From an uncultured Pirellulales bacterium (GTDB lineage: Bacteria; Planctomycetota; Phycisphaerae; Sedimentisphaerales; Anaerobacaceae), in assembly GCA_964439135.1 (NCBI GenBank), contig CAYTNN010000001.1, positions 3,252 through 67,251 of the forward strand: DNA of 64,000 bases, given 5' to 3'. A program made the translations under genes and the position numbers. The notes under the pieces were generated by a model that saw only the letters and a list, made by a program, of their open reading frames with translations, was not told the DNA's origin and searched no databases. Below, in pieces: positions 1 to 64,000 of this stretch. How positions within the stretch are numbered: position 1 is the stretch's first letter; every line of letters starts with the position of its first letter.

Positions 1-1064
1 GCGTTTTCATAATCAGCACCCAATGCTCCCTTGATGATTGATTTTCGTAATTCCAGAACTTTTTCTTTTGCTCCCGTGAAATCATCCATCCATTCCGCAT
101 TTTCCTCGCCCGGCCAAAGCAGCGCCTGGGAATTGAACATGTTAGTGCCGTAGTTCTCGTTCAGGTCCCTGACTGCCTTTCCCACGCCGGTCGCAATCTT
201 CCTCGTGATAAGGTAAAACCAGAACCGCCACGAGGCCTTTCTGGCAATCTGCCTGGCTGCGTCAAGTCTGCCGAAGCCAACCTCATTCTTGATATTCGTC
301 AAGGCGATATTTCCAATGTATTGCTCAAATAGCTTGACGTCGCTCTCGTCGAAATAAGCGCCGTCGCACGCATCTTCATACAGATTTAGACAGAAGCCAA
401 TTTGTTTCGCCTGGCTCGACTGCGGCAGGGCATGCCTCAAGGCGTAAATGGATGAAATGATATACCCTTCTCGTGACATTTCTATCTTGTCGCTAAGCGG
501 CTTCTCGGTCATGATTGCCATGACAATATCGTCGAAATCTTTTTCGCTTCCTGCCCCCAGACGCTGAAGCACGTCTTTGTCCCACCCGGAAATCTCTTCC
601 CTGAGATATTTCTTATCCGCGATAATCCGGTCACGCTCCGCCAGCCTCTGGTCATGAGTGTACCTTATATCCGACTCGTACCAAAATACCTTATCCCAAA
701 GTACATTAAGATGCTCAATTACCTGCGACTTCCTGTAGTCTTCCATCAGGTTCAGATCGTTCGCTTCCGCAATAGTCGCTAATTTTTTGGAAATCGTTCT
801 TGGAATATATTTGATTCCGGCGCCGATGCCGAGCATTCCTCCGCCCACGATGAACGGCGCAGCGATTGCCTGCAGTCCTGTAAAACCGGGAAGCCCAAGA
901 TAGCTTGTCAGGTAGCCGGATGAGGTAATGCCGGCGGTCCAAATCGTTGCTTTGGGACTCTTTCGCATCATTACCGTGCCGGCCCTGCTCAGAAGGTCCT
1001 GGGGACTAATCAGTCTCCAGAAATCCTTGAAAGGCTTGGCGCCTGGATTTTTCTGCTTTTTCAT
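1..1064 (-). CDS. hypothetical protein (starts at 1064, 3' end lies beyond the window edge)
   Basis: My own reverse-complement translation from ATG 1064-1062 (MKKQKNPGAKPFKDFWRLISPQDLL...) stays open to base 1. It is absent from the ORF track because no stop lies inside the window. Contains a Gly-rich hydrophobic stretch, LQAIAAPFIVGGGMLGIGAGI. No family recognised. Confidence 0.5.
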   Translation of the reverse strand, partial: MKKQKNPGAKPFKDFWRLISPQDLLSRAGTVMMRKSPKATIWTAGITSSGYLTSYLGLPGFTGLQAIAAPFIVGGGMLGIGAGIKYIPRTISKKLATIAEANDLNLMEDYRKSQVIEHLNVLWDKVFWYESDIRYTHDQRLAERDRIIADKKYLREEISGWDKDVLQRLGAGSEKDFDDIVMAIMTEKPLSDKIEMSREGYIISSIYALRHALPQSSQAKQIGFCLNLYEDACDGAYFDESDVKLFEQYIGNIALTNIKNEVGFGRLDAARQIARKASWRFWFYLITRKIATGVGKAVRDLNENYGTNMFNSQALLWPGEENAEWMDDFTGAKEKVLELRKSIIKGALGADYEN

Positions 1065-1108
1065 GCCTGAGACCTTTTGCGAAACTTAACGATTCAGAAA
1101 AACATATT

Positions 1109-1669
1109 TCAGGAAGAACCTTTGGAGACCCCGCCTGAGACGATAAAGGCCATCGCCTGCGAACTTTCGATGCCCAACGGTTTGACCGCCTCTTTTGGAA
1201 AGAGCACAACGTTGCCGGCGAAGTTGTACGATTGTGGCAGATAGACCGCGACATAATCAGAAAGCCCAAAATTCTCAAGACTCTCTTGTGTAACGAAGCC
1301 GACTACCTTTGCGGCTCCTCCAGGCACAAATGTGGCAATGACGGGCTTGTTGAAACTCTTCTTATCGCCCGCAAACGCCTCAATCATATCCTTCACCGCC
1401 GAATAAAGCAGCTTTATTAATGGGAGCCCCGTAAAAACCTTTTCAATCAGGGCGAATAATCTCCTGCCCAGGAAGTTCGATGCGATAAAACCAATCACGA
1501 TGATCGATGCAACTGTCAGCAGTAGCCCCACGCCGGGTATCTCGATTCTAAATATGGCACGAAAGCCAGCATCCAGGCTGCTAAACGCCCAAAACAGCAA
1601 AAAAACGGTCAGTGCCATAGGAACGAAAATCACCATACCTTTGATGAAATATTCTATAAGTTTCTTCAT
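1109..1669 (-). CDS. DUF502-like small membrane protein
   Basis: 186-aa ORF with two N-terminal hydrophobic helices (GMVIFVPMALTVFLLFWAF, GVGLLLTVASIIVIGFIA) followed by a soluble domain. This layout is typical of DUF502. Family call is from memory. Confidence 0.6.
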   Translation of the reverse strand: MKKLIEYFIKGMVIFVPMALTVFLLFWAFSSLDAGFRAIFRIEIPGVGLLLTVASIIVIGFIASNFLGRRLFALIEKVFTGLPLIKLLYSAVKDMIEAFAGDKKSFNKPVIATFVPGGAAKVVGFVTQESLENFGLSDYVAVYLPQSYNFAGNVVLFPKEAVKPLGIESSQAMAFIVSGGVSKGSS

Positions 1670-1910
1670 TTTATAACTCCAAAAAAAATCGTTTAAGCGA
1701 TAAATCGAAAGTCAAAGCCGGTCATGTTCCCTGCTGGATTTTTACATATATCCGGCGTAAAAATTTATTCTCATCTGAGATTTCCTTTCCGTCAGGCCTC
1801 CATTGCCTTTATCGGAGTTGCCGGACTGATATCAAATATGTATAACTTATACAACATTTTTGAACCGTTTCACAGGACGGTTGTTCTGTCGCGGCGGCGG
1901 GAGAATTCTT

Positions 1911-2909
1911 TTAGTATTTGCTTAGATCGGGATTGAGCAAGTCATGGATTTCCGGCTTCTCGATGTTTTCTTTTGTTACCAGTGTGGATCCCGTATCGAT
2001 TCGCCGGGGCGTTTGCTGGCCCCGGATGTGCCCGACCAAAGTTTTCACACCGAGATAGCCGATCCTCATGGGATTCTGCACGACAAAACCGCTCAGCTCG
2101 CCCGCACGCAGGGCGGCAATCATTTTGTGGGAACTGTCAAAGCCGATGAATTTGACCTTGCCGGCAAAGCCCGCATTCTGCAATGCACGCAGAATCCCCA
2201 GGGCGGTCGGCTCGGTTGCGCAAAAGATGCCGTCGATGCGTAAGTTTCCCTCGGTTGCGCCGAATCGAGAGAGCAGATTTTCCGCCGCCTGTAACGCGCT
2301 TTCCGTAGTTACTCCGGCGTACCGGTTGGAAGTGACAATCTCGATACCCGCAAAGGCCTGCATCGCATCGAGAAAACCGTCCTCACGTCTGGTTGTACTG
2401 TCTGAACCTTCCGCGTATCGCAGCACCGCGACGTTGCCTTTGCCTTCGAGCAGTTTTGCCATGTATTGGCCTGCAAGCTGGCCCGCTTTGAAGTTGTCCG
2501 TTGCTACGTAGCTGATGTAATTGTTCCCCTTCATACCCGAATCGAAGATCACTACAGGTATCCCGCTGCTCATCGCCTCATCGACCGGCCGGTGTAATGC
2601 TGCATCATCGAGCGGCGCCAGCACGATTCCATCAACTCGGCGCGTGATGATATTTTCCACCACGGAGATTTGGGCTTCGCGGTCGTCCTCCTTTAGCGAG
2701 CCCTTCCACAGGATATCAACATCCAGTTCCCGACCGGCCATATCGGCTCCGGCGTGAACCGTTTTCCAGAATTCGTGAATGGTGCCTTTCGGAATGACCG
2801 CAATTGTCAAACGCTGGTTTTCGACAGGGGCCTCTTTCCTGCATCCCGTAAGACAGATACCGATTGTGAAAGCCAGCAATAGAATTGCTTTTGCTCGTAT
2901 CATATTCAA
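1911..2909 (-). CDS. periplasmic sugar-binding lipoprotein (type I periplasmic-binding-protein fold, RbsB/LacI-like)
   Basis: 332 aa. Lipobox LTGC after a hydrophobic signal. Alternating beta-alpha pattern (IAVIPKG, VDGIVLAP, IPVVIFDS, YVATDNF, REDGF) is typical of ribose/monosaccharide-binding proteins. Confidence 0.75.
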   Translation of the reverse strand: MNMIRAKAILLLAFTIGICLTGCRKEAPVENQRLTIAVIPKGTIHEFWKTVHAGADMAGRELDVDILWKGSLKEDDREAQISVVENIITRRVDGIVLAPLDDAALHRPVDEAMSSGIPVVIFDSGMKGNNYISYVATDNFKAGQLAGQYMAKLLEGKGNVAVLRYAEGSDSTTRREDGFLDAMQAFAGIEIVTSNRYAGVTTESALQAAENLLSRFGATEGNLRIDGIFCATEPTALGILRALQNAGFAGKVKFIGFDSSHKMIAALRAGELSGFVVQNPMRIGYLGVKTLVGHIRGQQTPRRIDTGSTLVTKENIEKPEIHDLLNPDLSKY

Positions 2910-4309
2910 TCCCTGTAAGGTTCGATATGAATTCTGGCGTAGCGAAGATTCGGATTGTCATTAGCAATGCCAAAGATGTCTATAATGTCGGATGGTTTTG
3001 ATCCGCCGCGAGGGGTGTTCGTAAAGAAATTGCCGAACGGATGCTTCAGTTCGATATGCTCGAACTTCGGCTTGTTATTGCCTGCCGGTATTCGACCGAG
3101 AAAATTGCCGTATGTGCGTTGTCCATTTACGACGCTCGTGCCGGCTGCGATTACATAAAGCTCTCCGGCGCCGCTGATATGGAAGCGGCTGAACGAGGGC
3201 TCGAAATCTGCCGGTCCACCGGGCTTTTCGGCCAGTGTCCGGCGTGATAAGACTTTGCCGTTTTTGACCACGACATATTCCAGGTAGGCCGTCATCGTCT
3301 CGCCCGGGAAGTACTTATCGCGGATGAATCCGTATTGATGCGGCTGCTTCAGATAGAGCAGGTGGGCGGCGTCTGTCTTGTCGATGTAAAGATCGAGATT
3401 TCGAATATGCCCGCACGTCTTTTCGACGGTATCGATTTCAATCGGGGCACTGAAACCGGTCGAGCGGATATTGTCGGTGTACGTATAAAATAGCCGCCGG
3501 AAGACATAGTCCCAGTTGCTTTTTAGTTTTTCGTATTTGAGTTTCTTCCATTCTTCAACCGGTTCTACGATATCGCCGATAGCCATCACGTGGGCCGAGC
3601 CGTCCAGCAGGGCGACCTGTGGATAGCAGGATCTGACGGGAAATGTGATAGTTCCTTTTTCATGCCATTGGCCGTTGCTGTCGCGGTATGAAACGAATTG
3701 CTCGCTGGTCCTGGCGTTAATGTTCAGGAGCAAAAGCTCGCCGTTAGCTCCATCGGCGGCAAAGCCTCTGTAGGAATGGTCGGTGAAATAAGTCACGTCT
3801 GCCCACGCCGGCGTATGTGTTTTCGCGGCTGCTGCGGGATTGGCCGGGTCAAATTCAAGCACGAGCGGCTTGCAAGGCCCGTATTTCGTCCCGGCAGGCT
3901 CTGTGGAAGGATTGACCGACAGAAAAACATGTCCTCCCTGAAACACCGCCAGGGGGCAGGGCTCTCGTTGCCGATATTCCTTTTCGCTTTGTGCAAGCTT
4001 CCAGCCGTCAGACGAACGATGCCACAACTGCCAGCGCGTATTGCAGAGCAGCGGAACATCCTCGCCGGTCTCGATAACCGAAAGAAAAACGTCGCCGCCT
4101 TGCCGTGCGATAACCGTCGAGCCATAGCACCACAAGGGCCCCGCCCCATTATTCGCCGGCGTATACCTGGTGATAACCTCCTCGACCTCAACCGCACAAA
4201 GAACGTTTTGCTCTTTGCCGGCTGCATCCGCAGCGAATATTGTAAAAAAACAATAAAGGCAGCAAACAATCACCCATGGACAACTCCGAATTCTTAACCG
4301 GTATTTCAT
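2906..4309 (-). CDS. secreted hypothetical protein
   Basis: 467-aa ORF with an N-terminal signal-like segment (VIVCCLYCFFTIFAADA). Its 4-bp overlap with the downstream sugar-binding gene suggests an operon. No motif recognised. Confidence 0.55.
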   Translation of the reverse strand: MKYRLRIRSCPWVIVCCLYCFFTIFAADAAGKEQNVLCAVEVEEVITRYTPANNGAGPLWCYGSTVIARQGGDVFLSVIETGEDVPLLCNTRWQLWHRSSDGWKLAQSEKEYRQREPCPLAVFQGGHVFLSVNPSTEPAGTKYGPCKPLVLEFDPANPAAAAKTHTPAWADVTYFTDHSYRGFAADGANGELLLLNINARTSEQFVSYRDSNGQWHEKGTITFPVRSCYPQVALLDGSAHVMAIGDIVEPVEEWKKLKYEKLKSNWDYVFRRLFYTYTDNIRSTGFSAPIEIDTVEKTCGHIRNLDLYIDKTDAAHLLYLKQPHQYGFIRDKYFPGETMTAYLEYVVVKNGKVLSRRTLAEKPGGPADFEPSFSRFHISGAGELYVIAAGTSVVNGQRTYGNFLGRIPAGNNKPKFEHIELKHPFGNFFTNTPRGGSKPSDIIDIFGIANDNPNLRYARIHIEPYRD

Positions 4310-4343
4310 AAGTTCCTCACTAAAAATTTTTCATAAACAATGC

Positions 4344-6197
4344 TCAATCAATGCGTTGGATCCAGAAGCGGCTTCTGGCGGGGATGGTCAGGTCCAATGC
4401 GATATGGTTCTTGGATTCAGTTGTGCGGACGGGTATGGGTGTTTTGGAAAACGCATCAACGAATTCGTTGGATTTATCCTTTTCAATATTGATGGTGACA
4501 TTGACCATCTTGTCGTTGAAGTTCTGGATAACACAACTGCCGGAGCCGACTGAGGCGAACGGGTGATACGTAACACAACTCGGGCCTTCGAAAGCTGTGC
4601 CGCCGAATGCCTCGCGAAGAGCTGAGAGTGCCGGGCCATTCATTTCAAGCAAGCCCAGCGGCCGGGGACAAAGCAGGACCTCACCGACGGCATCGAAGTC
4701 GGCCTGGCTGTAAGTGTGCGTGTTTAGCAGGGCGATTCGGCCTTGAGGCGTTTCACTGACTGTAAGAAGAGCGAGCTGTTTATCGCCGGAGGTGCATACG
4801 ATATTTCCCGGCACGGCTTTGCCTTCTATCGGCGATTCCAGGTCGATGGTGACATTTGCTTTGCCGGACTGCTGAGTTAGTTGGGCACTGGTCGGTTTTG
4901 ATTGTATATCCGGGCCGACTCCAGCCATGCGGGCGAGTTCCTCGCCGTGCGGGGATGCAATGAGCAGATTTGTTGTAAAGATAATGTCAGCGCCTCTTGT
5001 GCGGGCCTTGTTAATATGGTCCAGCAGGTCAGGATCGGCGGCGGCCTGGGCGGGCAGAAAGATGACAGGGGCGTTTGTGGGAAACTTATGCACCGGTACT
5101 ATGGGAATGCCGAACATGCCGAGGAAGTCCATGATATACATATCGCCGGCTGGGTCGCTGTTCGGCGGCTTATAGGCGGGGATGCCGGTGACGGGATGCT
5201 CGCGGACAAAGGCGGCCAGGTCTGCGAGCTGGTCGTATTGGGCGATGACTTTATCATGGTCGGGGTGGCCTGCCATGACATTGCTAAAGTTGAAAAAGAC
5301 CAACTCCGCCGCGCCGGCCAGAACGCTCGTGTAGGCCTGGTCGATGAAGTCGTGCTCTGCGCAGTCGCCGTGGTCGAACCATGCTCCGCCGATTTTCTCG
5401 CCGGCGATGCCCGCGAGCCAGCGATAGTTTACGAATCCCTCGTAAGGCTGAACGAATCCGAACCGCTGAGTATTTCGCCCGCGTGTTTCCGTGCCGACCC
5501 AGACCTTATCGAATAGCTCCGGCAGCGTTTGCGTGTCGTAGCCGAACAGATGAAATCGGTCGTACCACTGGGGGTATTTGACAATCATGGTAATATCGGG
5601 ATTGACTTCTTTCGCCGGCCCGATGAAAACGGATTGTGCCAGTTCGGTCAGCAACTCCCGGCGGTATTGGCCCCAGGAACGGTCGCCTTTGGCTGCTTTC
5701 GATTCGTCGCTAATATCGCCCGTGCAGAGAAAATCATCCACGATGAATGAATCGAAAATGCCCGCGGCCATGCGGATGACTTTTTCGAGGTCACGCTGTG
5801 TCTTTTCGTTCTGCCAGTTGAACCAGCCGAGCGGTCCTTTCTGCCGGACGCCGAAATCTCCGCCGGGAACGGTCGCTATGCCGCCGACGATCTTGATTTC
5901 ATATCTTTGAAGCCAGTCGCGGGTAAAGATTAAGTGCTCGGGCGAGACCACGTGGCCGCTACGATAGACTTCAATATAGAGCTTTGTGATGCCCATTCGC
6001 CGGATGGTCTGCATGGCCTTAGTGCGAACGGCCGGATCGGTCGCGAGCTGCTCGACTTCCCGTGAGGTGACATAGGACGCCAGACGCAAATCGTTTACGC
6101 GTGCGATGGCCTTATCCTGCTGCGTCTGGGCGGTGGAATGCCCGGGCCAGAGGATTGTGGTTAGTGCTATTGTACCAATCAATACGATGTGTTTCAT
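4344..6197 (-). CDS. secreted hypothetical protein (possibly glycoside-hydrolase-like)
   Basis: 617-aa ORF with a signal peptide (MKHIVLIGTIALTTILWPGHSTAQ). Same strand and close spacing to its neighbours. The GH-like idea is only an impression from alternating beta/alpha segments. Confidence 0.5.
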   Translation of the reverse strand: MKHIVLIGTIALTTILWPGHSTAQTQQDKAIARVNDLRLASYVTSREVEQLATDPAVRTKAMQTIRRMGITKLYIEVYRSGHVVSPEHLIFTRDWLQRYEIKIVGGIATVPGGDFGVRQKGPLGWFNWQNEKTQRDLEKVIRMAAGIFDSFIVDDFLCTGDISDESKAAKGDRSWGQYRRELLTELAQSVFIGPAKEVNPDITMIVKYPQWYDRFHLFGYDTQTLPELFDKVWVGTETRGRNTQRFGFVQPYEGFVNYRWLAGIAGEKIGGAWFDHGDCAEHDFIDQAYTSVLAGAAELVFFNFSNVMAGHPDHDKVIAQYDQLADLAAFVREHPVTGIPAYKPPNSDPAGDMYIMDFLGMFGIPIVPVHKFPTNAPVIFLPAQAAADPDLLDHINKARTRGADIIFTTNLLIASPHGEELARMAGVGPDIQSKPTSAQLTQQSGKANVTIDLESPIEGKAVPGNIVCTSGDKQLALLTVSETPQGRIALLNTHTYSQADFDAVGEVLLCPRPLGLLEMNGPALSALREAFGGTAFEGPSCVTYHPFASVGSGSCVIQNFNDKMVNVTINIEKDKSNEFVDAFSKTPIPVRTTESKNHIALDLTIPARSRFWIQRID

Positions 6198-6201
6198 AGT
6201 T

Positions 6202-7284
6202 TCACTTGCCGGGAGGGCTTTTGGTCAGCATGTCTGTTTTTCCCGCTATCAAATCGGCTATAGCGCGTGTGTAGCCGAATCTCTGGAGAAGTATCTTTAC
6301 GACGCCCGTAATCGGCACCGCCAGGAACATCCCGATGATCCCCCAGATCATCCCGAAGAAAATCAAAGACAACAGTACAACAATCGGATGCAGATCGAGA
6401 GACTCGCCCATCATCTTTGGCTGGAGAAGATTTCCGATGACAAACTGGATGCCGCCTGGAATTACAAGGACGAGTATCTTCGAGATCATGCCGAGCTGCG
6501 GGTCAATCAGAGCCACGGGCAGGGGCAGTAACGTCGCGATGACCGAGCCGATGCTGGGAATGAAATTCAACATAAACGCCAAAAAGCCGAACATCCAGTA
6601 GAACTTGACTTGCAGCAACCACAGCGCTAGCCCCACGAGAACGCCTGTAACCCCGGAAGCAAGCATCATCGTAAGCACGTATCGTTTAATGCGCGACTCG
6701 ACCTCCCACCATAAACTGCCGGGCGAAGCTTTGTATGTCCCCTTTCCGGCGATCATGAATATCATGAAGATTACAACAAGCAGGCCGTTGGATATCACGC
6801 CCATGATACTGCTGGCCGTATCGGTGAGCACTTTTCTAATCGTATTGGTAGGAACGCGAATCAGCGGCTCGGAGGGATCTGCGGAAAGACCGTTGGGATC
6901 GATGACCGACTCATTAGGGTCCGTATACCACTCGGGTGGAAGCAGACCCCGGGTTTTAACGAGCACTTGCTGGATCTGTTTTTCATAGTCGTCTTTGTTT
7001 TTTACAATCTGATTTGCCGCTACCGTAACAAGCAAGGCGCCGAGGATAAGAAGCGCACAACCGACGGCGACTGTTGTTAGAATCGCTGTTAGGCGTGGAA
7101 TACGAAGCAGCTTCATTTGAACGTCGATAGCGGGAATCAGGCAGAGCGTCAGAAAAATGGCCAGAACAAACGGAATCAGCACAGAGGCAAAAAAATACAA
7201 TGCCGCGGTGATGCCCAGAGCCGTCAGAATCAACAGGCATATCGTTTGGACGCGTTGTTCGTAATTTTCACGGTCTTTTGCCAT
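6202..7284 (-). CDS. AI-2E (PerM/UPF0118) family transporter
   Basis: Multi-pass membrane protein. The C-terminal LAVPITGVVKILL block is typical of AI-2E family proteins. The ORF track starts at a TTG (7314); the ATG at 7284 (MAKDRENYEQ) is chosen here, so the start is uncertain. Confidence 0.65.
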   Translation of the reverse strand: MAKDRENYEQRVQTICLLILTALGITAALYFFASVLIPFVLAIFLTLCLIPAIDVQMKLLRIPRLTAILTTVAVGCALLILGALLVTVAANQIVKNKDDYEKQIQQVLVKTRGLLPPEWYTDPNESVIDPNGLSADPSEPLIRVPTNTIRKVLTDTASSIMGVISNGLLVVIFMIFMIAGKGTYKASPGSLWWEVESRIKRYVLTMMLASGVTGVLVGLALWLLQVKFYWMFGFLAFMLNFIPSIGSVIATLLPLPVALIDPQLGMISKILVLVIPGGIQFVIGNLLQPKMMGESLDLHPIVVLLSLIFFGMIWGIIGMFLAVPITGVVKILLQRFGYTRAIADLIAGKTDMLTKSPPGK

Positions 7285-7487
7285 CGAGAAATAATGATAG
7301 CCCCTGAGGCTCAAGGTTTCAAGTCAAAACCGAACGCTTGGAATGTCTGTTCATAGGGTCGAGATGAACATTTTAGCTCTTCGTAATGGGCTTTTCCCCG
7401 TTTTTTGGTGACAAATCGGCAGAATTCTGGTACTATAATATACGGAGTTTGTACTATTGAAAACCATGTTCGTTTGGATAATATGTG

Positions 7488-8648
7488 ATGAAGAGATTGT
7501 CGTATCTTGTAGGAACAGGCCTGGTGTTGTTGTTCTGTTTGACGCGTCCCGTTTTTGCCGCTGATGACTTTGGAGCCAATACCACCGGCGGAGAGGGTGG
7601 GACCACCGCTGTCGTCGACAACGCCAAAGACTTCAAAGAGCTTGTAGAGATGGCGAATGTGCCTTATGTAGTGCGGGTTTCGGGTGCGATCGACCTCGGT
7701 TCGGTAGGTGGAAGGGTCAACATCCGCTCGAACAAAACCATTCAGGGAATGGACCCTAACTCCACGATTACAGGCCAGCTCAGTTTCAAAAAGGGCTCTT
7801 CCAACATAATCATCGAACGGCTGAACATCACCAATCCCGGCCTCTACGGCGAAGGTGACGGCATCAGCTTAAAGGAGGACATTAGTGACGTAATTATTAC
7901 CAAGTGCACTTTTTACGACTGCGAGGACGGCTGTCTGGATATAACCAGGAGGTCCGACCGGATTACCGTATCCTGGTGCAAGTTCTATTTCACTGCTTTG
8001 AACAGCAAACAATCGCGAGTAAGCCTCGTCGGCAGCAGCGACAGCGCCACTGACGACCTCGGCAAGCTCCACATCACCTTCCATCATAACTGGTTCGGCC
8101 CGCTTTGCTGGCAGCGGATACCTTCGGTGCGTTACGGCCGGGTGCACATCTACAATAACTATTACAATTGCCCGGGCAATCTTTACTGCGTTCGCTCGCG
8201 TATTCAGGCCGAGTGCCTTATCGAGAACAATTACTTCGATAGCGTCAAAGACCCGTACTACATTTATGTCCATGACGCCGGCGAGATAATAGGTAAGATA
8301 AGAGCATCCGGCAACATCTTTAATAACTGCACCGGGCGAGTCGATGACGGCGATGACGATGTCTTTGTGCCGCCGTATTCCTATAAGCTGGATAACGTGC
8401 TGGATGTTCCTACAATTGTGCGATTAGGTGCGGGTGCTGACGGCGTTGACTTATTTCCTCACTGGCTCTTCGGTCTTTACGGCGATTTTGACCGTAACGG
8501 CTCAGTGGATGCCGGCGACCTTCCGCAGTTTGTCGATTATTGGCTCAGAGACGATATTGCCGACGCCGACTACAATCAGGATAGTATAGTCAACGGCTTC
8601 GAATTCGCAATTTTTGCCGGCAATTGGCTGCAAACCATAGCTAAGTAG
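7488..8648 (+). CDS. pectate lyase (PL1-like) with C-terminal dockerin-like repeats
   Basis: Signal peptide present. HITFHHNWF...RIPSVRYGRVHIYNNYY matches the PL1 catalytic Arg block (RxPxxRxGxxHxxNN). The C-terminal DFDRNGSVDAGDL and DYNQDSIVNGFEF look like Ca-binding dockerin repeats. ATG at 7488 follows the GTG at 7485. Confidence 0.75.
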   Translation: MKRLSYLVGTGLVLLFCLTRPVFAADDFGANTTGGEGGTTAVVDNAKDFKELVEMANVPYVVRVSGAIDLGSVGGRVNIRSNKTIQGMDPNSTITGQLSFKKGSSNIIIERLNITNPGLYGEGDGISLKEDISDVIITKCTFYDCEDGCLDITRRSDRITVSWCKFYFTALNSKQSRVSLVGSSDSATDDLGKLHITFHHNWFGPLCWQRIPSVRYGRVHIYNNYYNCPGNLYCVRSRIQAECLIENNYFDSVKDPYYIYVHDAGEIIGKIRASGNIFNNCTGRVDDGDDDVFVPPYSYKLDNVLDVPTIVRLGAGADGVDLFPHWLFGLYGDFDRNGSVDAGDLPQFVDYWLRDDIADADYNQDSIVNGFEFAIFAGNWLQTIAK

Positions 8649-8817
8649 CGGTGTAATTCATCCGGCAGCATGTTGCCAATGCAGGAAATTCCAGATTCTA
8701 TACGGACAAACGAAAAGCCGCTGCGTTCCACGAAGCTGAAATCGAAAAGCAGGGACTCTGCAAAACTGGAAATGTTCGATTCCCAGCTCTTTTCAAACGT
8801 AAATTTCGATAATACTC

Positions 8818-9378
8818 TTATAGTGCTCTGCGTCTTCGCAGCCAGCCGACAAGACCTACGCCGATGCTACCTAATAGAATAGCACCCGGAGCGGGAATAG
8901 CCTCAAACTCGATTCGACCGATACCGATGTAGCCAGTTCCATCATGAAAAGTAATCTTTTTGGTAAGGCCGGTAAAGACGCTCCACTGGCCATAGCCCGA
9001 ACTACTAAATCCAGCAATGGGATTGCCGCCAAGATCGTACGCAGTTCCGTAAATAGTGTTTTCAGAGATGGTCACGTAATCAACAGTAAACGAGGTGACC
9101 GGTTGAATGAAGACCACAGTCATTGCGTTGTCCTGCCCGCCTGTTGTTGTAATGCCTCGGTCATCAATTCCGGCGCCAACGAATCGAGAGTCAATTCCCC
9201 AGAAAGTCGTATCCTCAAAAGCAAGACCATATGCGTCAAAGTGCGTAGTTCCGTCAAGCAGCGTAGGTGAGGGAAGATCGACCTCGCTGAACTCAACGAT
9301 TATTCCTGCTTTGGATACCGGTGCTCCAAGAGTAATTATCAAAGCCACTATGACACAAATTGTACTGAATCTCGTCAT
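8818..9378 (-). CDS. PEP-CTERM sorting-domain protein
   Basis: N-terminal signal peptide. The C-terminus IPAPGAILLGSIGVGLVGWLRRRRAL combines a PEP-like motif, a TM helix and an Arg cluster. Confidence 0.75.
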   Translation of the reverse strand: MTRFSTICVIVALIITLGAPVSKAGIIVEFSEVDLPSPTLLDGTTHFDAYGLAFEDTTFWGIDSRFVGAGIDDRGITTTGGQDNAMTVVFIQPVTSFTVDYVTISENTIYGTAYDLGGNPIAGFSSSGYGQWSVFTGLTKKITFHDGTGYIGIGRIEFEAIPAPGAILLGSIGVGLVGWLRRRRAL

Positions 9379-9833
9379 AGTACTCCTCCTCTGTATATAG
9401 TTACCCTAACATTTTCCAACATGAAGGGCCTTGCGCATAGACCCTTCGTGTTGCACGTTCATGTAAGGTTATCAATAGGCAAAGTTGGGTAGACTACAAG
9501 CGCTGTTACAATCTTGGTGATAAGCAACCGGCAAACCCGGCTCAGTGAGCCGATTTCTCCGTCGCCTGACACCTCTCATCCGTTCTTTTGCCGCATTACC
9601 TTACTCCATCTTTGTTCCAAACCTGATAACGCATCAGGCTTTTGCCCAGGAACCGTGGATACGTAATACGGAATAAAGCCACAGGGAATACACACCCTCC
9701 TGACTCTATAAACTAAATGTTAACATAGGTTTTATGGCCTTGTCAAGAAGTAATTGCCAAAATTCTACATATTTCTTATATTTCCATGCTCACATAGGAG
9801 TTTCTCTGGTTCTCAGGTCCTCTTTGATTTGGG

Positions 9834-10112
9834 TCAGCTCAATATGGGTTGGGTAGCTGATATCCAATAATCTTGGCGGGGCTGGATGAGGTAAGTGGGG
9901 TTGGATCGGCGACTGCAGCTCTCTCGCCCGAACAGAAGCGTGAAATCACGCCGCTCGACCGCTTCTCTTGTAAGATGCCGCAGCAATTCCGGATGCAAAG
10001 TCTCGGCGTCGTCACATCCGTTATCCGCCGGATCCCAGATGCACTCTGCAATCAAATAATCCAACGACAGCCGATCCGCATCCAAACAAATATCCTCCGT
10101 CTTCTGTGACAT
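9834..10112 (-). CDS. hypothetical protein
   Basis: 92-aa ORF lying 28 bp downstream of the lipoprotein gene on the same strand. No motif recognised. Confidence 0.35.
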   Translation of the reverse strand: MSQKTEDICLDADRLSLDYLIAECIWDPADNGCDDAETLHPELLRHLTREAVERRDFTLLFGRESCSRRSNPTYLIQPRQDYWISATQPILS

Positions 10113-10140
10113 GAGACTGCTCCTGTTATCAATTAATTAC

Positions 10141-10749
10141 TCACGTTTTCATAGCCGCGACGAGTTGGCGGGTTTGGGGGGATTGGTTCTGGTGGGCCTG
10201 TTTGAAGGCAGGGGTCTGGGCCTGGTTCTGCTTTTTGAATAGCTCGTTGCTGGCGATGATTTCGTGCAGGGCGTTCGATTTGCCTCTGGCGTCTTTTAAG
10301 AAGCGGACCGTTCGCGTGCCGTAGACTCCGCCCAGCAGGGCACAGATTCCAATGCCCATCTCCAGCATCGAATCGGCAACCTGCCACGGATCCGGCCGCT
10401 CGGTACTTTCCTGCAACGCCGTGCCGGCAAGCTGGAAGTTCGATTCGACGAGAATATCCTCGGCGGTCTCGGCCGGCGGAAACTGCTTCGGCAGCCCACA
10501 GTAAGAACTGAACGCCCGGCTCTGCACTTCTCCGAGCTGCGTCAGGGCTTGCAGGCTCGGTGATGTTTCTTCGGCCCTGGCCGTCTCGGCGGTAACAATT
10601 GCCGTGCGGTTATGCAGCCAGGCGTTCTGCTTCTGAGCTTCGCTCGGTGCAAACCGCAGGCTATCGCATCCTGCCAACAAAAGGCAAATACATGCAGAGA
10701 TGAAGACTACGGCTTTTGGCGACGTTGCTTTCTTACATTTTTCTTTCAT
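10141..10749 (-). CDS. hypothetical lipoprotein
   Basis: 202 aa with the lipobox LLAGC after a hydrophobic signal. Confidence 0.55.
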   Translation of the reverse strand: MKEKCKKATSPKAVVFISACICLLLAGCDSLRFAPSEAQKQNAWLHNRTAIVTAETARAEETSPSLQALTQLGEVQSRAFSSYCGLPKQFPPAETAEDILVESNFQLAGTALQESTERPDPWQVADSMLEMGIGICALLGGVYGTRTVRFLKDARGKSNALHEIIASNELFKKQNQAQTPAFKQAHQNQSPQTRQLVAAMKT

Positions 10750-10844
10750 CGTTTCTCTCCTTTGTTTCTGGTTGACCTTAATGGTTTTCCGCTATAATGC
10801 TGAGTACGAGACGTTGCGACTTATAAGACCAGAGAAAATATTCA

Positions 10845-11942
10845 ATGATGGACACAGCAAGAACCTTCAAACCGAAAACGATACTGTTGTGGCGGCAGGT
10901 GGCGGAGGATCCCGAAGCCCGGAGAATATTGAAATTGTTCCCATCGGCTCAGGTCCGGCTGATTGAGCGGCAACGTATGGCTTTTTCGCCGGATATGTCA
11001 CCGTCCCAGGCGCTGCTTGCCGGTAAGAGGACTCTGATGATCGGCCGGACGTCGTCTTTTGTGGGGCGTTTCGACGGCCGGCTCGGCCCGAACGTCCACT
11101 GCTGTCCCTATTACAAGCTCGTTCCGCTCTCAAATGGCTGCCCTTACTTCTGCACATATTGCTATCTGGCGTTTGTCTATCGCAACTACGCTCCATTTAT
11201 CAAAATCAACATCAATTACGACACAATGTTCAAGCAGATCCGAAAGGCTCTCGCCGGGACCAGCGGTAAAGTCAGCTTCAATATGGGCGAGATGCTTGAC
11301 AGCCTTGCGCTCGACCACATCACGAATCTAACGACGATGCTGGTCCCGTTTTTTGCCGGATTGTCACGCGGCTTTCTGATGCTGCTGACGAAAAGCGGCA
11401 ATACCGAGAACCTGCTTGCCGTCGAGGCTAACGAGAAGACTGTTGTATCCTGGAGCCTGAACAGCCGGCGTATGATCGAGCAGTATGAGCTGGGCACAGC
11501 AGTCCTTTCCGAGCGTATTGAGGCAGCCAGGAAATGCCAGCAGCACGGCTATCGAATCCGGATTCGTATCGATCCGGGCATTCTCCATCCGGACTGGCAG
11601 GCGGACTATGCCGACCTGGTTCATAAAACATTAACCATCGTAAAGCCTGAAAATATTACGCTCGGCATGCTGCGGCTGCTACCCGGCCATTACCGCCTGG
11701 CCGTCGGTGCGTATGGCAATCGTGCTCGAAAGCTTCTGGATAACAACTTTGTCAGAGGAGCCTCGGATCACAAGCTCCGCTATCAGCCGAAACAACGCAT
11801 CGAATTCTACACCCACCTAATCGATGTGATTCGCAGCTTCGACAAAGAAGTCTCTATCAGCCTGTGCAGAGAAACATCCGAAATCTGGAGCATCTTCAAA
11901 GACCGCTGCAAAGCAGGAAAATGCAATTGTGTGAACTGGTGA
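10845..11942 (+). CDS. radical SAM protein, spore-photoproduct-lyase (SplB)-like family
   Basis: CPYFCTYCYL is a CxxxCxxC cluster motif followed by YL, as in SPL-family enzymes. Size is 365 aa. Confidence 0.6.
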   Translation: MMDTARTFKPKTILLWRQVAEDPEARRILKLFPSAQVRLIERQRMAFSPDMSPSQALLAGKRTLMIGRTSSFVGRFDGRLGPNVHCCPYYKLVPLSNGCPYFCTYCYLAFVYRNYAPFIKININYDTMFKQIRKALAGTSGKVSFNMGEMLDSLALDHITNLTTMLVPFFAGLSRGFLMLLTKSGNTENLLAVEANEKTVVSWSLNSRRMIEQYELGTAVLSERIEAARKCQQHGYRIRIRIDPGILHPDWQADYADLVHKTLTIVKPENITLGMLRLLPGHYRLAVGAYGNRARKLLDNNFVRGASDHKLRYQPKQRIEFYTHLIDVIRSFDKEVSISLCRETSEIWSIFKDRCKAGKCNCVNW

Positions 11943-11945
11943 AAA

Positions 11946-12578
11946 TTACGCAGCGGAGATATGAGGAATCCTTCCTTTCTTAGCAGGCGGATATAAGCAG
12001 CAATAATACGAATAAGTATAAGTCTCGTTTGTATTTCTCTTGGGATAGACTTCTTGTGTGGACTCTTCTTTCTTCCGTGATATGCCGAGGGCTCTGCTTA
12101 TTTGTCTCATAATTGTTGGTTGGAACTTGTCCTGTAAGATCAGAATTCTTCCGTTACGACTGAAAAGACTCTCGACGTTTAATAGGCCGTTTACGAGATC
12201 CTTGAAGCTTGTATCTTCATTCAGGGGTGACACAACATAAGATAGTGTTGCAATATCATAAGAGCCCAGTTTGCCTTTTATCCTTCGAAGCTGATTCATG
12301 TTTTTGGGGAAAGCTTTTTCGAGTCTGAGTATATGACCGGGTGTGATCTGGCTATTTTGCCTTGTACAAATGCGAAAGTAATCGGTAAGCAATTGTTGGC
12401 CGGTGCCCAGACAGAAGCCGGAGATATCATTTAGAGTATAATCTACTATTACCTTGTTTCCTGACCTATATCCCTCTTCTCTGAGATGTTTCAGAACGCA
12501 GGCAAGCATGTCTGTGATTGCCAAAGAAGTCACTGCAGGGCCTGAACCAATATCGAGAATTCGTAAGTGTCTATCCAT
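11946..12578 (-). CDS. class I SAM-dependent methyltransferase domain (downstream part of a gene split by an in-frame TAA)
   Basis: LRILDIGSGPAVTSL is methyltransferase motif I (DxGxGxG-like). The ATG at 12578 lies 18 nt downstream of, and in frame with, the TAA that ends ORF 12597-12932. Confidence 0.55.
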   Translation of the reverse strand: MDRHLRILDIGSGPAVTSLAITDMLACVLKHLREEGYRSGNKVIVDYTLNDISGFCLGTGQQLLTDYFRICTRQNSQITPGHILRLEKAFPKNMNQLRRIKGKLGSYDIATLSYVVSPLNEDTSFKDLVNGLLNVESLFSRNGRILILQDKFQPTIMRQISRALGISRKKEESTQEVYPKRNTNETYTYSYYCCLYPPAKKGRIPHISAA

Positions 12579-12596
12579 GATAGTTTCAAGAAAGTC

Positions 12597-12932
12597 TTAA
12601 GAGATCATATAGTCCAACAGGCTGTTTTGGGTTTGAAGATAGTGCCTGACGAGAAATTTGACTAAGAAGGCTCTCATGCTTGCAGGGCTTTGCGGATAGC
12701 ATGTTTCATCTTCTGAGACTTTTTTGTTAGGCAAGCGGGATATATGATATCTCAAAACCGATTTCATAACATCGGTTAATTGCCATATCCCGTCCGGGCA
12801 AAGATCTTTTAACACAAGGTTCTTGAGTGTTTTGTTCATGAGAAATATTAACTCCGAAATTATGCCTTTGCTTTTTTTATGCAGTGACAGACGACATGTA
12901 TTTGGACTTTTTTCGAGCTTAAAAGGTGTCAT
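12597..12932 (-). CDS. upstream (N-terminal) part of the split methyltransferase-like gene
   Basis: 111-aa ORF in the same frame as 11946-12578. Overlaps the preceding phage ORF by 14 nt, placing it in the same operon. Confidence 0.45.
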   Translation of the reverse strand: MTPFKLEKSPNTCRLSLHKKSKGIISELIFLMNKTLKNLVLKDLCPDGIWQLTDVMKSVLRYHISRLPNKKVSEDETCYPQSPASMRAFLVKFLVRHYLQTQNSLLDYMIS

Positions 12933-13200
12933 CTGCTATGTTGGTTTTACTTCTCGACTTTTCAACTGCCTGCAGGCGGTATTCGTGAGAGATGCTTTTG
13001 GTCCAGAGCAATTCGAGTTTCCGCTCGATACTGTTTTGCGATTGCAGCAGCATACTCACATCTCTCTGCAATATATCGAGCTGTCGCTGCAGATTGAACC
13101 AACTGCCGACGATAAGCGACGCCAGCAGTACGAGCTGAACGATCACCGAGAGATTGATCTGCCGGTTTAATCGCCAACCTTTTGTATTTTTTGGAGTCAT
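12919..13200 (-). CDS. single-pass membrane / coiled-coil protein (holin- or spanin-like, speculative)
   Basis: 93 aa with one TM helix (INLSVIVQLVLLASLIVGSWF) followed by heptad-like QRQLDILQRDVSMLLQSQNSIERKLELL. It is the last gene of the structural operon. Confidence 0.45.
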   Translation of the reverse strand: MTPKNTKGWRLNRQINLSVIVQLVLLASLIVGSWFNLQRQLDILQRDVSMLLQSQNSIERKLELLWTKSISHEYRLQAVEKSRSKTNIADDTF

Positions 13201-13241
13201 AATTTACCCCGGTCTCGATAGCATGGGCCTTATAGTGTCAG

Positions 13242-13619
13242 TTAAGGTTTTACATGGAAGACGTTTTTGTCGCCGACTCTGGCCATCACGGCGTATGTCC
13301 CGGCGGGCAGGGCTCCGGTCTGGGTGAACGATTCGGCCAGGTTTATCGCCTTTGTCTGCTGGCCGATCTCGGCCGGCTCCGAGCCGGCGTCGTTTATTAC
13401 CACGGCCACGACGTTATAGACGTTGTAGGATGAGTTGCTCTTGACCTTCACGGCCCATGCAGCAGCTCGTGCTCCGGGAGAAGTGACAATAGCGGTCTCG
13501 CCGGTTCCTTGAGAACCGGCCCGGCACAGCCGATCCAGCACCTGTTGACGATTGATAGTGTTTGCCGCGTTGCTCATATACATCAGCTCCTTTGTCGAAC
13601 GATTTTCAAATTCGTGCAT
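13242..13619 (-). CDS. phage hypothetical protein
   Basis: 125-aa ORF overlapping the upstream tail-like gene by 37 nt. Ends in TAA. Confidence 0.5.
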   Translation of the reverse strand: MHEFENRSTKELMYMSNAANTINRQQVLDRLCRAGSQGTGETAIVTSPGARAAAWAVKVKSNSSYNVYNVVAVVINDAGSEPAEIGQQTKAINLAESFTQTGALPAGTYAVMARVGDKNVFHVKP

Positions 13620-15412
13620 TGCTTTTCAAAATCCATCTGCACTCTTACAATCCGGCTTATACTGCAGTTGTCGCTTCGGCAGGCTAAAAGGTCCCTGCTT
13701 TCGGGGCTTGTGCTCACAATGTCACCGAGGCGGTAATCGAGCATCAGGTTCGGTGTCTGGATATTGAAGGTCTCGATTACCTCGGACGATGTCACCGCCG
13801 TCCGACGAACAAATTCATACAAAGCGACTGAATCATCCGCCTCATCGGGCTTGCCGAACATTTGACTGGTTGCTTCGGTGAGGATGCTCTGGTCCGAGAC
13901 TTTGCGATACTTGAACTGCCTGGGCAGCGTTATGACATGCTCGACGACCGGAGCTGTTGAATTGACCGGACCATTGACGGCCACCGCGGTCAACCGCTCA
14001 TCGCTTACGACCGAAGCGGTGATTCGGAATCTCAGGGATCCTTGCAGTGCCGCGGCCCAGGTCTCCATATCGAGCCGGTCACTGCTGAGCCACACGCCGC
14101 ATTCGTCGAGCAAGATATTGAACGCATGAAGGTACTGCCACCAGCCCTGGCCGCCATTGTACGAGACCTGCAGAAAATAGCCGAGTGAATGTCCCTGAAC
14201 ATCGGTAGTCAGAGCCGGCCGGAAACGCCTTCGCCGATGAACGAAATTGCCGCTTTGGAAGATTTGTGAAAAGTCAAACACATCTGACTGATTGTAAGGA
14301 GGCCCACTGTATTGGCCCGCTTCGTTCAGGCACCATTTGCGATAGACGTCTTTGGTCATGCAGAAATTCGGATTTGTCGAGGGCGAGAAGTTGTCATAGT
14401 TGTTCTGTTCGAGGCCGGCGTCCCATGCCTTGATTAGCTCGAAGGTCGCTTCATAGATTTTGAAGTCGCCCTGGCCGATATATTTGTGCGTGATCGGCCA
14501 GAACTTTTTCCTGCTGTGCATCTGTGCGATATTGCTCTTCGAGATGCTGAGCTGCTGACCGGGCGGCTGACAATTCAGCTCAACGACTCTGCCTGTTCCG
14601 GCTCTGTAGAATACAATCGCCTGGTCCGGCCCGTTGGTTGCCAGTCGCGGGACGAACTTGAACTTCAGGCCTATCCGTTCGCAGCAGCGGTGCAGGGCCT
14701 CTGCGAGATTCAGTCCCGTGACATCAAGGTCTCGGACGATTTGATTTTCCGTCAGGGCTTGCAATCGACTGAAGCTCGGCGTTTTTAGTTGCCCTGCCGG
14801 CGTGTATTCGCAGAGCAGATAATCAATCACTTCGGCATAAGTCCAGAGCCTGACTTGCATGGATTCGCCGCAAAAGACTGTGTAACTCTTGCCGTCGAGA
14901 TCGATCGCTGTCTGATTGGCGTTACCTTTGCTGTCAGGATTAAATACTGTATCGAGACCGGCCAGGAATATGCTGGAACCGTCTGTTTTTGCAAGCCGCT
15001 GGCCATATACTGAAAGTCGCTTCAGATTCACGCTGAAGTCTCTGGCAATGATTTCCAGCTTCTCGCCACCGGTTGTTCGTTTTGTCTCGATGCTTTCTAT
15101 CTGCCCGTTGAAGATCGGCAGGCCAAAGACCGCTGAGCCGCACAAATCGGCATTATAATATTGCCGGATGCAGACTGTCTTTCCTGCTGCAAATTCATTT
15201 ACAAGATCTTCGGTGGCTTTTACATCGGCTCCGGTGTGTGCTGCAGGATTGTAGGCTAATTTAGCCAAGCCGAACTCCGGCCAGCCGCAGCGAATAATTT
15301 CAATCACTTCGAGAGTCGGACACAGTGTGCCGTCAATTAGGATAGAGACGTACGCAGCTGGTAGTGACAGTCGCGTTTCCTCTGATTGGAAAAAATCTAT
15401 TCTGTTGGACAT
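13583..15412 (-). CDS. phage tail/baseplate-like structural protein
   Basis: 609 aa, the largest protein of the virion operon, located distal to the capsid genes. No motif recognised, so the function is positional only. Confidence 0.5.
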   Translation of the reverse strand: MSNRIDFFQSEETRLSLPAAYVSILIDGTLCPTLEVIEIIRCGWPEFGLAKLAYNPAAHTGADVKATEDLVNEFAAGKTVCIRQYYNADLCGSAVFGLPIFNGQIESIETKRTTGGEKLEIIARDFSVNLKRLSVYGQRLAKTDGSSIFLAGLDTVFNPDSKGNANQTAIDLDGKSYTVFCGESMQVRLWTYAEVIDYLLCEYTPAGQLKTPSFSRLQALTENQIVRDLDVTGLNLAEALHRCCERIGLKFKFVPRLATNGPDQAIVFYRAGTGRVVELNCQPPGQQLSISKSNIAQMHSRKKFWPITHKYIGQGDFKIYEATFELIKAWDAGLEQNNYDNFSPSTNPNFCMTKDVYRKWCLNEAGQYSGPPYNQSDVFDFSQIFQSGNFVHRRRRFRPALTTDVQGHSLGYFLQVSYNGGQGWWQYLHAFNILLDECGVWLSSDRLDMETWAAALQGSLRFRITASVVSDERLTAVAVNGPVNSTAPVVEHVITLPRQFKYRKVSDQSILTEATSQMFGKPDEADDSVALYEFVRRTAVTSSEVIETFNIQTPNLMLDYRLGDIVSTSPESRDLLACRSDNCSISRIVRVQMDFEKQCTNLKIVRQRS

Positions 15413-15441
15413 AGCTCATTTCTCGTTTTTGAGTCAATGTG

Positions 15442-16959
15442 TTAAATCGTCTCAACCTGCAGTATATTGATCGCATCCGGTCCGGTACCGTTAAGTTCGA
15501 TGGCCATGTGGGCCGACGAACTGTTCTGGATGCCATCGGCATTTTCCGCCCTGATAGCGAACAGGTATCTGCCCGGTTCGAGCGGGTCACTTTCGTAGCT
15601 ATAAAACTTCTGGCCCTTGTAGCTAATCTCAGCCAGAGGATTTTCATGGTCGATTTGCCCGGTCCTGCTGTCATGATATATATTAAAACATGCCGACTGA
15701 GACTCTTGTTCGAGCGGGCAATAGAACCAGGTCAGCCGAACCTGATCGGCGCCCACTTGCTCGACCCTGGCAGCGAAAATTTTATTCGGCAGCGGCTTAT
15801 CCAGCTCGCCTTCGGCATCGAGTGATACCTTTGCCGCGGCAGCCAATGTAAGTTCCTGATAGCCGCAGTGATTGTATCGCCGAAAGACGTAGAAGTATGT
15901 CGAACTACTTGAGTGTAGAAGGTAATTGGGCGGTGAGATATCGCTGGCATTCTGTTCGGTGACAGTCAGGATGGTCGCAAAGTCTATCTGTTCCATGGCG
16001 CCGCCGCGATATAGCACCGAGCAGCCGGCAATGCGGGCCCAGAACCAACCAAGACCTAAGGTTGTTCCCAGCTTAAAAGCGTTGGCGGTCATTCCATTGA
16101 ACAGGGCGTCTCTGAGCCAATTCAGCTCGATGTGCGGCGTGCTGCCCATTGAGGTCAACGTCGCGAATCCCGCTGATGTTGCACTGACAGATCCAGCAAC
16201 GGAAACAGTCGCTTCGGAGGCATGGATCGACGCCGGGCTGATTGGCCTTGCGAACATTGCAAAAGGCTCGTGATAGAGCCATCTTACTTCTTCGGCACTC
16301 AACATACGATTGTAGATAAAGACGTACTCTATCTTGCCGTTCCAGCAGTAATAGTAATCGTCGTTTTCATAGGTCCCTCCGATACCCACGGGCTGAGAAT
16401 CGTTGATAAGGTTCAGATTGCCAGAGCTTGTAGATTCGCTGGCTTCCTGGACACCATTGACATATAGCTTGCCGTTGCCTGCACGCCAGATGCCTGCAAC
16501 GTGCACATATTCACTTCCATTTGTTGCATGAGAAGACGTTGAGTTGATGATACATTCTGTTCCGTCGGTATAAACCAGCCATTTGAACCTTCCACCGTTG
16601 TAGCCTGTAAGTTTGCAAGGTCTTACAAAAGCGCTGCGGGCGAAGATGGTATTTAGCTGGTTGGCACTTTGATTGACTGATGCTACGACACTTACTTCGT
16701 TGGTGGTGTCCAATCCAAATTTGTCGGTTCCGCAATCGATACATCGCTCGGTGCTGAATTCCAGGCATGAGCCGTGCTTAGCCGGTTTCCATGCCGGCGA
16801 GGCTGTGCTGTAATGGAAGCTGCCGTTATTGCGGCGGGGACCGCAATCGGCGACCATTTCGCCGGTCGCTTCGTTCATCAGCCAGCATCCCGCTAATCCC
16901 CTGGCGAGCGGATGGGTCCAGTTTATTTGTATCGCCCTGATTGGTTTAAACAGTGGCAT
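15442..16959 (-). CDS. phage tail fibre/receptor-binding-like protein with LamG/concanavalin-like domain
   Basis: 505 aa. The N-terminal segment (GLAGCWLMNEATGEMVADCG...NGSFHYS...HGSCLEFS...VHVAGIWRAGNGKLYVNGV) resembles the LamG-type lectin domains common in phage tail proteins. Confidence 0.55.
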   Translation of the reverse strand: MPLFKPIRAIQINWTHPLARGLAGCWLMNEATGEMVADCGPRRNNGSFHYSTASPAWKPAKHGSCLEFSTERCIDCGTDKFGLDTTNEVSVVASVNQSANQLNTIFARSAFVRPCKLTGYNGGRFKWLVYTDGTECIINSTSSHATNGSEYVHVAGIWRAGNGKLYVNGVQEASESTSSGNLNLINDSQPVGIGGTYENDDYYYCWNGKIEYVFIYNRMLSAEEVRWLYHEPFAMFARPISPASIHASEATVSVAGSVSATSAGFATLTSMGSTPHIELNWLRDALFNGMTANAFKLGTTLGLGWFWARIAGCSVLYRGGAMEQIDFATILTVTEQNASDISPPNYLLHSSSSTYFYVFRRYNHCGYQELTLAAAAKVSLDAEGELDKPLPNKIFAARVEQVGADQVRLTWFYCPLEQESQSACFNIYHDSRTGQIDHENPLAEISYKGQKFYSYESDPLEPGRYLFAIRAENADGIQNSSSAHMAIELNGTGPDAINILQVETI

Positions 16960-17281
16960 CTAATGTCACCCCGTAGAACTTGTAGGTAAAGTTGTATTTG
17001 TTGTTGTAGTCTACCTTGGTGTTTTGCCAGTCAGCTCGAATTGCATCGGCTATCTGGGCTTGTGTCTGGCCGGCGAGCACCACGATGCTTCGTGATACTT
17101 CAACCAGCGAGCCGGCAGCCAGGGCATCAATCTCGGCCTGCTGAAGCTGTGCCGCGATTGCGCTCTCCGGCGTCGGCACAATTCCGCCGACCGGCGTGTC
17201 GATGGGGATGTGATAGAACAGCTCGGCCTTGCCCTTGCCGGATTCGGTCCTATTGATCCTTCCTATGTGTATATCGGCCAT
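16946..17281 (-). CDS. phage structural-operon hypothetical protein
   Basis: 111-aa ORF whose end overlaps the next gene by 14 nt. Confidence 0.5.
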   Translation of the reverse strand: MADIHIGRINRTESGKGKAELFYHIPIDTPVGGIVPTPESAIAAQLQQAEIDALAAGSLVEVSRSIVVLAGQTQAQIADAIRADWQNTKVDYNNKYNFTYKFYGVTLDATV

Positions 17282-17291
17282 GTTTGCCTCC

Positions 17292-17699
17292 TTATGTTGA
17301 CTGATAGTTCCAGCACTGGACGTACGCTCTGACGTTGTGACTGTCGGTCGAACCGGTTTGCTGGATGCCGATCCTGAAATGTGCCAGGTCTCGAACGACG
17401 AAGCTCAACTGCTGCGGATCGACGCTTTTGTCGCCCTGCATTTCCCAGATTGGTGTGTCATCGTAATTTGAGCCGTCCAGTGATCCGTACAATTTGATCT
17501 TAACTTCATCCGTCGGTGTCGCATCGTAGTCGATTTCCACAGTGACGTGAGTGCCTTCGTAGCCGTTGGTTTCCATATCAATGTCGGACGAATAAGATTC
17601 CGTCGTGCCGGACAGCGTGACGTAGCCGTCGCCCGTCCCGATTATCTGAGACTGCGAGGCCCAGTTTCTGTTTATTGTTGCCATTCTAAACTCCTGCAA
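17292..17699 (-). CDS. phage structural-operon hypothetical protein
   Basis: 135-aa ORF with 10-nt spacing to its neighbours. Confidence 0.5.
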   Translation of the reverse strand: MQEFRMATINRNWASQSQIIGTGDGYVTLSGTTESYSSDIDMETNGYEGTHVTVEIDYDATPTDEVKIKLYGSLDGSNYDDTPIWEMQGDKSVDPQQLSFVVRDLAHFRIGIQQTGSTDSHNVRAYVQCWNYQST

Positions 17700-17709
17700 T
17701 TAGCACTGG

Positions 17710-18105
17710 TTAATCTAAGCTTATATCCAGGTCACCCGCTTCGAATCTGGCTGTATCCGAATCGCCGATCGTTTTGGACTGACTCAATATTCCGTGAGCC
17801 AGCATGTTGCCTGCCGTTGCTGCGTCGAACAAAGCGAAGTGAGTTATCGTTCCCCAGCTCCCGGTTGCTTGGTTGAAGGTGATGTAACTGGCATTGTCCA
17901 GAGAACCGTTCGACGCGGTGTTCCAGTCGGAAGCGGATGTTTGCACCCGTGCGTAGGCGTTGCCGCTCGGCTCGACTAATCCTGAACCGTCATCGGTCGG
18001 ATCTGCGGTCGAGAGTCCTACGTAGATTGTCGGCGGCGTATAACTGCCTTTGCAAAAAATGTGATCCAGAATCTTGTTTTCCCAATAATCTGAAAAGCCG
18101 CCCAT
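17710..18105 (-). CDS. phage structural-operon hypothetical protein
   Basis: 131-aa ORF. The N-terminal YWENKILDHIF...IYVGLSTADPTDDG pattern recalls a recurrent small phage virion protein family, but I cannot name it. Confidence 0.5.
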   Translation of the reverse strand: MGGFSDYWENKILDHIFCKGSYTPPTIYVGLSTADPTDDGSGLVEPSGNAYARVQTSASDWNTASNGSLDNASYITFNQATGSWGTITHFALFDAATAGNMLAHGILSQSKTIGDSDTARFEAGDLDISLD

Positions 18106-18133
18106 ATCAAGTCTCCTGAGTTCTCAAGTGTTA

Positions 18134-18589
18134 TTAACCTGGTGTTCTTGTGATCGCCTCGGCAGCGTCCGTCGGCGTATGGGTCAAAAGGACCGTCTGC
18201 CCATCGTCATCGTAGTATTTGATTTCACCGCTGGATTTGTTCTGGATGGCTTTGTTGGCCAGCAATTTGTCAGCGGTCACTGCACCCGTCCCTGACCATA
18301 CGATTTCATCGCTTCCCACAAGTGTGTCACCATTTGCAGGATTCGCCCCGGCCTGCAGAAAAATCTGAACAGAATATCTGCCGGCCTGTATATTCGTGTC
18401 AAAGCTGCCGACGTACCGGCTGCCGCTCTTGTCCGTCAGGCTGATGTCGTAATCGTCTGCGGTACGGCCGCCCGTCCCCCATGCCTCGAAGGCCTGCCCA
18501 GCGATGTACCATACGTTACCGGCGGCGTTACGAACAACGGCGTACAGTGTACTGCCTGATGCGTAGTTTATATGAATTTCGTTTGCCAT
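18134..18589 (-). CDS. phage structural-operon hypothetical protein
   Basis: 151-aa ORF, tightly packed in the operon. Confidence 0.5.
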   Translation of the reverse strand: MANEIHINYASGSTLYAVVRNAAGNVWYIAGQAFEAWGTGGRTADDYDISLTDKSGSRYVGSFDTNIQAGRYSVQIFLQAGANPANGDTLVGSDEIVWSGTGAVTADKLLANKAIQNKSSGEIKYYDDDGQTVLLTHTPTDAAEAITRTPG

Positions 18590-18616
18590 ATCTGATTCCT
18601 CCGCTGCGGATGCTTT

Positions 18617-19405
18617 TTATGCTTCTTCGCTCCAGGTTCCGTTTTTGGCGATGGTGGCCCAGTTGCCGGCCGATTCAGCGATAATCGTTAATGATGCCCC
18701 GATTGTGCCGGCTGATTTGTATTTGTCCGCTGTCTGGCCTGAGTCGTCACGAATTGCCGCCGTGCCCGGATCGATACGTAACTGCTGGGCTGCCTGCACG
18801 GCGAAACTAAACACCGTTCCCGGAGATGCCGAGGCGGGCAGGGTCAGCGTCACCGTCGCAGAAGCGCCAAGGTTTGTGTGCACGCTGCCTGATTCGGCCG
18901 CCGTCAGTGTGTCGTCGGCAGTATGGGCCTCGATGGTTTTCTTTATCCCGCCGGCCCCGTAAGGCATTGCGATGTTGTGCCCGGCCCGGCAGTCGGTGAT
19001 CGAGTCGATGTCACCGCCTGAGGTGCTGACCTGGGCCAGGCGAATGTGAGGTGTCGCTGCCATATCGGGGAAGCTGCTGTATTCATCAGTGACGAGTGTT
19101 CCGGACGAATCCAGGTAGATGTAAATATTTGCTTTATCGTCGGCCAGCGTATTACCCGTCGAGCCCGCGTAGCTGATCAGTACGGTGCCGAGCCAGAACT
19201 TGCCGAGCTTGACTCCCACGTCCAGGTCGCCTTCATCGTAGACTCTCAGGTCGTTCGCACGCCGGGCCGTCAGCAGTAATCGGTACAGCAGCTTTCTAAA
19301 GTGCAGGTAATATGGCGCCGTCCCGGTCGGGATATACTCGACACCGGTCTCGCTGTCGGACTGCATGTTGAGCAGCTCATTGTCGGATGGATAAACTTCA
19401 GCCAT
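18617..19405 (-). CDS. phage structural-operon hypothetical protein
   Basis: 262-aa ORF, tightly packed in the operon. Confidence 0.5.
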   Translation of the reverse strand: MAEVYPSDNELLNMQSDSETGVEYIPTGTAPYYLHFRKLLYRLLLTARRANDLRVYDEGDLDVGVKLGKFWLGTVLISYAGSTGNTLADDKANIYIYLDSSGTLVTDEYSSFPDMAATPHIRLAQVSTSGGDIDSITDCRAGHNIAMPYGAGGIKKTIEAHTADDTLTAAESGSVHTNLGASATVTLTLPASASPGTVFSFAVQAAQQLRIDPGTAAIRDDSGQTADKYKSAGTIGASLTIIAESAGNWATIAKNGTWSEEA

Positions 19406-19429
19406 AACTTTCTCCTTATTCTTTGGAAA

Positions 19430-20242
19430 TCACGCGTTGTTCTCTATGTTGAGCACCAGTTGATTCGTTTGTTTATCGAACGAAGAAACGCTCAGTCCCT
19501 CGGCAGGTCTTGCCGCCGGCGTCACTGTGATCGGCCCGGTTTCGCTGCCGGTGCTTTGTCTGCCCGATGCGTCTCTGATCTTTACGCCGAATTTGTAAGT
19601 TCCACTCGGCAGGGACGGGCTTGTCCATTCGATTGTATCTGCGTCGAGGCCAAACTGGCCGTAGCCGAAACTGCCCTTGCCCAAGCCGATCGCTGCTGCC
19701 GAATCCCACCCGAAATCACCAAGGCCGAATCGGCTCATGCCCAACCCGGCTTTGTCCTGCCAGGCCGGCCAGATTCGGATCGGTGTATCGGTCATTGGTT
19801 TGTCGTAATCGATTTGGCCTGTGCCGTTGTCAAAGTAAATATCCGCAGAAGCACCCATCGGTAGATTCTGACTCCGTAACAGCGTGATTGTGACACGTCC
19901 GCTGTCAACCAGTGGCTTGGTAAGCTCACTGCTGAAATCCGTATCGGCGTATTCTGCCTCAACGGCAAAAACCTCGATTCGAACAGGACACTCCGGAGAC
20001 GTTGGGAACGGGACGATCAATTGTCTTTGCCCGCTGTCGAGCGTTGTCCCTGCGTATCGGCCGTTGACATACACCTGGTGGAATTTGTCACTGAAGGTCG
20101 ATCGCCATTTGACCAATGCGACACGGGGCTCCTTGACGTACCGGCCGTCCCGCCAAATACCGGCGGGTAAGTCAAATGCTCTGACCGAATCTATGCCGTT
20201 ACTGTTGAGTGACATTCCTTCTGCGTCCTTTTCCGTAACCAA
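19430..20242 (-). CDS. phage structural-operon hypothetical protein (Ig/FN3-like impression)
   Basis: 270-aa ORF. The track start is a TTG; the alternative ATG at 20215 has AAGGA upstream. Confidence 0.5.
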   Translation of the reverse strand: MVTEKDAEGMSLNSNGIDSVRAFDLPAGIWRDGRYVKEPRVALVKWRSTFSDKFHQVYVNGRYAGTTLDSGQRQLIVPFPTSPECPVRIEVFAVEAEYADTDFSSELTKPLVDSGRVTITLLRSQNLPMGASADIYFDNGTGQIDYDKPMTDTPIRIWPAWQDKAGLGMSRFGLGDFGWDSAAAIGLGKGSFGYGQFGLDADTIEWTSPSLPSGTYKFGVKIRDASGRQSTGSETGPITVTPAARPAEGLSVSSFDKQTNQLVLNIENNA

Positions 20243-20245
20243 CTG

Positions 20246-20614
20246 TTAAGCCAACTGTGTGTAGACGATTTCATAATCGACGACGATGCCGGTTCCGCTG
20301 GCGTTTTCTGTGCCTGCCTTGAACGAATCCATGCGGAGATTTGCGAATTCCCGGCCACTGCTTGCTATGAGTGTGTGCGTATCACCGTCCATAAATGCAG
20401 CTATCTTATTGATTCTCTCGTCCAGTTTCGCCCGGCTTTTTGCCCGCAACGTGCCGGTCTGTTTAATCTTCCTGCCGCGTCGTCCAAGGTCGATACTCAG
20501 CACGCCGTCCAGTCCGGGTACGGTCCTTTCGATCGAATCCCTGCTGAAGCTGCCGGTGCTAATCTCCAGTGCCTGCTCGTCAAACAACATCTGTGAATCT
20601 AATGTGACTTTCAT
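20246..20614 (-). CDS. phage structural-operon hypothetical protein
   Basis: 122-aa ORF with 3-nt spacing to the next gene. Ends in TAA. Confidence 0.5.
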   Translation of the reverse strand: MKVTLDSQMLFDEQALEISTGSFSRDSIERTVPGLDGVLSIDLGRRGRKIKQTGTLRAKSRAKLDERINKIAAFMDGDTHTLIASSGREFANLRMDSFKAGTENASGTGIVVDYEIVYTQLA

Positions 20615-20632
20615 CTGTCTTCTCTTTGTAAA

Positions 20633-21289
20633 TTAATCCCGCACTAATCTTCCGGCCGCTCCGATCTTGGTGACATCGGCCACTCCGTCTGTGCCGAAGT
20701 CGATACTGAGTCGGCAACGCCCCCTTGCTTTAGTGAAGAGCTTCTGATAGTACAGGCTCTTGTTCCAGTGGTTCTGGTCCCTGGTTTTGCCGGCCAACAT
20801 CGCGCAGACGCTGGATATCACCGCGAAAACAGATGCCAGCCTCAGCACGCTCGTATCCAGAATATCATCGGCGTCGATGTCACTTGCCGGGTTGCCTGGT
20901 TTGATACCGAAATATTCTGTCAACTGAAAACCGACCTCGGCGGCCTGTGGTCCGAACGTGCTGATTCGATAGGATATGTTCGTCGCTGCCGGTGGCGGTA
21001 CGGCGGTCTGCGTCGAATCGGCTCTGACTACCGATATGCTTAGCTGCGTCGCAGAGTCCACCGAGACGATCTCGTACGCTCCATCCAGCGAACCGTCCGC
21101 CGATTGCAGGTAGATGACACCGCCTGCCCGGACCTGAGCGGCGATGAAATCCGCTCCGCCCGCCGTCAATGTCGTGCCGCTGAGTGCCGCTCCGGTACCC
21201 GTCGTCAATACCTGCCACGGCAGGTGCAATTCGCCGAACAGGATCGGCTCGTATTTCAAAATGTCGGCATCGTTTGAAAAAGTAACCAT
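20633..21289 (-). CDS. phage head-proximal structural protein (connector/decoration candidate)
   Basis: 218-aa ORF, the first gene after the capsid gene. Function is positional only. Confidence 0.5.
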   Translation of the reverse strand: MVTFSNDADILKYEPILFGELHLPWQVLTTGTGAALSGTTLTAGGADFIAAQVRAGGVIYLQSADGSLDGAYEIVSVDSATQLSISVVRADSTQTAVPPPAATNISYRISTFGPQAAEVGFQLTEYFGIKPGNPASDIDADDILDTSVLRLASVFAVISSVCAMLAGKTRDQNHWNKSLYYQKLFTKARGRCRLSIDFGTDGVADVTKIGAAGRLVRD

Positions 21290-21312
21290 TTCTTGTGTCT
21301 CCCTGCGAGGGT

Positions 21313-21339
21313 GGAATCCCGCATATAGCGCGGGATTCC
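21313..21339 (-). other. perfect 10-bp stem-loop between the capsid gene and the next gene
   Basis: GGAATCCCGC (21313-21322), a 7-nt loop, then GCGGGATTCC (21330-21339). Flanking GAGG/CCTC extend the stem. No U-tract follows on the transcribed strand. Confidence 0.5.
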
Positions 21340-21376
21340 CATCCTCGTATGTCCCCCCGATAAATCGGGTAAATGC

Positions 21377-22531
21377 TTAGCTGGTGCTTAGATCGCGAAT
21401 CAAACCGTGTGCCGCTTCGTTTTTAAGCTCCACGGTATATTCGCCGATCAGTTCTCCGCACTCATAGTCACCGCTGCTTGCCAGTGGCTTGAAGTGAAAG
21501 CTTCGGCCGGCTAACGGCAGCACGTTGATGCGCGATGAATCCAGCAGCAGTGCAGCATCCTGCGGCATCCAGCGTGTCGTGACAATTTTGCAGATGCCGA
21601 AGTCGCTTTCATAGATGCCGATCATGTCGGTGAAGGTGGTGTCGTTGGCTCCGTACGCCCGGCTGTCGGAGCAAAATGCGTTGATCTTTCGCTTCTGGAA
21701 GCCGCCGACGACGATAAGGTCCACGTTGCCGCTGCTGCTGTCCCAGATTTTCCTGAGCACGTAGTTGATCATCGCCTCGTCGAGGGCGGTGCCGCTGGGA
21801 AAGCCGCTGTCGCCGGTGTGGAAGATGTTTGTCGAGAGGTGCTGGATAATACCCTTCATCGAGCGTCTGACTGAGCCGCTGCCTTCGGGATTGCTCGCGG
21901 GCTGGCCGGCGTTGATGATGGTGTTTTCCAGGTCGCGAACCAGCTCCCGTATGCGTGCCTGCTTTTGGTTGTCAAGTTCATCGGCAAGACCTAACTGGCT
22001 GGCGGCCATGTCCGTGCCGCTAACTTCGACCGCAGCAGTGAATATCTGAGTGTAGTTGCCGCACCGGCTGCGGTTGGTGAACCGCGCATTGGGCTTGTCG
22101 GCGCCTTCGAGAGCCGCATTGCCGAGGATGTTGATCGCCTGGTTGTCGGCGAGGTTCTCGGCAGTGGTGCCGGCGTAACCGCGAACTATCGTAAGCGTAT
22201 TTGTGCTGATGCCGGTCACCAGCATCAATTCCTCGCTGCCTTCGATCTGTATCTGATCGCCGATGCGGAATCTGCTGCCGTTATCGACGACAAAGTCGGT
22301 GTCGGTGCTCGGATCGCTAAACGTGCTGTCATTTACGGCGTCCTTGTTGGGCAGAAGCTCGTCTTCGAGCCATTCGTGATGCGTGCTGGTTGCCTCACGC
22401 ATCGGATCGCCCAGGGCGTTCAGTAAAGGCGTCTCAAAAGGCGAGACTATGCCGACCAGGTCCGATACATCCTCGGCCAGCTCCGGCAGGGTCGTACCTG
22501 CGGAATACGTTGCTTTTCCTGTAAATGCCAT
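21377..22531 (-). CDS. major capsid protein (DUF5309 / SU10-type, HK97-fold lineage)
   Basis: 384 aa. The N-terminal ...VSPFETPLLNALGDPMREATSTHHEWLEDEL matches the TPxLs...heW.eD.L signature I associate with DUF5309 capsid proteins. Strong RBS (AGGAGA). Follows the scaffold and portal genes. Confidence 0.75.
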   Translation of the reverse strand: MAFTGKATYSAGTTLPELAEDVSDLVGIVSPFETPLLNALGDPMREATSTHHEWLEDELLPNKDAVNDSTFSDPSTDTDFVVDNGSRFRIGDQIQIEGSEELMLVTGISTNTLTIVRGYAGTTAENLADNQAINILGNAALEGADKPNARFTNRSRCGNYTQIFTAAVEVSGTDMAASQLGLADELDNQKQARIRELVRDLENTIINAGQPASNPEGSGSVRRSMKGIIQHLSTNIFHTGDSGFPSGTALDEAMINYVLRKIWDSSSGNVDLIVVGGFQKRKINAFCSDSRAYGANDTTFTDMIGIYESDFGICKIVTTRWMPQDAALLLDSSRINVLPLAGRSFHFKPLASSGDYECGELIGEYTVELKNEAAHGLIRDLSTS

Positions 22532-22596
22532 TTGTTATTCTCCTGTTCTGCACTCCGCGATAAATTGCGGAGCTAAGTATGCTTGCTTTTCATGAG

Positions 22597-23121
22597 TTAT
22601 AGAAAGTTTCTTCGCAGTTTCAGATACTCGTGCAAATCCGTTCGGTTGCCGGTTGTTGCAGCTTTTTTCGCCGCCCTTTCGAGCAGTGTCTGATTGTTTG
22701 TCACCCGGTCCCTTGCACCGGCGGTTTTCGTTGGTGCTGCATCAGGGCTGCTGCCGGTGAACAGATATTGCTTTTCCTTCTTCAACTGCTCGATTACGCC
22801 TGTTACATCCGCATCGTTCTTATCCTGCATTCTGGCCCTGGCAATCAGCACAGCCGTCTCCAGATCGACAGCACCCGCGGCGGCTAATTGCCGCATCAGC
22901 TTCTGTTCGGTCTGAATGTCACTCAATTGCCCGGACAGCTCCGCCGTTTGCGAGTTTGCCTGGGCCAATTGCTCGGTCAAAGTTTCGATTTTCTTCTCGG
23001 CACTCTGTGCCCGCTTGCGATAGCGGATGGATTCGGCCACCGGGACAAGCCTCGTATTGTCATTATCACTTGCCGGCGATATGTCTTCTGACAAAATATC
23101 CTGTGTCTCAATCGGACTCAT
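22597..23121 (-). CDS. phage scaffolding protein
   Basis: 174 aa, acidic and coiled-coil-rich (AEKKIETLTEQLAQANSQTAELSGQLSDIQTEQKL). Lies between the portal and capsid genes. Confidence 0.65.
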   Translation of the reverse strand: MSPIETQDILSEDISPASDNDNTRLVPVAESIRYRKRAQSAEKKIETLTEQLAQANSQTAELSGQLSDIQTEQKLMRQLAAAGAVDLETAVLIARARMQDKNDADVTGVIEQLKKEKQYLFTGSSPDAAPTKTAGARDRVTNNQTLLERAAKKAATTGNRTDLHEYLKLRRNFL

Positions 23122-23139
23122 AAACTCTCCTTTTCTGTT

Positions 23140-24690
23140 CTATGATTTCTCGTATCCTAATTCTCTGAGCACCTGCTCAGCAGGCACGCCCAGCTCTTTC
23201 TTGACCTGGGCCTCTTTTAATTTTTCCATCGTATTCTCCGGCAGCGGGCTGGGAAAAATGACCTCGACGTCCCGGTCCTTCTGGTCGGTTTTGTAGATGT
23301 TGGCGGTATCGAGTATTCCCAGGACCATCCGGCAGATTTTCCTTAGCCCTTCGCTGTAGGTGAATCGTTTGCGATCGTTCTTCGAGAGCATTCCCATCAG
23401 CGTCAAACGAAGGGCCACTGCGCTTGTCAGGTTGCCGAGTTTGTTCTTCAGCACGCCGGCGACGAGCGGCGTGACGGAACTGACCTTGTCCATCGCTTCG
23501 CGTATCTCAGCGATATGCAGTCCCTCGCTGGGCGTGGCGGTGTCGCCGCCGAACTCCTCGATCGACGCCTCCGGATTATCTGTGTACCACATCCTGCCGG
23601 GCGCCACGGGCTTGTCCTCGAAGCCCTCGATTCCTTTGCCGAGGTACATTTTGAACGACTGAAACGTGATTCTGCTGGCCCGGTCGCTCAGCCGGGTGTT
23701 CAGCTCATCCTGCAGCGGGACAAGCGGCTCGACATCGCTTATACCTTCGTAGTAGTATGGCTGAGCGATGTTCTGGATATGGACGACCGGCAGAAAGCCC
23801 CACGGCATCCGGCCCTCGGCGACGAGTTGCTTGTCCTCGTACCGCTGCCATGCATTGGCCGAGGTGATCTCGGTGATGGGCACCACCCGGCGATTGTCGC
23901 CGGCCTGCGTGCCGCCCGAGAGGAGTCTTGCAAGAAACGAGTTTTTCCTGCTCAGGGCGTTTTTCTTCTGCCCGAAGTGCTGCACGTAATAACGGATCTT
24001 TTTATAATCGTTTTCTTCCAGGACAGGCAGTGCTCTTGGCGCCTCAATCAGTTCAAGATCGATTGTCTGCGCGAACTGCAGCACATCATCGATGGACCCC
24101 GCATAGCGTCGGTCCGCAGAGAGGGTTTGTGAGGAGGAGGAAGTGATGCGTTCGATGATTTTATCGCCAGGCCTGACGAAACAATCGACAAAGCCGTAGA
24201 CACTTCCGAGCACTGCCATATCCTGGAAAAATCCGATCTCGCCGTTGGCCGCGAACAATGCCTTTAAGATGCTTTCGATTTCTGCACTTTTTGGCTCATC
24301 CGGCGATTTGGAAACGAATGTAATGGGCTTGCCGAACAGGAAATCGACCGCCGCGTTGACTCGCCATGCGATGTCGTTCTCGATGACAACTTCTTTTCGC
24401 TGCACCTGGTTGACGGGTCTTGCTCCGAAGATTCCCGCCTGGCCGGTGTGCATAAGTCCGGTGATTCTTGCCGGCAGGCCGTATTCCTGAGCTTGCGTGT
24501 AGCACCGGCCGGATTCGTTTATCTTCCTGTCGGTGGCACCGGAACCAGCCGTCTCGACCTTCGGGTTGGCATAGTAATCCCACAGCCGCCCGAAATGTTT
24601 CTGGATATCGACTGACTGTGTATCGACGAGCCACTCAAGGTAATCGCCTTCGAGTGACTTATCTTCAAATATATCAAGTTCAAATCCCAT
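23140..24690 (-). CDS. phage portal protein
   Basis: 516 aa. First gene of the operon, with RBS GGGAGAG. Size and its position before the scaffold and capsid genes fit a portal. General resemblance to SPP1-type portals. Confidence 0.7.
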   Translation of the reverse strand: MGFELDIFEDKSLEGDYLEWLVDTQSVDIQKHFGRLWDYYANPKVETAGSGATDRKINESGRCYTQAQEYGLPARITGLMHTGQAGIFGARPVNQVQRKEVVIENDIAWRVNAAVDFLFGKPITFVSKSPDEPKSAEIESILKALFAANGEIGFFQDMAVLGSVYGFVDCFVRPGDKIIERITSSSSQTLSADRRYAGSIDDVLQFAQTIDLELIEAPRALPVLEENDYKKIRYYVQHFGQKKNALSRKNSFLARLLSGGTQAGDNRRVVPITEITSANAWQRYEDKQLVAEGRMPWGFLPVVHIQNIAQPYYYEGISDVEPLVPLQDELNTRLSDRASRITFQSFKMYLGKGIEGFEDKPVAPGRMWYTDNPEASIEEFGGDTATPSEGLHIAEIREAMDKVSSVTPLVAGVLKNKLGNLTSAVALRLTLMGMLSKNDRKRFTYSEGLRKICRMVLGILDTANIYKTDQKDRDVEVIFPSPLPENTMEKLKEAQVKKELGVPAEQVLRELGYEKS

Positions 24691-24778
24691 TCTTTACTCT
24701 CCCGTATTCAAATGTCATGCCGATCCGGCCGCGGGGTGCTTCGGCTTGCCGTCGGCTTTGCCAAGGCGAAAACAATCG

Positions 24779-24932
24779 CCCCCCATAATTGGAGCTACCT
24801 GCGCGTTTGATGCGAAAATCTACAAAATTGTAGACAGCCTTTTTGATGTAAGTCATTATTTGGAATGGGATAAAAAAATTTTTCAGATTTCCAATTTTAG
24901 TTTCCAGCTACCATCGCTTTTGGTTGAAAATC
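24779..24932 (-). promoter_or_regulatory. conserved upstream element, copy 1 (upstream of the portal/structural operon)
   Basis: About 154 bp, matching 37197-37352 in inverted orientation. A 42-bp block is identical (24796-24837). It contains the palindrome TCTACAA-AA-TTGTAGA (24819-24834), a second block ctaccatcgcttttggt, and a C6 run at the operon-proximal end. Confidence 0.6.
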
Positions 24933-25028
24933 TTGCCATTTCCGGCATCATTTTACCGCCGCATCGCCGGGCGGATTATCTCCGGACGCTCGAAGCTGCT
25001 TGCCGCTCGTCGGAAGAAAACTTCCTGT

Positions 25029-25057
25029 TTGACAAATGTAACCGACATCCGTATATT
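25029..25057 (+). promoter_or_regulatory. sigma70-like promoter candidate for the glycoside hydrolase gene
   Basis: TTGACA (25029-25034), a 17-nt spacer, then TATATT (25052-25057). Confidence 0.4.
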
Positions 25058-25164
25058 ACTCTTGATTCACTGCTTACGCAGAAAGGGTGGTTCGCAAACC
25101 AGTCCTCCTATATCGCTCGCCTCTGTGGGCATCGGGCGGGCTAATCATAATTGAAAGGTAGAAG

Positions 25165-26484
25165 ATGAATCCGAATACAGAATATAGAATACAGAATACA
25201 GAAGACAGTCCTTCGATCTCCGTTTCGCATCTTCGGCCTTCGGCCTTCTTTGTCTTCACGGTTATTCTGTTTCTGGTCATTGGAGTTTTTTCGCCTGCGA
25301 TTATGGGTGCCGAATCGCTGCCCGGGCCGGCAATACCCGACGGTTTCGGCGTCAACATCCACTTCACAGGCCTGCCGCGAGATCTTAAAATGATCGCCGA
25401 CGCGGGATTCAAGTTTATTAGAATGGATCTTGTCTGGTCGCGCATCGAGAAGACCAAAGGCGATTATGATTTCAAGGGATCGGGCTATGACTCTTTAACT
25501 CTTGGGTGCGAAAAACTCGGCATCCGAGTCCTGTATATTCTCGACTACAGCAACGAGCTGTATGAGTCGGACAGGTCCGTCCGCACCGAGGCCGGGCGCA
25601 AAGCGTTTGCAGATTTTGCTGAAGCCGCTGCTAAAAGATACGCCGGCAAAGGCATCCTGTGGGAAGTATGGAATGAGGCGAACATCAAGCAGTTCTGGAC
25701 CCCGCAGCCGAGCGTTGACGATTATTGCAAGCTCGTCGAAGCGGTTGCTCCACGTGTAAGAGAAGCTGATCCGAGCGGCCAGGTTGTTGCCGGAGCTACT
25801 TCGCAAATACCTTTGGGATGGTTTGAGGGTTGTTTCAAAAATGGGCTTCTTAATTGGATCGATGTTCTCAGCGTGCATCCATACCGGTCGCAAAATCCGG
25901 AGACGGTAATTCAGGACTATGCAAAACTCCGCGGACTAATCGCGCGTTATGCACCGGCGTCAAAACAGATTCCCGTAATCTCCGGCGAGTGGGGATACTC
26001 GAATCTTAACTGGGACAAATCTCGCCTGACCGAACAGCAGCAGGCCGAGTACCTGGTCCGAATGTTCCTGATAAATTCCTATCAGAACATTCCGGTCAGC
26101 ATCTGGTATGACTGGAAGAACGATGGTACAGATCCCAACGAGAGGGAGCATCAATTCGGAACGGTCAAACATGACCTTAGTCCCAAGGCGGCGTATCTTG
26201 CCGCTAAGGTTCTGTCGTCCACTCTTGCCGGCTATTCGATAAAGCAGAAATTCGATCTCGGCAATGAAAATGACTTTGCTTTCATGCTGACCAATGGCAA
26301 TCGCCAGGCGGTTGCCTTCTGGACCCTGGGCCCGAAGCATAATGTCACTCTGCCAATAGATCCGACCGAGGTCACGCTCGTCGGCATCTATGGTGCCAAA
26401 GTCATCATCAACTGGAAAACAGAACACCTGAACATACGTGCCGAACAAAGTCCACAGTATCTGCTTATCAAGTCAAAGGATTGA
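25165..26484 (+). CDS. secreted clan GH-A (GH5/GH39-like) glycoside hydrolase
   Basis: 439 aa with a signal/TM segment. ILWEVWNEAN is the typical acid/base NE motif. ISGEWGYS is a nucleophile-Glu-like motif. Confidence 0.65.
   Translation: MNPNTEYRIQNTEDSPSISVSHLRPSAFFVFTVILFLVIGVFSPAIMGAESLPGPAIPDGFGVNIHFTGLPRDLKMIADAGFKFIRMDLVWSRIEKTKGDYDFKGSGYDSLTLGCEKLGIRVLYILDYSNELYESDRSVRTEAGRKAFADFAEAAAKRYAGKGILWEVWNEANIKQFWTPQPSVDDYCKLVEAVAPRVREADPSGQVVAGATSQIPLGWFEGCFKNGLLNWIDVLSVHPYRSQNPETVIQDYAKLRGLIARYAPASKQIPVISGEWGYSNLNWDKSRLTEQQQAEYLVRMFLINSYQNIPVSIWYDWKNDGTDPNEREHQFGTVKHDLSPKAAYLAAKVLSSTLAGYSIKQKFDLGNENDFAFMLTNGNRQAVAFWTLGPKHNVTLPIDPTEVTLVGIYGAKVIINWKTEHLNIRAEQSPQYLLIKSKD
25173..25207 (+). 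repeat. imperfect 7-bp tandem repeat (GAATACA-like, 5 units) inside the first 15 codons of the GH gene
   Basis: Reads gaataca gaatata gaataca gaataca gaagaca directly from the sequence. Confidence 0.8.
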
Positions 26485-26512
26485 TAGTAACATACAGACC
26501 GGTGCGTTACTT

Positions 26513-27487
26513 TTAACCGATGTCTTCTTTCTGCAGCAGTTCAATAATGTCTGCCTTCGTTGGCAGTGCTTCAATCGAACCGAACTTTGTGCAGGCCAGG
26601 GCCCCGGCTGCCGAGGCAAACTTTACCGCCGCTCGTACATCGTTTTTAACGGCACAATAGGCGGCTAACGCTCCTGCAAACGCATCGCCCCGGCCTGTGT
26701 GGTCAACCGGCTCGATTTCGAACGCCGGAATATGGTCGGCACTGTTTCTGTCGACTACCATGCAGCCTCGCCTGCCCATTGTGATGACGGCGGAATCCAC
26801 GCCGCGAGCCACAAGGTCCGAGCCGATAAGCTTGGCGGTCCGAATGTTGGCCGCTGACTGCTCGGTAATATCGGCAGCCTCGTAGAGATTCGGAATCAAA
26901 ATATCCGCTTTGAAATATTCGATGGGTAGATCACTGGTTGTCTGGCCCTGCCGCTCCAGCGGCCTGGCGGGATTGAGGATGACTTTTACGCTGTACAATT
27001 CGGCGCAGCGAAGGGCACTGACGATTGCTTCCTGCGGCAATTGGCCGTGAATCAGGCAGACGTCGGCTTCTGAGATCATCTGCTCGGCTTCGGTAATGTC
27101 CAGGGCCTGTAAGGCGCTGTTGGCGCCGGGATAATAACAGGAGGCGTTTTCGCCTTCAGCGTTAACCAATGTGACAACCAGTCCGGTGTTCATGGCTTCG
27201 GCGGTGTAGACAAAATCCGTATTAACGTTGTACTCTGCCAGGCTGTTTTTAGCCATTTGAGCGAAGGGATCACCGCCGACTTTGCTTATCAGGTGCACCT
27301 CGCAGCCGCACAACGCGGCTTCCACGGCCTGATTGGGGCCCGGACCGGTGGTTGTGTATGAAAGGGCCGAACCGGTCACGCTCTGCCCGGGTGTTGGTAT
27401 TTGGCCGCAGCGTATCGCCATATCCACGTACGTGCCGCCAATAACAACTACTTTAGGTTTAGGACTCCTTCCCGGCATCATATCCAT
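26513..27487 (-). CDS. PfkB-family carbohydrate kinase (ribokinase-like)
   Basis: 324 aa. GPGPNQAVEAALCG (the GG/NQA region) and DHTGRGDAFAGAL (the DTxGAGD anion-hole motif) are typical of ribokinase/PfkB kinases. Confidence 0.75.
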   Translation of the reverse strand: MDMMPGRSPKPKVVVIGGTYVDMAIRCGQIPTPGQSVTGSALSYTTTGPGPNQAVEAALCGCEVHLISKVGGDPFAQMAKNSLAEYNVNTDFVYTAEAMNTGLVVTLVNAEGENASCYYPGANSALQALDITEAEQMISEADVCLIHGQLPQEAIVSALRCAELYSVKVILNPARPLERQGQTTSDLPIEYFKADILIPNLYEAADITEQSAANIRTAKLIGSDLVARGVDSAVITMGRRGCMVVDRNSADHIPAFEIEPVDHTGRGDAFAGALAAYCAVKNDVRAAVKFASAAGALACTKFGSIEALPTKADIIELLQKEDIG

Positions 27488-27623
27488 TATCTTAGTCTTT
27501 CACAGAACTCCTACGTGTTAAATTTTCCTAATCTTATAAAAATCCAGTATAGGTGTCCGGCGTTTGAATGCAAAGGTTTTTTTCGGACAATATTCAGCAA
27601 AGTCATTCCCGGCAGGGAGCTTG

Positions 27624-27980
27624 CTACTGAACGTTCTGCCCAGCCAGCCAGCGTTTCAGAACCTCGACGATATAGTCTATCTGCTCCTGCGTGAGGGACC
27701 TGCCCTTCGGGATGTGGTGCCATTTGGCCAGGCAGCCTCGGCAGCAGGTCCCGGTTGCGTGCTGGGCGATAAAAACCGGATGTTTCCGCATAGGCGTCTG
27801 TTTGCCGTCATTAGCCGGCTCGGCATCGCCCAGCCGTTTGGTTACAAAATCCCGAGCGTGCTGGAGGATTATTTCCAGACCCTTATCCCTGAGATATTGA
27901 GCTTCTTTGCCGGAAAGCCGAAACCGGCTGCGAAACTTCGACCGACCAAGTGCGGCAAATAGCTCATCCATATCACGCAT
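27624..27980 (-). CDS. DUF4186-like protein
   Basis: 118 aa. SKFRSRFRL...HPVFIAQHATGTCCRGCLAKWH resembles the DUF4186 family, from memory. Confidence 0.55.
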   Translation of the reverse strand: MRDMDELFAALGRSKFRSRFRLSGKEAQYLRDKGLEIILQHARDFVTKRLGDAEPANDGKQTPMRKHPVFIAQHATGTCCRGCLAKWHHIPKGRSLTQEQIDYIVEVLKRWLAGQNVQ

Positions 27981-28084
27981 TAGTCATTCCTCATACCTGT
28001 CCCGGAAATAGCCAAATGTAATAAAAATCTACGAAAAGGTCAATTTCACATCATAAAACAAAGTATTTTCCTGAAATAGCCGTA

Positions 28085-28164
28085 TTTCCTATATAGGAAA
28101 ATGCCTGAAATTGAGAAATTTGCTATTGCTTATTTCCTAAAAATACGATATATCCTATATAGGA
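28085..28164 (+). promoter_or_regulatory. two palindromic operator-like sites upstream of the AbiE-like pair
   Basis: TTTCCTATATAGGAAA (28085-28100) is a perfect 16-bp palindrome. TCCTATATAGGA (28153-28164) is a perfect 12-bp core. Their centres are 66 bp apart, in an AT-rich intergenic region ending at the ATG at 28191. Confidence 0.55.
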
Positions 28165-28190
28165 AATAGTCCAATATCAGGAAAATAACA

Positions 28191-29297
28191 ATGAGGCTTA
28201 CAGAAGAACAAGTTATTCAATCTCTTAAAAGCATGGGCGAGCAGTATTCCCCATTGATGATAAATAGCCTTGCGGAGCAGGTTTCTATGCCGGAGGGATC
28301 TCAAGTTGATGCGGTTATTGAGTTCTCAATTCAAAATGGCCCTTCCTTCAAGGCCGTGGCGGAGATTGCACCTGTATCCACTCCGCAGAATATTCTCAGG
28401 AGTGCCCGACAACTTGCTGATTACTTTGGCAAAGCAAAAAAAACAAATATGGTGCCCTTGGTAATCGCTCCCTATATAGGCGCCAAACAGGCTAAGATTC
28501 TGGCGGATAAAGGTATCTCGTGGATAGACCTGTCCGGCAATATGTCCGTAAGGGTTTCGAACCGGGTATATATCGAACGTACCGGCAAGCCCAACTCCTT
28601 CCCCGACACCGCGCCGATCAAAAAGATCTTCCAGGGGACATCGTCTCTTGTCAGCAGGGCGCTGCTCTTGCAGCCGGAAGGCTTCGAATCTTTAACAAAG
28701 ATTACTGACTTTATTACTCAGCGAAGTGGAAAAACCATAATGTTATCAACCGTTTCGAAGGTGCTGAAAAAGCTTGAAGACGAACTCTTGATAAACAGAA
28801 GCAAGTCTCTCATCACGGCGGCTAATCCGGAGAAGCTTTTAGAGAGACTCGCCGAAGGCTACAAGAATTCGACGGAACGAAAAAGACGGAACCCATACAA
28901 ATTCGTAATCGAGGGTATTGAACAATTGTCTGATGGGATGACTGCTCTCAGTAAGGACTATATAGCGTGTGGATTCTATGCGGCGCAAATCAAAGGTATG
29001 GCTGTAACGGATCAGAAGGCGATATTTGTAAAAGATATAGAACAGTTTCGAAGAAAGGCTGAGATAAAGTTGGTTTCAGTCATTCCCGACGCGGAATATG
29101 GAAACTTCATCATCACTGAGACTAATGATCCGGGTGTTTGGTTCAATGCTGATTGGCGAATAACCGGTTCGGTTGTTGACGATATTGAATTGTATCTTGA
29201 GATGATGGTTGATACACCAAGAGGACCGAAGATTGCCGAGCAGCTCAAGCGGCGGATTTTACAGAAAGGCGATAGTAATGGACAGCAGGCTAATTGA
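28191..29297 (+). CDS. putative wHTH regulator/antitoxin partner of the AbiEii-like nucleotidyltransferase (atypical, 368 aa)
   Basis: The central segment SLTKITDFITQRSGKTIMLSTVSKVLKKLEDELLINR looks like a winged helix. Overlaps the downstream NTase gene by 20 nt. Confidence 0.45.
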   Translation: MRLTEEQVIQSLKSMGEQYSPLMINSLAEQVSMPEGSQVDAVIEFSIQNGPSFKAVAEIAPVSTPQNILRSARQLADYFGKAKKTNMVPLVIAPYIGAKQAKILADKGISWIDLSGNMSVRVSNRVYIERTGKPNSFPDTAPIKKIFQGTSSLVSRALLLQPEGFESLTKITDFITQRSGKTIMLSTVSKVLKKLEDELLINRSKSLITAANPEKLLERLAEGYKNSTERKRRNPYKFVIEGIEQLSDGMTALSKDYIACGFYAAQIKGMAVTDQKAIFVKDIEQFRRKAEIKLVSVIPDAEYGNFIITETNDPGVWFNADWRITGSVVDDIELYLEMMVDTPRGPKIAEQLKRRILQKGDSNGQQAN

Positions 29298-30123
29298 GCA
29301 ATTAGCCGAACTGGCGGAATCATTCAACAGGATCGGGCTCAAACCGGTTATCTGTGGCGGTCTGGGTCTCTACCTGTGTTTTCATAAAGCTCAAGGACAA
29401 GCGCGGGAAATGATTCGAGTCACGAACGATATCGATTTGATGCTTACACCAACACAGGTCCTCAAAGAGGCCGAACGGCTGGCTATCGCTGAAACAATAA
29501 CCGATGGCCTGGGATACATTGTGCGCGAAGATTGTGAGTATTTTCAATTTACAAAAGAGCCTGATCAGGACCTGGATATACTTTCGCCGCCAGTTGAGGG
29601 ACTTGAGGTTGATAATTTCAGGGTCAAGATTGTAAAGTCAAAACTGCACGGTCATATTACACCCGAAGCATGTTTCATAGAAGAAGGTTTAAGAACTGTA
29701 TCTTTACGAGAGTTCCTGCCGGAAAGTGAAGAAGGTGGCGGTCTTGAAGTTCATGTACCTTCACCGTCGAATCTATTGCTCCTGAAGCTATTTGCGTTTG
29801 ACGATAGGGACAAAGGCCAAAGTCAGGATTCGGGGCGTGCTCAGGCTCATGCATGGGACATCTATATCACAATTACGTTGGCTACCAGTAGGGGCGATTA
29901 TCTTGAGGGACAAGATTTTCTGGCGAGGCATAAAGATTCGAAGATAATACAAACCGCCCAATCAATTGTTGGAAGTAAGTTTTCATCTATCGAGCATTCC
30001 GGCTGGCACCGTGTGCTCGAATCATCAAATTTTTACCCTGATCTCAACAGGCGGGAAAAAGAAGCCGAACTGGATGAGGCCAGGCGTCGTCTGATCAGGT
30101 GGTTTGATATAGACCGGCAGTAA
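29278..30123 (+). CDS. nucleotidyltransferase, AbiEii/AbiGii (DUF1814)-like toxin candidate
   Basis: VICGGLGLYLC...RVTNDIDLML is the pol-beta NTase GG...DxD motif. LKLFAFDDRD...AHAWDIY resembles the C-terminal K..A...R...D.yD block of DUF1814. ATG at 29278. Confidence 0.55.
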   Translation: MDSRLIEQLAELAESFNRIGLKPVICGGLGLYLCFHKAQGQAREMIRVTNDIDLMLTPTQVLKEAERLAIAETITDGLGYIVREDCEYFQFTKEPDQDLDILSPPVEGLEVDNFRVKIVKSKLHGHITPEACFIEEGLRTVSLREFLPESEEGGGLEVHVPSPSNLLLLKLFAFDDRDKGQSQDSGRAQAHAWDIYITITLATSRGDYLEGQDFLARHKDSKIIQTAQSIVGSKFSSIEHSGWHRVLESSNFYPDLNRREKEAELDEARRRLIRWFDIDRQ

Positions 30124-30155
30124 GCCTGAGATTGTTTGAGTCATTAACATTACTG

Positions 30156-30881
30156 TCACTGGGGCACGCCGATGGCGGCCATGCAGATTGTGCTTTCTTT
30201 GGTGCCGTCGATGTTGATGATGGCGTTTACGTGGTCGTCGTAGAGGGCGCCGACCTCGCATGTTCCGAGGTTCAGGCTGACGGCTGCCAGGGCGAGGTTC
30301 TCGGCGATGTGTCCGGCGTCGAGATAGATATAGCGGTACGCCCGCTGGCCGTACTTCCATTTACAGCGTTCGAATACCGCGGTCCAGATAAAGACCGCCG
30401 CGGCTGTTGCGCACATACTCTGGCCGAGTGCCGCGGCAGCGATTTGTTGCCGGAGGTCACGCTGCTCTAATTGTTCGAGCAGATGAGCCCGGATGGAGTA
30501 GTGATAGACGCCGGGCTCCAGGGCTTTGACGTTGTTGATGATCACATAGGTCTCTATCGGATACAAAGCCCCCGCTGAAGGTGCCGTGCGGAATTCATAG
30601 CCGTCCTCGACTCGTTGGATGCCGGTCGAGGTCCATAAGAGATATGCGAGTTGGCCCTTGCTGATTGGCCTGTCCTGGTAATCGCGGATGCTCTTTCGTT
30701 GTTTGAGCGTCTTATCCAGGCTCATGGGCTGGCCCGGCTCGAACGCCGGCAGCTCGATCTTCTCGGCCTGTGGATACTCCTTATACAAATCTGGCTTTGC
30801 CTCCCAGTCGAGCCTGTGGCCCGGCATTTTTCCCGGATCGTACTTGGTTTCCTTCTGGAATATATCGCCTGTACCGCTCAT
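30156..30881 (-). CDS. SagB-type dehydrogenase / nitroreductase-family protein
   Basis: KQRKSIRDYQDRPISKGQLAYLLW plus the overall nitroreductase pattern. Start is set at MSGTGDIFQKE (30881), because the upstream 40 codons (MDSRFRGNDK...) are read through a REP-like hairpin. Confidence 0.65.
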   Translation of the reverse strand: MSGTGDIFQKETKYDPGKMPGHRLDWEAKPDLYKEYPQAEKIELPAFEPGQPMSLDKTLKQRKSIRDYQDRPISKGQLAYLLWTSTGIQRVEDGYEFRTAPSAGALYPIETYVIINNVKALEPGVYHYSIRAHLLEQLEQRDLRQQIAAAALGQSMCATAAAVFIWTAVFERCKWKYGQRAYRYIYLDAGHIAENLALAAVSLNLGTCEVGALYDDHVNAIINIDGTKESTICMAAIGVPQ

Positions 30882-30974
30882 CTGAACACCTTCGTTTCTT
30901 TCGTTAGTAAAACTGACTCTTATGGAGTCGAACGATATGTTAAATCGTTTGATGACAAAAACATGACATAATTT

Positions 30975-31044
30975 GTCATTCCCGCGAAAGCGGGAATCCA
31001 CTAAATCCGTAATGTTTTTGGATCCCTGCTTTCGCAGGGATGAC
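30975..31044. repeat. pair of inverted REP/BIME-like GC hairpins
   Basis: gtcATTCCCGCgaaaGCGGGAATcc (30975-30999; 8-bp stem with a GAAA loop) and gATCCCTGCtttcGCAGGGATgac (31021-31044). The second is the near reverse complement of the first. Confidence 0.7.
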
Positions 31045-31070
31045 AGTTCGAATCCGTCTTTTTTAGTTCG

Positions 31071-31340
31071 TTAGCCGTCACTGACTCGCAGCACGAGTTT
31101 ACCGAACTGCGACGAGATATTCATTTTCTCCAGCGTTTTATTGCCTTCGCTAAGGGCGAATACCTCATCGACGACCGGGCACTGAATCCCCGGGTATAGT
31201 CCCTGTGTAATCCAGTAATCGCGCCTGTTAAATGCCGCCGCTTTGAGCTTGACGATGATCTGCTCCTTGCCGGCTTCTGGACTGGGCCGCTCCTGCAGAA
31301 CGAGCGGCTGCTTGACTTCGTTCAAAACCAGTGCTTTCAT
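31071..31340 (-). pseudogene. remnant of a zinc-type alcohol dehydrogenase / quinone oxidoreductase (in-frame internal deletion)
   Basis: The 89-aa ORF joins a typical MDR N-terminus (MKALVLNE...VKLKAAAFNRRDYWITQGLYPGI) directly to a typical MDR C-terminus (FALSEGNKTLEKM...FGKLVLRV). The roughly 240-aa catalytic and Rossmann core is missing. Confidence 0.65.
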
Positions 31341-31492
31341 GGCGTATCACTCCGAATCTGAATTCCTGAAATTCCATCCCCAATCATCCCATGAAAGCGT
31401 GGTAACTCAAGCAAAAAAGGTGCCCTTATTGGGAGCCAAAACGCCATTTGGCGAAAAATTATTAAATTTTTGTAAAAATATAACAAAATAAT

Positions 31493-31520
31493 TTGACATT
31501 ATTATTTATTAAGGTAATAT
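31493..31520 (+). promoter_or_regulatory. sigma70-like promoter candidate for the early operon
   Basis: TTGACA (31493-31498), a 16-nt spacer, then TAATAT (31515-31520), in a very AT-rich intergenic region. Confidence 0.4.
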
Positions 31521-31607
31521 TGTAATAATGTGTGATATTTACAAAACTAATTTTATTGACAAAGCACGCTCAAGGGCGGATTGGCAGGCAGGGCAAGGGG
31601 GGCGAAG

Positions 31608-32036
31608 ATGAAACGAATTCATGAAAACATCGCACAGCAGATAAATAACAACAGTCGCGGGCATCGAGGCGGGATAGAGGTGCTCCGCAGCAGGCTGAAT
31701 TTGCTGGCTGGCACGGATAAGCTGCTGATGACCATGTATATCGAGCACGGCAACAGCATCCGGCAGATCGCCCGGATCCGCGGTGTCAGCGAGGCGAGCG
31801 TCGCCCGGAGGATTCGAGCAATTACAAAACGGCTCACGGACGGCCCGTACATCGACTGCCTGAGGAACCGTGACAGACTGACTTGCCGCCAGCTCGCAAT
31901 CGCGAAGGATTACTATCTGATGGGCCTTTCTATGAGACAGATCGCGGCAAAGAGACGCAGGAGCTATTACCATGTTCGCGACATCCTCATCGAAATCCGA
32001 AGCATCGTAACCGCGCCGAAACGCCGGACCGGGTAG
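31608..32036 (+). CDS. phage regulator with two sigma-70 region-4/LuxR-like HTH repeats
   Basis: MTMYIEHGNSIRQIARIRGVSEASVARRIRAITKRL and KDYYLMGLSMRQIAAKRRRSYYHVRDILIEIRSIV are two similar HTH units. ATG at 31608 is preceded by AAGGGGGG. The track start at 31581 is a TTG. Confidence 0.55.
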   Translation: MKRIHENIAQQINNNSRGHRGGIEVLRSRLNLLAGTDKLLMTMYIEHGNSIRQIARIRGVSEASVARRIRAITKRLTDGPYIDCLRNRDRLTCRQLAIAKDYYLMGLSMRQIAAKRRRSYYHVRDILIEIRSIVTAPKRRTG

Positions 32037-32079
32037 CGTTGAGTTTCGTTAGCAATATTCACAATAAGAAGGAGAAGCT

Positions 32080-32730
32080 ATGGCAACGTACAGCATTTCA
32101 AAGACTTTCAAATGGCGGGGCACTGTAACCGACAAGGTCGCCTCGGTCTGCCGGATGTTCGGCCTTTCGCTCGACAGGCTCGCCGGGCAGCGCTTCAAAC
32201 ACTCGTGCCGGCTCGAAATTGATGCCGGTGACATCGTCTACCTCACCGGCCCATCCGGTGCCGGCAAGAGCGTCCTGCTGGGCGAACTTCAGAAGGCCGT
32301 CCCCGCCGGCGAGAGGATTAACCTTGCCGAGATTCCGCTGCCGGACGATAAGACGCTTATCGACTGTATTGACGCTGATCTGGCCGAGAGCCTGCGATTT
32401 CTCAGCGTCGCCGGCCTGAACGACTGCTTCTGCATTCTCAATCAGCCGGTCAATCTCAGTGCCGGCCAGCAGTACCGCTTCAGGCTTGCGATGGCTCTGA
32501 CCGCGGGAAAGAAGTTCGTCTTTGCCGACGAGTTCTGCTCGGGGCTGGACAGCGTCACCGCAGCGGTAATCTCGTATCGCCTGCAAAAGTTCGCAAAACG
32601 CACCGGCACGACTTTCATCCTTGCCTCCAGCCGTGACGACATACTGCTTGACCTGTCGCCCGATGTCCTGGTGGTCAAAGAATTATCCGGCCCCGCCGAT
32701 GTTATCTACAAGTGTGAAAGGAGGAAATAA
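32080..32730 (+). CDS. small ABC-type ATPase (no transmembrane partner)
   Basis: Walker A GPSGAGKS, signature-like LSAGQQYR, Walker B FVFADEF and D-loop SGLD. 216 aa. Confidence 0.65.
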   Translation: MATYSISKTFKWRGTVTDKVASVCRMFGLSLDRLAGQRFKHSCRLEIDAGDIVYLTGPSGAGKSVLLGELQKAVPAGERINLAEIPLPDDKTLIDCIDADLAESLRFLSVAGLNDCFCILNQPVNLSAGQQYRFRLAMALTAGKKFVFADEFCSGLDSVTAAVISYRLQKFAKRTGTTFILASSRDDILLDLSPDVLVVKELSGPADVIYKCERRK

Positions 32731-32731
32731 A

Positions 32732-33466
32732 ATGACAAGCTGTTCTGTTAGTGAGAATCTGCAAATCGTACCGGGCTGTCTCGACGACTACAAGCGGCTC
32801 GCCCACTATCACTACCGCGGCAGTCACACGGGACCCGCTTCGGCGATCTTCGCCCTGAGCCGGGCCGGCTGCAAAACGCCGGTCGGCGTCATCGTCTATT
32901 CGACCGCGCCGGCCGTGCTGGAGCTGCGAAACATCGCGACCGGTCACGTCTTTGCCGGCTTCGACAGGAGCACGCAATTGGCGCTGATAAACGCCAATAT
33001 CCGCCGGATCAGCAGGGTGGTTATCGAGCCTCGGTTCCGTGGCCTTGGCCTGGCGTGCCGGCTGGTCAGAGAAACGATGCCGCTGGTTGATGTCCCAATC
33101 GTCGAGGCACTGGCCGTGATGGGATTGGTCAATCCGTTCTTTGAAAGAGCCGGCATGAAGGCCTACAAAGCAAAGCCGTCCGCAGCCAGCGTGCAATTCG
33201 TAGAGTCGCTCAACATCATTGGCATCGAACAGGCCGGGCTGATCGACCCGGAGCAGGTGCAGCAAAAACTCGATCGGCTCGGCGACTGCGAAGCCCGATT
33301 CATCGAACGTCAAATCCGGCACTTTCTCAAAAGCCACGGCAGACGCAGAGACATGCCGCCCGGCTTAGAACGAACGCGATACATCCTGACAAAACTAACG
33401 GCACGCCCCGTCTATTACATCTGGTTCAATCCAAAACTCACAGATACCGGAGACAACAATCTTTAG
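32732..33466 (+). CDS. GNAT-like acetyltransferase-fold protein
   Basis: ISRVVIEPRFRGLGLACRLV is a beta4 strand plus motif A (R-x-x-G-x-G). ATG at 32732 lies 1 nt after the ATPase stop, with AGGAGG upstream. The longer track ORF (32621) overlaps the ATPase gene. Confidence 0.5.
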   Translation: MTSCSVSENLQIVPGCLDDYKRLAHYHYRGSHTGPASAIFALSRAGCKTPVGVIVYSTAPAVLELRNIATGHVFAGFDRSTQLALINANIRRISRVVIEPRFRGLGLACRLVRETMPLVDVPIVEALAVMGLVNPFFERAGMKAYKAKPSAASVQFVESLNIIGIEQAGLIDPEQVQQKLDRLGDCEARFIERQIRHFLKSHGRRRDMPPGLERTRYILTKLTARPVYYIWFNPKLTDTGDNNL

Positions 33467-33477
33467 GAGGAACAGTA

Positions 33478-34104
33478 ATGCGAGAAACCACAATCCAGAA
33501 TCGAGTATCGAGTATTCCAATCGACAAGCTCACCGCACATCCCGGCAATCCCAACCGGATGAGCAAGAGGAACTTCTCCCGGCTTGTTCGCAATATCGAG
33601 CGGACCGGCCGTTATGAGCCGCTCGTGGTCAGACGGCAGGGCGACGGCTTCCAGATCATCAACGGCCATCATCGCTGCCGGGCTTTGCGGGAGTTGGGCT
33701 ATAATTCTGCCGATGCTGTCGTCTGGGACGTGGACGACGCCGAGGCTGATATTTTGCTTTCCACGCTCAATCGCCTGGGCGGCTCGGACGTGCTGGAGAA
33801 AAAGCTTGCCCTTTTGGAGAGGCTCAATCGCAAAATGCACGCCCGCGAGATGGCGAAGCTTCTGCCGTTCACGCGCTCGCAGATCGAGCGGCTGAAAAAC
33901 CTGAAAGTCCCGTCCGCACCGGCCAATATCTCCGTTAAAAGCTTTGCCGTTCCGATGGTGTTTTTCCTGAGCGATGACCAGCAAAAGATTGTCACCAAGG
34001 CGTTGGCTTCTGTACGAGAGAGCCAAAACGAAAAAACAAAGGCTGCAGGAAACGCCGCGGCCCTTACTTACATTGCCCAACGTTTCATCGAAGGCCCCGG
34101 ATAA
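33478..34104 (+). CDS. ParB/Srx-like N-terminal (nuclease/NTP-binding) domain protein
   Basis: IPIDKLTAHPGNPNRM...LVRNIERTGRYEPLVV...FQIINGHHRCRALRELG is the ParB-like domain pattern. RBS AGGAGG lies 11 nt after the GNAT stop. Confidence 0.65.
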   Translation: MRETTIQNRVSSIPIDKLTAHPGNPNRMSKRNFSRLVRNIERTGRYEPLVVRRQGDGFQIINGHHRCRALRELGYNSADAVVWDVDDAEADILLSTLNRLGGSDVLEKKLALLERLNRKMHAREMAKLLPFTRSQIERLKNLKVPSAPANISVKSFAVPMVFFLSDDQQKIVTKALASVRESQNEKTKAAGNAAALTYIAQRFIEGPG

Positions 34105-34201
34105 TGCCCTGTTACATTCTAAACGAACGGCTTTTATTGAGAGACCAACAAAAGACCATTGAAAGACTATCGAAGCTAATTTTTTTAGGTTGGATTTGAA
34201 G

Positions 34202-34936
34202 ATGAAGATTAAATATGTCCAGTTAGAGTCTGATGCGTTTTTGACGGATATCGACTTCGTTCAGTTCACGCCGGCCGAGAGGGGCTTGTATTGCAGCCTG
34301 ATTCTGCTACTTACCTCTAACGACGGCAAATGCACGTTCGATCCGCAGGCATTGAGTCGGATGTGCAATTGCCAGAGCGTCGAAGAGTTCGAAATAATCT
34401 GGCAGAGAATCTCAAAAAAGTTCCAGCTCCGCAACGGCACAATCCGGCATAAACGCGTCACGCGGGAGCTCGGCAGAGCAAAGAAACTCTTGCAAGCCAA
34501 GCGTAGAGGCGGACTTAGCGCGGCAAGGAAAAGGCAGCAGAGCACCAGCATAGCTGATAGCACTGCTATCGCTAAGGAAAGGGAAGGTAACGTAAAGGTA
34601 AGTAAAGATCTTACGAATACGAATACGGCTGATCACTCAGCTTGTACTTCGGATTCGCTTCGCACTGGCTCGACCACAGGCCAGCAGCTTAGCGCGCTTC
34701 GTTTTAACGATGCGCTTGGCCGGATAATTCCGCCCCGGTCGCGGTCGGACCGGACGTGCTTTCGCAATGTCACTAACTGGCTGGTCGATGGCTGTGCCGG
34801 CGGGCGGTTCAACGCCGAGATTTTCGAACGCGTGCTGGACTACGCCAAGCAGGCCCGGCAGGGCAAAAAGCCCGCCGCCGTGTTTATGGCAATACTCAAA
34901 GAAGAGCTGGGATACGAGAAGAAAGGAAAAAGTTGA
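34202..34936 (+). CDS. DUF1376-like phage replication-associated protein
   Basis: YVQLESDAFLTDIDFVQFTPAERGLYCSLILLL...ALSRMCNC...EEFEIIWQRISKKF resembles the DUF1376 pattern. ATG at 34202 is in frame with the TTG at 34190. Confidence 0.5.
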   Translation: MKIKYVQLESDAFLTDIDFVQFTPAERGLYCSLILLLTSNDGKCTFDPQALSRMCNCQSVEEFEIIWQRISKKFQLRNGTIRHKRVTRELGRAKKLLQAKRRGGLSAARKRQQSTSIADSTAIAKEREGNVKVSKDLTNTNTADHSACTSDSLRTGSTTGQQLSALRFNDALGRIIPPRSRSDRTCFRNVTNWLVDGCAGGRFNAEIFERVLDYAKQARQGKKPAAVFMAILKEELGYEKKGKS

Positions 34937-34952
34937 AAGGAGAACGCGGAAA

Positions 34953-35222
34953 ATGAATGCTGATGTTATGATTGAGGATGTTGAGCCGGCTCGCTGTCGG
35001 ACGATGCGGGCCGAAGCCGAGATCAAGCGCGACCGTTTCGCCCAGCAGCGGGCGGCGTGGGAATGCCTGAAGTTTTTCGAGCAGACGCCGGCCACCGAGG
35101 CGGATTTCCGCATGAGGTTCGCGGGCATGCCTGCCGACGATGTCACGCTACTGAAGGCCTTCTACGGCATTCAAACAGACGCCGAGTTGCTGGCGATGAT
35201 CTGCTGCTTCTGGAACGTCTAA
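34953..35222 (+). CDS. small phage hypothetical protein
   Basis: 89 aa from ATG 34953, with GAAAGGAGAA upstream. The longer track ORF (34767) overlaps the previous gene. Confidence 0.45.
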   Translation: MNADVMIEDVEPARCRTMRAEAEIKRDRFAQQRAAWECLKFFEQTPATEADFRMRFAGMPADDVTLLKAFYGIQTDAELLAMICCFWNV

Positions 35223-35279
35223 GCTGTACACACACCCCAAAGCGGGCGGATCATCCAGCTTGCTGTCACATGTGTCGGA

Positions 35280-36896
35280 TTAGGGCACTACTACTTGAAT
35301 GGAAAAGGTTTTTAAAGGCTCGACACCTTCTTCCCATGATCTGTGATAGACGAGTTCGAGGGTCATCTGTCCTGCGCTTACGGCCTTGAAACGGAAGATT
35401 TCCCAGCCGCCGGCGCCGACCATTGGTGGTTCGCCTGTCTCGGATGACTTGAACTCTGCCTGGCCAAGCTGGACCAGGATAGACTTGCTGTTTTTGGGCT
35501 GCTCCCACCGATAACCGGTTGAGGGATTTGATTCGAGTGTAACGACAAGTATCTCGCCCAGCTCAAGCTCGACTTGTTCGCCGTCATTACCCTCATTGAT
35601 TTCTACAGTTTCAGCCGGCGGGTATACCTCGAGCAGATGTTCGGTAAGGACAGTCAAATCCAGGGCATCTACTATGCCGTCGCCCCAGGGTATCGGGGCA
35701 ATGTCGCACAATTGATTATCTGTGCCCCAGTATTCAATCATGATGTACATGTCGGCAGAATCTACAATCCCATCGCCATTTAGGTCGGCAATATTGTTGT
35801 TCGTGGCTGGCATTCGAACAAGAAATGTTCCTCCAAGCCAGTCATAATCTCGTCGTGTTGGGGGATTCTTGTAGCGATACTCCACACCAAAAATCAGGTT
35901 CTTGTCTGGACTGATAATACCATCCGGCACACCGTCATCGTCAAGATGAAATTCATTTCCGGGGCCAACAGAGCAATCCTTGCTTTTAACTGAATGTTCG
36001 CCGTCGGAATAATTGGCATCCACCAATAGGATTCCATTGGCATCATCAACAGCCTCTATGACACAGGTTCCCTGGCCGCAGGTGTAAGGGACAGCGCCGG
36101 GGCCGGTTTCAAGAAATCGAACCTGATAGGTACCTACAATATCAGCCATTGTTATCGCCTGGTCCGTTTTCTTGATGAAAATGTTGTATCCCAAATCACC
36201 ACTTCTGCCTTCTTCAGGAACAATTTGCCACGCGGATCCGATACCCCCCTTGCCGAGAAAGAGTGCAGCATGTCCAATGTCGTTTATCATAGGTCCAACG
36301 ATATTTATTATGGCGTTTACGTCATCGAGGGTCCAATTTATTATGCCGCCGGGCTCAATACGGCCATCAGCGTTCGTATAAGTAAGTGTTGAGGTACCAT
36401 TGGGGTCGAATGTAAAATTCCCCCATTCACAACTATCAGATGGCAATGGGTATATGGTCATCGAGTTTACTTGATGACCCAAAAAGCTATGGTCACCGAG
36501 AACATCATTAACATCTACATTGGTTGCTTTACGCGTGAAGATATCGATTCCTTCCCCGCCTCCACCAAGAACACTTCCCGCATGAATCATCACGTCGCCA
36601 TTCCAGGCAATATTATAAGTCTCGGCCGGAAAATTGATATTGATCGACCCATCCTGCTGGAATGTAGTGGTGAAAGTCTCCGAGAACATATGATTGCCGT
36701 CGTAGTCCTCCCAGTGCTGAAGCCATTGATTACCGGTGATCGACACGGTTCCCCGTTTAGCCCAGGGCGCATTCGTATTGACATCAACACTGAGACTGCC
36801 GAACCAATACTGCCCGCTTAAGTTTGGACTGCCGAACGAAACAGCAGACAATAACATAACGATTGCGATAACACTTTTTGTGATTGACCGTTTCAT
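35280..36896 (-). CDS. secreted protein with dockerin-like repeats and a C-terminal chagasin-type (I42) peptidase-inhibitor domain
   Basis: Signal peptide present. DLNGDGIVDSADMYIMIEYW...WGDGIVDALDLTVLTEHL are dockerin-like repeats. VVTLESNPSTGYRWEQ...GAGGWEIFRFKAVSAGQMTLELVYHRSWE carries the NPTTGYxW signature of inhibitor family I42. Confidence 0.7.
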   Translation of the reverse strand: MKRSITKSVIAIVMLLSAVSFGSPNLSGQYWFGSLSVDVNTNAPWAKRGTVSITGNQWLQHWEDYDGNHMFSETFTTTFQQDGSININFPAETYNIAWNGDVMIHAGSVLGGGGEGIDIFTRKATNVDVNDVLGDHSFLGHQVNSMTIYPLPSDSCEWGNFTFDPNGTSTLTYTNADGRIEPGGIINWTLDDVNAIINIVGPMINDIGHAALFLGKGGIGSAWQIVPEEGRSGDLGYNIFIKKTDQAITMADIVGTYQVRFLETGPGAVPYTCGQGTCVIEAVDDANGILLVDANYSDGEHSVKSKDCSVGPGNEFHLDDDGVPDGIISPDKNLIFGVEYRYKNPPTRRDYDWLGGTFLVRMPATNNNIADLNGDGIVDSADMYIMIEYWGTDNQLCDIAPIPWGDGIVDALDLTVLTEHLLEVYPPAETVEINEGNDGEQVELELGEILVVTLESNPSTGYRWEQPKNSKSILVQLGQAEFKSSETGEPPMVGAGGWEIFRFKAVSAGQMTLELVYHRSWEEGVEPLKTFSIQVVVP

Positions 36897-37196
36897 TTCG
36901 CCTATCTCCTGTATTTTGTATGTTCTGACATTTCCAATTTAGCGATACCTGACTGCATCGTGCATCTTACGCGCACCTTTCGCGGCATATTTTATTTCGA
37001 TCAGATTCCGCTGATTGCAAGTCATAAGCGAGTTTCTCCTCCAAAAAGCCTATTATACGGGTAAAGAACAGCTTTCTTAATTATGCACAAATCAACTCAA
37101 TTTGTCAAGTGTGTTGATGTATTTTTCCGGACTATTGGTTTACATAAGAAGGCTCCGAGAGCATAAAATCGCGTTAAGATAGGTAATAACTCGGCT

Positions 37197-37352
37197 GATT
37201 TTCGACCAAAAGCGATGGTAGTTGGAAGTAAAAATAAAAAAGTTTAGAAAAATTTTTATTCCATATCAAACAAGGACTTACAGAATAAACACTGTCTACA
37301 ATTTTGTAGATTTTCGCATCAAACGCGCAGGTACGTTCAATTATGGGGGGGG
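37197..37352 (+). promoter_or_regulatory. conserved upstream element, copy 2 (upstream of the 109-aa/DnaB operon)
   Basis: Reverse complement of 24779-24932. The identical 42-bp block is at 37292-37333. The palindrome TCTACAA-TT-TTGTAGA is at 37295-37310. A G8 run (37345-37352) lies at the operon-proximal end. Confidence 0.6.
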
Positions 37353-37428
37353 CGGCTTTTTTTCGGCCGGGGCCGAGAGCCGGTCGCCCGAAATGTGAAT
37401 ATAGCAGCCTGGGACCGGGATTGAACGG

Positions 37429-37758
37429 ATGGTTTCGAATAATAGTGACATTATGACCTGTCACGAGCAAGAGCTACAAGAGATGCTTGAGATCGGCCTG
37501 TATCTCGGTTCCGGGCCGCGATACCTGCTCTATTATTACGGGCAGCTTGCGATTACCAATGGCGTTGGGTTGAATCGTTGGCCGGAAGGGCCGAAGGTGG
37601 TCGTCGCCGTTATCAAGGCTCAGGAATGTGCGGGCGGGCTCAGCCCGGCGAGAAAGGCGTATCTGCTGGCGAAGCTGCGTTCGCTGGAAGATGTCAGGAA
37701 AGTACAAAGCCGGCTCGCGAGCGAGGAAAGAGGCCGGCTCAGTTTGCAAAGGAGTTGA
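37429..37758 (+). CDS. phage hypothetical protein
   Basis: 109-aa ORF ending 1 nt before the dnaB ATG. Start is uncertain. Confidence 0.45.
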   Translation: MVSNNSDIMTCHEQELQEMLEIGLYLGSGPRYLLYYYGQLAITNGVGLNRWPEGPKVVVAVIKAQECAGGLSPARKAYLLAKLRSLEDVRKVQSRLASEERGRLSLQRS

Positions 37759-37759
37759 A

Positions 37760-39112
37760 ATGTCAAAGAAGGATGTCACTATGCCGTTACGAGAGCTTCC
37801 GCAGTCGATAGCAGCCGAGGCGGCGGTGTTGGGCTCGATCATACTCGATCCGGCATGCCTTGCCGAGGCGGCCGAGCTTCTCTGCGTCGAGGCGTTTTAT
37901 TATTACGAAAACCGTGCGATATACGAGGCGTTGCTGCGAATCTCCAACTGTGGTGACGGCGGATCCATCGATTGCGTGCTGCTACGGGATGAGCTGGTCA
38001 CGATGGGCAAAATGGAGGAGGTCGGCATAGAACATCTCGTAAAGATAATGGATAGCGTTCCGTCGGCCGCCAACGCGATATATTACGCGAAGATAGTCAG
38101 AGAAAAATACCTGCTTCGCAAGCTGATTGCAGCCAGCAAGGACATCTGCGAGAAGGCGTACGAGCAGGGCGAGACGGTTGATGAGCTTATCGATATGGCC
38201 GAAGCGAGCATCTTCGCAATTGGCCGGCAGACTCAGGTTTCGACTATGCACACGCTGAGCGAGTTGCTGCCTTTGGCATTTGAAGCCATCGAGATGCGTG
38301 ACCCGAACAGCCTGACGGGATTATCGACGGGATTCTATCAGTTGGATGAGATAACATGTGGCCTACAGAAGGGCGATGTGATTGTGATGGCGGCTCGCCC
38401 GAGTATTGGCAAAACGTCGCTGGCACTGAACATTATCGAGAACCTGCTAATCGGCGAAGATGTGCCGGTCGCTTTGTTCAGTCTTGAGATGGGCGGCGTG
38501 CAGTTAGCCGAGCGGATGATGAGTTCCCTTAGCCGATTGGAAAATCAGAAGGTCAGGAAAAATCATCTGAACGACAAAGACTACGCCGAGCTGGCGGACG
38601 GTATGGGACGGCTTGTGGAAAGACGCCTCTGGATCGAAGAGGCCTCCGTGCTGACGCCGCTTAGCATTCGGTCGAGAGCCAGGCGTCTGAAGGCCGCTTA
38701 CGATATACAATGCATCGTCATCGACTATTTGCAGCTTATCAGCACGCACGGCCGGCATGAAAATCGCCAGCAGGAAATCACGAGGATAAGCCGGTCGATC
38801 AAATCGCTTGCGAAGGAGTTGGATGTCCCTGTCATATTGCTCAGCCAGCTCAACCGGGCGCCTGCCGGCCGCAGCAACTTTATGCCGAGGCTGACCGACC
38901 TGCGTGAGAGCGGCAGCATCGAGCAGGACGCCGATGTCGTTTTGCTGCTGCATCGGGAGGATTATTACCATAAGGGACAGGCCGATTACTGTAATACCAA
39001 CGTGGCGGATATTATCATCGCCAAGCAGCGAAACGGCCCAATCGGAGCGATAAAACTGACGTTCCGCCCGGAATTGTCGAGATTCGAGAGCTATGCGCCT
39101 CCGGAGCAATAA
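37760..39112 (+). CDS. dnaB: replicative DNA helicase DnaB
   Basis: LPQSIAAEAAVLGSIILDP (DnaB N-terminal domain), Walker A ARPSIGKTSLALN, LFSLEM, IVIDYLQL, and SQLNR...DLRESGSIEQDADVV. ATG at 37760 follows GGAG. Confidence 0.9.
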   Translation: MSKKDVTMPLRELPQSIAAEAAVLGSIILDPACLAEAAELLCVEAFYYYENRAIYEALLRISNCGDGGSIDCVLLRDELVTMGKMEEVGIEHLVKIMDSVPSAANAIYYAKIVREKYLLRKLIAASKDICEKAYEQGETVDELIDMAEASIFAIGRQTQVSTMHTLSELLPLAFEAIEMRDPNSLTGLSTGFYQLDEITCGLQKGDVIVMAARPSIGKTSLALNIIENLLIGEDVPVALFSLEMGGVQLAERMMSSLSRLENQKVRKNHLNDKDYAELADGMGRLVERRLWIEEASVLTPLSIRSRARRLKAAYDIQCIVIDYLQLISTHGRHENRQQEITRISRSIKSLAKELDVPVILLSQLNRAPAGRSNFMPRLTDLRESGSIEQDADVVLLLHREDYYHKGQADYCNTNVADIIIAKQRNGPIGAIKLTFRPELSRFESYAPPEQ

Positions 39113-39127
39113 AAAACGAAAAATCTC

Positions 39128-39156
39128 TTGACAAATCACTCGGAAATGCCGATAAT
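39128..39156 (+). promoter_or_regulatory. sigma70-like promoter candidate
   Basis: TTGACA (39128-39133), a 17-nt spacer, then GATAAT (39151-39156), just downstream of dnaB. Confidence 0.45.
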
Positions 39157-39352
39157 ACTTATTAATAAGGTAGTGACAGGATGATTTCATCTCGAAATTT
39201 CTTCCTGAACAATCGGGGCGGCATGCCGCAAAAGAAGTGTAAGTCTTTTTGTTTTAGTACTTTATGTTAGGAGTACTTGTTTCTAATAGGGGTCCCTTTT
39301 TTTCGTTTTTTTGGTGATGTGAACGATTGAGAATAATGAATGAGGTTATGTA

Positions 39353-39733
39353 ATGGCAAACAATGGTGACCAAGATCTTATCAGTGGTCCGTGGTCGTGG
39401 ACAGAGGATGATATAAAGCTGCTAAAAAGGCTTTATCCACGAGGAAATACCAGGATGATAGCCGCGAAGCTTTGCCGGCCCTTGACGGCGGTCAGGCAGA
39501 AGGCTTACGACATGGGTATGAAAACGGACATATACAGCTATTGGACCGAGGATGATTTGAAGCTGCTTGCAAAGCTTTATCCGGAGACAATAACAGACGA
39601 GCTTGCCGAGCGTTTTGGCAGGTCGGCAGGATCGGTAAAGACCAAAGCACGCCAATTGGGGTTAAGAAAAAGCGATAGCTATCTAAAAGCTATTAAATCC
39701 CGCCCTCGAAAACGGCGCAAGAAACAAGCCTGA
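39353..39733 (+). CDS. tandem SANT/Myb-like DNA-binding repeat protein
   Basis: Two repeats: WTEDDIKLLKRLYPRGNTRMIAAKLCRPLTAVRQKAYDMG and WTEDDLKLLAKLYPETITDELAERFGRSAGSVKTKARQLG. Basic tail PRKRRKK. Confidence 0.55.
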   Translation: MANNGDQDLISGPWSWTEDDIKLLKRLYPRGNTRMIAAKLCRPLTAVRQKAYDMGMKTDIYSYWTEDDLKLLAKLYPETITDELAERFGRSAGSVKTKARQLGLRKSDSYLKAIKSRPRKRRKKQA

Positions 39734-39909
39734 TTTTCAACGGCATTAAGTCGTAAATGTTTTAATCTTCAGTTTTGCTGGGGGCCATCTCTGGCAGTAT
39801 GTATTTAATGCGCCATAAGCATAAGTATGTACGCCATCAGTAAATTCAGTCGCAACCGATTTTCATTTCAAGCCGGAATTTTGATAAGGGCAATAAGGGG
39901 GGTACAGCC

Positions 39910-40347
39910 ATGACCAAAGCAAAAGCATTAAGTGCCAAACAGCTTGCCGTGATTGAGGATTTATTTGAAGGCCGGCTGGAAGAGCAGGCAATTCTGGAAA
40001 AACACAGTCTCAGCAGAAAGCTCTTCGACAAGTGGCTGGCCGATGAGGCCTTCACCAGCCACCTCGATTGGCGCACGGCCTGGGAATACCGCAGGAGCGA
40101 GTTTATGCTGGCCCACTACGCCCGGGTGGCTGTGTCAAATCTCGTGCAGCTCACAGATCCTGATAACAAACAACCGGAAACCGCTCGCAAGGCCTGCCTC
40201 GACATAATCACAATGCGCGCCAACCGTTCAGCCGGCACCAACGTGACGCCGGGCGAAAATCCCGCATCGCCCCCCGAATCCCCGCCATTCTCACCCGAAA
40301 CCGCCGGAAAAATCTTAGCCGTCTTAGCAGAAGAAAAAAGCGATTAG
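39910..40347 (+). CDS. HTH protein, terminase-small-subunit-like (uncertain)
   Basis: The N-terminal LSAKQLAVIEDLFEGRLEEQAILEKHSLSRKLFDKWL resembles the helix-turn-helix start of Terminase_2-type small subunits. Assignment is weak. Confidence 0.35.
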   Translation: MTKAKALSAKQLAVIEDLFEGRLEEQAILEKHSLSRKLFDKWLADEAFTSHLDWRTAWEYRRSEFMLAHYARVAVSNLVQLTDPDNKQPETARKACLDIITMRANRSAGTNVTPGENPASPPESPPFSPETAGKILAVLAEEKSD

Positions 40348-40509
40348 TACATCTTAATCAAAGACCAAATTTCTTGCCTTATTATACTTTTCGGCTCTAA
40401 ACTATAATAAGAATTCGCTTATTAAACGGAAGTATAATAAGATATGCTGAGCATGAAAATGCTATTTGCTGGTCGGAAGGTGGCATAAGGCATTAGGGTA
40501 AAGGAGTTT

Positions 40510-41919
40510 ATGAGCATGATATGCAGCAATGACTACACACGGCGGGGATTTTTAAAGACTATGGGGGCTGGGGCGGCCGTTCTGGCTTCGGCGGGGAATA
40601 TAATGGCTGGAGAGCAGAAGGCGGCGGGTAAGCCGAATATTTTGATGATTCTGGTCGATGATTTAGGTTACGGGGATTTGTCGAGCTATGGGGCGAAAGA
40701 TTTGAAGACGCCGCATATCGACAGGCTCATGACGGCCGGGATACGGTTCGATAATTTCTACGCCAACTGCCCGGTCTGCTCGCCGACGAGGGCGGCACTA
40801 CTCAGCGGGCGCTATCCGGACATGGCCGGAGTGCCGGGAGTTATTCGCACGCATATCACCAATAGCTGGGGCCACCTCGCTCCGTATGCAGAGTTGCTGC
40901 CGAAGCTGTTAAAGCCGGCCGGGTATCACACCGCCATCGTCGGCAAGTGGCATCTCGGCCTGGACTCGCCCAATACGCCGAACGAGCGCAGCTTCGACCA
41001 CTTCCACGGCTTTCTCGGCGATATGATGGACGATTACTATAACCACCGGCGTCACGGCAATAATTACATGCGGCTGAACGGCAACCAAATCGACCCCGAA
41101 GGCCACGCCACCGACCTGTTCACGCAGTGGTCGATCGACTACATCAGCGGCCGTGCCAAATCGGACCGGCCGTTCTTTTTATACCTGGCCTACAATGCTC
41201 CGCATACTCCGATTCAGCCGCCGGATGACAGGCTCGACCGAGTGAAGAAACGCGAGCCCGGCATAGATAACAAGCGAGCCAAACTCGTAGCCCTGATCGA
41301 ACAACTCGACGACGGAATCGGTAAGGTCATTGCGGCGTTAAAAGACGCCGGAGTAAGTGACAACACGCTGGTGATTTTCACATCCGACAACGGCGGCCAG
41401 CTCGGTGTCGGAGCCAGCAACGGCCCACTGCGAGCCGGCAAGCAGGACATGTACGAGGGCGGGATTCGCGAGCCGATGTGTGCGGTCTGGCCGGGAAAGA
41501 TTCAGCCGGGCACCCGCAGCGAGCGTGTCGCGCTTACGATGGACCTGTACCCGACCATCTGCGAAGCGGCCGGCGCGAAAATAGCTCACCAGATTGACGG
41601 GCGCAGCATCCTGCCGACGCTGCTGGGTAAATCGCAGCCGGCCGAGGACCGCTTTTTATTCTGGGTCCGTCGCGAGGGCGGCGGCTACGGCGGACGGGCA
41701 TATTACGCTGCACGGTACGGCGACTACAAGCTCGTGCAAAACAATCCTTTCGAGCCGATGGAGCTTTACAATCTCAAAGACGACCCGAAGGAGCAGAAAC
41801 CTCTCGGCAGGAAGAACAAAATGTATCAGAAGCTCTTTAGCGCTCTACGCAACCACATAATTGAGGCCGGAGCAGTACCCTGGCAGAAATACCCGGTCGA
41901 AATAAAGGCGGATCAATAA
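40510..41919 (+). CDS. Cys-type arylsulfatase with Tat signal
   Basis: RRGFLKTMGAGAAVLA is a twin-arginine signal. CPVCSPTRAALLSGR is the sulfatase CxPxR signature. FTSDNGG is also present. Confidence 0.9.
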   Translation: MSMICSNDYTRRGFLKTMGAGAAVLASAGNIMAGEQKAAGKPNILMILVDDLGYGDLSSYGAKDLKTPHIDRLMTAGIRFDNFYANCPVCSPTRAALLSGRYPDMAGVPGVIRTHITNSWGHLAPYAELLPKLLKPAGYHTAIVGKWHLGLDSPNTPNERSFDHFHGFLGDMMDDYYNHRRHGNNYMRLNGNQIDPEGHATDLFTQWSIDYISGRAKSDRPFFLYLAYNAPHTPIQPPDDRLDRVKKREPGIDNKRAKLVALIEQLDDGIGKVIAALKDAGVSDNTLVIFTSDNGGQLGVGASNGPLRAGKQDMYEGGIREPMCAVWPGKIQPGTRSERVALTMDLYPTICEAAGAKIAHQIDGRSILPTLLGKSQPAEDRFLFWVRREGGGYGGRAYYAARYGDYKLVQNNPFEPMELYNLKDDPKEQKPLGRKNKMYQKLFSALRNHIIEAGAVPWQKYPVEIKADQ

Positions 41920-41960
41920 CCGCAAACGCATGAGGTGATAATCACGGAGGCAACGCTGAA

Positions 41961-44900
41961 ATGAGAAAGAAAATCCTGAGCGCATTTATATTTGTGTTTT
42001 TGTTATCGGTGCTGGTTTCTTGTAGCCGGGCGCAGACTGTTTTTATCGAGGCCGAGGGCTTCGCGAACCGTGGCGGCTGGGTAATTGATCAGCAGTTTAT
42101 GGACCAGATGGGCTCGCCGTTTCTGCTGGCTCACGGCCTGGGTATACCGGTCGGCGACGCGGCGACGGCTGTATCGTTTCCGGCAGTGGGCACATACCGC
42201 GTCTGGGTGCGTACGCGCGACTGGGTTGCTCCGTGGAAGGCTCCGGGAGCGCCCGGCAGGTTCCAGCTAATTATCGACAATGAGCCGCTCGATGCCGTAT
42301 TCGGCACAGAAGGGGCCCAGTGGCACTGGCAGAACGGCGGGGTAGTCGCGATCACAAAAAATCAAGTCGTGCTCAAACTGCACGATTTAACAGGCTTCGA
42401 CGGGCGATGCGATGCTATTGTTTTCACGCTGGATATGAACTTTGTTCCGCCGAACGAAGGCGAGCCGATGGCGGCTTTTCGCAGAAGGTCACTCGGCCTG
42501 TCTGAAGTGCCTCAGAACGCAGGCAATTTCGACATGGTAGTAGTTGGAGGTGGGATCGCCGGGACCTGCACGGCGATCTCGGCAGCAAGACTCGGCCTGC
42601 AGGTGGCGCTGATACAGAACCGTCCCGTGCTGGGCGGCAACAACAGCTCGGAGGTTCGCGTCCACTTGAATGGCGAGGTCAATCAACCGCCGTACCCGGC
42701 ACTTGGTGGCGTCGTTAACGAACTCGACACCGGGCTCCAGGGCAACGCCCAGCCAGCCGAGCACTATGACGACCAGCGGAAACTCAAAGTCGTCCAGGCG
42801 GAGGAGAATATCCACCTGTTTCTGAACATGCACGCCTTAAGGGTTGAAAAGCAGGGCGACCGGATTGTAGCGGTTGTCGCCCAGGATATTCAAAAAGGCA
42901 CCATGTCGCGCTTTACCGCTCCGCTGTTTGCGGATTGTTCCGGCGACGGCACGCTCGGATTTCTCGCCGGCGCCGAGTTCCGAATGGGACGTGAAAGCAA
43001 AGAACAGACCGGCGAACCTCTGGCGCCGGAAGAGTCCGACAAAATGACGATGGGCGCATCGGTCCAGTGGTACTCGACTGCAGGCGACAGGCCATCGAGG
43101 TTTCCGGATTGTCCCTGGGCTTTACAGTTTGACGAACAAAGCTGTCACTATCTGATCCGAGGCGACTGGGACTGGGAGACGGGAATGAACCGTGACCAGA
43201 TAACCGAATTCGAGTTCATTCGTGACCACGCCCTTCGCGCCGTCTACGGCAACTGGGCTTATCTGAAGAACAGCAGTCGGGACAGGGCGAAATATGCGGA
43301 CAGTCAGCTCGAATGGGTTGCGTATATTGCCGGCAAGCGCGAATCACGCCGGCTGCTCGGTGACGTCATATTGCAGCAGCAGGACATTCAGCGACGCAGG
43401 AGATTCCCCGATTCGTTTGTCACTTCCACCTGGTCCATCGACCTTCACTATCCGGACCCGAAAAATTCTCAATACTTTCCCGGCGAAGAATTCCGTTCGA
43501 TTGCGAAGTATGCCCAGATAAAGCCCTACCCGATTCCCTACCGCAGCCTGTATTCCCGCAACATCAGCAATCTTATGATGGCCGGACGCTGCATCAGCGT
43601 GACACACGTAGCACTCGGAACCGTCCGCGTAATGCGAACCGGCGGAATGATGGGCGAGCTTATCGGAATGGCAGCGTCACTTTGCACGAAAAACAATACT
43701 ACACCTCGTGGCGTCTATGAGAATCACCTGGCCGAGCTGAAACGGTTGGCCCGAAAAGGTGTCGGAAAGCCCGCTGAGATTGACAAAGATACCTTCCGAC
43801 AGGCCGAAGAGAACGGACGTCTGGCCAATAAAGGATTTATCCACTGCCGGGACTTTGTCAAAGGCTGGCTTCGATATGCCGATAGGAAGACCGGGCTGAT
43901 CCCCAGGAATCTTAGCCGGGACAAAGACATCTGGAATGCTCAGGACAGTGCCGCGGACAATTATCCGTTTATGGTGCTCACCGCGGCCATTATAGACCGC
44001 CCGCTTTTCGACGGCAGGATGCGAAATATGCTGCGCGCTGAAACCATGTTTACATCCCGTATCGGAAGCCTGCCCGATACGTACTCTTTTACCAAGCAGA
44101 ACTTCCATGATTCGAAAGAAAATCTGGGCCGAATAATCTTCGGCTCATCGGAATATGTCAAAGACGGGCTGTTGCCGCTTACCGAATGGCTCGGGCCGAG
44201 TCCATGGTCCGAACGCATGATAAACATTCTCGACGATTTGTGGGAGCGGGCGCCTGTTAAAACAAAATATGGACAAATCGTTTCGGAAAACCAGGAGATT
44301 AACGGCGAGATGCTCCAGACATTGTCCCGTGTTTACTGGATGACCGGCGATAGGAAATATTTACAATGGGCCGTTCGTCTCGGCGATTATTATCTGCTCG
44401 GTGGACATCACCCCACACGCGATGAAGAATCGCTCAGGCTTCGCGATCACGGCTGCGAAATTGTCTCGGGCCTGTGCGAGCTGTACGCGACCGTTAATTT
44501 CGCCATGCCGGCTAAAAAGGGTGCTTATCAAACACCCATTCACGAAATGCTCGATAGCGTTCTCAAATTCGGGACCAACGAGCATGGTCTTTTTTACAAC
44601 GGTATGTATAACAAAACCGGCCGGCACGACAGAGATCTGGCCGACACATGGGGCTATAATCTCAACGGCTTTTATACCGTGTATCTGATAGACAAAACCG
44701 AGGCCTACCGTCAGGCCGTTCAGAAAGCGCTCGGCAACCTGAACGACTACTATAAAAACTATCAGTGGGAAGGCAGCAGCGCCGATGGTTACGCCGATTC
44801 AATCGAAGGCGCGATTAACCTCTACAATCGAGAGCCCGTTGATTCTACTGTGAAGTGGATGGACAGCGAAATCAAAGTGATGTGGGACATGCAACAGCCC

Positions 44901-45305
44901 AACGGCATCATCGAGGGATGGCACGGAGACGGAAACTTCGCACGTACCACAATTATGTACTGCCTCTGGAAGACAAAAGGCCTGACCATCCGTCCCTGGC
45001 GGGAGGATGTGGTTTTCGGAGCTATCCAGGAAGGAGATGGACTAAAAATAAGCATAAGCGCCGACAGAAGTTGGCAGGGAAAGCTGCTCTTTGATACGCC
45101 GCGTCATAAGACGATTATGAATATGCCGCTCGACTGGCCGCGTATCAACCAGTTCCCCGAATGGTTCACCGTAAAGCAGAATAAACGCTACATGGTACGT
45201 GACCTGACTTCCAATACGAGGAAATCCTATACGGCACAACAGTTGGCCGACGGCATAACAATCAGCCTCCAGACCGGCGTTCCGCAGTATTTGATTGTGC
45301 AGTGA
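41961..45305 (+). CDS. large secreted FAD-dependent oxidoreductase-family protein (PF12831-like) with N- and C-terminal extra domains
   Basis: 1114 aa with a signal peptide. FDMVVVGGGIAGTCTAISAARLG is a GxGxxG dinucleotide fold, followed by PVLGGNNSSEVRV. Confidence 0.7.
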   Translation: MRKKILSAFIFVFLLSVLVSCSRAQTVFIEAEGFANRGGWVIDQQFMDQMGSPFLLAHGLGIPVGDAATAVSFPAVGTYRVWVRTRDWVAPWKAPGAPGRFQLIIDNEPLDAVFGTEGAQWHWQNGGVVAITKNQVVLKLHDLTGFDGRCDAIVFTLDMNFVPPNEGEPMAAFRRRSLGLSEVPQNAGNFDMVVVGGGIAGTCTAISAARLGLQVALIQNRPVLGGNNSSEVRVHLNGEVNQPPYPALGGVVNELDTGLQGNAQPAEHYDDQRKLKVVQAEENIHLFLNMHALRVEKQGDRIVAVVAQDIQKGTMSRFTAPLFADCSGDGTLGFLAGAEFRMGRESKEQTGEPLAPEESDKMTMGASVQWYSTAGDRPSRFPDCPWALQFDEQSCHYLIRGDWDWETGMNRDQITEFEFIRDHALRAVYGNWAYLKNSSRDRAKYADSQLEWVAYIAGKRESRRLLGDVILQQQDIQRRRRFPDSFVTSTWSIDLHYPDPKNSQYFPGEEFRSIAKYAQIKPYPIPYRSLYSRNISNLMMAGRCISVTHVALGTVRVMRTGGMMGELIGMAASLCTKNNTTPRGVYENHLAELKRLARKGVGKPAEIDKDTFRQAEENGRLANKGFIHCRDFVKGWLRYADRKTGLIPRNLSRDKDIWNAQDSAADNYPFMVLTAAIIDRPLFDGRMRNMLRAETMFTSRIGSLPDTYSFTKQNFHDSKENLGRIIFGSSEYVKDGLLPLTEWLGPSPWSERMINILDDLWERAPVKTKYGQIVSENQEINGEMLQTLSRVYWMTGDRKYLQWAVRLGDYYLLGGHHPTRDEESLRLRDHGCEIVSGLCELYATVNFAMPAKKGAYQTPIHEMLDSVLKFGTNEHGLFYNGMYNKTGRHDRDLADTWGYNLNGFYTVYLIDKTEAYRQAVQKALGNLNDYYKNYQWEGSSADGYADSIEGAINLYNREPVDSTVKWMDSEIKVMWDMQQPNGIIEGWHGDGNFARTTIMYCLWKTKGLTIRPWREDVVFGAIQEGDGLKISISADRSWQGKLLFDTPRHKTIMNMPLDWPRINQFPEWFTVKQNKRYMVRDLTSNTRKSYTAQQLADGITISLQTGVPQYLIVQ

Positions 45306-45355
45306 TTATTCACAGGAGCGGTTTGCGGGTCGCCAATAAAATAAGGAGAGATCAG

Positions 45356-46432
45356 ATGGACGAGTCAAAAAACACCAAAATTTATGAAGAGCTTGCAGAT
45401 GCACTCAACGCTCTTCCGAACGGTTTTCCGCGGACACCTTCGAATGTCGAGGTACCGATGCTTCAGAAGATTTTCACGCCGGCCGAGGCATCGCTGGCCC
45501 GGCACCTGGGCCGTGAGCTGGAGCCTGTCGATGCAATCGCCAAGCGGGCCGGACTCGACCAGAGACGGGCCGGTGCCGGCCTGATGGCTTTGGCACAGCG
45601 CCGCCTGATATGGTTCAACGGCCGGCCTGATAATCCGCGTTTCAGACTCTCTCCGTTCGTCGTCGGAATATACGAAATGCAGTTGGATAACATGGACTAC
45701 GAGCTGGCTCATCTGATCGAGCATTATATGGCCGACGGCGGAGCGGTCGGAATCATGAGGCCCGACCCGGCCATCCACCGCGTTGTCCCGGCACAGAGCG
45801 CCGTCAAGTCCGAGTGGGTGCTGCCCTACGACGATGTCCGCGAAATTTTGCTGAACGCTAAAACGTTTCGCGTTAATGATTGCGTCTGCCGCAAGCAGCA
45901 GGACCAGCTCGGCCGAAAGTGCGATTTCCCGCTGAAAACGTGCCTGATCTATCATTCGGCTCAGCTTCCGCCTACACCTGATATGATCTCGCGTAATGAA
46001 GCTCTGGCGGTCCTCGACGAAGCGGAGGAAATCGGCCTGGTCCATACGATGAGCAATGTCAGGAATAAGTCGCTATTCATGGGTGATGTCGGCTATATCT
46101 GCAACTGCTGCGGCTGCTGTTGCGGCATACTTCGCGGAATCAACGACTGGGGCATCGAGAATTCCGTCGCTCAGGCAAATTACTATTCCGTCATCGACGC
46201 CGAGCAGTGCACCGCGTGCGGTTTGTGCGAGCAGCGCTGCCAGGTCGGTGCAATCTCTGAACAGGATGGTAGTTTTATTGTAGACACCAGGCGTTGCATC
46301 GGCTGCGGCCTGTGTGTCACCGGTTGCCCGAGCGGCGCTGCAACGCTACAGCCAAAACCCGATGCCGAAATCATCCCTCCGCCTCTGGACCTTGCGGACT
46401 GGGAGCAGCAGCGTATGCAAAACCGCAAGTAG
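45356..46432 (+). CDS. 4Fe-4S dicluster domain protein
   Basis: CTACGLCEQRC and CIGCGLCVTGCP are ferredoxin motifs. There is an extra Cys-rich CNCCGCCCG. ATG at 45356 follows AAGGAGAG. The track start at 45302 is a GTG overlapping the previous stop. Confidence 0.7.
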   Translation: MDESKNTKIYEELADALNALPNGFPRTPSNVEVPMLQKIFTPAEASLARHLGRELEPVDAIAKRAGLDQRRAGAGLMALAQRRLIWFNGRPDNPRFRLSPFVVGIYEMQLDNMDYELAHLIEHYMADGGAVGIMRPDPAIHRVVPAQSAVKSEWVLPYDDVREILLNAKTFRVNDCVCRKQQDQLGRKCDFPLKTCLIYHSAQLPPTPDMISRNEALAVLDEAEEIGLVHTMSNVRNKSLFMGDVGYICNCCGCCCGILRGINDWGIENSVAQANYYSVIDAEQCTACGLCEQRCQVGAISEQDGSFIVDTRRCIGCGLCVTGCPSGAATLQPKPDAEIIPPPLDLADWEQQRMQNRK

Positions 46433-46527
46433 GCGCTGCTATCCACTGCTACAGAAAATTTCTCAAACCGAAGGTGATATTCTTCGTCTTCGACTCAGAA
46501 TGACATTCAATTAAGGGGGGTATCGTC

Positions 46528-48012
46528 ATGACACAACTATCTTTTCCAGCATGTAGTGACATTAAAAGAGTGGCCGGGGTTTACACCGGGCTGCGGCAGA
46601 TTCGGCCGCAGACGAGGCGGGACCTGAAGAATTACGTGAAGGTCTTTCTTGGTATCGACGTGCCGGATAAGAGAATCTGTCCGGAACATCAAAGCCCGAT
46701 GGATTATCTCTGGCATACTTTTCGTGAATCTAAGCACGAACCAAGGGCTGCAAATCACGATTCGATCGTTTGGGCGAATCGTGCTGGCGGTAAGACCGAG
46801 CTTGCAGCCATCGCGACGCTTCTGGATTGCCTCTTTAAGCCGAACTGCCAGGTCAGGATTCTGGGCGGCTCGGGCGAGCAGGCCGGCAGGATGTATGAAT
46901 ATCTGACCGGCTTTCTGCATCACGGCTACGAGCAATCTCTTGCCGGGCCTGTCCGCAAGACTAAATGTCACTTTGTCAACGGTTCAGCGGTCGAGGTCCT
47001 GACGCAGTCTGCAACCAGCGTCCGGGGCCAGCACGTTCAAAAGCTTCGTTGCGATGAGCTGGAGCTGTTTGATGAGGACGTTTTCGCCGCGGCTAAGTTC
47101 ACCACGCAGAGCACGCCGGAAATTACCGCCGGCATGGAACTGATAAGCACGATGCACCGGCCTTACGGCCTGATGCACGAGGTCGTGACATCGGCTCCGG
47201 AGTTCGGCACGCCGGTCTTCAAATGGTGCGTGTGGGAAGTGATAGAAAAGTGCGTCGGCAGAAGCTGCTCGCAATGTCCCTTGTCGGAAGACTGCCGGGG
47301 CAAAGCGAAGGTGGCGAACGGCTATCTGAAAATCGACGATTGCATTACACAGATGCGCCGGTCCAGCAGGGCGTGCTGGGAAGCCGAGATGCTCTGCACG
47401 CGGCCGTCACGGCAGAACGTTGTCTTCGATGAGTTCGACCCGGCCGTGCACGTTGGAACAGTCGATTATGATCCGAATCTTCCGCTGTACCGGGCGCTTG
47501 ATTTCGGATTCGTCAATCCGTTTGTATGCCTGTGGATTCAGGTTGACGATGCCGGCGTTGTGCGTGTGATTGATGAGTACGTTCGCAGCAGGGCGACCAT
47601 CGACGTGCACGCGGTTGAAATGAAGAGCCGCACGCCGGTCGCGGAAGAAAAAGTGACGGCGACGTTTTGCGATCCGGCGGGTAAAAGCGTTAACGATGTC
47701 ACCGGCACCAGCGCTGTCCGCGAGCTGCGGGCGTTGGGAATTGCAGTGCGATTCAAGCGCAGCGGCATCCTGGAAGGAATCGAGTTGATCCGCAGGGCAA
47801 TCCGCTGCGGCGATAGGAAAAGTAGTCTGATAGTCTCGCCGAGATGCCCCCGCCTTATTGAGGCAATGGAATGCTATCATTACCCGGAATCCGCCGCCCC
47901 ACGCGAGCTCCCGCAAAAAGACGGCCTCTACGACCACCCCATCGACGCCCTGCGATACTTCTTCATTAATCATAATCGCATTGAGGGCAAGATGATTACA
48001 CGACTTTACTGA
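46528..48012 (+). CDS. phage terminase large subunit
   Basis: 494 aa. WANRAGGKTELAA (Walker A-like), LRCDELELFD (Walker B), a C-terminal nuclease-like FCDPAG, and YDHPIDALRYF. RBS AAGGGGGG. Confidence 0.8.
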   Translation: MTQLSFPACSDIKRVAGVYTGLRQIRPQTRRDLKNYVKVFLGIDVPDKRICPEHQSPMDYLWHTFRESKHEPRAANHDSIVWANRAGGKTELAAIATLLDCLFKPNCQVRILGGSGEQAGRMYEYLTGFLHHGYEQSLAGPVRKTKCHFVNGSAVEVLTQSATSVRGQHVQKLRCDELELFDEDVFAAAKFTTQSTPEITAGMELISTMHRPYGLMHEVVTSAPEFGTPVFKWCVWEVIEKCVGRSCSQCPLSEDCRGKAKVANGYLKIDDCITQMRRSSRACWEAEMLCTRPSRQNVVFDEFDPAVHVGTVDYDPNLPLYRALDFGFVNPFVCLWIQVDDAGVVRVIDEYVRSRATIDVHAVEMKSRTPVAEEKVTATFCDPAGKSVNDVTGTSAVRELRALGIAVRFKRSGILEGIELIRRAIRCGDRKSSLIVSPRCPRLIEAMECYHYPESAAPRELPQKDGLYDHPIDALRYFFINHNRIEGKMITRLY

Positions 48013-48180
48013 TAGCTATTCATCGAGCAGGATGCCGGACAATATACAGCATAAGCATATTGTTGCGGATATTTACTGAAAATCACTTAAGACGGGAAAG
48101 CTTTTGTTCGATATTGCTAATGATTGAAGGAGGAAACTTGGAAGGGAAAACCCCAGCCGGAGTGAGCACATAAAAAGGAA

Positions 48181-48232
48181 ACAGGGCTGAGGTGCGGAGG
48201 GAGAGGAAAAAGCGAGATATCCTCAGCCCTGT
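48181..48232. repeat. long-loop hairpin repeat, copy A
   Basis: ACAGGGCTGAGG (48181-48192), a 28-nt purine-rich loop (tgcGGAGGgagaGGAaaa...), then CCTCAGCCCTGT (48221-48232). An A-rich run lies upstream, giving a U-run after the stem on the minus strand. Confidence 0.75.
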
Positions 48233-48475
48233 GAATGTGCTCATTCTATCTAACTACTAATATATCATAAAGCTCTACGTAAAGCAATACTATTTTTAAA
48301 AAAATTTGTTCATTTCAAGAAAAAAAAACTTCGCCAAAAAACATTCTAAACCGCCTATTATCAAAAGTTTACAAAACAACTATAGCTTTAGGCTTGTGTT
48401 TTGTCAATTAGATTATTAAAATTTTTTCCAATGAAGCAATTATATTTTAGCACAAATGAAAATTTGAGGACGGCT

Positions 48476-49363
48476 ATGCTCACAGATAACATTCTTGAAC
48501 TGGTAGGAAATACCCCGCTTCTGCAATTGAAGGGCGAAAAGATTTTTGCCAAGGCGGAATTTCTCAATCCCGGCGGGAGTATTAAGGACCGCGTTGCCCT
48601 GGCGATGCTCGAAGCAGCGGAACGCGACGGCAAACTTAAAAAAGACTCCATTATCACCGAGCCCAGCAGCGGCAACACGGGTATCGGTCTGGCTCTGGTC
48701 GGACATCTGATGGGCTATCGCGTCCGAATCGTTATGCCTGAGGGAATGAGTGAAGAGCGGAAGAAGCTCATTAAAGCCCTCGGCGGAGAGCTTGTTCTGA
48801 TCCCCGATGAAGAAGGTCTGGCCGGAGCGGTTCGCAGAGTCGAGCAAATGGCCGCTGAAGATCCGCGTGTTTATGTGCCGCAGCAATTCGAAAATCCGGA
48901 AAATCCCCGTGTTCATTATGAGCAGACCGCACGCGAACTTTGGCGTCAGATGGGCGGCGATATCGATTGCTTTGTCGCCGGCGTGGGCAGTGGTGGAACG
49001 TTACAGGGCGTGGGAAAATTTCTGAAAGAGCACAAAAAGGATGTAAAAATCATCGCCGTTGAGCCGGAGAACTGCTCGGCACTATTGGGCCATGAGCCGG
49101 GCCTGCACCAGATTCAGGGCATAGGCGACGGCTTCATTCCCGCCATACTCGATGTTTCGATGGTCGATGATGTGGTGGAAGTTTCCGACGATAATGCCAT
49201 TCAGACCACGCGTAAATTGGGCACAGATTTCGGCCTGCTGGTCGGTATCAGCTCGGGCGCCAATGTATGGGCGGCGCGCCGGCTGGCTGAGAAAATCGAG
49301 GGTAATATTGCAACCGTTCTGCCGGACAGGGCCGAGCGCTATTTCAGCACTGCCTTGTTATGA
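48476..49363 (+). CDS. cysK: cysteine synthase (O-acetylserine sulfhydrylase)
   Basis: GNTPLLQL, the PLP-lysine motif FLNPGGSIKDRVA, and EPSSGNTGIGLA. ATG at 48476 is chosen inside the longer track ORF. Confidence 0.85.
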   Translation: MLTDNILELVGNTPLLQLKGEKIFAKAEFLNPGGSIKDRVALAMLEAAERDGKLKKDSIITEPSSGNTGIGLALVGHLMGYRVRIVMPEGMSEERKKLIKALGGELVLIPDEEGLAGAVRRVEQMAAEDPRVYVPQQFENPENPRVHYEQTARELWRQMGGDIDCFVAGVGSGGTLQGVGKFLKEHKKDVKIIAVEPENCSALLGHEPGLHQIQGIGDGFIPAILDVSMVDDVVEVSDDNAIQTTRKLGTDFGLLVGISSGANVWAARRLAEKIEGNIATVLPDRAERYFSTALL

Positions 49364-49520
49364 TTTTTTGGGGAAGTGTTTAATTGTTGATTTTTGCCTT
49401 TGCCATTCTGAGCGGAGCGAAGCGTTTGTGTCAAAGAGGCAAAATCAAGAATCTTAACTTCGCTGCGCCCCATTCAGGATGCCAAAAACCCTATTAATGG
49501 GTTCTTTTAAAAAAAGAAAA

Positions 49521-49563
49521 GGGCTGAGGCAAGGAGGAAAGGAGGGTTTAAAAACCTCAGCCC
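49521..49563. repeat. long-loop hairpin repeat, copy B
   Basis: GGGCTGAGG (49521-49529), a 25-nt loop caaGGAGGaaaGGAGGgtttaaaaa, then CCTCAGCCC (49555-49563). Confidence 0.75.
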
Positions 49564-49821
49564 GTAATCCATTACCTGCTAATACGCCGCGCTCCGATAA
49601 AAGTTCGCACCATTTATTGTCCAGAAAAATATTTAGCCTAAACCTGCAAACGCTTTCTGTTAACGGCGTATTTAGGGCGATTTTTTTTGCAATCACGGCC
49701 GCTAAAGCCTTTAAGATTTCATTAAAAAGATTTGTTGTTCGTTATAGAACATTTCCGCACAGAATCACCGGTTCTTGAAGATATGTTTGGCTTTAAGTCT
49801 TAAAAATAGGGATAAAAAAAG

Positions 49822-49866
49822 GGGCTGAGGTCAGGAGGAGGGGAGTGAAGTTTAATACCTCAGCCC
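49822..49866. repeat. long-loop hairpin repeat, copy C
   Basis: GGGCTGAGG (49822-49830), a 27-nt loop tcaGGAGGagGGGAGtgaagtttaata, then CCTCAGCCC (49858-49866). Confidence 0.75.
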
Positions 49867-50117
49867 GTGGCTTTGTGTAAATTTATACGAGCCCATTTTA
49901 CCGAAGTTCGTTTTCTCTGGAAAAACATTTATTTATTTTTAAAAAATATTTATAGGATCGGTTTTTGCTTCAAAATTAGCCCAAAACCGGCAATAATAAT
50001 ACAGAAAAATGCATTCCGGCAAAAATTTAGACACAAATAGAAACGGGGCATTGAGTCATGCTGTCTTTGGCAGTGTGATAAAGCGGGTATGTAAATTACG
50101 TTAGATAAGGAATTTTA

Positions 50118-50516
50118 ATGAATTCGATAAGATTGGTTTATATGGTTCTGCTTTTGATGGTTGCGGGTCTTGAATGCCAGAAGAAAGAATCTGACTCGGA
50201 GAGCATAAGAATCAATCCATCTAAGGCCCGGGGTGAAGAATTCGGTCGGACGCTGTTGCACTTGGCGCCCAACGGGAAAATGGCCGAGCGGCTTATCGCT
50301 CATGGTGCCGACGTCAACGAAAAGGACAACTACGGTATCACACCGCTGCACAGCGCAGCCCACGCAGGCAGTGCGGATTTGGTAGAGCTTCTTATTGCCA
50401 ACGGCGCCGACGTGAATACAACAGATAACGAAAGCCGAACTCCTGTGGACTGTGTACAAGATTCAGGCCACACCGAGATCGTCGATCTGCTCGGAAAGCA
50501 TGGAGCTAAAGAATGA
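50118..50516 (+). CDS. ankyrin-repeat protein with N-terminal signal
   Basis: GRTLLHLA...LIAHGADVNEKDNYGITPLHSAAHAGSADLVELLIANGADVNTTDN are canonical ANK repeats. Confidence 0.8.
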   Translation: MNSIRLVYMVLLLMVAGLECQKKESDSESIRINPSKARGEEFGRTLLHLAPNGKMAERLIAHGADVNEKDNYGITPLHSAAHAGSADLVELLIANGADVNTTDNESRTPVDCVQDSGHTEIVDLLGKHGAKE

Positions 50517-50554
50517 CAGAGAAATGCGAATTTCGATACGAGGAGAGATAGCAT

Positions 50555-50974
50555 ATGTCAGCGAGTGTTTTTGATGATAAAGCAACTTTGCCGGATGATA
50601 AGATGCTGGCTAAGGCGTTGGGTAAATCGAATCGGCTGTGGCTGCAGATTAAAAAGCATCTGAAGGCCGAGTATGGCGAATTGATTGAGGAGTGGAAATT
50701 CTATGGCCAGAAGTCCGGCTGGATACTCAAAACGCTGCGAAAGAAACGCAACTTGTTTTTCTTCATTTCTCTTAAGGGCTCTTTTCAGGTATCTTTTGTT
50801 TTTGGTGAAAAGGCCGTTGCCGCAGTGGAAAAGAGTGATCTGCCTAAGGAGCTAATTATAGAGCTGAAGAACGCCAGAAAATACGCCGAAGGAAGAGGTT
50901 TGCGAATCGATGTCAGAAACTCTGCCGATGTCGAACATATCAAGAAGCTGGTGGAGATAAAGGTCAATAACTAA
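50555..50974 (+). CDS. DUF3788-family protein
   Basis: EEWKFYGQKSGWILKTLRKKRNLFFF...FQVSFVFGEKAV...NARKYAEGRGLRIDV matches my memory of DUF3788. Confidence 0.6.
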   Translation: MSASVFDDKATLPDDKMLAKALGKSNRLWLQIKKHLKAEYGELIEEWKFYGQKSGWILKTLRKKRNLFFFISLKGSFQVSFVFGEKAVAAVEKSDLPKELIIELKNARKYAEGRGLRIDVRNSADVEHIKKLVEIKVNN

Positions 50975-50989
50975 TGGAAGGAATTTGAG

Positions 50990-52165
50990 ATGTTTTATTA
51001 TGACGGTAGAAATGTTTTGCGTTTGTCTGCTATTGTTGTCGTGATTTGTGTGCTTTGCTCCTTGACCTATGCGGGATTTCCGGAATTTGAGTATCACCAG
51101 ATCGCGAAAGTGGGCCGGAGCATGGGCCAGACGTCGCTAGTCGATATCGACAAAGATGGCGATCTCGACTGGGTGGTCGGGGAACGGGCAAGGACGTGGT
51201 GGTTCGAGTACGTCGGCCCGGAGAAATGGATTCAGCATGACGTGGGTCAGGGCGTCCGCACCGATGTCGGCGGTACGGCCTTCGACATCGACGGCGACGG
51301 ATGGATCGATCAGTTCTGCGGCACCGGATGGTACCGCAACACCGGCAAGCCTTGCACCGAATCCTTCGAGCGATTCGACAGCGGCACCATCGTCTGTCAT
51401 GACGACGTAGCGGCCGACATCAACGGCGACAGCAAGCTCGACATGGTCGCCTGCAGCGATCAGCAGAACCACAAAGTCACGGTCTGGTATGAGATCCCTG
51501 TCAATCCTCGCGAAAAGTGGATCGAGCATAAAATAGGCGGCGGCATCCACGGCGGCGTCGGACCGGCAGGTGTCGGCGATATCGACGGCGACGGGGATAA
51601 CGACGTCGTTCGCGGCGACGTGTGGTTCGAGAACGCTGACGGCAAAGGGCTGAAGTGGACAGAGCATGCCGGCCTGACCCCGCCCGGTGGCAACCGGCCC
51701 GACCGCTACGGCCTGGCGATCAAGGTCTGGAACTGTGACCTGGATAAAGACGGCGACCTCGACGTCGTCGAGGCCGAGGCCGACACAGTGGATGGGCGAG
51801 TCTTCTGGTTCCAGAACCAGGGCAAGGGCGTGAGCTGGAAGTGTCACCTGATCTCCGCTAACCATACGAAGCAGGATTTTCATTCGCTGGCCGTGGCCGA
51901 TTTCGATAACGATGGTGACCTCGACGTCTTCTCCGGCGGCGGGCCGCTCTCAGAGGATGAGGTTCACAAGTGTTTCATCTGGGAGGACACCGATGGTCGG
52001 GCCGGCCAATGGAAAGAGCATGTGATCCTGAAAGGCAAGAGATGTCACGAGGCCAAGGCCGCCGACGTGGACGGCGACGGTGACATTGACATCTGCACTA
52101 AACCCTGGGATGGCGACGAACACATTTACCTTCGCAATATGTTTAACGAGAATTCCTCAAAATAA
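50990..52165 (+). CDS. FG-GAP/VCBS repeat protein
   Basis: Repeated Ca-binding loops: DIDKDGDLDWVV, DIDGDGWID, DINGDSKLDMVA, DIDGDGDNDVV, DLDKDGDLDVV, DFDNDGDLDVF and DVDGDGDIDI. Confidence 0.8.
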   Translation: MFYYDGRNVLRLSAIVVVICVLCSLTYAGFPEFEYHQIAKVGRSMGQTSLVDIDKDGDLDWVVGERARTWWFEYVGPEKWIQHDVGQGVRTDVGGTAFDIDGDGWIDQFCGTGWYRNTGKPCTESFERFDSGTIVCHDDVAADINGDSKLDMVACSDQQNHKVTVWYEIPVNPREKWIEHKIGGGIHGGVGPAGVGDIDGDGDNDVVRGDVWFENADGKGLKWTEHAGLTPPGGNRPDRYGLAIKVWNCDLDKDGDLDVVEAEADTVDGRVFWFQNQGKGVSWKCHLISANHTKQDFHSLAVADFDNDGDLDVFSGGGPLSEDEVHKCFIWEDTDGRAGQWKEHVILKGKRCHEAKAADVDGDGDIDICTKPWDGDEHIYLRNMFNENSSK

Positions 52166-52233
52166 TCTCGTGCAATAAGAGGCGAATCTGATAGCATTGG
52201 AAGGTTAATTGAAACTTTGTAGGAGACGATCGG

Positions 52234-54036
52234 ATGTCGCTGAATGTTTTCCGGCTGTCAGTCAGGCCGTTCTGTTTTGTGCTATTAGGTGTCACTTTGC
52301 TTGCTGTGGGCCTTCCTCCTGCACGGGGCGCCGAGTACTACGACAATAAATCCCTGGGCAGGCGTATAACATCGCTTGCCGAACGGAATTCCGCTCTTGT
52401 GCGCGTCGAGAACATTGCCCTGTCGATCGGCAAGCGCAAGGTCTGGCTTATCGAGCTTGGTAAAGGAACAAAACAGGATCGCCAGATACGCCCGGCGATG
52501 CTGGTCGTCGCTGGGATTGAGGGCAGCGATCTGATCGGATGCACAGCGGCGGTCAACTGGGCCGAGCAATTGGCCGGGCAATATCAGGACGACGCCGAAA
52601 TCGCCAAACTGCTTCAGACAACGACGATATACATTGTGCCGCGACTTAATCCCGACGCCGCTGGGCATTATTTCGCCAGCCTTAAAATCGAAACTTCTTC
52701 AAACGAAAAGAGCGTCGATGATGACCATGATGGTCTGTTAGATGAAGATGGACCCGAAGACCTTAACGATGACGGGCTTATTACATGGATGCGAATCGAG
52801 GATCCGGAGGGCGAATATATACTCGATCCGAATGACAACCGGCTGCTCTTGAAGGCCGATCATCTCAAGAGCGAAGTCGGCGCCTGGCGCTATCTTAGTG
52901 AGGGCGTTGATAACGACCACGATGAGCGATGGAACGAGGACGGCCGGGGCGGCGTCAACTTCAATCGCAATTTTCCGTATGGTTATAAATTCTTCGCCGA
53001 AGACGCCGGCGTCCACCAGGTCAGCGAGGCGGAGACTCGGGCGCTGGCCGATTTTGTGGTCGAGCATCCGAATATCGCCATGGTGGTGACATACGGCTCG
53101 GCCGACAATCTATCGAAGGCTCCCAAAGGCGCGGAACCAGCCGGCCGCCGAAAGGCAATGACCGAGATTCATCAGGACGATGCGGGCTACTATCGCGTGA
53201 TGGGCGAGCTGTATCGCGAAGTGCTTGGCCTGGACAAAGAGCTTGAGGGTGCTTCGATGCCCGGCTCGTTTAGCGACTGGATGTATTATCACCGGGGCCG
53301 GCTCTCGCTGGCGGCAAAGGCCTGGAGCCCTGCCGTAGCAGTTGAGCTTTCAAAAGCCGCCGACAAAGAGGACAAAGAACCGCAGGAACAAGCAGAAGAC
53401 CAGGAGCAGCAGGATTCCGAATCGGAGCCTGAGAAAAGTGACAAGAATTCAGACAAGGATGCTAAGAAAGACGAAGATAAGCGTAACCAGCAGGAGCGTA
53501 AAGAACTCAAGTGGTTCGACGAACACGCGCCGGAGGCCTTCGTCGAATGGCAGCCGATCGAGCATCCTGATTTTCCCGGCCAGCGTGCCGAGGTCGGCGG
53601 TTATCGTCCTTTCGCCCTGACGAATCCTCCTGCTGAGATGGTTGGCGAAATTGCCGCCAAACACGCCGATTTCCTGACCAAAGCGGCGCAGCGACTGCCG
53701 CGTATCGGCGTGCGAAAAATCGAGTGCCGCCATCTGGGCCGGTCGGTTTACGAGGTGAAGATTCAGGTGGAGAATACCGGATTTTTGCCGACTTTGCTGG
53801 AGCATGGGCGAACGACGCGCGAGATCCATCCTACCCGGCTGGTAATGGAGCTGGACGATGAATCGTTTTTATCGGGAAGCCGAATTACGAATCTGCCGGC
53901 AATCCGGGGTAGCGGCGGGATGGTCGAGCTGCGATACATCGTCAGGGTACCGGAGCGAGAGAAAATCGATTTCGAGATTGTCTCGATGTTAGCCGGGAAG
54001 GTCAAAAGCTCGGTCGAACTGCCGAATGCCGAATGA
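52234..54036 (+). CDS. M14 carboxypeptidase-like protein lacking the canonical HxxE zinc motif (possible pseudo-peptidase)
   Basis: Paralogous to the next gene (shared DDDHDGLLDEDGPEDLNDDGLITWMRIEDPEG block). It has GIEGSDLIG where the paralog has GNIHGNEVQAG. Contains an acidic low-complexity insert (KEDKEPQEQAEDQEQQDSESEPEKSDK...). Confidence 0.6.
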   Translation: MSLNVFRLSVRPFCFVLLGVTLLAVGLPPARGAEYYDNKSLGRRITSLAERNSALVRVENIALSIGKRKVWLIELGKGTKQDRQIRPAMLVVAGIEGSDLIGCTAAVNWAEQLAGQYQDDAEIAKLLQTTTIYIVPRLNPDAAGHYFASLKIETSSNEKSVDDDHDGLLDEDGPEDLNDDGLITWMRIEDPEGEYILDPNDNRLLLKADHLKSEVGAWRYLSEGVDNDHDERWNEDGRGGVNFNRNFPYGYKFFAEDAGVHQVSEAETRALADFVVEHPNIAMVVTYGSADNLSKAPKGAEPAGRRKAMTEIHQDDAGYYRVMGELYREVLGLDKELEGASMPGSFSDWMYYHRGRLSLAAKAWSPAVAVELSKAADKEDKEPQEQAEDQEQQDSESEPEKSDKNSDKDAKKDEDKRNQQERKELKWFDEHAPEAFVEWQPIEHPDFPGQRAEVGGYRPFALTNPPAEMVGEIAAKHADFLTKAAQRLPRIGVRKIECRHLGRSVYEVKIQVENTGFLPTLLEHGRTTREIHPTRLVMELDDESFLSGSRITNLPAIRGSGGMVELRYIVRVPEREKIDFEIVSMLAGKVKSSVELPNAE

Positions 54037-54070
54037 ATCGGCAAATAAAAATATTTCAGGATATCAGATT

Positions 54071-55864
54071 ATGAAGCTCCGAATCGAAATTAAATGCTGC
54101 ATAGCCGTTTTGATTTTTTCATGCATAATTTTATTGCTTGCCGGGTCGGCCCTTGCCTCAGACGGTGCCCGCAAGCCAAGAGTCGGTAATCCCGCCAGGC
54201 ATTCGTATCCGGCGCTGGGGGCAGGGAGCGAGCGTAAAGTTAGAGTTGCGTGGAACCGGTACTACGATCACGCCGGGCTCACAGCCATCCTGACGCGTCT
54301 GAACAAAGCTTTTCCAGATTTGGCCCGGCTGTATTCGATCGGCAAGTCAACCCAGGGCAGGGATATATGGTGTCTTGAGGTAACGGCGCGGAACGTCGGC
54401 GATCCGGACCGTAAGCCGGGGATGTATATTGACGGCAACATTCACGGCAACGAAGTCCAGGCCGGCGAGACGGTGGCCTACACAGCATGGTATCTCTGCC
54501 ATCAATACGGTCGGCTCGAAAAGGTGACGGAACTGCTCGACGAGCGTGTTTTCTATCTTGTGCCGACCATCAATCCGGACGGGCGCGATTCCTGGCTTAG
54601 TCTGGGCGGCCGTGCTCGGTCCGGCCTTGAGCCGACGGATGACGACCGCGACGGCCTGGCCGATGAGGATGACAGCGAGGATCTCAATGGTGACGGCCAA
54701 ATCACCATGATGCGAATCAAAGATCCTCACGGGCGTTTCAAGCTGCACCCGGATTATCCAGAGCAGGTGATGATCAGGACCAAACCGGGCGAGGCCGGAG
54801 AATATAATCTGCTCGGCTGGGAGGGGATCGACAATGACGGTGACGGTGAGATTAACGAAGACGGCAGGGGCGGTTATGATCTCAATCGCAACTGGGCATA
54901 CGACTGGCAGCCGGTCTATGTCCAATACGGTGCCAAGGATTATCCGTTCAGCCAGCCGGAGCCGCGTGCGGTTGCCGAGTTTGTGCTGGCCCATCCCAAT
55001 ATCGCAGGGGCCCAGTCGTATCACAATGCCGGCGGGATGATACTGCGGAGTCCCGGCAGGGAGGGCGGCGAGATACAAGGACGGGACGAACGAGTGCTCA
55101 GCCTGATCGCCGAGCGGGGAGAAAAAATTCTGCCCTATTACCGTTCGATGATCATCTGGAAGGACCTCTACACGGTCTGGGGCGGCGAGATAGACTGGTT
55201 CTATGGAGGCCGGGGCATTCTTACCTTCACGAACGAGCTTTGGACCTCCAGGAACCTGTACAAGAGTTCCGAATCGTTCTCGGATGAGCAGGAAGCTGAG
55301 TTTATAAAATATGTGCTGATGGGCGACGGTTTTGTGCCCTGGCAGCCATACGAGCATCCGACATATGGCAAGATTGAAATCGGGGGCCAGAAGAAGGAAT
55401 GGGGCCGTATGCCGCCATCTTTCCTGCTGGAAGAAGAGCTTCACCGGAACATGGCCTTTACACTCTATCACGCCGATATGTTGCCGCTGCTGGAAATCAG
55501 CGAGGTGAAGGTCGAGCTGCTCGGCGAGAACTTGTTTAAGATTTGGGTCACCATTGAGAACAAGCGTCTGATCCCGACGAGGACCGGCCAGGATGTGGCT
55601 CACCATATAAGCCCGCCGGATATCGTTTCTATCGAAGGCGATGAACTTCGGGTCCTCTCAAGCGGGCGGATTACGGATCGATTCTTCAAGCGTGTTCAGG
55701 CCGTCGAGCGGCGTCCCGAGCGCGTAGAATTGGACACGATTGACGGGATGAGCGCCGTCCGCGTCCAGTTTGTCGTCGATGGAAAAGGCAAATTTACCAT
55801 AACCGTCGATTCCGCCAAAGCCAGCCTGCTAAAGAGAAACCAACTACTACCTTCCACAAACTGA
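54071..55864 (+). CDS. M14-family metallocarboxypeptidase
   Basis: MYIDGNIHGNEVQAGE is the HxxE zinc motif. Signal peptide from ATG 54071 (MKLRIEIKCCIAVLIF...). Confidence 0.7.
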   Translation: MKLRIEIKCCIAVLIFSCIILLLAGSALASDGARKPRVGNPARHSYPALGAGSERKVRVAWNRYYDHAGLTAILTRLNKAFPDLARLYSIGKSTQGRDIWCLEVTARNVGDPDRKPGMYIDGNIHGNEVQAGETVAYTAWYLCHQYGRLEKVTELLDERVFYLVPTINPDGRDSWLSLGGRARSGLEPTDDDRDGLADEDDSEDLNGDGQITMMRIKDPHGRFKLHPDYPEQVMIRTKPGEAGEYNLLGWEGIDNDGDGEINEDGRGGYDLNRNWAYDWQPVYVQYGAKDYPFSQPEPRAVAEFVLAHPNIAGAQSYHNAGGMILRSPGREGGEIQGRDERVLSLIAERGEKILPYYRSMIIWKDLYTVWGGEIDWFYGGRGILTFTNELWTSRNLYKSSESFSDEQEAEFIKYVLMGDGFVPWQPYEHPTYGKIEIGGQKKEWGRMPPSFLLEEELHRNMAFTLYHADMLPLLEISEVKVELLGENLFKIWVTIENKRLIPTRTGQDVAHHISPPDIVSIEGDELRVLSSGRITDRFFKRVQAVERRPERVELDTIDGMSAVRVQFVVDGKGKFTITVDSAKASLLKRNQLLPSTN

Positions 55865-55984
55865 GCGGACTGTCCTGTTATTCTTAGCTTAGCGGCCCCG
55901 CATGACATATCAAAACACCCCGGCGGCCCGATGGCCGGGTAAGGATGAGGGGTTGGCCGGCTCGCTTCGAATATCGCAAGCCTA

Positions 55985-56014
55985 TTGACAAAATGGCTTT
56001 TTGTCGGTTATGCT
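55985..56014 (+). promoter_or_regulatory. sigma70-like promoter candidate for the MscS-ParB gene
   Basis: TTGACA (55985-55990), an 18-nt spacer, then TATGCT (56009-56014). Confidence 0.4.
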
Positions 56015-56124
56015 TTGTGGCGAACTAAAGGCCGGACAGGAATGTAGAATATAGAGTGCGAAATTTCGCACCATCTAATTATGAGGCCAGAGAATTGGTG
56101 CGAAACATCTACCAAGGTCTTGAT

Positions 56125-57384
56125 ATGAAACATCGTAAAACTAGGTTATGGCTGTTCGTTGGAGTCTTTCTTTCGGCCGCCGGCTGTCTATTGATAGCCG
56201 ATTTTCTGCTGCCCAGGCCGGTGACCAAAAGCGGGATGCCCCTGCTGCGCCTGATGGCGATTTTGGCGATGGTGCCGGGATTGACGGCCCTGCTCAGCCT
56301 GGCGACCCGCGAGCACTTTGCCAGGAAGAAAAAGCCGGTCGCCGAATGGATGATGGTGAACCGGCTGTACTGGCTGGTGGGAATTTTAGCCTGTTTCGCA
56401 GTCGTATTCTATGGGCTGGGGGTCATGGGGAAGGTCAGCACGCTCTTGAGCCTTTTCGGCGGCATGGTCATCGGCTGGTCGCTTCAGCAGCCTTTGAGCG
56501 GCTTAGTGGCGTGGGTGCTGATCAATTTGCGGCGTCCCTTCCGGCCGGGCGACAGGGTGCAATTCCCAAAGCTCGAACTGACTGGAGACGTCAAGAATAT
56601 CGGCGCCATGTATATGGAGCTTAACGAGGTCGGCGGCACCATCGGCAGCGAGGAAGCCGTCGGACGCAGCGTCTTTATCCCCAACGCCATGCTGTTTGAT
56701 CATGTCGTTATCAACTATGCCAGCGCCCACGAAGCGCCCTATATTCTCGATGAGCTCGTGGTGCGAATCACCTACGATTCGAAGTGGGATGTGGCCGAGC
56801 GACTCCTTATTGACGCGGCCCGGCAGGTCACCAAAGACGTTATCGAGGCGACCGGCGCGACGCCGTATATCCGCTCGGAGCTTTATGACTACGGCGTTTA
56901 TATGCAGCTTCGATACCAGACCCGGGTCAACGACCGGGCCAAGACGTCGTACAAGATCACCAAGCTGATATTCGAGGAAATCCAGCGAAATTCCCTGGTT
57001 GATATAGCGATTCCGTACATCTATTCTTATCGAGCCAGCCAGCAGGAGCGAACACGGGATGATCGAAGAAGGCCCACGTCGGAAGAGCTTGACCAGAACG
57101 TCCGGGAGATCGATGCTTCACTGATCGAGCAGGGTTCCCTTATGGATGCCTATGATGTCGAGCAACTGGCGCGAAGTATCGAGATGCTCGGGCTGCTTCG
57201 GCCCATCGTCTTGAAAGAGAATCCCGACTTCGGCAGGTATGAGATACTGGCCGGAAATCTACGCTTTCAGGCCTGTAGGAAATTAGGCTGGAAGACTATT
57301 CCGGCGCTGGTCCTCGCCGGCCCGGGCAATAAGATCGAAGAAAAAGCCTTGGACCAATCCGAGACTCGTTCTGTAATGTCTTAG
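56125..57384 (+). CDS. MscS-family mechanosensitive channel fused to a C-terminal ParB/Srx-like domain
   Basis: TM helices followed by LINLRRPFRPGDRVQF...GDVKNIG...VFIPNAMLFDHVVINYAS (the MscS beta-domain). The C-terminal VREIDASLIE...VEQLARSIEMLGLLRPIVLKEN...YEILAGNLRFQACRKLGWKTIPALVL matches the ParB N-domain pattern. ATG at 56125 is preferred over the GTG at 56056, which lies inside a palindrome. Confidence 0.65.
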   Translation: MKHRKTRLWLFVGVFLSAAGCLLIADFLLPRPVTKSGMPLLRLMAILAMVPGLTALLSLATREHFARKKKPVAEWMMVNRLYWLVGILACFAVVFYGLGVMGKVSTLLSLFGGMVIGWSLQQPLSGLVAWVLINLRRPFRPGDRVQFPKLELTGDVKNIGAMYMELNEVGGTIGSEEAVGRSVFIPNAMLFDHVVINYASAHEAPYILDELVVRITYDSKWDVAERLLIDAARQVTKDVIEATGATPYIRSELYDYGVYMQLRYQTRVNDRAKTSYKITKLIFEEIQRNSLVDIAIPYIYSYRASQQERTRDDRRRPTSEELDQNVREIDASLIEQGSLMDAYDVEQLARSIEMLGLLRPIVLKENPDFGRYEILAGNLRFQACRKLGWKTIPALVLAGPGNKIEEKALDQSETRSVMS

Positions 57385-57425
57385 CCGAAACCGGGTCAAT
57401 TCTCACGGACTGCAGAACTCCATTA

Positions 57426-57454
57426 TTGACGCGACGGCAGTTTTTGACTATTAT
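57426..57454 (+). promoter_or_regulatory. sigma70-like promoter candidate for aspS
   Basis: TTGACG (57426-57431), a 17-nt spacer, then TATTAT (57449-57454). Confidence 0.4.
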
Positions 57455-57519
57455 GTTCCTCTGGTGTTTCCGTGCGCGCGGGAATCCGGGATATCTTTTT
57501 TATTAAGAGAGATTTAGTA

Positions 57520-59337
57520 ATGCTCAAGAGAACACATAATTGCGGCCAGCTTCGTTTGGAAGACGCCGGCAAAAAAGTTGCGTTGGCAGGATGGGTCCAC
57601 TCCTATCGCGACCACGGCAATCTGGTATTCATCGACCTGCGTGACAGAGAAGGTTTGACACAGATTGTTTTCGACCCTGAGACTAAGCCGGAAATGCATA
57701 AACTGGCCAAGACGGCCCGCTGCGAATGGGTCATTGCAGCCGAAGGCGTGGTTCAGCCCAGAAGCGAGGGCATGGAGAACCCGAAGCTGGCGACCGGGGA
57801 AATCGAGATTGCCGCCGAGCGGCTGGAGATTCTCAATACATCGAAAACGCCGCCGTTCGAAATGGACAGCGCCGAGAAAACGGGCGAGGAGCTGCGCCTG
57901 GAGAACAGGTATATCGATCTTCGCCGGCCCCAGATGCAGAAAAAACTCCGCACGCGGCACCGGGTGACGATGGTTGTGCGGGATTATTTCGACAAGCTTG
58001 GCTTCTGGGAGATCGAGACGCCGATGCTGGCAAAGAGCACGCCGGAAGGGGCGAGAGATTTTCTCGTGCCGAGCAGGTTGTCCCAGAACTGCTTCTACGC
58101 GCTGCCGCAATCGCCGCAGCTCTTCAAGCAGATTCTCATGGTCAGCGGCGTCGATAAATATTTCCAGATTGTGCGCTGCTTCCGCGATGAAGACCCGCGA
58201 GCCGACCGGCAGGCCGAGTTTACGCAGATCGATGTCGAGATGAGCTTTGTCGATGTGGACGATGTCATCGCCGTTCACCAGAACCTTGTGGCGCGAGTCT
58301 GGAAGCGGATTCTGGATATGGATGTCCCGATGCCGATGCGGCGAATGACTTACAAAGACGCGATGGCCGATTACGGGACCGACAGGCCGGACCTGCGTTT
58401 CGATATGAAGCTCAAAGATATTTCCGACCTGGCTAAACAAACTTCGTTTAACGTTTTTACTTCGACCATTGAAAAAGGTGGAGTCGTCAAAGGCCTCTGC
58501 GTCCCGGGTGGCGATAAGTATTCAAGAAGCGATATCGAAAAAACGCTCACGAGTTTCGTCGGCGACTACGGCGCCAAGGGCCTGGCCTGGTCCAAGGTCA
58601 AGGCCGAAGACGGCGCATTTTCACTGCTGGGCGGCACCGCCAAGTTCTTCGGCCCTGATTTGCAGAAGCAACTATTCGAACGCTTTGGGGCGAAGGATGG
58701 CGATTTGCTTTTGTTTGTTGCCGATAGCGAAGAAGCTGCCAACAAGGCTCTGGCACCTTTGCGATGCAGGCTCGCCCGCGAATTGAAGCTCTACGACAAG
58801 GGCCGATTCGAATTCGTGTGGATTGTGGACTTTCCGCTGTTCGAGTGGAACGAGGACGAAAAGCGTTACGATTCACTTCACCATCCTTTTACTTCTCCTG
58901 TCGAAGAGGATTTGGGCAAGCTTGAGACGGACCCTGCCAACATTTGTTCGCAGGCTTATGATATCGTGGTCAACGGCTCTGAAATCGGCGGCGGCAGTAT
59001 TCGTATCCACGATCCGAAAGTGCAGCAGAAGGTCTTCGACCTGCTCAATATCTCAAGAGAACAGGCAAAGCAGCGTTTCGGGTTTTTTTTGAAGGCCCTG
59101 GAATACGGCGCTCCGCCTCACGGGGGAATCGCCTTCGGCCTCGATCGGATGGTTATGCTGCTGACCAACACAGAAAACATTCGGGATGTTATCGCTTTTC
59201 CAAAGACCCAGAAAGGCCAGTGTCTCTTAACCGATGCGCCGAGCGAGGTGGACCAAAAACAGCTCGACGAGCTTAACCTGCGAATGCAGAGACACTCGCG
59301 TGTAATCGAGCAGCAAATCGAAGAGCAGAAGCAGTAG
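57520..59337 (+). CDS. aspS: aspartate--tRNA ligase
   Basis: MLKRTHNCGQLRLED...GWVHSYRDHGNLVFIDLRD (OB-fold N-terminus). FYALPQSPQLFKQ, FRDEDPRADRQAEFTQID (class II motif 2) and GGIAFGLDR (motif 3). Confidence 0.9.
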   Translation: MLKRTHNCGQLRLEDAGKKVALAGWVHSYRDHGNLVFIDLRDREGLTQIVFDPETKPEMHKLAKTARCEWVIAAEGVVQPRSEGMENPKLATGEIEIAAERLEILNTSKTPPFEMDSAEKTGEELRLENRYIDLRRPQMQKKLRTRHRVTMVVRDYFDKLGFWEIETPMLAKSTPEGARDFLVPSRLSQNCFYALPQSPQLFKQILMVSGVDKYFQIVRCFRDEDPRADRQAEFTQIDVEMSFVDVDDVIAVHQNLVARVWKRILDMDVPMPMRRMTYKDAMADYGTDRPDLRFDMKLKDISDLAKQTSFNVFTSTIEKGGVVKGLCVPGGDKYSRSDIEKTLTSFVGDYGAKGLAWSKVKAEDGAFSLLGGTAKFFGPDLQKQLFERFGAKDGDLLLFVADSEEAANKALAPLRCRLARELKLYDKGRFEFVWIVDFPLFEWNEDEKRYDSLHHPFTSPVEEDLGKLETDPANICSQAYDIVVNGSEIGGGSIRIHDPKVQQKVFDLLNISREQAKQRFGFFLKALEYGAPPHGGIAFGLDRMVMLLTNTENIRDVIAFPKTQKGQCLLTDAPSEVDQKQLDELNLRMQRHSRVIEQQIEEQKQ

Positions 59338-59398
59338 GTGAGGGTCCCCATTTCGTATAAAACAGCGAAATGTGGGCCCGACAGCAGGTTCTGAATTT

Positions 59399-61066
59399 AT
59401 GCGTATAAATGTACGGCATATTTGGCAAAGGCTCTTGAAGTATTTGCGGTTCTGGCCTTTGCCGCTGGCGAAGAAGGTTCAAGTCACCTTTGGTGCCGCT
59501 GTGCTCCTGGTCCTGACACTGGCACTATCGATACCTTATATATGGATGGGCCAGCTTATAAAAAAAGACCTGCTCGATACCGGGCGGTCAAGGTCAATAG
59601 TGCTGCTCGACCGACATTTCCAGTCAAAAGAGCCCAGCCAGACTCTTCTGCCGCTGGATAGTATTGGTCAGGTCCGTGATCCTAACGATAGCGATATATC
59701 CTGGATTCGCTTCACACAAGACGATGGAAACATACTCCTGGAACTGGATACAGACGTCAGAGACATGATCGAGACTCTGAAAGAAGATCCGGATCGGTAT
59801 GAAGATATCCTGCTTGAGAAAAATGAAGGTCGTTTGGAGAGCCATTACGTACGAATATTCAGGGCTACTGGTCACTGTGTAAGCTGCCACAATCCGCAGG
59901 GTTCCGCCGGTCCCTTTGCGCTCAATAAGTTGATCGGTGCGGCGATTATTCGAAACCGGGACCTCGCCAGTGAAATCAATAAAACAGTCTTTATGAATCG
60001 CATCTGGATTATCGTGGCCGGCCTGATCGGCGGCGCCGGCGCGATAGTCGTTTTCTACATGATAACCCAGCGTCTGATCCTTCGGCCAATCCGGCAGTTG
60101 CGGGCGCTGGCAAACAACGTCGCCGAGGGAAATCTCGAAATAAGAAGCTCAATCGCAACAAGGGACGAATATGAAAAGCTGGCCAAAGCATTCAACCACA
60201 TGCTCGATACACTGCAGGCGATGCAGGAAAAATTGCGGCAGGCGAACAAGCAGCTCGACGCCAAAATCGCCGAGCTTTCGGGGCGGAATATCGAGCTGTT
60301 CAAGGCCAACAAGATCAAAGGCGAATTCCTGGCAAATATCTCACACGAATTCAGAACGCCGTTGAATGCGATTTTGGGATTCGCCCAGGTCTTGAAGGAC
60401 AAACCTCTTTTATTAAAAAAGGAGAAAGCACAAAGATACGCTGAGAATATTATCACCAGCGGCAACAATCTTCTGAATATGATTAACGACCTGCTGGAAC
60501 TGGCAAAAACCCAGGCTGGAAAAATGGAGCTGCATATAGGAGAAGCTTCCGTAGCCGATTTACTTAAGAATCTCCTGTCTCAGTTTTCACTACTTACAAA
60601 GAAGAAGAAAATCAAAGTCAAGCTGATTGTCCAGCCGGATTTGCCGCTCGTTGTCACCGACGTCGGCAAGGTCCAGCAGATCCTTTATAATTTCCTGAGC
60701 AACGCGGCGAAGTTTACTCCCGCTCGTGGCAGGATTGAGATTGAAGCTCAATTCCCGTCGCCCGGAGCGCGGGGCACGGGCCCTGAGTCGCGAATGATAC
60801 GAATTGCCGTAACCGATACCGGCTGCGGAGTTGCCGAGTCTGACAGGGAAAAGATATTTGAGAAATTCAGCCAGGCTGACGGCTCGCTGACCCGCGAAAC
60901 GACCGGCAGCGGGCTGGGGCTTGCCATCTGCACCGAATTGGCCGCCATGCTTGCCGGTAGTATTGGGATGGAAAGTCCGCCGAAGGGACGCAGCGAAGGC
61001 TCTACGTTCTGGCTCGATATCCCGATTACCCTTACAAAAGAAGAAAATAAGACTGCTTCAACATAA
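59399..61066 (+). CDS. sensor histidine kinase with heme-c-type (CxxCH, DUF3365-like) sensor domain, HAMP, HisKA and HATPase domains
   Basis: GHCVSCHNPQG (CxxCH). A TM segment followed by LILRPIRQLRALANNVAEGNL (HAMP). FLANISHEFRTPLNAI (H-box). GSGLGLAI (G2 box). Start may be ATG 59399 or GTG 59372. Confidence 0.75.
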   Translation: MRINVRHIWQRLLKYLRFWPLPLAKKVQVTFGAAVLLVLTLALSIPYIWMGQLIKKDLLDTGRSRSIVLLDRHFQSKEPSQTLLPLDSIGQVRDPNDSDISWIRFTQDDGNILLELDTDVRDMIETLKEDPDRYEDILLEKNEGRLESHYVRIFRATGHCVSCHNPQGSAGPFALNKLIGAAIIRNRDLASEINKTVFMNRIWIIVAGLIGGAGAIVVFYMITQRLILRPIRQLRALANNVAEGNLEIRSSIATRDEYEKLAKAFNHMLDTLQAMQEKLRQANKQLDAKIAELSGRNIELFKANKIKGEFLANISHEFRTPLNAILGFAQVLKDKPLLLKKEKAQRYAENIITSGNNLLNMINDLLELAKTQAGKMELHIGEASVADLLKNLLSQFSLLTKKKKIKVKLIVQPDLPLVVTDVGKVQQILYNFLSNAAKFTPARGRIEIEAQFPSPGARGTGPESRMIRIAVTDTGCGVAESDREKIFEKFSQADGSLTRETTGSGLGLAICTELAAMLAGSIGMESPPKGRSEGSTFWLDIPITLTKEENKTAST

Positions 61067-61126
61067 AGTTAATCTTAAGCGGCCCATAACTGTTTTATTT
61101 CGACAATGTCGGGTTAGGAGAAAATC

Positions 61127-63172
61127 ATGCGTTGGATATATTTATTTTTATTTCTTCTGTTTGTAGTGGCCGGTTCGGGTTTTGCGGCCGGTCTCGACCA
61201 GACTCATCCGTTTTCCATTCACGATATGCTGGCGATGGATAGACTTTCAGACCCGCAGGTTTCGCCGGACGGCAAGTGGATTGCTTTCGTGCTGCGCAAG
61301 ACGGACCTCGAAGAAAACAAAGGACTGGCCGACCTCTGGCTGGTTGGTGCCGATGGAACCGCTCTTCGCCGGTTGACATCTCACAAGGCGTCGGATTCGA
61401 ATCCCCGCTGGGCTCCGGACGGCAAATCGATCTGGTTTGTATCGGCGCGAACCGACACTTCACAAGTTTGGCGTATTGCGATTGACGGCGGCGAGGCCGA
61501 GCAGGTGACCCAGCAGCCTCTTGATGTGGGTAATCTGATTGTCGCTCCTGATGGCCGGCACATCGCTTTTACGATGGAAGTTTTCCCGGACTGCAACACG
61601 CCGGGCGAGACGAAAGAAAAGCTCGATGAAATCGAGAAAAGAAAAACGAGCGGACGAATCTACGAGAGCATCTTCGTGAGGCACTGGGACACATGGAAGG
61701 ATGGCCGGCGTTCGCATTTGTTCGTGATGCCCGCCGCCGAGGGCAAGGCCGCCGATGTGATGAGCGGTATGGACGCCGATACCCCATCCAAACCGTTCGG
61801 CGGCCCTGAGGAAATAACATTCACTCCCGACGGCAGGGCCGTAATTTTTGCCGCTCGCGATGTGGGCGCCGAAGAGCCCTGGTCGACGGACTTCGACCTG
61901 TACATGGTGCCCGTTGACGGCACGGAGCCGCCGAAATGTCTGACTGAGAAAAACCAGGCGTGGGATACGAATCCTGTTTTTTCGCCCGACGGCAAGACTT
62001 TGGCTTACCTGGCTATGGCCAGGCCCAGATACGAAGCCGACCGCTTTCGCATTATCCTGCGCCGCTGGCCGGGAAATCTGGAGCGGGTCTTAACCGAAGA
62101 CTGGGACCGCAGCCCATCATCCATTTGCTTCTCCGCGGATGGAAATACCATTTATACCACGGCAGACAACACGGGCCAGGGATCCCTGTTCGCCATTGAC
62201 GTAAAAACCGGTGCGACCCGGACCATCGTCAAGGAGGGCCGAGTCGGCTCGCCCGGCATCGCAGCCGATAGAATTATTTACGGCCTTTCTAATCTAAGCT
62301 CTCCAGTGGAATTGTATTCGGTAAGTCGGGAAGGCAGCGATGGTCGGCAAATCACCAAAATAAACGCAGAAAAAATCGCCGCTGCTCGCACGGGACAGTA
62401 CGAGCAGTTTACCTTCGCCGGCTGGAACGATGAAACTGTCTATTGCTACGTAGTCAAACCGATCGATTTCGATGCCGATAAGAAATACCCGGTAGCTTTT
62501 CTGATTCACGGTGGCCCGCAGGGTTCTTTCGGCAACTCTTTTCACTATCGTTGGAATCCACAGGTTTATGCCGCTGCGGGCTATGCCGCTGTGATGGTCG
62601 ATTTCCACGGCTCGACCGGTTACGGCCAGACCTTTTGTGATTCTATCCGGGGCGACTGGGGCGGCAAGCCTTTGGAGGATTTGCAGAAGGGGCTGGCTGC
62701 CGCTTTGGAGCGTTATCCCTGGATGGACGGCGAAAAAGTGGGGGCTCTCGGAGCTTCGTTCGGCGGCTATATGATCAACTGGATCGCAGGCAACTGGCCC
62801 GATCGCTTCCGCTGCCTTGTCAACCATGATGGCAACCTTTGCGAGCGAATGGCTTATTACGATACCGAAGAATTATGGTTCCCCGAGTGGGATCATCTCG
62901 GCACGCCTTGGGACAATCCTGAAAACTACGAAAAACACAATCCTGTGAACTTCGTCAAGAACTGGAAGACCCCGATGCTCGTAATCCACGGAGCGCAGGA
63001 CTTTCGCGTGGCCGATACCCAGGGCCTGGGCACGTTTAACGCCCTGCAGCGGCGGGAAATTCCAAGCAAGCTGCTCTATTTCCCCGATGAAAACCACTGG
63101 GTCATGAAACCGGCAAATTCCGTCCTCTGGCACGAAACCGTCATTGACTGGCTCGACCAATGGCTAAAATAA
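61127..63172 (+). CDS. S9-family serine peptidase (prolyl oligopeptidase / dipeptidyl-peptidase-like)
   Basis: Signal peptide and an N-terminal beta-propeller-like region (SPDGKWIAF, APDGKSIWF, SPDGKTLAY). Nucleophile motif GASFGGYM. HGAQDFRV and a His near the C-terminus. Confidence 0.8.
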   Translation: MRWIYLFLFLLFVVAGSGFAAGLDQTHPFSIHDMLAMDRLSDPQVSPDGKWIAFVLRKTDLEENKGLADLWLVGADGTALRRLTSHKASDSNPRWAPDGKSIWFVSARTDTSQVWRIAIDGGEAEQVTQQPLDVGNLIVAPDGRHIAFTMEVFPDCNTPGETKEKLDEIEKRKTSGRIYESIFVRHWDTWKDGRRSHLFVMPAAEGKAADVMSGMDADTPSKPFGGPEEITFTPDGRAVIFAARDVGAEEPWSTDFDLYMVPVDGTEPPKCLTEKNQAWDTNPVFSPDGKTLAYLAMARPRYEADRFRIILRRWPGNLERVLTEDWDRSPSSICFSADGNTIYTTADNTGQGSLFAIDVKTGATRTIVKEGRVGSPGIAADRIIYGLSNLSSPVELYSVSREGSDGRQITKINAEKIAAARTGQYEQFTFAGWNDETVYCYVVKPIDFDADKKYPVAFLIHGGPQGSFGNSFHYRWNPQVYAAAGYAAVMVDFHGSTGYGQTFCDSIRGDWGGKPLEDLQKGLAAALERYPWMDGEKVGALGASFGGYMINWIAGNWPDRFRCLVNHDGNLCERMAYYDTEELWFPEWDHLGTPWDNPENYEKHNPVNFVKNWKTPMLVIHGAQDFRVADTQGLGTFNALQRREIPSKLLYFPDENHWVMKPANSVLWHETVIDWLDQWLK

Positions 63173-63260
63173 GACCCAACGATCATACACTTGGCGAGTT
63201 CTTTGGCTGCGCAGTGCAATATAAAGAATAAAATTGACAATCACCCCACTATTTGATAAC

Positions 63261-63274
63261 CTTACTCGAGTAAG
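63261..63274 (+). promoter_or_regulatory. perfect 14-bp palindrome upstream of hicB (operator candidate)
   Basis: CTTACTCGAGTAAG, read directly from the sequence, 74 nt upstream of the hicB ATG. Confidence 0.3.
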
Positions 63275-63347
63275 ACATGGGCAATAAGCGCAAGATATTA
63301 GACAGCCTTAATATGCCTGGGTATTTGGCAGATAGAGGGACACGATT

Positions 63348-63563
63348 ATGAAAGGTGAGTTTACGGCAATCATTGAAAGTGCTCCGGAAGGAGGCTATTG
63401 GGCCGTATGTCCGGAGATTCCGGGAGCAAACGGCCAGGGAGAAACAATCGAACAGGCAAAAGAAAGTCTAAAAAATGCGATAATTCTTATACTTGAAGAT
63501 CGCCTGGAGGATATTCGACGCGGCTTGCCTGATGATGCAATTCAGGAAATAATTGCGATCTAA
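63348..63563 (+). CDS. hicB: HicB-family antitoxin (UPF0150-type)
   Basis: FTAIIESAPEGGYWAVCPEIPGANGQGETIEQAKESLKNAI is the typical HicB N-domain. Confidence 0.75.
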   Translation: MKGEFTAIIESAPEGGYWAVCPEIPGANGQGETIEQAKESLKNAIILILEDRLEDIRRGLPDDAIQEIIAI

Positions 63564-63742
63564 TGAAAAGAAGACGGTTAGAAAAAAGACTCAGGATTGC
63601 CGGCTGTTTTTTGAAAAGAGAAGGCTCATCACATTCGCTTTGGATAAATCCAAAAACAGGAATTATAGAGGCCGTACCCCGCCACACCGAAATTAAAGAA
63701 CCTCTGGCCCAAAAAATCTTAAAAAGCCTGAATGCTGAATAA
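63563..63742 (+). CDS. hicA: HicA-family mRNA interferase toxin
   Basis: Not in the ORF track (59 aa). My translation from ATG 63563 (TAATG overlap with the hicB stop) is MKRRRLEKRLRIAGCFLKREGSSHSLWINPKTGIIEAVPRHTEIKEPLAQKILKSLNAE. GSxH...vP.H.ei is the HicA pattern. Confidence 0.7.
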   Translation: MKRRRLEKRLRIAGCFLKREGSSHSLWINPKTGIIEAVPRHTEIKEPLAQKILKSLNAE

Positions 63743-64000
63743 AAGTCTTTTTGAATCGAGGGTTAGGAAAGAATGATTATTTAACTCCCCAAATATTATA
63801 TGGTTTTTTGAGACGCCGATTTTCGATAAAAGATAAATTCATTAAAACATATTCGAATCTGAGCGAGCAAAAAAACAAATTCAACATAACAAGATAAAAA
63901 TGGCGGGACAAGCCCTACCTCACCGCTACCCGCTGATTTTTTAATGCTTTGTAACAACAGAATTGCCTGCTATATTTGACATATGGCGTGGTTTAGCTAT

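Follow-up and report, generated by a model that had tools for sequence, protein, structure and literature searches.

A coupled ABC ATPase, GNAT-fold and ParB-like gene module upstream of terminase genes in a planctomycete chromosome

Results and Discussion

Organization of the locus

The window, that is, the whole 64,000-nucleotide stretch of DNA that was analysed, is of a Phycisphaerae-type chromosome. At its centre lie three adjacent genes, referred to below as A, B and C, which follow a gene for a helix-turn-helix (HTH) protein and precede, at some distance, a terS-like gene and the gene for the large terminase. A divergently oriented cluster of head and tail genes occupies another part of the window. 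The features relevant to this study are the following.

11946..24690, minus strand: head/tail gene cluster, divergently oriented, the structural half of the phage-derived element
15442-16959, minus strand: lectin-like fibre, in the head/tail cluster
21377-22531, minus strand: SU10-type major capsid protein, in the head/tail cluster
23140-24690, minus strand: SPP1-type portal, in the head/tail cluster
31493..31521, plus strand: candidate sigma-70-like promoter (TTGACA, 16/17 nt spacer, TAATAT/AATATT), upstream of the HTH gene
31581..32036, plus strand: two-HTH-motif protein, sigma-70 region-4-like (Pfam HTH_58, 4.7e-6; Sigma70_r4_2, 1.7e-5)
32080..32730, plus strand: A, ABC ATPase, 216 aa (Pfam ABC_tran, phrog_293)
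32732..33466, plus strand: B, divergent GNAT-fold acyltransferase, 244 aa (AlphaFold/Foldseek, phrog_886)
33478..34104, plus strand: C, small ParB/Srx-family protein, 208 aa (Pfam ParB_N)
34190..39733, no strand assigned: lineage-specific insert between C and the terS-like gene, outside the conserved unit
34190-34936, plus strand: DUF1376 gene, within the insert, directly downstream of the trio
35280-36896, minus strand: chagasin/dockerin protein, within the insert
37628-39112, plus strand: DnaB helicase, within the insert
39353-39733, plus strand: HTH2, within the insert
39910..40347, plus strand: terS-like gene (phrog_2538 small terminase, weak, E 3.4e-4)
46528..48012, plus strand: large terminase TerL (phrog_2, 2.6e-17)

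The promoter candidate agrees with the consensus at 10 of 12 positions in a consensus scan, which is a pattern match only, and may mark the start of an HTH-A-B-C transcript; no terminator-like site was found on the plus strand between 31581 and 34104. The ATG of B lies 1 nt past the stop codon of A and C follows B after 11 nt, with ribosome-binding sites AAGGAG in front of A and AGGAGG in front of both B and C. This confirms what the original prediction had read from this DNA: three genes on one strand with gaps of 1 and 11 nt, the second and third preceded by AGGAGG. It had also placed the trio between the HTH gene and a DUF1376 gene, which is correct for the window, but the latter gene is not a conserved neighbour, being present in 19 of 80 related loci. 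In the window, the terS-like gene and TerL are themselves kept apart by genes for a sulfatase, an FAD-oxidoreductase (FAD_oxidored) and a ferredoxin (Fer4).

Proteins encoded by the three genes

The product of A carries Walker A (GPSGAGKS, residues 57–64), the signature motif (LSAGQQ, 126–131) and Walker B (FVFADEF; Walker B/D-loop ADEFCSGLD at residues 150–158), and matches Pfam ABC_tran (E 5e-10, 40.5 bits against a cutoff of 25) and phrog_293 (7e-29). Its best structural and sequence matches are transporter NBDs (Type VII-like: HrtA, MacB, FtsE, LolD, MetN), with which it shares Walker A, the signature motif, Walker B and the D-loop. Unlike these, however, A has an enzyme and not a permease as its partner, and carries a conserved N-terminal FGL element. 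No permease gene was found in the unit, either in the window or in the 80 relatives examined; all NCBIfam transporter families scored below their cutoffs (the best reached 59 bits against 296), and the conserved Q-loop glutamine was not found in A. For these reasons we rejected the assignment of A as the NBD of an ABC transporter. A is a compact, soluble, permease-less ABC ATPase of the transporter-NBD structural class, in agreement with the original description of a stand-alone ATPase with these motifs, and the current annotation of such genes as 'ABC transporters' is misleading. The segment between Walker A and the signature motif spans ~65 residues, whereas in transporter NBDs it is about 30 residues longer. 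Arg185 stands in for the H-loop His in A, as it does throughout the clade of the window, and ATP turnover may therefore be atypical.

The sequence of B gave a GNAT match below threshold (Acetyltransf_10, E 0.098) as well as a match to phrog_886. Its AlphaFold model (pLDDT 94.4) was nevertheless recognised by Foldseek as a GNAT fold. The structural matches are of a generic GNAT kind (E about 1e-4, TM about 0.4); the best include Naa60 and polyamine and arylalkylamine N-acetyltransferases, and among them turn up TmcA and NAT10 (2zpa, 9aym and 9j3c are in the top matches) and phage Mom. The acyl-CoA motif A, RFRGLGLA (R101 to A108), aligns to motif A of solved GNATs, with R103 and G106 nearly invariant in the family; H27, Y28, R66, N87, R95, E125 and Y228 are invariant. 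Residues ~150–226 form a helical insert, which is followed by a final beta-strand (227–232) containing Y228; in our reading of the model this strand, placed as the closing one, rejoins the GNAT sheet. Of the earlier description of B, the length of 244 aa, the RFRGLG motif and the GNAT fold are confirmed, but the supposed C-terminal extension is the helical insert and final strand.

C matches Pfam ParB_N (E 3e-10) and contains INGHHRCRALRELG, so that its identification as a ParB/Srx-domain protein was correct. It consists of a ParB N-domain and a Spo0J-like central region (match to Spo0J 1vz0, 1e-9, residues 12–136), and the ParB domain also gives matches to PHROG 498 and PADLOC MTase_II. Where ParB has the CTP-binding box GERRxRA, that of C reads GHHRCRA; the GHHR is kept in 78 relatives, and conservation is strong across the 78 planctomycete C sequences. 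Palindromic or arrayed repeats of the parS or pac kind were not found between 31000 and 41000. A ParB/Srx protein tied to a DNA-modifying enzyme, and not to partition, is encountered in DpdB of the DpdA 7-deazaguanine system and in phage ParB-methyltransferase fusions; the likeness of C to DpdB is a tentative one, drawn mainly from the literature. In contrast to these systems, the catalytic partner here is a GNAT with an ABC ATPase instead of a transglycosylase or methyltransferase. DpdB is mentioned in PMC12839542.

Coupling of A, B and C

A, B and C form a functional unit, and their coupling goes far beyond chance. A adjoins B or is fused to it in every locus for which upstream sequence is available, and ABC::GNAT fusions make up 19 of the 150 cluster/family representatives of a family that comprises 1,347 clusters at 50% identity. 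Of the 80 species genomes in which B occurs, 77 also have C and 72 have A. The neighbourhood counts and the gene fusions both uphold the functional unit postulated in the original prediction. An ABC::GNAT fusion protein, when modelled, folds as one unit (pLDDT 89, pTM 0.83). All three domains are joined in a ParB-ABC-GNAT fusion on a viral contig (L011:4771-6726), a single metagenomic ORF; no such triple fusion was found in the cultured phages searched. On another viral contig (L012:2980-6888) the ABC-GNAT pair is fused to UDG, exonuclease and PolA, and an archaeal-type ABC-GNAT fusion (P0269) carries a TFIIB repeat. A sigma70_r4 HTH precedes the distant ABC::GNAT fusion in L020 (similarity E 3e-6), an arrangement resembling that of the window. 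For 6 of the 11 IMG/VR loci, no ParB turned up within 6 kb, and C is therefore a frequent but not an obligate partner.

Chromosomal setting in Planctomycetota

Comparison of 80 related species genomes gives HTH-A-B-C-terS-like-TerL as the conserved unit, which housekeeping genes both surround and interrupt. The HTH gene is found upstream of A in 61 of the 80 loci, and genes of the insert in fewer (DUF1376 in 19, HTH2 in 15, chagasin in 5 and DnaB in 1). In most relatives the terS-like gene comes immediately after C, at a median distance of 47 nt. Where the downstream sequence exceeds 8 kb, all 40 loci have the terS-like gene downstream of C and 31 of them have TerL; where the upstream sequence exceeds 8 kb, 14 of 39 loci have a portal gene ahead of the unit. 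The trio had been assigned to a phage early operon, which is contradicted both by its place directly upstream of the terS-like gene and TerL in relatives and by the chromosomal nature of the locus.

The capsid protein has a median identity of 83% to its counterpart in the window and the portal one of 76%, and the capsid protein and TerL are conserved to the same degree as PfkB. The 25 Pfam families found most often in the flanks of the related loci include no integrase family. The unit stays with the terminase genes even at loci that have no capsid gene inside 10 kb and housekeeping genes on either side. Defence genes share the region (AbiE in the window, PARIS-like genes in relatives) but vary from locus to locus, whereas the trio is constant. 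The housekeeping genes around and inside the conserved unit suggest a domesticated, possibly GTA-like, element, and the window locus is apparently a degenerate or domesticated phage-derived cluster on the chromosome. With the unit seemingly fixed in planctomycete chromosomes beside the terminase genes, an anti-restriction role is less obvious in this phylum.

Like GTAs such as RcGTA of Rhodobacterales, the planctomycete element seems to have a small set of head/tail and terminase genes without an integrase or a conserved replication module and to be fixed in the chromosomes of many related species, and it encodes structural proteins that are as conserved as neighbouring metabolic genes. It differs from GTAs in that the clusters are interrupted by metabolic genes and that it is known from genes alone. 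We infer the resemblance from gene context. To our knowledge, neither a GTA carrying a ParB-ABC-GNAT module nor a domesticated phage element in Planctomycetota has been reported.

The module in phages

The combination of the three genes is widespread in phages, and the protein family occurs in well-known cultivable ones: Streptococcus pyogenes prophages, lactococcal P335 phages, Gordonia phages, T4-like Aeromonas phages, Leptospira phages and the SSU5-type elements of Salmonella, Klebsiella and E. coli, which we take to be phage-plasmids; another carrier, nickie, is presumably lytic. ParB is encoded directly upstream or downstream of the pair in SSU5, nickie, Rhizobium, Stenotrophomonas and Xanthomonas phages, actinophages and L020, as in 77 of the 80 planctomycete loci. 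The trio usually lies just upstream of the terminase in SSU5-like, nickie-like, Rhizobium, Xanthomonas/Stenotrophomonas and Gordonia phages/actinophages. In other phages the ABC-GNAT pair is located within replication modules or fused to PolA, far from the terminase. Recurrent neighbours are DnaB, PrimPol, PolA, SNF2, DNA methyltransferases and terminase; in nickie and in streptococcal phages, methyltransferases adjoin the module. The slot just before the packaging genes is also a usual place for DNA methyltransferases of phages, so that this position does not discriminate between functions. In phage Jace the order is ParB, ABC::GNAT, an aspartate decarboxylase (PanD; E 2e-33) and a CoA-transferase-III-like protein (E 2e-8), and the latter two genes offer a plausible route to a beta-alanyl-CoA donor.

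Relation to a published prediction and to known systems

The ABC-GNAT pair is not new to the literature. Escherichia phage Cyrano has a homologue labelled 'MK0520, ABC-type ATPase fused to a predicted acetyltransferase', which is presumably the wording of COG2401. A GNAT coupled to an ABC ATPase was predicted to add an uncharacterised acyl modification to a DNA base by Iyer, Zhang, Burroughs and Aravind (2013, NAR 41:7635), as summarised in Iyer et al. (2021, Viruses 13:63, PMC7824862). Section 3.4.7 of that review gives Tenacibaculum phage pT24 as the exemplar (accession in the paper QAX98348.1) and, in that section, base acylation is a computational prediction too. We found that pT24 gp038 matches A (E 3e-8 in tblastn, 9e-49 with an iterated profile) and that the next gene, gp037, carries the family motif RIVVLPDFQGLGLG and matches the B profile with E 1e-3. 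B shares its HHY motif and its R-[IV]-V-x-x-P-x-[FYW]-[RQ]-G-x-G motif with pT24 gp037, Jace gp86 and BiggityBass gp2. Three traits of the predicted system, namely a GNAT with an acyl-CoA motif, coupling to an ABC ATPase and homology to pT24, are found here, and the protein families, in which fusions are common, are the same as those of A and B. Unlike the pT24-type exemplar, the window has separate, translationally coupled A and B genes with an attached ParB gene, is set in a chromosomal phage-derived packaging cluster of Planctomycetota, and has Arg in place of the H-loop His. The trio is a new member, in an unusual context, of a computationally known ABC ATPase-GNAT family. The original prediction knew of no named system of this composition; the pair had been catalogued (the Cyrano record, PHROGs 293 and 886) and its function predicted (PMC7824862), and the system is therefore uncharacterised yet not unnoticed.

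Two other kinds of enzyme invite comparison. Phage Mu Mom, responsible for 'momylation', an N6-acyl modification of DNA adenine, has a GNAT fold too and presumably uses an acyl-CoA-type donor shortly before packaging, but it is not known to need an ABC ATPase or a ParB protein as partner, and its regulation is the com/mom one of its own. A BFVD match of B to phage Mom S4TTR0 (E 2.4e-5) superposes poorly (rmsd 9.5), and no Mom family appeared among the Pfam, PHROG and NCBIfam matches of B; with the weak structural match alone in its favour, membership in the Mom clade was rejected. The ATP-dependent RNA cytidine N4-acetyltransferases TmcA and NAT10 (Kre33) likewise couple an NTPase to a GNAT and transfer acetyl from acetyl-CoA onto a nucleobase. 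They differ in their RecD-like helicase ATPase domain, tRNA/rRNA substrate and lack of a ParB partner; the helicase domain is joined to the N-terminal side of the GNAT, and a tRNA-binding domain is a further trait of theirs. Their matches to B span the GNAT fold only, with high rmsd, and are no better than those of generic GNATs; since, in addition, the partner ATPase here is of the ABC type, we rejected this assignment as well.

Proposed function and alternative explanations

Against the background of the observed folds, motifs, fusions and gene order, we propose that A, B and C may constitute an acyltransferase machine that acts on DNA, such as Iyer et al. predicted for the ABC ATPase-GNAT pair, a reading whose chances we consider evenly balanced. 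B would be the catalytic subunit, binding acyl-CoA through its R-x-x-G-x-G/A motif and moving the acyl group onto the amino group of a nucleobase; as the trio has no genes for donor synthesis beside it, acetyl-CoA is the probable donor in the window. The general base is likely to be E125 on beta-5, and Y228 and H27-Y28 would line the acceptor site. A, which in many relatives is one polypeptide with B, would hold the latter in a fixed arrangement, dimerise on ATP as other ABC ATPases do and, driven by the ATP cycle, clamp or distort the DNA substrate and return the enzyme to its starting state. C would bring the complex to DNA, as ParB domains do for fused phage methyltransferases, and may add an NTP-gated switch. 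Action on replicated DNA just before packaging would explain the position next to terS/TerL. What we infer is that DNA is the acceptor, which donor is used and what ATP does. The DNA-modification or anti-restriction option of the original prediction agrees with the fusions, the neighbourhoods and the published prediction (PMC7824862).

The proximity to terminase genes could instead mean that HTH-A-B-C, along with TerS/TerL, selects, marks or licenses DNA for encapsidation and does not serve anti-restriction as such: ParB would bind a pac-like site and spread outwards, the ABC ATPase would be a clamp or loader, and the GNAT would acetylate a packaging protein or DNA. This explanation, which overlaps in part with the acyltransferase machine, draws on the planctomycete gene order, on the same position in SSU5, nickie, Rhizobium, Stenotrophomonas, Xanthomonas and Gordonia phages, and on the retention of the unit with the terminase where capsid genes are missing. 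We regard it as unlikely, given the phages in which the pair is far from the terminase, the methyltransferases that favour the same slot and lie beside the module in the fetched loci, and the failure to find a pac- or parS-like repeat in 31000–41000. B might also acetylate a protein, such as a nucleoid protein, an RNA polymerase subunit (cf. phiKMV Rac) or a defence protein, with A as an ATP-dependent adaptor and C localising the enzyme on the nucleoid. Most characterised GNATs, the top Foldseek matches included, do acetylate proteins or small amines, and phage GNATs that modify host proteins are described in PMC7824862. However, the ParB, UDG-exonuclease-PolA and TFIIB fusions and the many DNA enzymes encoded nearby suggest a substrate close to DNA, and PanD and the CoA-transferase of Jace suggest an unusual acyl donor, typical of base hypermodification and not of regulatory acetylation; a protein target thus seems quite improbable to us.

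Comparative-genomics surveys list ABC ATPases as common sensor or energy modules of conflict systems, among them those of the OLD, PARIS and Gabija type (PMC12839542) and Dnd-associated ones (PMC10853773). By analogy, A might sense an invader or a defence signal and activate the GNAT as a toxin or counter-defence enzyme that acetylates, for example, aminoacyl-tRNA or nucleotides, resulting in superinfection exclusion or abortive infection. A does partially match PADLOC mad3 (E 2e-13), and the AbiE and PARIS-like genes share the region. Yet PADLOC returned no match for B, A looks like a transporter-type NBD and not like a member of the clades usual in defence (OLD, SMC, RecF), the trio is constant beside variable defence genes, and in complete phages its neighbours are replication and packaging genes, so that it occupies neither defence islands nor moron-type positions. 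We consider such a role very unlikely and found no evidence favouring the toxin or superinfection-exclusion option of the original prediction. Its partition option, with the ABC ATPase in place of ParA, fares worst and we regard it as extremely improbable: a ParB-family protein does adjoin an NTPase, and the SSU5-like carriers are presumably phage-plasmids, but a ParA-type ATPase is absent, no parS-like palindrome array was found in 31000–41000, C has GHHR and not the GERR box, and the ATPase is fused to a GNAT enzyme and once to a DNA polymerase, which partition leaves unexplained. Chromosomal loci with housekeeping flanks, and the presumably lytic nickie, carry the module as well. Taken as a whole, the original interpretation is supported as regards the functional unit and the GNAT fold, finds agreement for its DNA-modification option, and is not supported as regards the undescribed status, the early operon and partition.

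Implications

If the prediction of a DNA-directed acyltransferase holds, this family makes an N-acyl DNA base adduct that has never been observed chemically. Leads are provided by the putative beta-alanyl donor genes of Jace, the natural ParB-ABC-GNAT and ABC-GNAT-PolA fusions, and the invariant residues as targets for mutagenesis. The planctomycete setting may in addition reveal an unrecognised domesticated phage element. In Phycisphaerae/Sedimentisphaerales, HTH-ABC-GNAT-ParB-TerS-TerL could be the packaging half of a vertically inherited domesticated element, GTA-like or otherwise co-opted, whose other half is the SU10-type head/tail cluster; it would be present in hundreds of species, with the trio kept under purifying selection because it acylates or licenses the packaged DNA. 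We put this forward as a possible but rather doubtful scenario. If true, the element would be the first GTA-like system of Planctomycetota and its trio the first dedicated DNA-acylation module serving a domesticated packaging machine.

Organization of the three-gene module

The module comprises three tightly coupled genes (A, an ABC ATPase; B, a GNAT-fold protein; C, a ParB-family protein) preceded by a regulatory gene, as follows.

31493–31521: promoter-like site, 5' of the HTH gene
31581–32036: gene for a protein with two HTH motifs of the σ70-region-4 type, preceding the trio
32080–32730, + strand: A, 216 aa, ending in the stop codon TAA
32732–33466, + strand: B, 244 aa, its ATG lying one base past the TAA of A
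33478–34104, + strand: C, 208 aa, beginning 11 nt downstream of B

AGGAGG sits 7–8 nt 5' of both B and C, AAGGAG is found 5' of A, and a DUF1376 gene comes after the trio. Upon re-reading of the window, the genes, gaps and motifs quoted for the trio in the original prediction were all present; the observation stands, and its interpretation holds in part. In Pfam, A matched ABC_tran (E 5e-10) and C matched ParB_N (E 3e-10), both above threshold; B reached only E 0.098 for a GNAT family, below threshold, and had no NCBIfam or PADLOC matches. In the PHROGs collection, A corresponds to phrog_293 (E 7e-29) and B to phrog_886 (E 2e-14), and the label shared by the two families, 'ABC transporter', gave the first indication that the two genes occur together in phages.

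Linkage of A, B and C in phages and viral contigs

The B family is large, with 1,646 matches in a 90% cluster database and 1,347 representatives at 50% identity. ABC::GNAT fusions account for 19 of the 150 best representatives; one of them, P0269 (665 aa), also carries a C-terminal TFIIB repeat and is probably of archaeal origin. A search of IMG/VR with the B profile yielded 11 loci, in which A is adjacent or fused to B wherever upstream sequence exists. Two of the fusions are more extensive:

L011, 4771–6726: one 652-aa ORF, ParB (27–165), ABC (199–404) and GNAT (411–601)
L012, 2980–6888: one 1,303-aa ORF, ABC, GNAT, UDG, 3'-5' exonuclease and DNA polymerase A

A second ParB-ABC-GNAT triple fusion was not found in cultured phages. 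Genes located near A and B in the IMG/VR loci encode DnaB, PrimPol, PolA, SNF2 helicase, HNH and TerL.

The order recurring in cultured phages is ParB, ABC, GNAT-like protein, small DNA-binding protein, TerL and portal, with ParB often present in two copies or as a ParB-methyltransferase. It is shared by phage-plasmids of the SSU5 type, nickie-like phages of Pseudomonas and phages of Rhizobium, Stenotrophomonas and Xanthomonas (the literature yielded nothing useful on SSU5), while the actinophages Jace, BiggityBass and EastWest encode ParB and an ABC::GNAT fusion followed by the terminase. Searches seeded with Jace gp86 extended the family to Streptococcus pyogenes prophages, to Lactococcus P335, Oenococcus, Porphyromonas and Leptospira phages, and to Burkholderia phiE255 and T4-like Aeromonas phages, where the module is often found beside ParB or DNA-methylase genes. 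A distant fusion locus, L020, has the order σ70-region-4 HTH, ABC::GNAT, ParB, and its HTH protein is similar to that of the window. The proposal that the trio forms a coupled unit is thus borne out by the fusions and by the repeated gene order across phages.

One phage record names the B homologue 'MK0520, ABC-type ATPase fused to a predicted acetyltransferase', a wording that we take to be that of COG2401; literature searches for COG2401 or for 'ABC-type ATPase fused' gave no match. The trio had been put forward in the original prediction as a candidate for an undescribed system, a suggestion that has to be withdrawn, since a passage of Iyer et al. (PMC7824862), citing Iyer, Zhang, Burroughs and Aravind 2013, describes a predicted ABC ATPase-coupled GNAT acylating a DNA base and names Tenacibaculum phage pT24. 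The window A protein matches pT24 gp038 and the adjoining pT24 gene bears the GNAT motif of the family; therefore, the window module is a member of the predicted system. No experimental work on the ABC ATPase-GNAT system was found in the literature, and the window module adds to a system known from computational prediction.

The ATPase is not a transporter component

Protein A displays Walker A, the signature LSxGQ, Walker B-DEF and the D-loop, as well as a conserved N-terminal FGL element. The position of the H-loop is occupied by histidine in most aligned family members and by arginine (R185, window 32632–32634) in the clade of the window, the surrounding region reading ATTHxD in most members versus ASSRDD in the window and its close relatives; Q, N or R replaces the histidine in a few other members of the A family. 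Given the H-loop arginine, ATP hydrolysis may be altered in the clade of the window.

That A could be an ordinary transporter ATPase was an alternative named in the original prediction. In the model of P0180, a natural ABC::GNAT fusion predicted to form a single compact fold (pLDDT 89, pTM 0.83), the ATPase half has NBDs of the transporter type (HrtA, MacB, MetN and Wzt) as its closest solved structures, and SMC, RecF and OLD-type ATPases are not among them. We reject the transporter reading of A because no permease partner is present in the loci examined here, because the scores against NCBIfam transporter models are far under every cutoff (best 59 bits versus 296) and because the Q-loop glutamine is not conserved in the A alignment. 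In public annotation, the names in wide use for A and for its GNAT partner are 'ABC transporter ATP-binding protein' or 'iron siderophore transporter', labels seen in PHROG 293/886 and in the GenBank records of SSU5, nickie, Javan prophages and pT24. Such labels on A and its partner are a systematic mis-annotation.

Fold and conserved residues of protein B

B could not be identified from sequence alone (Pfam, NCBIfam, PADLOC, PDB); in PDB sequence and profile searches nothing aligned to solved GNATs beyond motif A (…RVIIxPRFRGLGLA…). The fold was therefore taken from an AlphaFold model, built from 54 diverse homologues, and from Foldseek. The model is very confident (pLDDT 94.4, pTM 0.87) and its fold is that of a GNAT, as the motif noticed in B at the outset had indicated. 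The Foldseek matches are generic (Naa60, arylalkylamine and polyamine N-acetyltransferases) and also include a phage Mom, TmcA (2zpa) and NAT10 (9aym, 9j3c), the latter two being ATPase-coupled nucleic-acid acetyltransferases. The C-terminal extension originally ascribed to B is not a simple tail but a helical insert (residues ∼150–226 of the AlphaFold model), after which we read the final strand (227–232) as rejoining the predicted GNAT sheet. H27, Y28, R66, N87, R95, E125 and Y228 are invariant throughout the family, with R103 and G106 nearly so, a pattern of conservation consistent with an active acyl-CoA-dependent transferase.

The module in Planctomycetota genomes

The window is bacterial chromosome. 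The stretch at 1–12 kb encodes transporters, a pectate lyase and a spore-photoproduct-lyase-like protein, and 48–63 kb contain cysteine-synthase-like, peptidase, aspartyl-tRNA synthetase and histidine kinase genes. Between them lie the phage-like genes:

11946–24690, − strand: head/tail cluster with SPP1-type portal and SU10-type capsid protein
39910–40347, + strand: terS-like gene, downstream of HTH-A-B-C
46528–48012, + strand: TerL, downstream of the terS-like gene

Interspersed with these are genes for a GH5 cellulase, PfkB, an AbiE toxin-antitoxin pair, a nitroreductase, a sulfatase, an FAD oxidoreductase and a ferredoxin. No integrase was found among the annotated window ORFs.

Several other features of the region were observed. 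Defence genes fill variable slots of the window region and its relatives: an AbiEii nucleotidyltransferase toxin with its upstream partner in the window (28191–30123, + strand), and PARIS-like AAA_15/AAA_21 ATPase and DUF4276 pairs with a Fic gene in the related loci L004 (13301–15222) and L007 (7786–9673). An 89-aa ORF resembling zinc alcohol dehydrogenase (31071–31340, − strand) is probably a decayed gene; the full-length version (326 aa) occupies the same position in L004 and L005. A 41-nt direct repeat (39398–39582, + strand; 83% identity, 144 nt apart) falls within the HTH2 gene (39353–39733), which encodes a small DNA-binding protein (phrog_323, E 6e-18), and is due to an internal domain duplication.

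In order to find relatives, one genome per GTDB species was scanned with a 10-sequence B alignment, and more than 517 stretches encoding a close relative of B were retrieved. The best 80 loci, which include a 7.5-Mb chromosome, derive from Planctomycetota MAGs except for one labelled Candidatus Aegiribacteria and one unclassified. They share the order capsid and portal (reverse), in some cases PfkB (reverse), then HTH, A, B, C, terS-like gene and, after variable inserts, TerL (all forward). The terS-like gene follows C in all 40 loci with enough downstream sequence (median gap 47 nt) and TerL is at most 10 kb away in 31 of these 40; a portal gene was found upstream in only 14 of 39. Flanks on long contigs are housekeeping (arginine biosynthesis, MnmA, TsaB-like, folate enzymes). 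Five members of the flank set include ribose-5-phosphate isomerase B, which by size would correspond to the ∼150-aa ORFs seen between the terS-like gene and TerL in five loci; the flank scan carries no positions.

Median identity to the window reaches 83% in the capsid protein and 76% in the portal; TerL stands at 73% and PfkB at 75%, and A, B and C are at 65%, 59% and 55%, respectively. The capsid protein and TerL are conserved to the same degree as the neighbouring PfkB, and the identity of B correlates with that of both PfkB and TerL (rho about 0.7). The DUF1376 gene that had been used to define the context, as well as the DnaB and chagasin-like genes, turned out to be lineage-specific inserts across the 80 loci. 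The chagasin-like gene (35280–36896, − strand) is inserted between DUF1376 and DnaB and is present in only 5 of the 80 relatives. Its 538-aa product looks secreted and carries a dockerin motif together with a chagasin-type (I42) peptidase-inhibitor domain at the C terminus.

Following annotation of both window ends and of the related loci, the placement of the trio in the early operon of an intact prophage was abandoned. No integrase was seen in the region spanning the head/tail genes and HTH-A-B-C-terS-TerL (window 11946–48012 and the 80 loci). To judge from gene content and conservation, the phage-derived genes resemble an element that has long been resident and is possibly domesticated (GTA-like), more than they do an active prophage; no such element in Planctomycetota was found in the literature. 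The apparent fixation of the module beside terminase genes in hundreds of planctomycete genomes, its order checked in the best 80 loci, was unexpected and is part of what makes the module of value.

Proposed function of the module

The N-domain of protein C and part of its central region can be aligned with Spo0J/ParB and Noc, and C is strongly conserved within its clade; its box reads GHHRCRA, versus GERRxRA in chromosomal ParBs. A second ParB-family domain in the window belongs to an unusual membrane-channel/ParB fusion, a 442-aa ORF (56056–57384, + strand) in which the beta-domain of an MscS-type mechanosensitive channel (Pfam E 5e-8) is joined to a ParB_N domain (E 5e-12) at the C terminus. 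The kinship of C to Spo0J/ParB notwithstanding, partition is unlikely and is rejected as the main explanation for the trio, given the fusions and neighbourhoods in the IMG/VR loci and the lack of convincing parS-like repeats (no convincing parS- or pac-like repeats were found around the unit). Acetylation of protein, a role linked to packaging and a role as a conflict effector are each possible.

The best-supported model is that of a DNA-directed acyltransferase, with DNA as the putative acceptor. B would move an acyl group from acyl-CoA onto a DNA base, while A, bound to B, would grip or deform the substrate by ATP-driven dimerisation, for which the ATPase requirement of TmcA/NAT10 offers an analogue. 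C would direct the enzyme to DNA in the way that ParB domains target phage methyltransferases; similarly, DpdB is a ParB-like ATPase that targets DpdA to DNA.

As to the acyl donor, the locus of Gordonia/Rhodococcus phage Jace (L022, 3417–6182; gp85–88) encodes ParB, ABC::GNAT, the aspartate decarboxylase PanD (Pfam E 2e-33) and a CoA-transferase-III-like protein (E 2e-8; PDB Far racemase E 0.007). Jace PanD retains a GS self-processing site, presumably equivalent to that of E. coli PanD. Judging by these matches, the two enzymes could supply a beta-alanyl-CoA donor for the GNAT. Within the phage collection PanD accompanies the module in Jace only, BiggityBass has a formyltransferase-like gene at the same position, and no link between PanD and ParB-like genes in phages was found in the literature. 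There are no donor-type accessory genes beside the trio in the window, and acetyl-CoA is therefore the simplest donor there. The trio is also of value because it leads to the prediction of a new DNA modification that can be tested in specific model phages and at specific residues.
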